Below are positions 1 through 18,304 of a stretch of DNA of 18,304 nucleotides, in pieces. The notes under the pieces are model-generated. The model did not search any database, was not told the DNA's origin, and saw only the letters and a program-made list of their open reading frames with translations. Position numbers and translations under genes: made by a program. The stretch comes from Candidatus Heimdallarchaeota archaeon. Its GTDB lineage: Archaea; Asgardarchaeota; Heimdallarchaeia; Heimdallarchaeales; Heimdallarchaeaceae. How positions within the stretch are numbered: the stretch's first letter is position 1; each line of letters opens with the position of its first letter. The stretch covers positions 1 through 18,304 of the forward strand of contig JABCTC010000058.1 in assembly GCA_018238545.1 (NCBI GenBank), in the 5' to 3' direction.

Positions 1-85
1 ACTATATGGTGTTTTTCACTTCTTTAATTGTTTCGGCCTCTCTAATACAACAACAGATACAAAACAACATACCGACACATTCAAT

Positions 86-152
86 CATATGTGGCAACAT
101 ATGGTAATATTTATATACATACGTGTGTATTGTGACATAGATAAAAATGAAC
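86..152 (+). promoter_or_regulatory. Archaeal promoter of cassette 1 with flanking palindromes
   Basis: TTTATATA at 110-117 begins 37 nt before the ATG at 147. Inverted repeat CATATGT-GGCA-ACATATG at 86-103. Imperfect palindrome ATACATACGTGTGTAT at 115-130. TATTGTnnnATAGATAAAAATGAAC at 128-152 is shared with 1445-1469. Confidence 0.65.
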
Positions 153-386
153 AAACAAACAAAACAAACTGAATTGGAAGCAACCAAAGAAAAAAATGCT
201 GAAAAAGAACTCCCAGCAAGACATTCAAAGTTGTATAATGTTGAATGTATTGATTGTGAAGAAAAGAAAGATGAAGTTGTGTTTTATAATCCTAGAGAAA
301 AAATAGAAGCACAACTTCGAGCTGGTTATCGATGTAAAGATTGTAGCGATAACAGAAGAGCCTACTACAGAAACAGAAGAAGGTAA
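147..386 (+). CDS. Small zinc-finger protein (CxxC...CxxC), basic C-terminus
   Basis: 79 aa with CIDC and CKDC motifs and an Arg-rich tail (YYRNRRR). Lies directly downstream of a TATA box. Confidence 0.7.
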   Translation: MNKQTKQTELEATKEKNAEKELPARHSKLYNVECIDCEEKKDEVVFYNPREKIEAQLRAGYRCKDCSDNRRAYYRNRRR

Positions 387-391
387 AGAAA

Positions 392-832
392 ATGAACAAA
401 AGAACAATCACTAGAATTGTAAAAGCTCTCTTAGAAGGAAAAGGTATCTCAACAAGAGTCCAGGGTTATTTTTATGACGTTTTTTATGATGAAGACCTTG
501 ATATAGTAGAATTTAGTGGAAGAGGAGCAGCGGATGGAGTTATATCTACAGCAGATCCAAGCAATTATTCTTACGAAATGGGAGGATCTGTTTATCGTGC
601 AGCTCAAAACGCATGTTGGAATGTCGATGAAGAATTTAGAAAGCATATAGCTGCAAAGGAAAAATCTCCTGATTTTTCTGATCTAAAATACAACGGACAA
701 ATTACTCGCTATTTCGATGAAGACAAAAGTGAGTATGACATGGCATGTGCAAATAAAGAAATAAAGAAGGAAACTACTATCTATGTTCTAACTTGGACAA
801 AGGAAGGATACGAGATAGTACATAAATACTAA
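392..832 (+). CDS. Hypothetical protein
   Basis: 146-aa ORF starting 5 bp after the preceding stop, with purine-rich coding-like composition. No recognisable motif. Confidence 0.7.
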   Translation: MNKRTITRIVKALLEGKGISTRVQGYFYDVFYDEDLDIVEFSGRGAADGVISTADPSNYSYEMGGSVYRAAQNACWNVDEEFRKHIAAKEKSPDFSDLKYNGQITRYFDEDKSEYDMACANKEIKKETTIYVLTWTKEGYEIVHKY

Positions 833-881
833 AACTTTGAAAAAATTTAAAGAAGAAAACAAAAGGAGAATTGAGTAAGAA

Positions 882-1334
882 ATGAAGAAATTAACAAATA
901 AGAATCTTTTACTTAAAAGCCTGATAGTTGTGATTAGTTTAATTCTTATAAGCTCAAAAGTTTCAGCAATAGGAATAGAAGTAATATCTTTTGCGAGCTA
1001 TGTAGATGAAACAGAAGTTAAGATACAAATAGAAATAAATTTGACTTTGCCTTATACAGTTTATGAGAATGATTCAGAAATCGTAAATGGTACTTTGTTT
1101 GCATATACTCTCACAAATATAACAACAGCTAGAAATTTAACACCAGATGTAGTGATCCAACATTCGCTTTTTATTAATCGAAGTACGGAAGAATACACAG
1201 CTCATACCTGGTTGAACTTTTCATATAGTAATTATCCTGAGATACATGAATTTGGAATGATAGAATCTTTACCTTTATTCATAATTGTTTCAGGGATGGC
1301 AGCAATAATAATTATCAATAGAAGAAAGAAATAA
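882..1334 (+). CDS. Small membrane-anchored surface glycoprotein; single Ig-like domain similar to a repeat of the 1462-aa adhesin
   Basis: N-terminal signal peptide (MKK + hydrophobic + VSA). Seven N-x-S/T sequons. C-terminal PEIHEFG + TM helix + RRKK. Motif YxVY...GTLxA...TxIxTxRxLT...WxNxxYSN is shared with the adhesin region at 13628-13882. Confidence 0.8.
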   Translation: MKKLTNKNLLLKSLIVVISLILISSKVSAIGIEVISFASYVDETEVKIQIEINLTLPYTVYENDSEIVNGTLFAYTLTNITTARNLTPDVVIQHSLFINRSTEEYTAHTWLNFSYSNYPEIHEFGMIESLPLFIIVSGMAAIIIINRRKK

Positions 1335-1372
1335 TCTTTTTTCCCCTTTTCCCCTTTTTTTAGAATCGCTTA
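1332..1372 (+). repeat. 41-bp direct repeat copy 1 (stop codon plus oligo-T/C terminator-like tract)
   Basis: TAATCTTTTTTCCCCTTTTCCCCTTTTTTTAGAATCGCTTA is identical to 2142-2182 and begins exactly at the TAA stop of the upstream gene. Confidence 0.95.
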
Positions 1373-1420
1373 TTTTTCTTCAATGAAACACCAACCCTTT
1401 TAAAGTATGTTCCCGACAAC

Positions 1421-1469
1421 ACAAAGTTTATAAAGGTTTGTTCCTATTGTAGTATAGATAAAAATGAAC
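1421..1469 (+). promoter_or_regulatory. Archaeal promoter (BRE + TATA) of cassette 2
   Basis: ACAAAG followed by TTTATAAA at 1427-1434, beginning 37 nt before the ATG at 1464. 1445-1469 matches 128-152 at 22/25 positions. Confidence 0.7.
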
Positions 1470-2144
1470 GCTCAAAAAGAACTCGTGAAAAAAATGGATG
1501 TAAAACAAATAATTGAATTGCAAAGAAGTTTAAGTGAGTATAAATTTTTTGCAGAAGATCAAAACTTCTTCTTTTTCTTTGAAGAAGATTATGACCTAAT
1601 GTATTCAGTTGAAAAAGAATTAATTGAAAAAGAATACTCTCTAGAAGAATATAGAGAAGTTATTCTAGAGAAAATCAAGCTGATTGATTATAATACAGCA
1701 ATGAAAGCTAGAGCAATAGTAGAAGAACTAACAGACTTTTACACTAACACTGAAGTGAAGAATATTACAAAAGCAGCAGCACTAAAAATTAGAACTGCCA
1801 TTGCTGCTTCTTTAGGAAATAGAAGATATTTCTCACAATCAGGAAGCCATGCGATATTGAACCCATTATCCTCCCCAAAATATACCTGGTGGGGAGACAT
1901 GTACTGGGATGGCTCAGGCGAGGAGCCTCTGGTGTTTCATATTAACTTCTATAAAGAGCAGAGAAGAATACCAACGGTCTCTCAAATTCGAGAGATTGAA
2001 TACGTTCTCTATCCTAGTGGAAATTATTCTTTTAATGATCTTGCTATCTCGAACTTCAAAGATTCTGAAACTGTTCTAAAAATGATGAAAGAAGAAACCG
2101 ATATAAGAATCTTTCAAGAGATAACACAACTAGAAATGGGCTAA
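1464..2144 (+). CDS. Hypothetical protein (acidic N-terminal region)
   Basis: 226-aa ORF with its own promoter and terminator-like repeat. No recognisable family. Confidence 0.75.
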   Translation: MNAQKELVKKMDVKQIIELQRSLSEYKFFAEDQNFFFFFEEDYDLMYSVEKELIEKEYSLEEYREVILEKIKLIDYNTAMKARAIVEELTDFYTNTEVKNITKAAALKIRTAIAASLGNRRYFSQSGSHAILNPLSSPKYTWWGDMYWDGSGEEPLVFHINFYKEQRRIPTVSQIREIEYVLYPSGNYSFNDLAISNFKDSETVLKMMKEETDIRIFQEITQLEMG

Positions 2145-2182
2145 TCTTTTTTCCCCTTTTCCCCTTTTTTTAGAATCGCTTA
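2142..2182 (+). repeat. 41-bp direct repeat copy 2 (stop codon plus terminator-like tract)
   Basis: Identical to 1332-1372 and again starts at the TAA of the upstream gene. Confidence 0.95.
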
Positions 2183-2317
2183 AAACGGTTCAGTTTATGA
2201 ATAATGCTGTTTTCAGCCTTTTTTAAGAAAAAACGGAGTTCATACGCTAACGCTAAGAAGTTTTTCTCTGTTGATGAATAGTGGAGTATATGACCTTTTT
2301 TGACTTTTCATACTTAT

Positions 2318-2345
2318 CCGACTTACAATACTTTTATATACTTTA
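2318..2345 (+). promoter_or_regulatory. Putative TATA promoter of the ibrAB operon
   Basis: TTTTATATA at 2332-2340, about 41 nt upstream of the ATG at 2374. Preceded by CCGAC-N9, as in the promoter at 1413-1434. Confidence 0.55.
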
Positions 2346-2373
2346 TTTAATAATATCAGAATCAGGGAATAAA

Positions 2374-2601
2374 ATGGCTAAAAAAAGTAGAACACAATTA
2401 ATGAAGGAAGCTATTACAGAAAAAATAGCTGAATTAGAAAAGGAGGGGGTAGAATACGTTTGTGATATATCAAACGCTAAAAATCCAAAATCAGATATAT
2501 ATATAATTAAAAGAGTAGCTTATGAAGAAGAAAAAAGATTTTGGTTAACTGTAACAGGGTTATATGAGTTGCTTGTTTTGAATGTCAATCCCTTTGAGTG
2601 A
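2374..2601 (+). CDS. Small hypothetical protein, first gene of the ibrAB operon
   Basis: Start reassigned from 2281 (GTG) to the ATG at 2374 (MAKKSRTQLMKEAI...), because the upstream extension runs through the TATA box. 75 aa, ending 6 bp before ibrA. Confidence 0.65.
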   Translation: MAKKSRTQLMKEAITEKIAELEKEGVEYVCDISNAKNPKSDIYIIKRVAYEEEKRFWLTVTGLYELLVLNVNPFE

Positions 2602-2607
2602 AAAAGA

Positions 2608-3879
2608 ATGAGTACTAAACAATATCTTGAAAAAAACGTTTATGATGCAACGAAAGAAAGATTAGAAGAGATATTCAAAAATTTTCGGAAAATATACGTT
2701 TCTTTTTCAGGAGGGAAAGATTCATCAATTTTATTACAGATGGTAGTAGAGTTCGCTCAACAATACAAAAAGAAGATAGGAGCGTTATTTGTGGATTTAG
2801 AAGGACAGTATAGAGCTACAATAACTCACGTAGAAGAAATGATGCTTAATAATGAGTTTATAGAACCTTACTGGGTTGCTTTACCAATCAATCTTAGGAA
2901 TGCTGTGAGTGTTTATCAATCACAGTGGCAATGTTGGAATCCAGCAAAAAAAGATAAGTGGGTGAGAGAGATGCCAAAATATGATTGTGTAATAAACTCT
3001 GAAGATTTTTTTCCCTTTTTTGAATATGGGATGGAGTTTGAGGAGTTTGTACCAAAATTTGGTGAGTGGTATGCTCAAGGAGAGAAAACTGCTTGTTTAG
3101 TAGCTATAAGAAGTGATGAAAGCCTAAATCGTTTTAGAACTATTAAAAACGAGAGAAAAGAGAGATATAAAGATAAGGGTTATTCTACAAAAGTTAGTAC
3201 AAACGTTTACAACTTCTATCCGATTTATGATTGGAAAACAGAAGATATATGGACAGCAGTAGGTCAACAAGAGTATAAATATAACAAAATCTACGATCTG
3301 ATGTATCAACAAGGAACGTCAATTCATAAAGCAAGATTATGTCAACCCTTTGGAGATGACCAAAGACAAGGACTAGAACTCTTCAGATATATTGAACCTG
3401 AAACATGGGTTAAAATAGTTGATAGAGTTGCAGGAGTAAATTATGGTAATCTCTATGCTAACACTTATTTGATGGGAAGAATGAAAACAATACTTCCTGA
3501 AGGGCATAGCTGGAAAACTTATACAGAATTTCTTTTAGAAACTTTACCTAAATATGAAGCTGAATGGTATAAACAGAAGTTCGAGGTCTTTTTTACCTGG
3601 TGGGCTAAACATCACAACTATTTCTATTACAAATATGATGAACAACAAAAAGACTACAAATCAGAAATGAATGAATATCATAAATTAAACAAAGGTTTTC
3701 CAAAAAAAATAGTAGACAAAGCTGAGAGAAAACTAGAAAGTAAAAGAGAACTGCCTTCTTGGAGAAGATTAGCAGAAGTAATAATAAAGAACGATAAATT
3801 GTGTAAAAGACTCTCTTTTGCAGGAACAAAAAGTCAATTTGAAAAATATAACCAAATGAGGGATATATATGGATATTAA
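2608..3879 (+). CDS. ibrA: IbrA/YbdN-like PAPS-reductase-family (PP-loop) protein with DUF3440 domain
   Basis: SFSGGKDS PP-loop. Further IbrA/YbdN-type motifs: LPINLRNAVS...WQCWNP, IRSDESLNRFRTI, YPIYDWKTEDIW, RLCQPFGDDQRQGL, PSWRR...KND..CKRLSF. Adjacent ParB-like partner. Confidence 0.92.
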   Translation: MSTKQYLEKNVYDATKERLEEIFKNFRKIYVSFSGGKDSSILLQMVVEFAQQYKKKIGALFVDLEGQYRATITHVEEMMLNNEFIEPYWVALPINLRNAVSVYQSQWQCWNPAKKDKWVREMPKYDCVINSEDFFPFFEYGMEFEEFVPKFGEWYAQGEKTACLVAIRSDESLNRFRTIKNERKERYKDKGYSTKVSTNVYNFYPIYDWKTEDIWTAVGQQEYKYNKIYDLMYQQGTSIHKARLCQPFGDDQRQGLELFRYIEPETWVKIVDRVAGVNYGNLYANTYLMGRMKTILPEGHSWKTYTEFLLETLPKYEAEWYKQKFEVFFTWWAKHHNYFYYKYDEQQKDYKSEMNEYHKLNKGFPKKIVDKAERKLESKRELPSWRRLAEVIIKNDKLCKRLSFAGTKSQFEKYNQMRDIYGY

Positions 3880-4495
3880 AGAGATAAAAAAGAATATAAA
3901 GAAAGAATTAGCAAAAATTGTTACAATAACAGATCTGCAAGTAAGTGAAAAAATATTGTTATTAAATGAGTTAAGAGAAATGATACAAGAGATAAGTCCA
4001 TTTGATGAGCCTGTTGATCTCGTAAGATGGGTCCCTTCAGAACTTGTTATAGCAAATGAGTATAACCCAAATAGAGTAGCGCCTCCTGAAATGAAATTAT
4101 TGGAGGTTTCTATTGATCAAGATGGATATACTCAACCTATAGTGACATTCAAAGAAGATGGCCATTATACTGTAGTAGATGGTTTTCATAGAAACAGAGT
4201 AGGAAAAGAATGTGAAGGAATAAAAGAAAAAATACATAGCCATCTTCCGATAGTAGTTATTGACAAACCATTGACAGATCGTATGGCTGCAACAATCAGA
4301 CACAACAGAGCAAGAGGAACACATGCCGTTGCTCCAATGAGCAAAGTTATAGAAGAGCTGTATTTTCTAGGATGGTCAGATAAGAAGATATCTGAACAAC
4401 TAGGAATGGAAAAAGATGAGGTGTTGAGATTGAAACAATTCACAGGTTTAGGCAATCTTTTCAAAAACAGAGAATATTCTAAAGCTTGGGAATAA
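3869..4495 (+). CDS. ibrB: IbrB/YbdM-like ParB/Sulfiredoxin-domain protein
   Basis: Motifs ANEYNPNRVAPPEMKLL, DGYTQPIV, VVDGFHR, RMAATIRHNRARGTH, LGMEKDEVLRLKQ and terminal SKAWE. Overlaps the ibrA stop by 11 bp. Confidence 0.93.
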   Translation: MDIKEIKKNIKKELAKIVTITDLQVSEKILLLNELREMIQEISPFDEPVDLVRWVPSELVIANEYNPNRVAPPEMKLLEVSIDQDGYTQPIVTFKEDGHYTVVDGFHRNRVGKECEGIKEKIHSHLPIVVIDKPLTDRMAATIRHNRARGTHAVAPMSKVIEELYFLGWSDKKISEQLGMEKDEVLRLKQFTGLGNLFKNREYSKAWE

Positions 4496-4502
4496 TTCCT
4501 AA

Positions 4503-5192
4503 TTATTTTTCTTTATGTTTCCAATAGAGAAAGTTATCTGTTTGATCTAAATGGTCAAATTCAGGGTCAAAGAAAGTCACAAAACGAGCATATTCCCAGC
4601 CCCACATTTTAGCTTCTTGCGCATAAGTAGAAGGATAAGGAAGGAAATGAGCAACAATGTAAGCCCAAATATCCAACCATGTCCACTCTCGTAAAGGAAA
4701 GGCATTATAGACTCTTTTTTGAGAATCAAGTTCTAATAATTTAGCTGCACGTCTTTTTCTTTTTCCACTTTCTTCTTTTCGTAAACCGATTAAACACAGA
4801 TTTATAGAGTTGTTTTTTTGGTATCTTTCTAATGCAGCAAAGAAAGACCTGTACCCTGCTCCCTTTGATTCGTTTGTTGTAACCCTTTTATCAATATGTA
4901 ATTGCTTAGAAGTAAGCTTAAAGTGTTCCTTAAGAATTGTTAAAACTTCCTTTTCAATCTTTCTAGGCATGTAAACACCATAATCCCAATGCCAAACCCT
5001 TATGGAAGGAGAAATTTTCAAGCATAAATCTAACATTACAAGGGAGTCTTTTCCTCCTGAAACACTTACAGAAGGATTAGAGAAACGAGAGAAAAGCTCG
5101 CTCAATTCTAGTTTTGTTGAATGAAGTTTGTGAGCATATTCATCATTCGTTGCTGCATGAACACGAAAAAGTTCCTTTGTCTTTTCATTCAT
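4503..5192 (-). CDS. cysH: Type IV-B CRISPR-associated CysH-like PAPS-reductase-family protein
   Basis: SVSGGKDSLVML PP-loop, IGLRKEESGKR, and FPLREWTWLDIWAYI. Last gene of the csf operon. Start reassigned to 5192 (MNEKTKELF), overlapping the csf3 stop. Lacks the C-terminal ECGLH-type catalytic Cys of true reductases. Confidence 0.88.
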   Translation of the reverse strand: MNEKTKELFRVHAATNDEYAHKLHSTKLELSELFSRFSNPSVSVSGGKDSLVMLDLCLKISPSIRVWHWDYGVYMPRKIEKEVLTILKEHFKLTSKQLHIDKRVTTNESKGAGYRSFFAALERYQKNNSINLCLIGLRKEESGKRKRRAAKLLELDSQKRVYNAFPLREWTWLDIWAYIVAHFLPYPSTYAQEAKMWGWEYARFVTFFDPEFDHLDQTDNFLYWKHKEK

Positions 5193-5964
5193 TTGAAACA
5201 ACCTCAGTAAAGGGAGGAACACAATAAGTATGATTCTGTTTTTCCCAATAAGGAGGACGATAAGAAAGAAAAGCATACTCGGAAGGAAGGAGATTCAGGT
5301 GTTGGAGAACATAATTAGCTGGAAGGGGCTTAGTTGTTTTACTGTTTTTGATAAAAGAATAGTCCTCATCAACTGAAATAATAGAATAGTCTTGAATTCT
5401 TCCATAACCATAAGAACTTTTTTTACCTAAATAGAAGAGCTCAGATAGAAGGGAAGACAATTGTTTCTTATCTCCTTTAGCAAAAAAAGTTACTTCAGGA
5501 GAATAGTTTCCTGCAAACTTAATAGCAAAAGAACGATATATTCCTCCATCTACTCTAATCTTTCTCTTCTTTGTTTGTAAATTCTCTGTAAATCTGTCAT
5601 CAAATCGCTTATAGACTGTTTCACTTGTTATAGCATTTTCATCCGAAACTATTGAAACAGAGGCACGATAAAAAAAGACTTGTTGATCATCAACAACAAA
5701 GTGTTCTTTTTCTAAAGGTACAGGAAGATAAGCATTGAAAGGTATAGGTTGTCTTGTAGGTAGTAGAGAATAATATTCTTGAAAGATTTCTTGAGCCATC
5801 AAATGAGAAATGATTCCATCAAAATGTATCCATGGATAAGTGAGGAGCATAGGAGAGGAAAGAGAAAAAGTTATCTGTAAAGGTTCAAAAAGCCATTTAG
5901 GACTTGTTTCTGAAAACTTTCGCACTTTTTCTCTTAATATTTCTTCTAAAGTCATTTCAATCAT
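5185..5964 (-). CDS. csf3: Type IV CRISPR-associated Csf3 (Cas5 family RAMP)
   Basis: PLQITFSLSSP...HFDGIISH, YRASV, VTFFAKGD, Gly-rich loop LGKKSSYGYGRI, and C-terminal RPPYW. Follows csf2. The start could be 5976, 5964 or 5955. Confidence 0.88.
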   Translation of the reverse strand: MIEMTLEEILREKVRKFSETSPKWLFEPLQITFSLSSPMLLTYPWIHFDGIISHLMAQEIFQEYYSLLPTRQPIPFNAYLPVPLEKEHFVVDDQQVFFYRASVSIVSDENAITSETVYKRFDDRFTENLQTKKRKIRVDGGIYRSFAIKFAGNYSPEVTFFAKGDKKQLSSLLSELFYLGKKSSYGYGRIQDYSIISVDEDYSFIKNSKTTKPLPANYVLQHLNLLPSEYAFLSYRPPYWEKQNHTYCVPPFTEVVSNE

Positions 5965-6796
5965 ACCATGAACCAAGTTTTTCCAAGAGGTTTACAATTT
6001 CCGAGGAATGTTCTTCAATAAATTTCAAATATAGTTTGTTAGGAATAGTTTTATCATAATCTATAGAAAGATGACCAAAACCTGAACTACTTTTCCCTCC
6101 AATATAAGGAAGGTTTTTCCACAGATCTATTAGATGGCCTAAAAAGGAATATTCAAGATCTGTTCCTTTCACTAATACAAAACCATGAAAGAATTTTGTT
6201 CCAGGAATAAATATTTCTATATCTACTTTCATCTGTACAGTGGGGTCATTCTCACTTTTTTCTAATCCGCTGACACCCGCTTCTTCTTTGCGAGTAAAGA
6301 AACTATGATCCAGAAAACTATAAATCTCGTGAGTACAATACTTTTGAAATTCAGAAGGTACGAGTGCTTTTGTTTCAGAGCATAAAGGCAATAACTCATT
6401 AACTTTAAGTTTCCCTGGAAGAACTTGGTTACCATAGCTCATTCCATAAACAGAGATGGGGATTAGAACTTCTTGAATCTTTTTCCTCATCTCTAAATCT
6501 AATTGTCCAGCATTCTTTTTTACAGATTCGAGAACACCTCCAGAAAAAAGAGCATGATACAAACTAGTGTTTTTTAGCGTATAATCTACTCTTTGAAGGA
6601 TATCTTGCATGGCCAATCTTCTTAAGTAACCTCTCACAGCATTTCCACTGACAAAAGGTAGTTCCATCGGTCTACCATCTACGAAAAATTTCTGTCTTCT
6701 TAATAACTGACTTGCACCAGTTTTTTCATTTCCTCCATGATGGATAGGACTCAAAGCTGTTATAATTCCGTTGATTTTTCTAGTTTGTAATTTCAT
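5957..6796 (-). CDS. csf2: Type IV CRISPR-associated Csf2 (Cas7 family backbone)
   Basis: ITALSPIHHGG, LPFVSGNAVRGYLRR, LFSGGVL, NQVLPGKLKV, EIFIPGTKF, and Gly-rich loop IGGKSSSGFG. Confidence 0.93.
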   Translation of the reverse strand: MKLQTRKINGIITALSPIHHGGNEKTGASQLLRRQKFFVDGRPMELPFVSGNAVRGYLRRLAMQDILQRVDYTLKNTSLYHALFSGGVLESVKKNAGQLDLEMRKKIQEVLIPISVYGMSYGNQVLPGKLKVNELLPLCSETKALVPSEFQKYCTHEIYSFLDHSFFTRKEEAGVSGLEKSENDPTVQMKVDIEIFIPGTKFFHGFVLVKGTDLEYSFLGHLIDLWKNLPYIGGKSSSGFGHLSIDYDKTIPNKLYLKFIEEHSSEIVNLLEKLGSWYD

Positions 6797-7242
6797 GATA
6801 ATTTACCTTCTTTGTAAGCTTGATTAAGTAGTTGTGAAAGCTCTATTGCTTTTCTTGAGATGTAAATAGCGTTCTCATCTCTAATTGTTGCAAAAGCTCG
6901 TTTTTTATCTAATTCCAGAGCATCAATAACTGAAGAATGCAAGGAAACATTTTGTAAACTTAATAAATTACAGAGTTTTCCAACAAATTTAGGTATGCTA
7001 TCCTGAACTCCTGCAACCTTGAGTTTATGTTGAAAAACATCTTCTGAGCGAATCTTTGGCGATTTAGCTATTTTTCGCCAATCAGCTCTTAGATAGATTT
7101 TTGCTAAAACATAACTCATATACTTGTATGTTTCAATTCTTTCTCCTTCATCTAAAGGAAAAACTATTTCTTGTTGTTCGACCCAGTGGTCCAATAAAAT
7201 CAGTTCTTTTTTTAATCGTTCATACTCATTTTCATTTAACAA
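6793..7242 (-). CDS. cas11: Type IV-B small subunit (Cas11-like)
   Basis: 149-aa helical-looking protein between csf1 and csf2, the position of the IV-B small subunit. TTG start with GGTGA 6 nt upstream. ATGA overlap with csf2. The call is mainly positional. Confidence 0.7.
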   Translation of the reverse strand: MLNENEYERLKKELILLDHWVEQQEIVFPLDEGERIETYKYMSYVLAKIYLRADWRKIAKSPKIRSEDVFQHKLKVAGVQDSIPKFVGKLCNLLSLQNVSLHSSVIDALELDKKRAFATIRDENAIYISRKAIELSQLLNQAYKEGKLS

Positions 7243-7864
7243 AATTTATCACCCATTTCCAAATTAAATTTTTTCTAACAGATTTTAAAAAAGAAAGATC
7301 TGTTCTAATATCTGTAAGTTTATAGAGATTTTTTGAATTGACTATACTGCTTAATAACTCCTGTTTTGATATTCCCAAAAGTCTAAATTGTTCGGCTTTT
7401 GTAATATGTTCTTTAAGCTGCTTAGAAGTCAAGGAAAGTAGCTGCATATCATAAGCTAAAGTAAATCTATTCAAGGAGTAGTTGAGAGTGTTTAATAGAT
7501 TTAACCAACCTTGTTTTTTATAAGTTGAAGTTGTATAAATTACAAAAGGTAAATCAGCTACTTTTAATGATTGTAGCGCAGGTAAAACGTCTGATTTATG
7601 TAGAAAAGAAAAACTGTTAGTAGTGAGTAGCCAGTTTCTTTTGCGGTAGTCTTGTGTTTCGTAAAGATGCTTACAAGCAGGACAGATTAAACCCGTATCA
7701 TGCAGATAATCTGCACGAGTAAAAGTTTTCTTTAACTGAAGAGTATAAAGATCTGTTCCTTTAATACCACAAAAAGCGCAACATCCTTCAAGCGTACCAT
7801 GAATTAGGGGAATTTTACGAGTAGAGACAAGTAATTGAGAAAGGGAAGTAAAGTTTTTTATCAT
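7232..7864 (-). CDS. csf1: Type IV CRISPR-associated Csf1 (Cas8-like large subunit, Zn-finger)
   Basis: CAFCG...KTFTRADYL...ICPAC zinc finger and PFVIYTTSTYKKQGW motif. First gene of the csf operon. Confidence 0.82.
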   Translation of the reverse strand: MIKNFTSLSQLLVSTRKIPLIHGTLEGCCAFCGIKGTDLYTLQLKKTFTRADYLHDTGLICPACKHLYETQDYRKRNWLLTTNSFSFLHKSDVLPALQSLKVADLPFVIYTTSTYKKQGWLNLLNTLNYSLNRFTLAYDMQLLSLTSKQLKEHITKAEQFRLLGISKQELLSSIVNSKNLYKLTDIRTDLSFLKSVRKNLIWKWVINFVK

Positions 7865-7910
7865 TTTTCTACATCCTATTTTTTATTTTTGTACATTTAA
7901 ATTTTTCTTG
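7865..7910 (-). promoter_or_regulatory. Archaeal promoter (BRE + TATA) of the type IV-B operon
   Basis: Minus strand CAAGAAAAA-TTTAAATG. The TATA box starts at 7901, 37 nt before the csf1 ATG at 7864, the same spacing as the promoters at 110 and 1427. Confidence 0.65.
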
Positions 7911-8027
7911 TTTATCTTACCCCTACTTCTTTTATGTTCTTTCGGTAAGAACGGAGAATAATCAACGGAGAGCGATTTTATCCGAAAAGGCTATAATGTT
8001 TATCATGTAGTACGTAAAGAAAGTATC

Positions 8028-8162
8028 TCAGCGTTTGAATATACCCTTAATTTTTCTTCTGAATCTGCCCTTTTTCTCGTTTTTGTCTATTTCATCATAA
8101 ATCCAGTAAATACCAGCTAGCTTTAAGATTGCTCTTTCGTCTTCAGTAATCATTGGAAACAT
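8028..8162 (-). CDS. Small basic hypothetical protein (44 aa, not in ORF track)
   Basis: MFPMITEDERAILKLAGIYWIYDEIDKNEKKGRFRRKIKGIFKR, with upstream GAGGA. Overlaps the preceding small ORF and fills the gap at the operon end. Confidence 0.5.
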   Translation of the reverse strand: MFPMITEDERAILKLAGIYWIYDEIDKNEKKGRFRRKIKGIFKR

Positions 8163-8256
8163 CTTCTTTTTCCTCTGCCATCTCTTTCATTAAGCGTTCG
8201 TGCATAGCATATTTTTCTTTTTGAGTTAGTTTGTTATAATTAGGGTCAGCTTTCAT
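8143..8256 (-). CDS. Small charged hypothetical protein (37 aa; 44 aa from TTG at 8277; not in ORF track)
   Basis: MKADPNYNKLTQKEKYAMHERLMKEMAEEKEDVSNDY, co-oriented directly after the ATPase gene. Confidence 0.45.
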   Translation of the reverse strand: MKADPNYNKLTQKEKYAMHERLMKEMAEEKEDVSNDY

Positions 8257-8309
8257 TTTTTCTAATGCAGGAATCAAATACCGTTTCCCTTTAACCTCTT
8301 TCTTAGGCT

Positions 8310-9722
8310 TTATGACCCCGACTTCCTGCTCTTTGTTTTAGCCTTAGATCCCTTAACTTTTTTAGTTGCTGCTTGTTCTTTTTCCAAGACTTTTTGGTCT
8401 GTTGGGGTGGGGGAAGAGGGCTCATAAAGTGTCTGGGGAGTCTGGGTAATCTGGTACGTTTTGAAAACAGCTTCATTAGAACGTATAACACAATAACAGA
8501 GCTCACAGTGAAAACCTTCTTTTAATAGCTTAAACATCTCACCTGAAAGCATTTTAGACGTTGGTGATTCTCTCTGTTTTCTCATTTTGACTTCAATAGC
8601 TTTACTTTTATCTGGAGAAAGAAGATCTATTCTTCCAGTACCAGCTATTCTTTTGTAACCAGCATAATACTCTCCTGGTTGAGTTAATTGATATTCTATT
8701 AAGTGACCAATAATTTCTGTTCTAATAATAGCCAACCAACCTGAATTGTTATAATTGTTTGTGATTGATGAATCGGATACTTTAAACTTGTCTGCAATTT
8801 CACTAGCACTATCCTTTTTTAAATACCTGATAAATGCTTCAGTGTGTTTATGTTTAAGTTTCTTGGTTTCAAGATTAATTTTCTTTTTGATAAATTTCCA
8901 ATTATACAAGGATCGGATAATCATCTCATTACCACTAAATTCTCTTAATTCAAGGAAGTTATAATCTCCATCAGTTGTCTCGAAAATATTAACAGGTTCA
9001 GCTTCAGCTTCTATCTCAGTAATGATTGAATCATCAGAAGATATAAAATCATAAGTAATGAAGCCTGTATCTCCACAGATTGTACTAGCAACACATTCCG
9101 AAAGAGCTTCATAGTTGTGCTTCTTGAAAACTTGATCACTGATATCATCTAATTTCTTTATAGCAACGAGGCCAATCTTTTTAGCCAATTTGTTTTTATC
9201 GTGATCATTAGTTGGAGCATTTTTGTAAATGTCAACATGAACGGTTGAACGAAGTTTCTTAGTAATAAGATAGATATCCTGAACTGCAAAGAAAACAACA
9301 ATAACACCATTTTTCTTCCCAATATCTTTTCTTTTCTCTTCAAAAATATGTCTTATCCTAGTAAATTTTGAGATTAGTTTTTTAGCAGCATCTTGATTTT
9401 CTAACCCTGCATCATCAACAAATAGTACTTGAACAGGTTTAGAGTCTATATTAGCCATTAAAACATCTAAAGATTCGTGTATGATGAGATTAACATTCTT
9501 TAGATCAGAAAAATATTTTAACCAAGCGAAGAATCCCATAGATCTATAGAGGCTAGTCTTGCCTGTCCCCATGATTCCATATACTTGACTTGAACGAAAT
9601 TGTATGTTGTCTCCCTTAGGTATAGGAGGGAAAAGGATAGAAATAACATCTTTAGTGATATCCTGTAATTCTACTTGAATGATTGATTGTTCAATCTCAG
9701 GAGAATAGTCTAAGCCGTACAT
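8310..9722 (-). CDS. Zot/pI-like (FtsK-HerA-related) morphogenesis ATPase fused to HTH and PD-(D/E)XK nuclease-like domains
   Basis: Walker A GIMGTGKT, Walker B VLFVDDAG, RIRH, and FFAVQDIYLITKKLR (Q sensor/Arg-finger pattern). HTH SASEIADKFKVSDSSIT. Nuclease-like GHLIE...RIDLL...AIEVK. Start reassigned to 9722 (MYGLDY; GAGGG RBS, short overlap with the upstream stop). Confidence 0.75.
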   Translation of the reverse strand: MYGLDYSPEIEQSIIQVELQDITKDVISILFPPIPKGDNIQFRSSQVYGIMGTGKTSLYRSMGFFAWLKYFSDLKNVNLIIHESLDVLMANIDSKPVQVLFVDDAGLENQDAAKKLISKFTRIRHIFEEKRKDIGKKNGVIVVFFAVQDIYLITKKLRSTVHVDIYKNAPTNDHDKNKLAKKIGLVAIKKLDDISDQVFKKHNYEALSECVASTICGDTGFITYDFISSDDSIITEIEAEAEPVNIFETTDGDYNFLELREFSGNEMIIRSLYNWKFIKKKINLETKKLKHKHTEAFIRYLKKDSASEIADKFKVSDSSITNNYNNSGWLAIIRTEIIGHLIEYQLTQPGEYYAGYKRIAGTGRIDLLSPDKSKAIEVKMRKQRESPTSKMLSGEMFKLLKEGFHCELCYCVIRSNEAVFKTYQITQTPQTLYEPSSPTPTDQKVLEKEQAATKKVKGSKAKTKSRKSGS

Positions 9723-10381
9723 TTTGTTTCCCTCTTTTGATCTTCCTTTAGTTTTTGCTGAGTTTTTTTGTAAAAATGCCAAGTGATAAGATTGATTTGA
9801 TAAGCTGTTCTTACTTGCCACATGAAAATAGGACTAGCTCTTTCAGCTTTGCCAGGTAGCCAAATAGAAGTGTCAGGATTAAGGACTTTGATTTTGTTTC
9901 CTTCTTCATCAACTTTATTCGTGTAATGTTTGTATTTATCTCTGTTTTCGAAAATATCATCAGCTCGTTGAACAGCAGCAAGAGAGCGAATATTCACAGC
10001 ATCAGGCTTGATAAAAATAGCAACAGGGCGCTTAAATTTTGGTGAAGATTCTATTTTATGTGCAGCAACAGCTAGAAGTCTTAGGCCATGAATATCTTTT
10101 CTTTGAATGTTTGCCCAATACTGTAAGCCCTGCAAACCATATTTAATCACAATAATTTTAGACCAGTAATTATAATGAAAACAACAATGACCAACAGGCT
10201 GACCGTCTACTTTTCCTAGATTGTCATCAGAGAACCATTTTCTTTCTAACCAGTTTTGCCAGTCAAATAATAATCCTTGGCATTTGTAGAAAGTGTTTCC
10301 ACCCACCAGTGCAGAAAGTTTGAAATCACTATAAACCAAAGGTTCAAGGATCTCTAAAAATTCATCACGAGCCTTGCTCAT
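9710..10381 (-). CDS. Hypothetical soluble protein
   Basis: 223-aa ORF coupled by ATGA overlap to the upstream gene. No recognised motif. Confidence 0.75.
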   Translation of the reverse strand: MSKARDEFLEILEPLVYSDFKLSALVGGNTFYKCQGLLFDWQNWLERKWFSDDNLGKVDGQPVGHCCFHYNYWSKIIVIKYGLQGLQYWANIQRKDIHGLRLLAVAAHKIESSPKFKRPVAIFIKPDAVNIRSLAAVQRADDIFENRDKYKHYTNKVDEEGNKIKVLNPDTSIWLPGKAERASPIFMWQVRTAYQINLITWHFYKKTQQKLKEDQKRETKCTA

Positions 10382-11382
10382 TTCTCATCACTTTTTTGTT
10401 TCTTTTGATCCTCGCTTAATGTTAATAGATCCTTTTGGCTAGCAGTACTATCCTCACGTTCTTTGTATAAACCTTCATAGAACTTTTGAGTGTCAAAATA
10501 ACTATCAGTGAAATTAGGACATCTTTCGTTAGCAAATTCTAATAAAACATCATCTCCTACATTATCGATGTGAGTCTGTAATTTGATGACTTTCTTACGT
10601 GAAAGATGTGCCCGACTAACAGCTTTGAAAACTATTTTCTCATTAATTGTTTTTTCAACTTGTGTTTTCCCTCGATTAACCTCGTCTAATTCGTCTAAAT
10701 CACTTTGAGGTATTAAACAACCAGCATTAAGCATCAAATCCTTTGTCTCTTTATCTCTAAGGAAGATTCTACCAAGACGATAGTGAGTAGGCAAAAGAGG
10801 AAGAACACGGGTTCGGATATCTTTTCCTCTTACACGTTTGTAAGTATGTGTTCGAGCATTTTGCAAGATATAATCCCAGGTAACACCATCAATGTAAACC
10901 TTTGCAGAACCATAAATTAATTGTCCAAAATTTGATTTTCTTCTAACTTTTAAAGCATTGCCTGAAGTGGTTTGAATAAATTCATACTCTTTGTGACCAT
11001 CATTTGTTTTATCATATAACTCTACAATATCTTTAGGCATGAAATAATCAAGTATAATTAATCCTGCAACTAGTACACAGAAAACAGAAAGAATGATTAT
11101 CCAGGTATAAGAAATGAAACCAATAATGAAGGAACCAAAGCCACCAAAAAAAGCAATTAAAGCTTGTTGTAGATCTCGAGTATTAGCTAGAATAATAAAG
11201 AAAATAACTGCAGTTATACTTATGGTCCATAAGATTACTTTCTTTTTGTTAGCTCCAAACCAATCTAACCACCAGGGCATAGCTGAAGTGATGTTTTCTC
11301 GGATATGAATTTTTATACCATCTTCGTTCATCCCTTCTATTTCTTCATTAGTTAAAGCAAGATTTCTAAATGTGTTTTTCAT
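10378..11382 (-). CDS. Membrane protein with N-terminal TM helices and large soluble C-terminal domain
   Basis: 334 aa with 2-3 hydrophobic segments at about residues 49-113. ATGA overlaps on both sides. Confidence 0.8.
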   Translation of the reverse strand: MKNTFRNLALTNEEIEGMNEDGIKIHIRENITSAMPWWLDWFGANKKKVILWTISITAVIFFIILANTRDLQQALIAFFGGFGSFIIGFISYTWIIILSVFCVLVAGLIILDYFMPKDIVELYDKTNDGHKEYEFIQTTSGNALKVRRKSNFGQLIYGSAKVYIDGVTWDYILQNARTHTYKRVRGKDIRTRVLPLLPTHYRLGRIFLRDKETKDLMLNAGCLIPQSDLDELDEVNRGKTQVEKTINEKIVFKAVSRAHLSRKKVIKLQTHIDNVGDDVLLEFANERCPNFTDSYFDTQKFYEGLYKEREDSTASQKDLLTLSEDQKKQKSDEK

Positions 11383-11996
11383 TGTTCATCACTTCTCTGA
11401 TATTTCTTACGAGCTATTAACCAGATCAATAGACCTCCACCTATAGCTCCTAAAATTATTTGAGCAATAGCCCAGTAAAGTTTGTTAAGTGCTTTCCGAT
11501 GATCTTCTATACTGACATAGTCATCTTCTTCCCAAGGAGGAATATAGTATGATTCTTCAGAATAAAAGTATTCTAAGTAGATCTTTGCATAAGTGATATC
11601 TCCTGGTTCATTAGTGACTGAAACTATACAATATATTTCTCCTTTTGAATCGGGATTAGGAGAGACAATCACTTTTCTTGTTTTAGAGAATAAACCAAGC
11701 TCGTTAGTTGTATCTACATAAGATTCTATTTCAGAATCAAATATTTTTAATCTAAAGGTAATATTGTCAAAGCTATTCGCAGTAACAATCATCTCAGCAA
11801 TGCTAACGCCTGAACCGTTGAAAAAACCAACAGTAGTAATAGAAAGAACACCACGTTGATTGAAGAACACGGATTGATAGTCAAACACCCCTCCATCGCC
11901 ATAATCAAGAGGAACCTCAAGTATTATAGCAGAAGTGAGAGAGGACACACAAATAACAGTTAATAAAACAACAATTATACTAGATTTCTTTTTCAT
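11379..11996 (-). CDS. Type I membrane protein (signal peptide, beta-rich ectodomain, C-terminal anchor); putative virion envelope protein
   Basis: MKKK + hydrophobic signal, and C-terminal TM AIAQIILGAIGGGLLIWLIA followed by RKK. Coupled to the adhesin gene. Confidence 0.8.
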   Translation of the reverse strand: MKKKSSIIVVLLTVICVSSLTSAIILEVPLDYGDGGVFDYQSVFFNQRGVLSITTVGFFNGSGVSIAEMIVTANSFDNITFRLKIFDSEIESYVDTTNELGLFSKTRKVIVSPNPDSKGEIYCIVSVTNEPGDITYAKIYLEYFYSEESYYIPPWEEDDYVSIEDHRKALNKLYWAIAQIILGAIGGGLLIWLIARKKYQRSDEQ

Positions 11997-14900
11997 TTTT
12001 GTTTACCTCGTTTATAGCCTACTAAACGATCATATTTACTCGACCAAAGCAACTGTAAGAAGGTTTCAGCAAAGAGACTGGGTTTCTTTCCCTCTCGAAT
12101 TGTTTTCTCAAGCTTCTTCACAATAGCATTGCCGATAGCATTGTAACTAATTAGTAGAACTATCAAGAGAAGAACCAGAGCGATATAGAACCAATATTGA
12201 ACAAAGAAATCTACAACTTTATCCCACCAAGTTTTTTCTCCATCGTCATCATCATCAGTTACTAAAGGAATGGTAATAGAGAAAGGAACTCTTTCAGGAG
12301 GAGGTTCAACATTTGGATCATGTAACCAATACCAAAGAGTAACACCATCAGATACGCTTTCTACTTTTTTGTAAATACGACATTCGTAAGTGGAATCAAT
12401 AACCCAGTAACTCTTTGATTCATATTGGCCGAGAATCATTGTTATGAGATCATCTGCATCAGTATCCCAATCAAGACCAGAAAGATAAGGTCGAATCTTT
12501 ATCATTCTGTCATCATTATCTAAATTGATAACATAGAGTTTTTCGAGAGGTAGTTCAATAGTCATACTCTGAATAATTCCGATGTCAATCGATACATTGT
12601 AAATGAGATTATCAAAGAGATCTCTCACAACAAGTCGGTGATTTCTAGCTGAATTATGAATCCATAGTCGATTATTGAGTATGTAGCTGTAATTACTATG
12701 TTCTTGGATTACGCTTGTATAATTGAGAGTATCAACTAAAACACCATTAAGATAAGTTAGAACAGAATCAACATCTATCTCAGGAACAGCTATGCCATAA
12801 ATTTTTTCAGTATAACGAATTTGACAATCATAGAAAAGAACAGTCTCATACCAAAAGAGAGGATAAGTAACAGTTTCGTTATATTCCGCAACAGGATATC
12901 CATCACTATTTGTTGTGCAGTTGTAGATTAAGATTAGAGAAACATTATGCCAACCTATTAAGGTGTCTTTAGCAATGCTGAAAGCTGTTAAAGTGGAATC
13001 ATCAACAATTAAAACAGAATCGTGATAAATATCTATCCAGAAATGGTCTAAATTAGTAATGAAAGAGATATTGAAGAACCCCTCGCTTTGCTCTCGATAA
13101 ATATCTGTATTAGGTTCAGGAGGAGGAATAAGGTTGCTGTACCAAGTCATAAAAAGAACTGTTTCAGCTCCATAAACGAATGCTACGGTGAGGTTGAAAA
13201 TTCCTGCTGTTGTTTCCTTGGGAATTATGATAAAAGTGCCTACACTTAGACCGTTACCACTACCAGAAGGAGTTCCGTTAGTGTAGGTTTCATAAGAGTA
13301 ATCGTAATTGCTTGTACAGTAGATACTCAGATAATCGTCAGAAGGATAAACATTCTCAACATCTACTTGAAATTCTTCTATTGCTGCAACAGTGTAAGTG
13401 AAGGAGTAAATAATGTCATCAAAATTTGTTACAGAGAAAATTAAGGTTACATAGTGCGTTCCTACTTCTGTGCTTTTAGTCCAAGAAGTAGTACTTGTCG
13501 GATCATCAGTTACTTTCTCAACATCATCTTCTATAGCTGTAAGACTATCAATGGTGTTTTTACTCGTATCCCAGGTAATGATAATGTTAGGAGCTGTGGT
13601 GTTAATTCGATAATCAGTAATAAAGAAATCTTGAGAAGGATTACTGTAAGTAGTATTAAACCAGATTGTAGAAGTGTCATTTACAAACTTTATAGCATAA
13701 TTAATTGTAACTCCAACAGTTAAATCTCTAGATGTTGAAATCGTTGTGCCAATAGCTGAAAGAGTACCAGAACCATCAGGAGTATTGTCTTTATAAACAT
13801 AATACTGACCATTGTAATTACTTGTTACATAAGTGCTAACATATAGATCCGAAAGATAGAAATTCTCGACAGAAACGCTGAAAGCAGTAGCTTCAACAGT
13901 GTAAAGATATTCATAAGTAGAACTGAGATAAGCTGTTTCTTCACCTGCACTGAAAAGAACATAAGTGAGATTATGAGAACCGACAGTATTATTCTTCAAA
14001 ATTGTTTGTAGATCGGAATAAACACCTAGGTAATTAGAATCAAGATAGATCTCGTATTGATTTGTATTGTTTGTGCTAGAAAGATAGAAAGAAGTATCAG
14101 TTTCAATCAATGTTGGAGTTTCTGAAAAAGTTGAGGGAGTGAAATAAAACTTTGAATAAAAACCACCACTCACAAGCTTAATAGATTTATAATATTCGTC
14201 TTCATCAGCTCCTGGAACTGTTTCATCTTCTCGCTCTGTTCTAATTCTGAATCCTTCTGTTTGTGATCCTGACCAATCACCAGTAGACCAAGTCATTAAA
14301 CTCAAATGTATTTGTAAATAAATATATTCTCCGTTCCCATAACAATAATTAGACGCATCTATAACCCCACTACTTAAAATATTAGGTGTACCATCAGCTC
14401 CATCATCTATGACAAATATTTCGTGTTCATCTCCAGTCGTTGCGGTTTTGAATGAAAATATTATCGTAGTGTAAATATCAGCATCAATGGTTATAGAACC
14501 ACCATTATCAATACCTTGTATTCCCATCCACCACCAATCGTAAGAACCCGAAACATTTTGAAATAGAACTCCTTCTCCTTCATCAGTTGTTTGACTTAAC
14601 GAGGAACGAGCATCAGAAGTTGGAACAAAACCGTCTAAATCTTCTTCAAAATCCCACCTATCATTTAATACTGTTTCAGCATAATCCCCGAACCAATTAT
14701 CATAAGTAAAAACTCTTACCTCGTATTCCTTTTGCTCGAAAGCATAAGGATGAATAACTGTTCCATGTCCAAATTCATCTGTTGTTACAGAATAAGAATG
14801 TTCTAGAGTTTGAGCAGTTCGATCCCAGAGCTCTACTTGATAATCTCTAAAAGAATCTTGAGTAAATTTATAACCATCTGCTACAACTCCATCAAAATCT

Positions 14901-16381
14901 ATTTGTGATTCACTTGATTGAGTTGTTTCTATAGTTGTAGAAGTTTGAAAAAGGAGTGATTCATAATCGAAATATACTGTAGCTGTTGTAGCTGAAACAT
15001 AAAATTGAAAGTTTCTTCCAGAGTCATCATCGATAATTTGCATATAAAATTGTAAGTTTTGCCATCGATCGATTATCGTATCATCAAAGTATTCATAGTT
15101 CCAAGCTGTACCATTCCACCAAGCTATTGAAACTGTTTCAGCTCCGCCAGAGATAGAATCAATATAAGCCCAGCAGGAGACATAATAATAATCGTTAGGT
15201 AAAAGAACATAAGAAATACCGTAAGTTCCTGCACTTTGAATAGTTTTAAGACTAGAATAACCAGCAAAAGCTTGCTCTGTTGATGTTTCAAAAGTTTCGA
15301 AAGGATTAGAAGCCCAATTTGTATAAATGTCTGTACTTCCTTCAAAACCAACATCCGTAAGAAAATCCGTTGAAGCGTCTTTTATTGCTAAATGATTAGA
15401 GCAATTTGAAGTGAATAAAACGGAATAGGTTGAAGGAATTGTGTTTGTAATAGTTAAATCATTACTTACAAAAGATGTAGTTGCAGTAGGAGTAATTGAA
15501 CTATAACCCCAGATCTCAGAAAGATTCAATGCTACAGTTGTTTCAAAAACAGGATTATAAAAATCGACTTTACCTAGTTTAGTTGTTGGAGAAGTATATT
15601 TTATTTGCATTCTAGCATTTTCTGTTATTTCATCTGCTTGATTATAAAAATAGTAAATATCCAAAGCTCCATCAAGATGATGTGAAGTGAATGTTCCTCC
15701 TGCGGTATTACTTGTCAGACCTGATGCAAGAGTAACCCAAGTTCCGTCAATATTCATTACTGCAATTGATAAAGTAAAATGCACCCACTGACTAGCACTA
15801 ATATAATACTGCTGTGATGTGATTTGAAAGAAGGCTTTACCATCTGATTGAATATAAGCAGAACTTAAAGCAAATGAACTCTCATGAGTAGAACCTGATA
15901 ACCAGCCTGTAACTTTTCTAGCTGAGGAACTGATTTTATAAAATGTTGTTCCAACCCTTGCTACATCGATAGCAAAAAAGACATAAACTTTTGTTTCATC
16001 GTCATTATCTTTATTGAATGCCTGAAAACTAGTATATGAAGCATAATTCCGAAAACCAGAATAAGAATCTTGTCCAGTCTCTGAATCTAAAGAAATCGTT
16101 ATAGTATCAAATTGATAATTTGCTTTAGCAAAACTAATTGTAGTATCTACTGTTTCGCCTAGATACCAGGTATTGTAGTCAATAACAGAGCTTGTTGTAG
16201 GAGATTCATTAACAGAATCATCAATAAATTTAGAATCAGTTATTTGTTCAGTTATTTGCTTTTCTTCTTGTAGATCTGTTAAAACAGTAGTATTTTCAGG
16301 ATTGAAGTAAAACATTGATCCTAAGAACAGCAATGTCATAATCAGTATAAATTTGTTGAGTTGTTTAGTGTAGTTTTTCAT
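11993..16381 (-). CDS. Giant membrane-anchored adhesin/spike glycoprotein with two CBM-like jelly-roll domains and about five Ig-like repeats
   Basis: 1462 aa, Thr/Ser/Tyr/Asp-rich, with N-terminal signal/TM and C-terminal TM (WFYIALVLLLIVLLISY). CBM4/9-like GFE...W...AFAGYSSLK...YYVSCW...W...YFD. Internal ~85-aa repeats. AGGTGA RBS. Confidence 0.85.
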   Translation of the reverse strand: MKNYTKQLNKFILIMTLLFLGSMFYFNPENTTVLTDLQEEKQITEQITDSKFIDDSVNESPTTSSVIDYNTWYLGETVDTTISFAKANYQFDTITISLDSETGQDSYSGFRNYASYTSFQAFNKDNDDETKVYVFFAIDVARVGTTFYKISSSARKVTGWLSGSTHESSFALSSAYIQSDGKAFFQITSQQYYISASQWVHFTLSIAVMNIDGTWVTLASGLTSNTAGGTFTSHHLDGALDIYYFYNQADEITENARMQIKYTSPTTKLGKVDFYNPVFETTVALNLSEIWGYSSITPTATTSFVSNDLTITNTIPSTYSVLFTSNCSNHLAIKDASTDFLTDVGFEGSTDIYTNWASNPFETFETSTEQAFAGYSSLKTIQSAGTYGISYVLLPNDYYYVSCWAYIDSISGGAETVSIAWWNGTAWNYEYFDDTIIDRWQNLQFYMQIIDDDSGRNFQFYVSATTATVYFDYESLLFQTSTTIETTQSSESQIDFDGVVADGYKFTQDSFRDYQVELWDRTAQTLEHSYSVTTDEFGHGTVIHPYAFEQKEYEVRVFTYDNWFGDYAETVLNDRWDFEEDLDGFVPTSDARSSLSQTTDEGEGVLFQNVSGSYDWWWMGIQGIDNGGSITIDADIYTTIIFSFKTATTGDEHEIFVIDDGADGTPNILSSGVIDASNYCYGNGEYIYLQIHLSLMTWSTGDWSGSQTEGFRIRTEREDETVPGADEDEYYKSIKLVSGGFYSKFYFTPSTFSETPTLIETDTSFYLSSTNNTNQYEIYLDSNYLGVYSDLQTILKNNTVGSHNLTYVLFSAGEETAYLSSTYEYLYTVEATAFSVSVENFYLSDLYVSTYVTSNYNGQYYVYKDNTPDGSGTLSAIGTTISTSRDLTVGVTINYAIKFVNDTSTIWFNTTYSNPSQDFFITDYRINTTAPNIIITWDTSKNTIDSLTAIEDDVEKVTDDPTSTTSWTKSTEVGTHYVTLIFSVTNFDDIIYSFTYTVAAIEEFQVDVENVYPSDDYLSIYCTSNYDYSYETYTNGTPSGSGNGLSVGTFIIIPKETTAGIFNLTVAFVYGAETVLFMTWYSNLIPPPEPNTDIYREQSEGFFNISFITNLDHFWIDIYHDSVLIVDDSTLTAFSIAKDTLIGWHNVSLILIYNCTTNSDGYPVAEYNETVTYPLFWYETVLFYDCQIRYTEKIYGIAVPEIDVDSVLTYLNGVLVDTLNYTSVIQEHSNYSYILNNRLWIHNSARNHRLVVRDLFDNLIYNVSIDIGIIQSMTIELPLEKLYVINLDNDDRMIKIRPYLSGLDWDTDADDLITMILGQYESKSYWVIDSTYECRIYKKVESVSDGVTLWYWLHDPNVEPPPERVPFSITIPLVTDDDDDGEKTWWDKVVDFFVQYWFYIALVLLLIVLLISYNAIGNAIVKKLEKTIREGKKPSLFAETFLQLLWSSKYDRLVGYKRGKQK

Positions 16382-16385
16382 TTTT

Positions 16386-16796
16386 TCACCTTATTTTAAT
16401 TTTGACCTGAACACACTTGGAAGACCTATAAAGGCTGAAATAACAAAATATCCCCCTAGCACAGGAATTAACATGTATTGTTACTATTAAGTCAGAAGCT
16501 GATGTTGCAGAAACCCAGTAGATAACAAAAACAATTATGGAAACAATACCTGCTAGCATAATAGCTAAAGTTCTATTGAATTTTGAGACAAAAGATAAAG
16601 CTAAAACTGGTAGAGAATACAACATTCCGAGTAATAAAATAACTTCGCCCCAATTGACTATAGCTAATTTTTCAATTATAATATCATAGCGACCAATAGT
16701 GATAACAGCAATGCCGATAATGCCGATACAATACAAAAACGAATAGAAATAGACGTTTTTACCAACAGTTTTAGCTCCTGAAGTGATTCTACCCAT
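16386..16796 (-). CDS. Multi-pass membrane protein
   Basis: Start reassigned to 16796 (MGRITSG; GAGGGG RBS, 8-bp overlap with the upstream gene). 136 aa with three or more TM segments. Confidence 0.75.
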   Translation of the reverse strand: MGRITSGAKTVGKNVYFYSFLYCIGIIGIAVITIGRYDIIIEKLAIVNWGEVILLLGMLYSLPVLALSFVSKFNRTLAIMLAGIVSIIVFVIYWVSATSASDLIVTIHVNSCARGIFCYFSLYRSSKCVQVKIKIR

Positions 16797-17022
16797 TTTT
16801 CTTATCCCCTCTTTTAGCTCCAAACTTCCAACCTTTCTTAGCAAGAAAGATGAGCAAGATAACGAAAGAAGCATAAATAACTCCCATGAGAAGATTACCT
16901 GCAGCAACCGAAAAAACAATTAGAAGAACAGGATAAAGAATACCTACAACAACAGCAGAGCTTATACCTATTTTTTTCTTCTTGGACCAATCAGACATTC
17001 CACGTAAATTCACTTTAACCAT
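16789..17022 (-). CDS. Small two-TM protein with basic termini; candidate virion structural protein
   Basis: 77 aa hydrophobic hairpin flanked by KKKK and KKGWK...KRGDKK. Confidence 0.75.
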   Translation of the reverse strand: MVKVNLRGMSDWSKKKKIGISSAVVVGILYPVLLIVFSVAAGNLLMGVIYASFVILLIFLAKKGWKFGAKRGDKKNG

Positions 17023-17024
17023 AA

Positions 17025-17690
17025 TTAAGCACCATCACCAGGACTTCCTCCTCGTTCAGGCCATTCAAACCATTCGAGATAGAGAAATTCAGTACTCCAA
17101 CTAGGAGCTGATAACATCATAACATCTTCCCAAAACATTACAGAAGGAACTTTAATCGTTCTAATTAAATTACTGTTAATTTTTTCAACAATATCTACAA
17201 ACCAATCTTTTGATAAGATAACAATATCGCCAGGCCATGAAGTTATACTTCCACCTATGCCGAGATTGTAGGCACATATAGAGACAGCATTATCAGCTAT
17301 CTCCCTACTTTCATTAACTATAAATAAATTGAAAACAAGACACAATAAATTGAAAAATAAATCACCGCCTTCCATAACCCCTTCTACAAGAAGGAAAAGC
17401 AATAAACCGAAAAACGATTTAAATAAATCAATAATAAAACCAAATCCAAAACCAGAAGAAAAAGGATCGGGTATAGAAGCAATCATTAAACTTAATGGAT
17501 AAATAAGCAGAGCTGAAACAATAAGTTTCAATATTCCTACAATAAAAGAAAGAGCCCAAAAAACAATCTGAATAATGCCCCAAATAAAAATACTATTATT
17601 ATGAAAAGCAAACACTTGCAAAAAATCTAATAAAACGAGAAAAATAACGGGGAATGCAAATCCCCAAAAAATCTTTTGTCCGAAAGCCAT
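17025..17690 (-). CDS. Multi-pass membrane protein
   Basis: 221 aa, very hydrophobic (about 4-5 TM segments), tightly packed in the operon. Confidence 0.78.
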   Translation of the reverse strand: MAFGQKIFWGFAFPVIFLVLLDFLQVFAFHNNSIFIWGIIQIVFWALSFIVGILKLIVSALLIYPLSLMIASIPDPFSSGFGFGFIIDLFKSFFGLLLFLLVEGVMEGGDLFFNLLCLVFNLFIVNESREIADNAVSICAYNLGIGGSITSWPGDIVILSKDWFVDIVEKINSNLIRTIKVPSVMFWEDVMMLSAPSWSTEFLYLEWFEWPERGGSPGDGA

Positions 17691-17694
17691 TTTT

Positions 17695-18006
17695 TCACGC
17701 CCAAGGAGCTATTGGCATTTCAAAATTCATGAAGCCACTTGTCCATGAACCGATTAATAACCAAGTGATCCACTGGAAAATGTACCAAGCGTAAGGAAAC
17801 CACGCTTCCATGAATGAGAAAGCAGCGTCTAAAACTAGTGAAGTTTGAGCTACTGTAAAAGGTTCCCAGTTTCCACCAAAGATGGCTACTATGCCAGCTC
17901 CAGCAGAACCAATAATCCATGTTGCTATGAATATTCCAACGAAACCAAGCACGAAACCAAATATGATCTTAAACACAAAACCAACTATCATATCTAACGG
18001 ATTCAT
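17695..18006 (-). CDS. Small hydrophobic membrane protein; candidate virion structural protein
   Basis: 103 aa, Gly/Phe/Trp-rich with two long hydrophobic segments. ATGA overlap with the upstream gene. Confidence 0.75.
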   Translation of the reverse strand: MNPLDMIVGFVFKIIFGFVLGFVGIFIATWIIGSAGAGIVAIFGGNWEPFTVAQTSLVLDAAFSFMEAWFPYAWYIFQWITWLLIGSWTSGFMNFEMPIAPWA

Positions 18007-18185
18007 CTAGGTCGCACCTTCCTGAATATCAAATAGCCTATCAAACCGACTACAACCACGCCCCAAATTGTTGCTGTAAGCCAGAAACCTACCCACTGTC
18101 CTAGAAAGTTACTTAAAACAAATAGAACAATGAATATGATTAAAGCTACTACAAACAAAGTGCGGTTTTCTTTTATTTTTGCCAT
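18003..18185 (-). CDS. Small two-TM protein
   Basis: 60 aa with two TM helices and basic ends. AGGTGA RBS 6 nt upstream. Confidence 0.78.
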   Translation of the reverse strand: MAKIKENRTLFVVALIIFIVLFVLSNFLGQWVGFWLTATIWGVVVVGLIGYLIFRKVRPR

Positions 18186-18220
18186 TTTCTTTCACCTTAT
18201 CCTATAGAAAAAGAAAACAG

Positions 18221-18304
18221 TTAGAATATTGAACTAACTGGGAATCCTAAGAACATCACTATTGCCATTACACCAGCAGCAATACCAAATGCTTTCCAGA
18301 ATGC
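18221..18304 (-). CDS. 3' end of a hydrophobic protein (partial, runs off the window)
   Basis: Open frame ...AFWKAFGIAAGVMAIVMFLGFPVSSIF*, followed by a T-rich tract (CTGTTTTCTTTTTCT). Confidence 0.6.
   Translation of the reverse strand, partial: AFWKAFGIAAGVMAIVMFLGFPVSSIF

Follow-up and report, generated by a model that had tools for sequence, protein, structure and literature searches.

A sequon-rich, stand-alone copy of a spike stalk domain in a virus-like contig of a Heimdallarchaeon: a candidate surface glycoprotein that may act in superinfection exclusion

Near one end of a virus-like contig from a Heimdallarchaeon lies a gene for a small protein, P0001, whose single domain resembles a repeat of the 1462-aa spike encoded elsewhere on the same contig. 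This raises the question of what a separately encoded piece of spike would be for. The original prediction proposed that it is displayed on the host surface to mask the receptor or trap incoming spikes or, alternatively, that it is a domain donor for spike diversification. The window analyzed here spans all 18,304 nt of contig C67, one of the 128 contigs of a 3.63-Mb MAG. It carries no terminal repeat indicating circularity, and its 3′ end (18186–18304) falls within the C-terminus of an orthologue of a 411-aa signal-peptide/TM protein encoded at 8841–10076 of L030, a contig of a close relative (G026:C150). Since the contig is cut inside a gene, it is not a complete genome. L030 also carries an extra 60-aa membrane gene that C67 does not have. 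On the minus strand, positions 8310–18185 encode small hydrophobic proteins, the spike, three further genes, and a TM-less ATPase; on the plus strand, positions 147–4495 hold small genes and an IbrA/IbrB-like pair. P0001 is the product of the last gene in a three-gene unit (147–386, 392–832, and 882–1334), behind genes for a zinc-ribbon protein and a 146-aa orphan. The unit has the following elements:

110–146, plus strand: TATA-type putative promoter of the three-gene unit, TTTATATA at 110–117 (from repeat D1 and sequence)
882–1334, plus strand: gene of the small surface protein P0001, 150 aa (ORF and translation)
1332–1372, plus strand: 41-nt T-rich (T/C) putative terminator overlapping the P0001 stop (from repeat D2)

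Repeat D1 has a 71%-identical copy at 1427–1482, and repeat D2 has an exact second copy at 2142–2182, after the next gene. Public contigs break at both D2 copies, and read depth in run X1 is ∼118 at 2142–2182 compared to ∼28 nearby. The excess depth and the contig breaks imply that D2 is multicopy in the population; further copies were not found in the host MAG. The P0001 gene lies ∼12.3 kb from the spike gene on the opposite strand, as measured on the 3′-cut contig, which agrees with its original placement in an accessory cassette more than 12 kb away on the other strand. By its layout, we read the gene as part of an accessory transcription unit that is separate from the morphogenesis operon. 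That operon encodes another small type-I membrane protein (205 aa, 11379–11996), which is without the EF motif found in the tail of P0001.

The surroundings of the unit hold several further cassettes. An array-less type IV-B cas set occupies 4503–7864 on the minus strand (csf1-like, a cas11-sized ORF, csf2, csf3, and cysH-like, by ncbifam models), tail to tail with a DUF3440/PAPS-reductase and ParB_N pair at 2608–4495 on the plus strand. A contig from run X9 joins position 2152 to 7932 via 32 other letters, which points to a relative without the whole IbrAB and type IV-B cas island (2153–7931). The left border of this island is the second D2 copy. On the upstream side, positions 1–2535 of contig C15 from the host MAG (G000) end at the equivalent of window position 143 (89% identity over 143 nt), and its minus strand contains a 251-aa ORF, antirepressor/Bro-N-like as judged by eye, as well as two small RHH-like ORFs. 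C15 is probably the upstream neighbor in a variant of the virus-like element. Lastly, G000 contigs C128 (4736–7391, minus strand) and C17 (172–2315, plus strand) carry tandem arrays of five and four proteins, respectively, of 135–195 aa, each with a signal peptide, C-terminal helix, and basic tail; C128 also encodes a distant spike homologue. These arrays may be further virus-borne surface-protein cassettes.

The translation of P0001 divides into three parts:

882–968, plus strand: predicted Sec signal peptide, aa 1–29 (read from sequence; kept across the family)
972–1235, plus strand: single Ig-like β-sandwich domain, aa 31–118 (AF2 pLDDT >90; spike-domain HMM E 2.4e-10)
1236–1331, plus strand: C-terminal tripartite signal (motif conservation; host-tail HMM)

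The predicted signal peptide, which the first reading had also recognized, consists of a basic n-region, a hydrophobic core, and V-S-A preceding the predicted cut, and aa 5–24 form a helix in the AF2 model. The C-terminal signal consists of P-E-I-H-E-F (1236–1253), a hydrophobic helix (∼1266–1316), and N-R-R-K-K. Word-indexed and exhaustive searches yielded seven homologues (P0003–P0009), all from short metagenomic contigs of 961–3786 nt, so that the family comprises eight stand-alone proteins of 144–169 aa that are 46–69% identical. All share the signal peptide, the domain, and the sequons; the tail motif is present in seven of the eight, with P0009 lacking it. A search of 1.84 billion protein representatives returned only this family and the repeat proteins P0010–P0012. 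We rejected the latter as spurious, as they comprise a translated low-complexity repeat along with bacterial adhesins with cadherin/VCBS-like repeats that match over many weak stretches. Neither Pfam nor PHROGs gave a significant match for P0001 or the spike, and related-locus searches of viral, genome, and metagenome contigs with the P0001-family alignment gave no match. Only sub-threshold archaeal "hypothetical" clusters came from the ESM Atlas, a few of which have C-terminal sorting domains; they serve as no more than a lead. With a signal peptide and an anchor of its own, together with conserved sequons, P0001 is in our reading a real gene that is under selection as a protein.

To place the domain on the spike, we refer to the following features:

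11993–16381, minus strand: 1462-aa spike/adhesin, a type-I membrane protein (ORF; A-B-A-B stalk of Ig/FN3-like beads)
13634–13909, minus strand: spike B-domain copy 1 (B1), aa 825–916 (the copy matching P0001 pairwise)
13127–13402, minus strand: spike B-domain copy 2, aa 994–1085 (HMM E 5.1e-36 within the spike family)

The similarity between the P0001 ectodomain and a spike repeat had originally been seen by eye at 13628–13882. BLASTP recovered it, aligning P0001 22–117 with spike 826–914 (30 identities in 97 positions, 31%, E 3e-6; window 13634–13909, minus strand). Such an alignment could in principle be chance or compositional, or the ORF might be no gene at all: P0001 is T/N/S-rich, and HMMER also gave the clearly spurious P0010–P0012. 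However, the Smith–Waterman score of the P0001 ectodomain against the whole spike (90) was attained in none of 1000 composition-preserving shuffles (mean 43.6, sd 5.9, maximum 71; z = 7.9). We then used an HMM built only from 61 B copies of 25 spikes, with the small proteins left out, and this matched all eight members of the P0001 family with E values from 1.7e-13 to 6.6e-8 (2.4e-10 for P0001) across positions 2–91 of 93. Likewise, hhalign of the P0001-family alignment against the spike domains gave a probability of 97% and an E value of 1.2e-10. Given the shuffles, these two significant profile comparisons across the whole domain, the seven homologues of equal architecture, and a confident structural model, we reject the chance reading as barely conceivable. 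Copy 2 of the spike (994–1085) was not significant against P0001 in pairwise comparison and belongs to the same domain family via the HMM. In the joint alignment, the predicted signal-peptide cut of P0001 coincides with the start of the domain's first strand, and a W-x-N-x-[ST]-Y-S-N ending common to both proteins closes the domain.

Structural models are consistent with this assignment. The AF2 model of P0001 (mean pLDDT 85, domain >90) shows a seven-strand sandwich at 34–116 between N- and C-terminal helices, with strands at 34–41, 45–52, 56–62, 65–72, 78–83, 91–101, and 106–116. The model of spike aa 741–1090 (pLDDT 79.5) shows four Ig/FN3-like beads in the order A-B-A-B, in which the B1 strands fall at 96–103, 107–114, 118–124, 127–134, 139–144, 152–161, and 164–173. 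The two sets of seven strands match in order, length, and spacing, with the offset steady at 61–62 until a five-residue insert of the P0001 family. Both models also align to identical PDB chain ranges, for example, 5jip_B 229/231–320 and 2vtf_A 527/529–617. The best structural match of the four-bead model is fibronectin FN3 domains 4–7 (Z 12.2, rmsd 9.8 Å, 295 aligned residues). Foldseek and VIA searches with both models returned only generic Ig/FN3/GH2-type sandwiches (Z 7.5–9) and no specific functional relative. The profile comparisons thus show that the P0001 domain and the spike B domain are homologous, and the models, judged strand by strand, that P0001 and B1 have the same seven-strand fold.

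Across spikes, the B domain occurs in 1 to 5 copies per protein, giving the 61 distinct copies in 25 spikes. One spike homologue was found in an NCBI MAG named Candidatus Heimdallarchaeaceae, which, like the heimdallarchaeosortase gene described below, fits a Heimdall-group host. Related-locus searches of viral and metagenome contigs with the spike or its alignment gave no match. The homologue P0032, on a 96.6-kb contig, has five B copies, four of which stand as two back-to-back pairs without an A bead. Another homologue, P0031, has NHL/β-propeller Pfam domains, which suggests head swapping.

The homology left two histories for the small gene: an old duplicate that has gone its own way or, as the second proposal had it, a silent domain donor whose cassette recombines into the spike to diversify it. 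The spike is indeed strongly variable between strains, and its B copy number ranges from 1 to 5, as might be expected if a donor were at work. In a tree of 69 domain sequences, however, the eight small proteins group as a single clade (SH-aLRT 100), set off by a branch of ∼1.1 changes per site, outside all 61 spike copies and with no spike copy nested within. The small proteins are only ∼18–33% identical to any spike copy. P0001 is 31–33% identical to its own spike and to those of related elements alike, and blastn of the P0001 gene against the spike gave no collinear DNA similarity. The long-branched separate clade and the missing DNA similarity imply an old duplication with no sequence exchange since, and we therefore reject the donor reading as highly improbable; that P0001 has a signal peptide and an anchor of its own, besides its conserved sequons, also speaks against it. 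In our judgment, P0001 very probably descends from an old stand-alone duplication of one spike B bead.

What P0001 would have gained since that split can be read from the family. Its ectodomain contains seven N-x-S/T sequons where 1.6 are expected (0 of 2000 shuffles attain seven), compared to two in B1 and a mean of 2.2 in the spike copies, as the original count of seven against two had it. Every family member has 6–9 sequons against 1.2–2.6 expected, a count attained by a fraction of at most 0.004 of 2000 shuffles. In alignment A1, which holds six sequences, six sequon positions are invariant columns. Comparison with the spike therefore points to a secretion signal, about five conserved sequons, and a host-like tail as gains made after the split.

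The tail had originally been likened, as an EF-TM-RRKK arrangement, to archaeal sorting signals. These elements are present, and they also resemble EF-type tails of the host. Within the six sequences of A1, P119, I121, E123, and F124 are invariant and the helix behind them varies freely, the pattern expected of a recognition motif. The family motif, P-x-[IV]-x-E-F, precedes a membrane helix of variable sequence and then the basic tail. The spike, in contrast, continues after its membrane helix into a long tail. Among host ORFs, P-x(1-3)-E-[FY] straight before a C-terminal helix and basic tail was found in 12 of 226 anchored candidates against ∼1.5 expected (13 ORFs when the window contig C67 is included). 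An HMM of 22 host EF-type tails, from which the viral tail was left out, gave the viral tail 25.8 bits and placed it second among the non-seed members of a set of 3,410 tails, a test that is partly circular since the viral tail also fits the seed pattern. As a side observation, at least two C-terminal motif classes, EF-type and P-T-[DE]-type, are visible among the host's ∼128 anchored secreted ORFs.

We also compared the tail with curated models. The PEF-CTERM model TIGR03024 gave no P0001 match at E ≤1, and C67 was not among the five weak hits of the genome. With regard to the PEF-CTERM layout, P0001 has the helix and RRKK, and its E-F is conserved with the P four residues ahead of it. The Heimdall-CTERM model NF045529 scored the P0001 tail at 13.4 and 16.8 bits (cut-off 24). 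None of the genome's ORFs attains this value, and the viral tail ranks fourth of 38 weak hits. The curated Loki-CTERM model also placed the tail under its cut-off. The PEF-, Loki-, and Heimdall-CTERM models all fall short, so that sortase processing is at most putative; the tail may instead be an ordinary type-I anchor. On its motif and layout, we nonetheless judge it to resemble archaeal sorting signals, specifically the EF-type tails of anchored host proteins.

The host encodes two candidate enzymes. One is a heimdallarchaeosortase (NF045528) at G000:C68:29648–30250, with 260 bits against a cut-off of 130. The other, at G000:C43:12012–12752, is a divergent member of the exosortase/archaeosortase family (TIGR04178, 33 bits against a cut-off of 23) and adjoins a GT4 glycosyltransferase. 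It is nearest to ArtC, the enzyme specific for PEF-CTERM proteins (PMC9723798), and its ArtC score is 26 bits (cut-off 100). Known archaeosortase substrates, as in the PEF-CTERM/ArtC, PGF-CTERM/ArtA, and Heimdall-CTERM/heimdallarchaeosortase systems (Haft et al. 2012 as cited in PMC9723798), are secreted, as P0001 is predicted to be, and like it are sequon-rich, with a motif, helix, and basic cluster at the C-terminus, and the host of P0001 likewise has enzymes and many similarly tailed proteins. P0001 differs from PEF/PGF-CTERM proteins in that its motif, P-x-I-x-E-F, is not contiguous, it scores under the cut-off of the curated models, and it is virus-encoded.

Upon analysis of 81 other genomes of the class, we found a spike homologue in nine and a P0001 homologue in none, so the co-occurrence of the pair that had been envisaged for relatives does not hold. 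None of the small ORFs in 14 related loci and contigs apart from P0001 matches a spike. As P0001 is missing from related genomes that hold the spike, its function, whatever it is, would be dispensable. No P0001 homologue was found among host genes either; the only matches to its domain in the host MAG are spikes on the virus-like contigs C2 and C97. In this genome, then, P0001 does not look like a generic host surface module, the case that had been named as counting against the original proposal. The P0001 region is 99–100% identical across contigs of four public cold-seep/marine-sediment metagenome studies, and the spike region varies strongly. For instance, in run X2, 9–1361 is 99% identical and a 13-kb contig is ∼97.5% identical over 7910–13154, and the N-terminal two-thirds of the spike (13154–16289, aa ∼30–1075, including B1) are unalignable at 85% or replaced. 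The spike is hypervariable between strains. None of the public RNA runs is listed as holding the P0001 region.

With considerable confidence, then, we describe P0001 from its sequence as a virus-specific accessory surface glycoprotein derived from an old duplicate of the spike B bead. What it does is a separate matter. The protein would be exported by Sec, have its signal peptide cleaved, and be N-glycosylated at up to seven sites. Its tail would be recognized, like those of the host's EF-type surface proteins, by one of the two host archaeosortase-family enzymes. The outcome would be a glycan-covered 10-kDa domain tethered near the infected cell's membrane; should the virus bud, P0001 may also reach the envelope. 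There, P0001 could remodel or cloak the infected-cell surface such that virions of the same or a rival virus adsorb or enter less well, either as a lysogenic-conversion-type superinfection exclusion or by keeping chronically released virus from re-adsorbing. P0001 would do so as a steric or glycan shield, or by touching the stalk of the spike, and not through mimicry of the receptor-binding head. The original idea of receptor masking by spike mimicry is unlikely because the copied part is a stalk bead of variable copy number and not the variable N-terminal head.

The secretion signal, dense sequons, host-type anchor, and accessory position fit an infected-cell surface protein, and we tentatively favor a role in cloaking or superinfection exclusion, of which the latter is plausible. 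One point weighs against a role that involves specific binding or exclusion: with seven glycans per 88-residue domain, little bare surface would be left for protein contact. The full proposal, in which a host archaeosortase anchors a glycan-cloaked copy of the spike stalk that blocks superinfecting virions or re-adsorption of the virus itself, is doubtful as a whole.

The main rival to cloaking or exclusion is that P0001 is a minor structural glycoprotein of the virion, an envelope protein or spike-base partner that docks beside the homologous beads and is incorporated during budding. It has a domain in common with the spike, it is anchored near the bilayer as the spike base is, and the adjoining morphogenesis operon already has a small type-I membrane protein at 11379–11996. 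In addition, among the many generic matches of both models is the Ig-like domain of the SSV19 spindle-virus tail protein (7xdi_E), which aligns with the P0001 model at Z 7.7 and rmsd 2.3 Å over 77 residues and with the spike model at Z 8.6 and rmsd 2.8 Å over 81. On the other hand, P0001 lies on the opposite strand and belongs to a separate unit whose other genes are small and look non-structural, every related locus that has retained the spike and its surrounding genes lacks it, and the host-like EF tail is found only on P0001 and not on the spike or the 205-aa protein. We regard a virion role as possible but rather unlikely.

Surface display could also serve another end, such as adhesion or aggregation of infected cells, helping or blocking an unrelated co-resident virus, or a shed glycan decoy. 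The architecture supports display for these ends equally well, and the pilins of SNJ2 can serve other viruses and host biofilm formation and not the virus that encodes them. Since nothing specific points this way, and P0001 has one small domain only and no adhesin-like head, we hold these ends to be improbable, if well within reason. Cloaking or exclusion remains the reading that we favor.

Several known systems bear on cloaking or exclusion. Llp of T5, Cor of phi80 and N15, and Ltp of Streptococcus TP-J34 are reportedly prophage superinfection-exclusion surface lipoproteins (for Cor, see also PMC13673623). Like P0001, they are small, have a signal peptide and a predicted lipid or membrane tether at the surface, and belong to a non-structural, dispensable module. 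As lipobox lipoproteins of bacteria, however, they block a defined receptor or the entry of DNA, and they are not known to be paralogues of the phage receptor-binding protein, whereas P0001 has an archaeal C-terminal signal, is hyper-sequoned and spike-stalk derived, and is known from sequence alone. Receptor interference is attributed to viral envelope proteins at the cell surface or to truncated versions of them, among which are retroviral Env-derived factors such as Fv4. It also occurs when gD, an envelope protein of HSV, is present on the cell surface (PMC4810564). Both gD and Fv4 resemble P0001 in placing a copy of the virus's own attachment protein on the infected cell. Receptor interference, however, uses the receptor-binding part, and P0001 copies only the repeated stalk bead, which makes competitive receptor binding unlikely.

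Within the archaea, the virus-encoded type IV pilins of SNJ2 (Pleolipoviridae) hijack host surface machinery (PMC12426801). By analogy, they are the nearest archaeal precedent for a virus protein of this kind: an accessory gene of an archaeal virus that uses host surface machinery, alters the cell surface, and is not needed for the virus to complete its cycle. They differ from P0001 in fold, in their class III signal peptide, and in outcome, as the pili become the receptor for another virus. The element itself resembles the wyrdviruses by gene order alone, with comparable size and a similar succession of small hydrophobic proteins, giant adhesin, conserved block, and TM-less ATPase (10.1101/2021.07.29.453957). 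A His1-like major capsid protein and a pI-like ATPase would mark a wyrdvirus at sequence level, but Pfam and PHROGs gave no match for the small hydrophobic proteins or the ATPase of the element. The wyrdviruses of that study are Loki- and Thor-associated, with no stand-alone spike-domain protein described, whereas the host here is of the Heimdall group. Wyrdviruses are thought to be released without lysis, and a change of surface glycans to avoid superinfection has been raised by the authors (10.1101/2021.07.29.453957). A review from 2024 that covers how archaeal viruses enter and exit their hosts never uses the word superinfection.

Almost nothing is known of how archaeal viruses handle superinfection, and even less for viruses of Asgard archaea. 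The Asgard archaea are the closest relatives of eukaryotes. P0001 offers a concrete, small, and testable candidate whose ancestry in the spike stalk and later gains can be read from its sequence. If it were only a minor envelope protein, this would be an ordinary domain duplication. If a host archaeosortase processes the tail, the virus would be borrowing that pathway, and P0001 would be a compact reporter substrate for the uncharacterized sortases and N-glycosylation machinery of Asgard archaea. Should archaeosortase-anchored exclusion prove true, archaea would have in P0001 their first described case of an exclusion factor derived from a spike, and of a virus-encoded substrate of an archaeosortase.

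Follow-up and report, generated by a model that had tools for sequence, protein, structure and literature searches.

A type IV-B CRISPR-Cas operon joined to ibrA and ibrB on an Asgard-associated element

Results

Two converging operons, one encoding type IV-B Cas proteins and the other IbrA and IbrB, lie next to a putative virion morphogenesis operon in the window, by which we mean the whole 18,304-base stretch of DNA analysed:

2142..2182, plus strand (second copy at 1332-1372): 41-bp exact repeat whose first bases are a stop codon; it marks the left end of the block common to the window and locus L088
2374..2601, plus strand: ORF of 75 aa, co-oriented with ibrA, without a family match among Pfam, PHROG and PADLOC-type profiles
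2608..3879, plus strand: ibrA, YbdN-like protein of 423 aa with a PP-loop PAPS-reductase fold and DUF3440 (PF01507 and PF11922)
3869..4495, plus strand: ibrB, YbdM-like ParB/Srx-fold protein of 208 aa (phrog_2159 'ParB-like', E 6e-71)
4496..4502, no strand: 7 bp that separate the ibrB stop codon (ending at 4495) from the oppositely oriented cysH stop codon (beginning at 4503)
4503..5192, minus strand: cysH (CasCysH), PP-loop PAPS-reductase-fold enzyme of 229 aa (PF01507, E 2e-20)
5185..5964, minus strand (longest ORF to 5976): csf3, Cas5-like, 259 aa (PADLOC Csf3_0_IV, E 8.4e-54)
5957..6796, minus strand: csf2, Cas7 backbone, 279 aa (PADLOC Csf2_0_IV, E 4.6e-65; TIGR03115; 118 homologs)
6793..7242, minus strand: cas11, small subunit, 149 aa (PADLOC Cas11_0_IV, E 3.5e-14)
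7232..7864, minus strand: csf1, Cas8-like large subunit, 210 aa, with two CxxC zinc-site motifs (PADLOC Csf1_0_IV, E 6.5e-25)
8310..18304, minus strand: putative virion morphogenesis operon, from its ORFs, with a P-loop ATPase, membrane proteins and a 1462-aa adhesin-like protein

The initial annotation had csf1-cas11-csf2-csf3-cysH on the minus strand converging on an orf-ibrA-ibrB unit on the plus strand, with 7 bp between the stops and an SGGKDS PP-loop in both operons. All genes lie at the place and on the strand described, the stop coordinates agree, and the motif occupies residues 34-39 of IbrA and 45-50 of CysH; the ibrA-ibrB part of the unit stands, and the 75-aa ORF drops out of it, having a homolog only in L088 and lying outside the conserved module. 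L088 is a 98%-identical locus that aligns by blastn with window positions 2142-8058 at 94.7%, beginning exactly at the 41-bp repeat (2142), and following its gene calls csf3 most likely starts at 5964 and cysH at 5192. The tail-to-tail junction that the initial annotation pointed out is not special: it is inverted relative to a co-directional order found in sister elements, most loci are co-directional, and we rejected the idea that the junction itself matters. The stop-to-stop gap in the related locus L090 is 12 bp. Because the operons converge in the window, they do not form a single transcript, a point that we count against our best explanation below.

The contig is probably a virus-like element and its long minus-strand operon probably serves virion morphogenesis. 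It was binned with an Asgard genome, probably of Heimdallarchaeia, and paralogs of the morphogenesis operon occur on contigs C97, C2, C23 and C128 of this host bin. The P-loop ATPase gave weak Zot-like leads (score 0.81) and no relative in IMG/VR; no capsid protein was identified, the small two-helix hydrophobic ORFs having no Pfam or PHROG match and the contig ending inside the operon.

The type IV-B assignment was borne out when PADLOC type IV HMMs matched Csf1, Cas11, Csf2 and Csf3, with the core genes csf1, csf2 and csf3 present and cas11 between csf1 and csf2. Csf scores fell below the TIGR equivalog cut-offs because those models are IV-A-centred, and C29, C32, C61 and C64 of Csf1 are invariant among 24 homologs. 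As had been stated for type IV-B loci, no cas6 or nuclease was found in the 18,304-base window (the element may extend further), nor a DinG/RecD helicase or adaptation genes. The window likewise yielded no tRNA and no source of guide RNA, having no CRISPR array, mini-array or Rfam match; L090 and the window share no conserved sequence upstream of csf1, and a scan for sigma-70 promoters and terminators gave counts at chance level.

The presence of two PAPS-reductase-like enzymes was confirmed, CysH matching PAPS_reduct and IbrA matching PAPS_reduct plus DUF3440 (4.6e-39). IbrA is 44-45% identical to phage proteins annotated IbrA and adjoins a ParB/Srx protein, as in IbrA/IbrB (YbdN/YbdM). The fold ascribed to IbrB agrees with a weak ParB_N match besides phrog_2159 and with profile-search matches to ParB/Noc structures, and its NPN and DGFHR motifs are invariant in the alignment. 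Alignments further show intact PP-loop and Arg-loop motifs in CasCysH (SGGKDS and GxRxxES.R) as well as in IbrA. The CasCysH model (pLDDT 90.7) matches APS/PAPS reductases, CysD and FAD synthase at Z 17-18, and the IbrA model matches the same folds at Z ~15; no DndC or TdpC chain was listed in these searches, in which IbrA was placed over residues 1-260 only, with DUF3440 within the full-length model. A predicted complex of CasCysH, Csf1 and Csf3 scored 0.21 against a mark of 0.32 and does not enter the argument.

Pfam and PHROG labels, weak DndC and BrxP HMM matches and the published reading of Asgard viral PAPS reductases (10.1101/2021.07.29.453957) would cast the two enzymes as auxiliary sulfur metabolism (true PAPS reductases) or Dnd/Ssp-like phosphorothioation. 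We consider this very unlikely: all equivalog scores lie far below cut-off (DndC, 29.3 bits against 290; cysH, 47 against 165), the C-terminal catalytic cysteine motif of canonical PAPS/APS reductases is absent from 30/30 CasCysH proteins and not conserved in IbrA, no DndD/SspC/BrxC P-loop ATPase was found, whether in the module or among the genes that recur near IV-B-linked loci, and no cysteine desulfurase recurs near those loci. Because CasCysH has no conserved cysteine in the alignment and IbrA neither a universally conserved cysteine nor a conserved CxxC (the Fe-S motif), the sulfur chemistry first envisaged is disfavoured as far as it would use the enzymes' own cysteines. It is also quite improbable that the substrates are proteins or signalling nucleotides, which the enzymes would adenylate or conjugate in the manner of QueC-like Cap9 or QatC to provide toxin or immunity functions in inter-element competition or superinfection exclusion. 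PP-loop folds do include protein-modifying defence enzymes, competition between elements is a role of other type IV subtypes (PMC11656645), and several related elements share the host bin; however, the match to Cap9-CdnD is weaker (Z 8-9) than those to APS/PAPS reductases, CysD and FAD synthase (Z 15-18), and the neighbouring genes mostly encode nucleic-acid modification enzymes, not effectors.

Co-occurrence of ibrAB and IV-B loci beyond chance, which the initial annotation had anticipated, is seen in neighbourhood counts: the 328 kb of flank near the operons hold 18 ibrAB matches, the 742 kb farther out none. With csf2 loci clustered at 95, 80 and 70% Csf2 identity, ibrA/ibrB occur in 19/122, 15/91 and 13/79 clusters (16-19% after dereplication), always in the operon or at most 1 kb away; for comparison, IbrA occurs in 135 of 50,697 cultured phage records. 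Some 80% of related IV-B loci are without ibrAB, so is the one Rhodococcus plasmid IV-B locus inspected, and most ibrAB loci lack csf genes; we count the first and last of these against our best explanation. The pairing takes at least eight gene orders, often csf3-ibrA-ibrB-cysH with overlapping start and stop codons, its cultured carriers being a Natrinema thermotolerans A29 plasmid, Thermoanaerobacter sp. A7A and Caldicoprobacter algeriensis, and it keeps re-forming in unrelated mobile elements. The same accessory slot or immediate flank of IV-B operons also takes DPPW-type amino-methyltransferase-like genes (a family with links to ParB-N6/N4 methylase, PF01555), GT2 and phage glucosyltransferases, SpoU and SAM-dependent methyltransferases, a GNAT and TGT-like barrels, many of these annotations resting on weak HMM matches. 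In 20/86 clusters the IV-B operon lies within 4 kb of terminase genes, a common moron insertion site, so part of the pairing pattern could come from shared timing with no chemistry in common.

Distances co-vary within each module, with Mantel rho of 0.71-0.84 among csf genes and cysH (0.78-0.84 for cysH, which overlaps csf3, with csf1, csf2 and csf3) and 0.74 for ibrA and ibrB. Between the ibrAB and csf/cysH sets there is no correlation (rho 0.02-0.17), ibrAB presence on the Csf2 tree requires 18 changes against 18.5 after shuffling, and the closest IbrA (73%) stands alone in a cassette between 71-bp direct repeats; one dedicated co-evolved system, as originally proposed, is not what these data describe. 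A single origin of the pairing was rejected: labels change at least 3 and as many as 6 times on the IbrA tree, and 18 times on that of Csf2. The closest IbrA lies beside a giant gene in a complete genome of the same family, probably on element HeimV2 of Heimdallarchaeum, and its having neither csf genes nor a helicase in cis is a caution for the pairing.

The missing cross-module correlation, the random distribution on the Csf2 tree and the solitary IbrA cassette are all consistent with two biochemically independent counter-defence or regulatory cassettes that share an insertion and expression hot spot, in which Csf would soak up host crRNAs or other small RNAs and IbrAB would separately activate or protect element genes. 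The RNA-sponge idea has been published (PMC7937560, 10.1101/780106). In the host bin, contig C75 carries a type I cas8-cas7-cas5-like trio, and spacer 2 of a 4-repeat array on C26 has a 34/41 match to the adhesin gene of a related element. We nevertheless hold this explanation to be somewhat unlikely: a hot spot does not predict that many lineages carry the insertion between csf3 and cysH, with codons overlapping, nor does it predict zero matches beyond 1 kb, the bias of the slot to modification enzymes, or retention of both modules through an inversion. All seven genes are kept in four Heimdallarchaeia-type loci (the window, L090, L273 and L275), in co-directional order in two, and on the tree of each module these loci make up a starred clade (99 and 100); an inversion in this Heimdallarchaeia-associated lineage has left both modules in place.

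Among csf-free clusters, 16/25 have an intact SNF2 helicase next to ibrA, against 0/15 of the IV-B-linked ones (Fisher p 4e-5). An SNF2-like remnant that lacks the Walker A motif persists in some IV-B-linked loci (hhalign 83%, E 1e-5). This pattern suggests that the Csf ribonucleoprotein might be a targeting or DNA-opening device for IbrA chemistry in place of the SNF2 motor, making modification RNA-directed. We regard this as unlikely: only 2-3 of the pairs are phylogenetically independent, which is not significant, and the helicase is missing from 9/25 csf-free clusters too. Of the Heimdallarchaeia-class ibrAB loci, three could be evaluated, the window's closest relative among them, and none has a helicase or csf genes in cis. 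IbrA and Csf give no co-evolution signal, with no guide RNA source in the window.

Discussion

We tentatively favour, with confidence a little short of even, a model in which two separable adenylating modules serve one nucleic-acid modification programme. It builds on what the genes encode and on their intact motifs, on the recurrent insertion, and on modules that evolve independently yet are retained together in the Heimdallarchaeia-associated lineage. Mobile elements would repeatedly bring two separately mobile modules under one expression unit, the shared benefit most likely being modification of the element's own nucleic acid. In the first module, Csf1, Cas11, Csf2 and Csf3 may assemble on a short RNA that no local array supplies, with CasCysH as their dedicated effector; the IV-B Csf complex of Mycobacterium sp. 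JS623 assembles on small RNA (PMC7937560), and type IV-B is still described as without known function (PMC11656645). In the second module, IbrA with its DUF3440 domain would work with IbrB, a presumptive nucleotide- and DNA-binding ParB/Srx-fold partner. Both CasCysH and IbrA would carry out ATP-dependent adenylation of a DNA or RNA phosphate or base, or of a small donor, with release of PPi, rather than PAPS reduction; AMPylation has been proposed for CasCysH (PMC8175902). The outcome might be protection from host restriction or CRISPR, or expression control. IbrAB would be one of several interchangeable modification enzymes in the IV-B accessory slot, and coupling of the modules would lie in pathway and timing, not in a fixed co-evolved interface. 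Evidence for the model is the bias of the slot to modification enzymes, the kept motifs, the recurrent insertion and the precedent of Dnd, Ssp and BREX-4; the chemistry, substrate and benefit are inferred. A more far-reaching version, to which we give a small chance, would make Csf complexes RNA-programmed modification platforms with CasCysH as an integral adenylating effector and IbrAB, methyltransferases and glycosyltransferases docked as exchangeable enzymes that act at RNA-specified sites, Csf replacing the SNF2 motor of the helicase-IbrA-IbrB cassette of phages.

IbrAB are reported by Sandt et al. to co-activate prophage genes. To our knowledge this is their only published role, which we count against our model, and we know of no IbrAB biochemistry, though the genes occur on hundreds of phages and plasmids. 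IbrAB have also been named 'prophage transcriptional regulators' (PMC8813620). The pairing brings together two poorly understood families, type IV-B and IbrAB, and their repeated joining and the slot enzymes narrow the search to adenylation-based nucleic-acid chemistry.

The locus shares with subtype IV-B the same five genes in the same order, the absence of cas6, adaptation genes, nuclease and an array in the window, a mobile-element location, and a CasCysH with SGGKDS and without the catalytic cysteine. It differs from published IV-B loci (PMC7937560, PMC10848311, 10.1101/2023.08.02.551345), among them the copies that archaeal viruses carry, in Fuxiviridae (PMC10848311) and in a Methanoperedens virus (10.1101/2023.08.02.551345), in being joined to ibrA-ibrB, which is unmentioned there, and in lying on an Asgard-associated element without tailed-virus genes; the Fuxivirus locus has a mini-array, whereas this one has none. 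In E. coli YbdN/YbdM (IbrA/IbrB), a PAPS_reduct plus DUF3440 protein likewise overlaps a ParB/Srx protein, and a further IbrA/IbrB copy is found on HeimV2 of Heimdallarchaeum (PMC8813620). The phage pairs usually follow an SNF2 helicase and the pair in the Heimdallarchaeum-family genome stands alone, whereas here ibrA-ibrB adjoin the type IV-B genes.

Dnd, Ssp, Tdp and BREX type 4 (DndC, SspD, TdpC and BrxP; DndB) also place a PAPS-reductase-fold PP-loop enzyme beside a ParB-fold protein and are a precedent for adenylation-based DNA modification; enzymes of this fold modify DNA in Dnd, Ssp and BREX-4 (PMC12914056). Unlike these systems, the locus lacks the conserved cysteine motif, a DndD/SspC/BrxC ATPase and a desulfurase, and its scores lie far below the family cut-offs. 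The layout of the element resembles that of wyrdviruses, spindle-shaped viruses of Asgard archaea with genomes of ~15-20 kb in which a few conserved genes lie between an adhesin and a soluble pI/Zot-like ATPase (10.1101/2021.07.29.453957). It differs in that no His1-like capsid protein or replication gene was identified here, and no Cas or IbrAB genes were reported for wyrdviruses (10.1101/2021.07.29.453957). A literature search for a link between IbrA and type IV CRISPR gave nothing relevant; Moya-Beltran 2021, Faure 2019 and the journal version of Medvedeva 2022 could mention one. The present copy adds an Asgard-associated lineage to the carriers of the pairing.

Locus and element

The initial annotation had described a type IV-B gene set and ibrA-ibrB on converging strands, and ORF listing and HMM scans bear this out, with 7 bp separating the stop codons of the two operons and an SGGKDS PP-loop present in both IbrA and CysH:

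2608-3879, plus strand, ibrA
3869-4495, plus strand, ibrB
4503-5192, minus strand, cysH
5185-5964, minus strand, csf3
5957-6796, minus strand, csf2
6793-7242, minus strand, cas11
7232-7864, minus strand, csf1

A 75-aa ORF precedes ibrA and, apart from locus L088 (98% identical), has no homolog. The window lacks any array, cas6, helicase, nuclease, tRNA or Rfam RNA.

The window spans all of contig C67, which belongs to a genome bin of 3.63 Mb and 92% completeness. True actins encoded in the bin (E 1e-135) identify the host as an Asgard archaeon, and contigs with close Csf2 homologs carry the NCBI names Heimdallarchaeaceae and Kariarchaeaceae; the host class is likely Heimdallarchaeia. Among 82 genomes of this class just one yielded csf2, which fits mobile cargo. 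An operon occupies the right half of the contig (8310-18304): it encodes membrane proteins, an adhesin-like protein of 1462 aa and a P-loop ATPase, has paralogs on bin contigs C97, C2, C23 and C128, and has a layout similar to that of a wyrdvirus; no capsid protein was identified in the window. Because the ATPase has no relative in IMG/VR, this morphogenesis-like operon possibly marks an undescribed Asgard virus group.

L088 is 94.7% identical to the window over a block that starts with the 41-bp repeat at 2142 and reaches at least 8058, and the genes left of that repeat differ, so the seven genes move together at short range. Unrelated genes have promoter-like starts in common and end in the same 41 bp (110-165, 1427-1482, 1332-1372 and 2142-2182); the start motif also occurs in the related locus L090, and a similar direct repeat flanks both sides of the cas6-ibrAB-IV-B block of locus L273. 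These shared starts, ends and flanking repeats suggest that cassettes are exchanged at common ends.

Association of IbrAB with type IV-B operons

Loci were gathered by Csf2 queries alone and then dereplicated; this partly non-independent sample covers the Csf2 clade close to the window, with viral, thermophile and archaeal members. Of its clusters at 95, 80 and 70% Csf2 identity, 19/122, 15/91 and 13/79, respectively, contained ibrA or ibrB. All of these genes sat within the operon or no more than 1 kb away (18 matches in 328 kb of near flank, 0 in 742 kb of farther flank), so that the proximity noted in the initial annotation exceeds chance. For comparison, 135 of 50,697 records of cultured phages contain IbrA. 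Gene orders include cysH-ibrA-ibrB, csf3-ibrA-ibrB-cysH, csf3-ibrB-ibrA-cysH, csf2-cysH-ibrA-ibrB-csf3, ibrA-ibrB-csf1 and the convergent form of the window, with frequent codon overlaps. Thermoanaerobacter sp. A7A and Caldicoprobacter algeriensis are among the carriers, as is the Natrinema thermotolerans A29 plasmid CP031299.1, where the order is csf1-cas11-csf2-csf3-x-x-ibrA-ibrB-cysH. Just upstream of its IV-B-IbrAB operon, at L289:2433-3512, this plasmid has a third PP-loop protein (SGGVDS) and a Gp37/Gp68-family gene. Altogether, the association is real, non-random and non-obligate.

In the 22 loci that hold the two modules, the pairwise distances of csf1, csf2, csf3 and cysH are correlated with one another (rho 0.71-0.84), and those of ibrA with those of ibrB (rho 0.74), whereas cross-module correlations are 0.02-0.17 and not significant. 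On the Csf2 tree, ibrAB presence requires 18 changes, the same as shuffled labels, and IV-B-linked IbrA appears in at least three and as many as six parts of the IbrA tree. The IbrA closest to that of the window (73%) is encoded in a complete genome from the host's family, where neither a csf gene nor a helicase lies beside ibrA. One strict co-evolved system is ruled against by the uncorrelated distances, the shuffle-like presence and this solo IbrA; of the combined system initially proposed, the non-random association stands and strict unity does not. By these sequence comparisons, the Csf complex has CysH as its dedicated partner, and IbrAB is a swappable accessory.

The closest solo ibrAB (L284 in genome G007) lies between 71-bp direct repeats (7663-7733 and 10419-10489, 94% identical), adjoins a giant gene and is followed by a 74-bp tandem duplication after ibrB.

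Within the Heimdallarchaeia-type lineage, the window, L090, L273 and L275 group together on both module trees, in clades that are starred (ibrAB, 99; csf-cysH, 100). The genes are all co-directional in L273 (cas6-ibrA-ibrB-csf1-cas11-csf2-csf3-cysH) and L275 (ibrA-GNAT-ibrB-csf1-cas11-csf2-csf3-cysH), and inversion of the csf-cysH block in such an order yields exactly the tail-to-tail layout of the window. Both modules thus stayed together while Csf2 diverged to 44-60% identity and the gene order was rearranged, the solo IbrA copy being the exception.

Predicted chemistry

Models of IbrA (pLDDT 82.5) and CysH (90.7) both match APS/PAPS reductases, CysD and FAD synthase, and the PP-loop and GxRxxES.R motifs are intact in both. 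No conserved cysteine is found in the alignment of CysH homologs; IbrA has a CQPYG cysteine in its main subfamily only and no CxxC, and IbrB keeps NPN and DGFHR. An SFGKDS PP-loop replaces SGGKDS in IbrA of L008, L009, L010, L171 and L219, and in two Heimdallarchaeia-class solo ibrAB copies (L285, L286). The kept motifs, cysteine pattern and fold matches favour a predicted ATP-dependent adenylation by IbrA and CysH over PAPS reduction and over classical phosphorothioation. AMPylation-type adenylation has been proposed for CasCysH (PMC8175902), and classical phosphorothioation requires a linked ATPase (PMC12914056). A role in sulfur metabolism or phosphorothioation is very improbable; adenylation of proteins or nucleotides in inter-element conflict we regard as a long shot.

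Alternative neighbours and function

A DPPW-motif amino-methyltransferase-like family (13 clusters within ~3 kb) occurs in the csf3/cysH gap or beside the IV-B operon of other loci. The same slot or flanks hold glucosyltransferases of GT2 and phage type, methyltransferases (SpoU and further SAM-dependent ones), a HAD phosphatase, a GNAT, TGT-like barrels and sometimes cas6, several of these labels being weak matches. TGT-like (queuine tRNA-ribosyltransferase-like) genes lie in or beside the operons of L154, L162, L167 and L135, with no cysH detected in L154 and L162. Many IV-B operons lie near a terminase gene, supporting the idea that independent cassettes share a hot spot, with Csf acting as an RNA sponge; we consider this somewhat unlikely.

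Alternatively, Csf might be an RNA-guided targeting device in place of SNF2. An intact SNF2 helicase precedes ibrA in 16/25 csf-free clusters versus 0/15 with csf genes, a contrast comprising only 2-3 independent pairs; Streptococcus thermophilus CHPC1230 and mycobacteriophage Gaia are examples of phages with the SNF2-ibrA-ibrB set. At some IV-B-linked loci an SNF2-like remnant that lacks Walker A persists. Neither a helicase nor csf genes accompany ibrAB at three evaluable loci in the host's class. We judge this replacement improbable.

cas6 is present in some IV-B operons (L137, L150, L153, L165, L148, L149, L270 and L273), usually in the csf3/cysH or csf2/csf3 gap and with no array detected nearby; these would be helpful for tracing the natural guide RNA. 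Short repeat arrays with CRISPR-like spacing occur in three IV-B loci (L114:815-950; L178:4043-4259, ~0.8 kb after cysH; L249:9418-9708).

The host bin (G000) carries a cas8-cas7-cas5-like trio (C75, 11234-14352), a cas1 fragment (C36), no cas6 by Pfam, and an orphan four-repeat CRISPR array (G000:C26:36260-36527) whose spacer 2 matches an adhesin gene on the related contig C23 at 34/41 positions. Directly preceding the first repeat, a palindrome-like 26-nt stretch (G000:C26:36238-36263), either leader end or orphan spacer, is identical to intergenic DNA in the related element L088 (7557-7582; 31/32 over a longer match) and absent from the window.

Gene identity, motif integrity and distribution are observed; going further, we infer, tentatively but in preference to these alternatives, two separable adenylating modules, repeatedly co-expressed, that would serve one nucleic-acid modification programme protecting or regulating the element.

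In the literature examined, the coverage of which is incomplete so that an earlier mention is possible, we found no mention of IbrAB linked to type IV-B. Each is known singly: archaeal viruses carry type IV-B systems (PMC10848311; 10.1101/2023.08.02.551345), and an element of Heimdallarchaeum carries IbrAB (PMC8813620). For IV-B loci, Shmakov et al. described genes encoding ADP-ribosyltransferase and N6-methylase (10.1101/270033).
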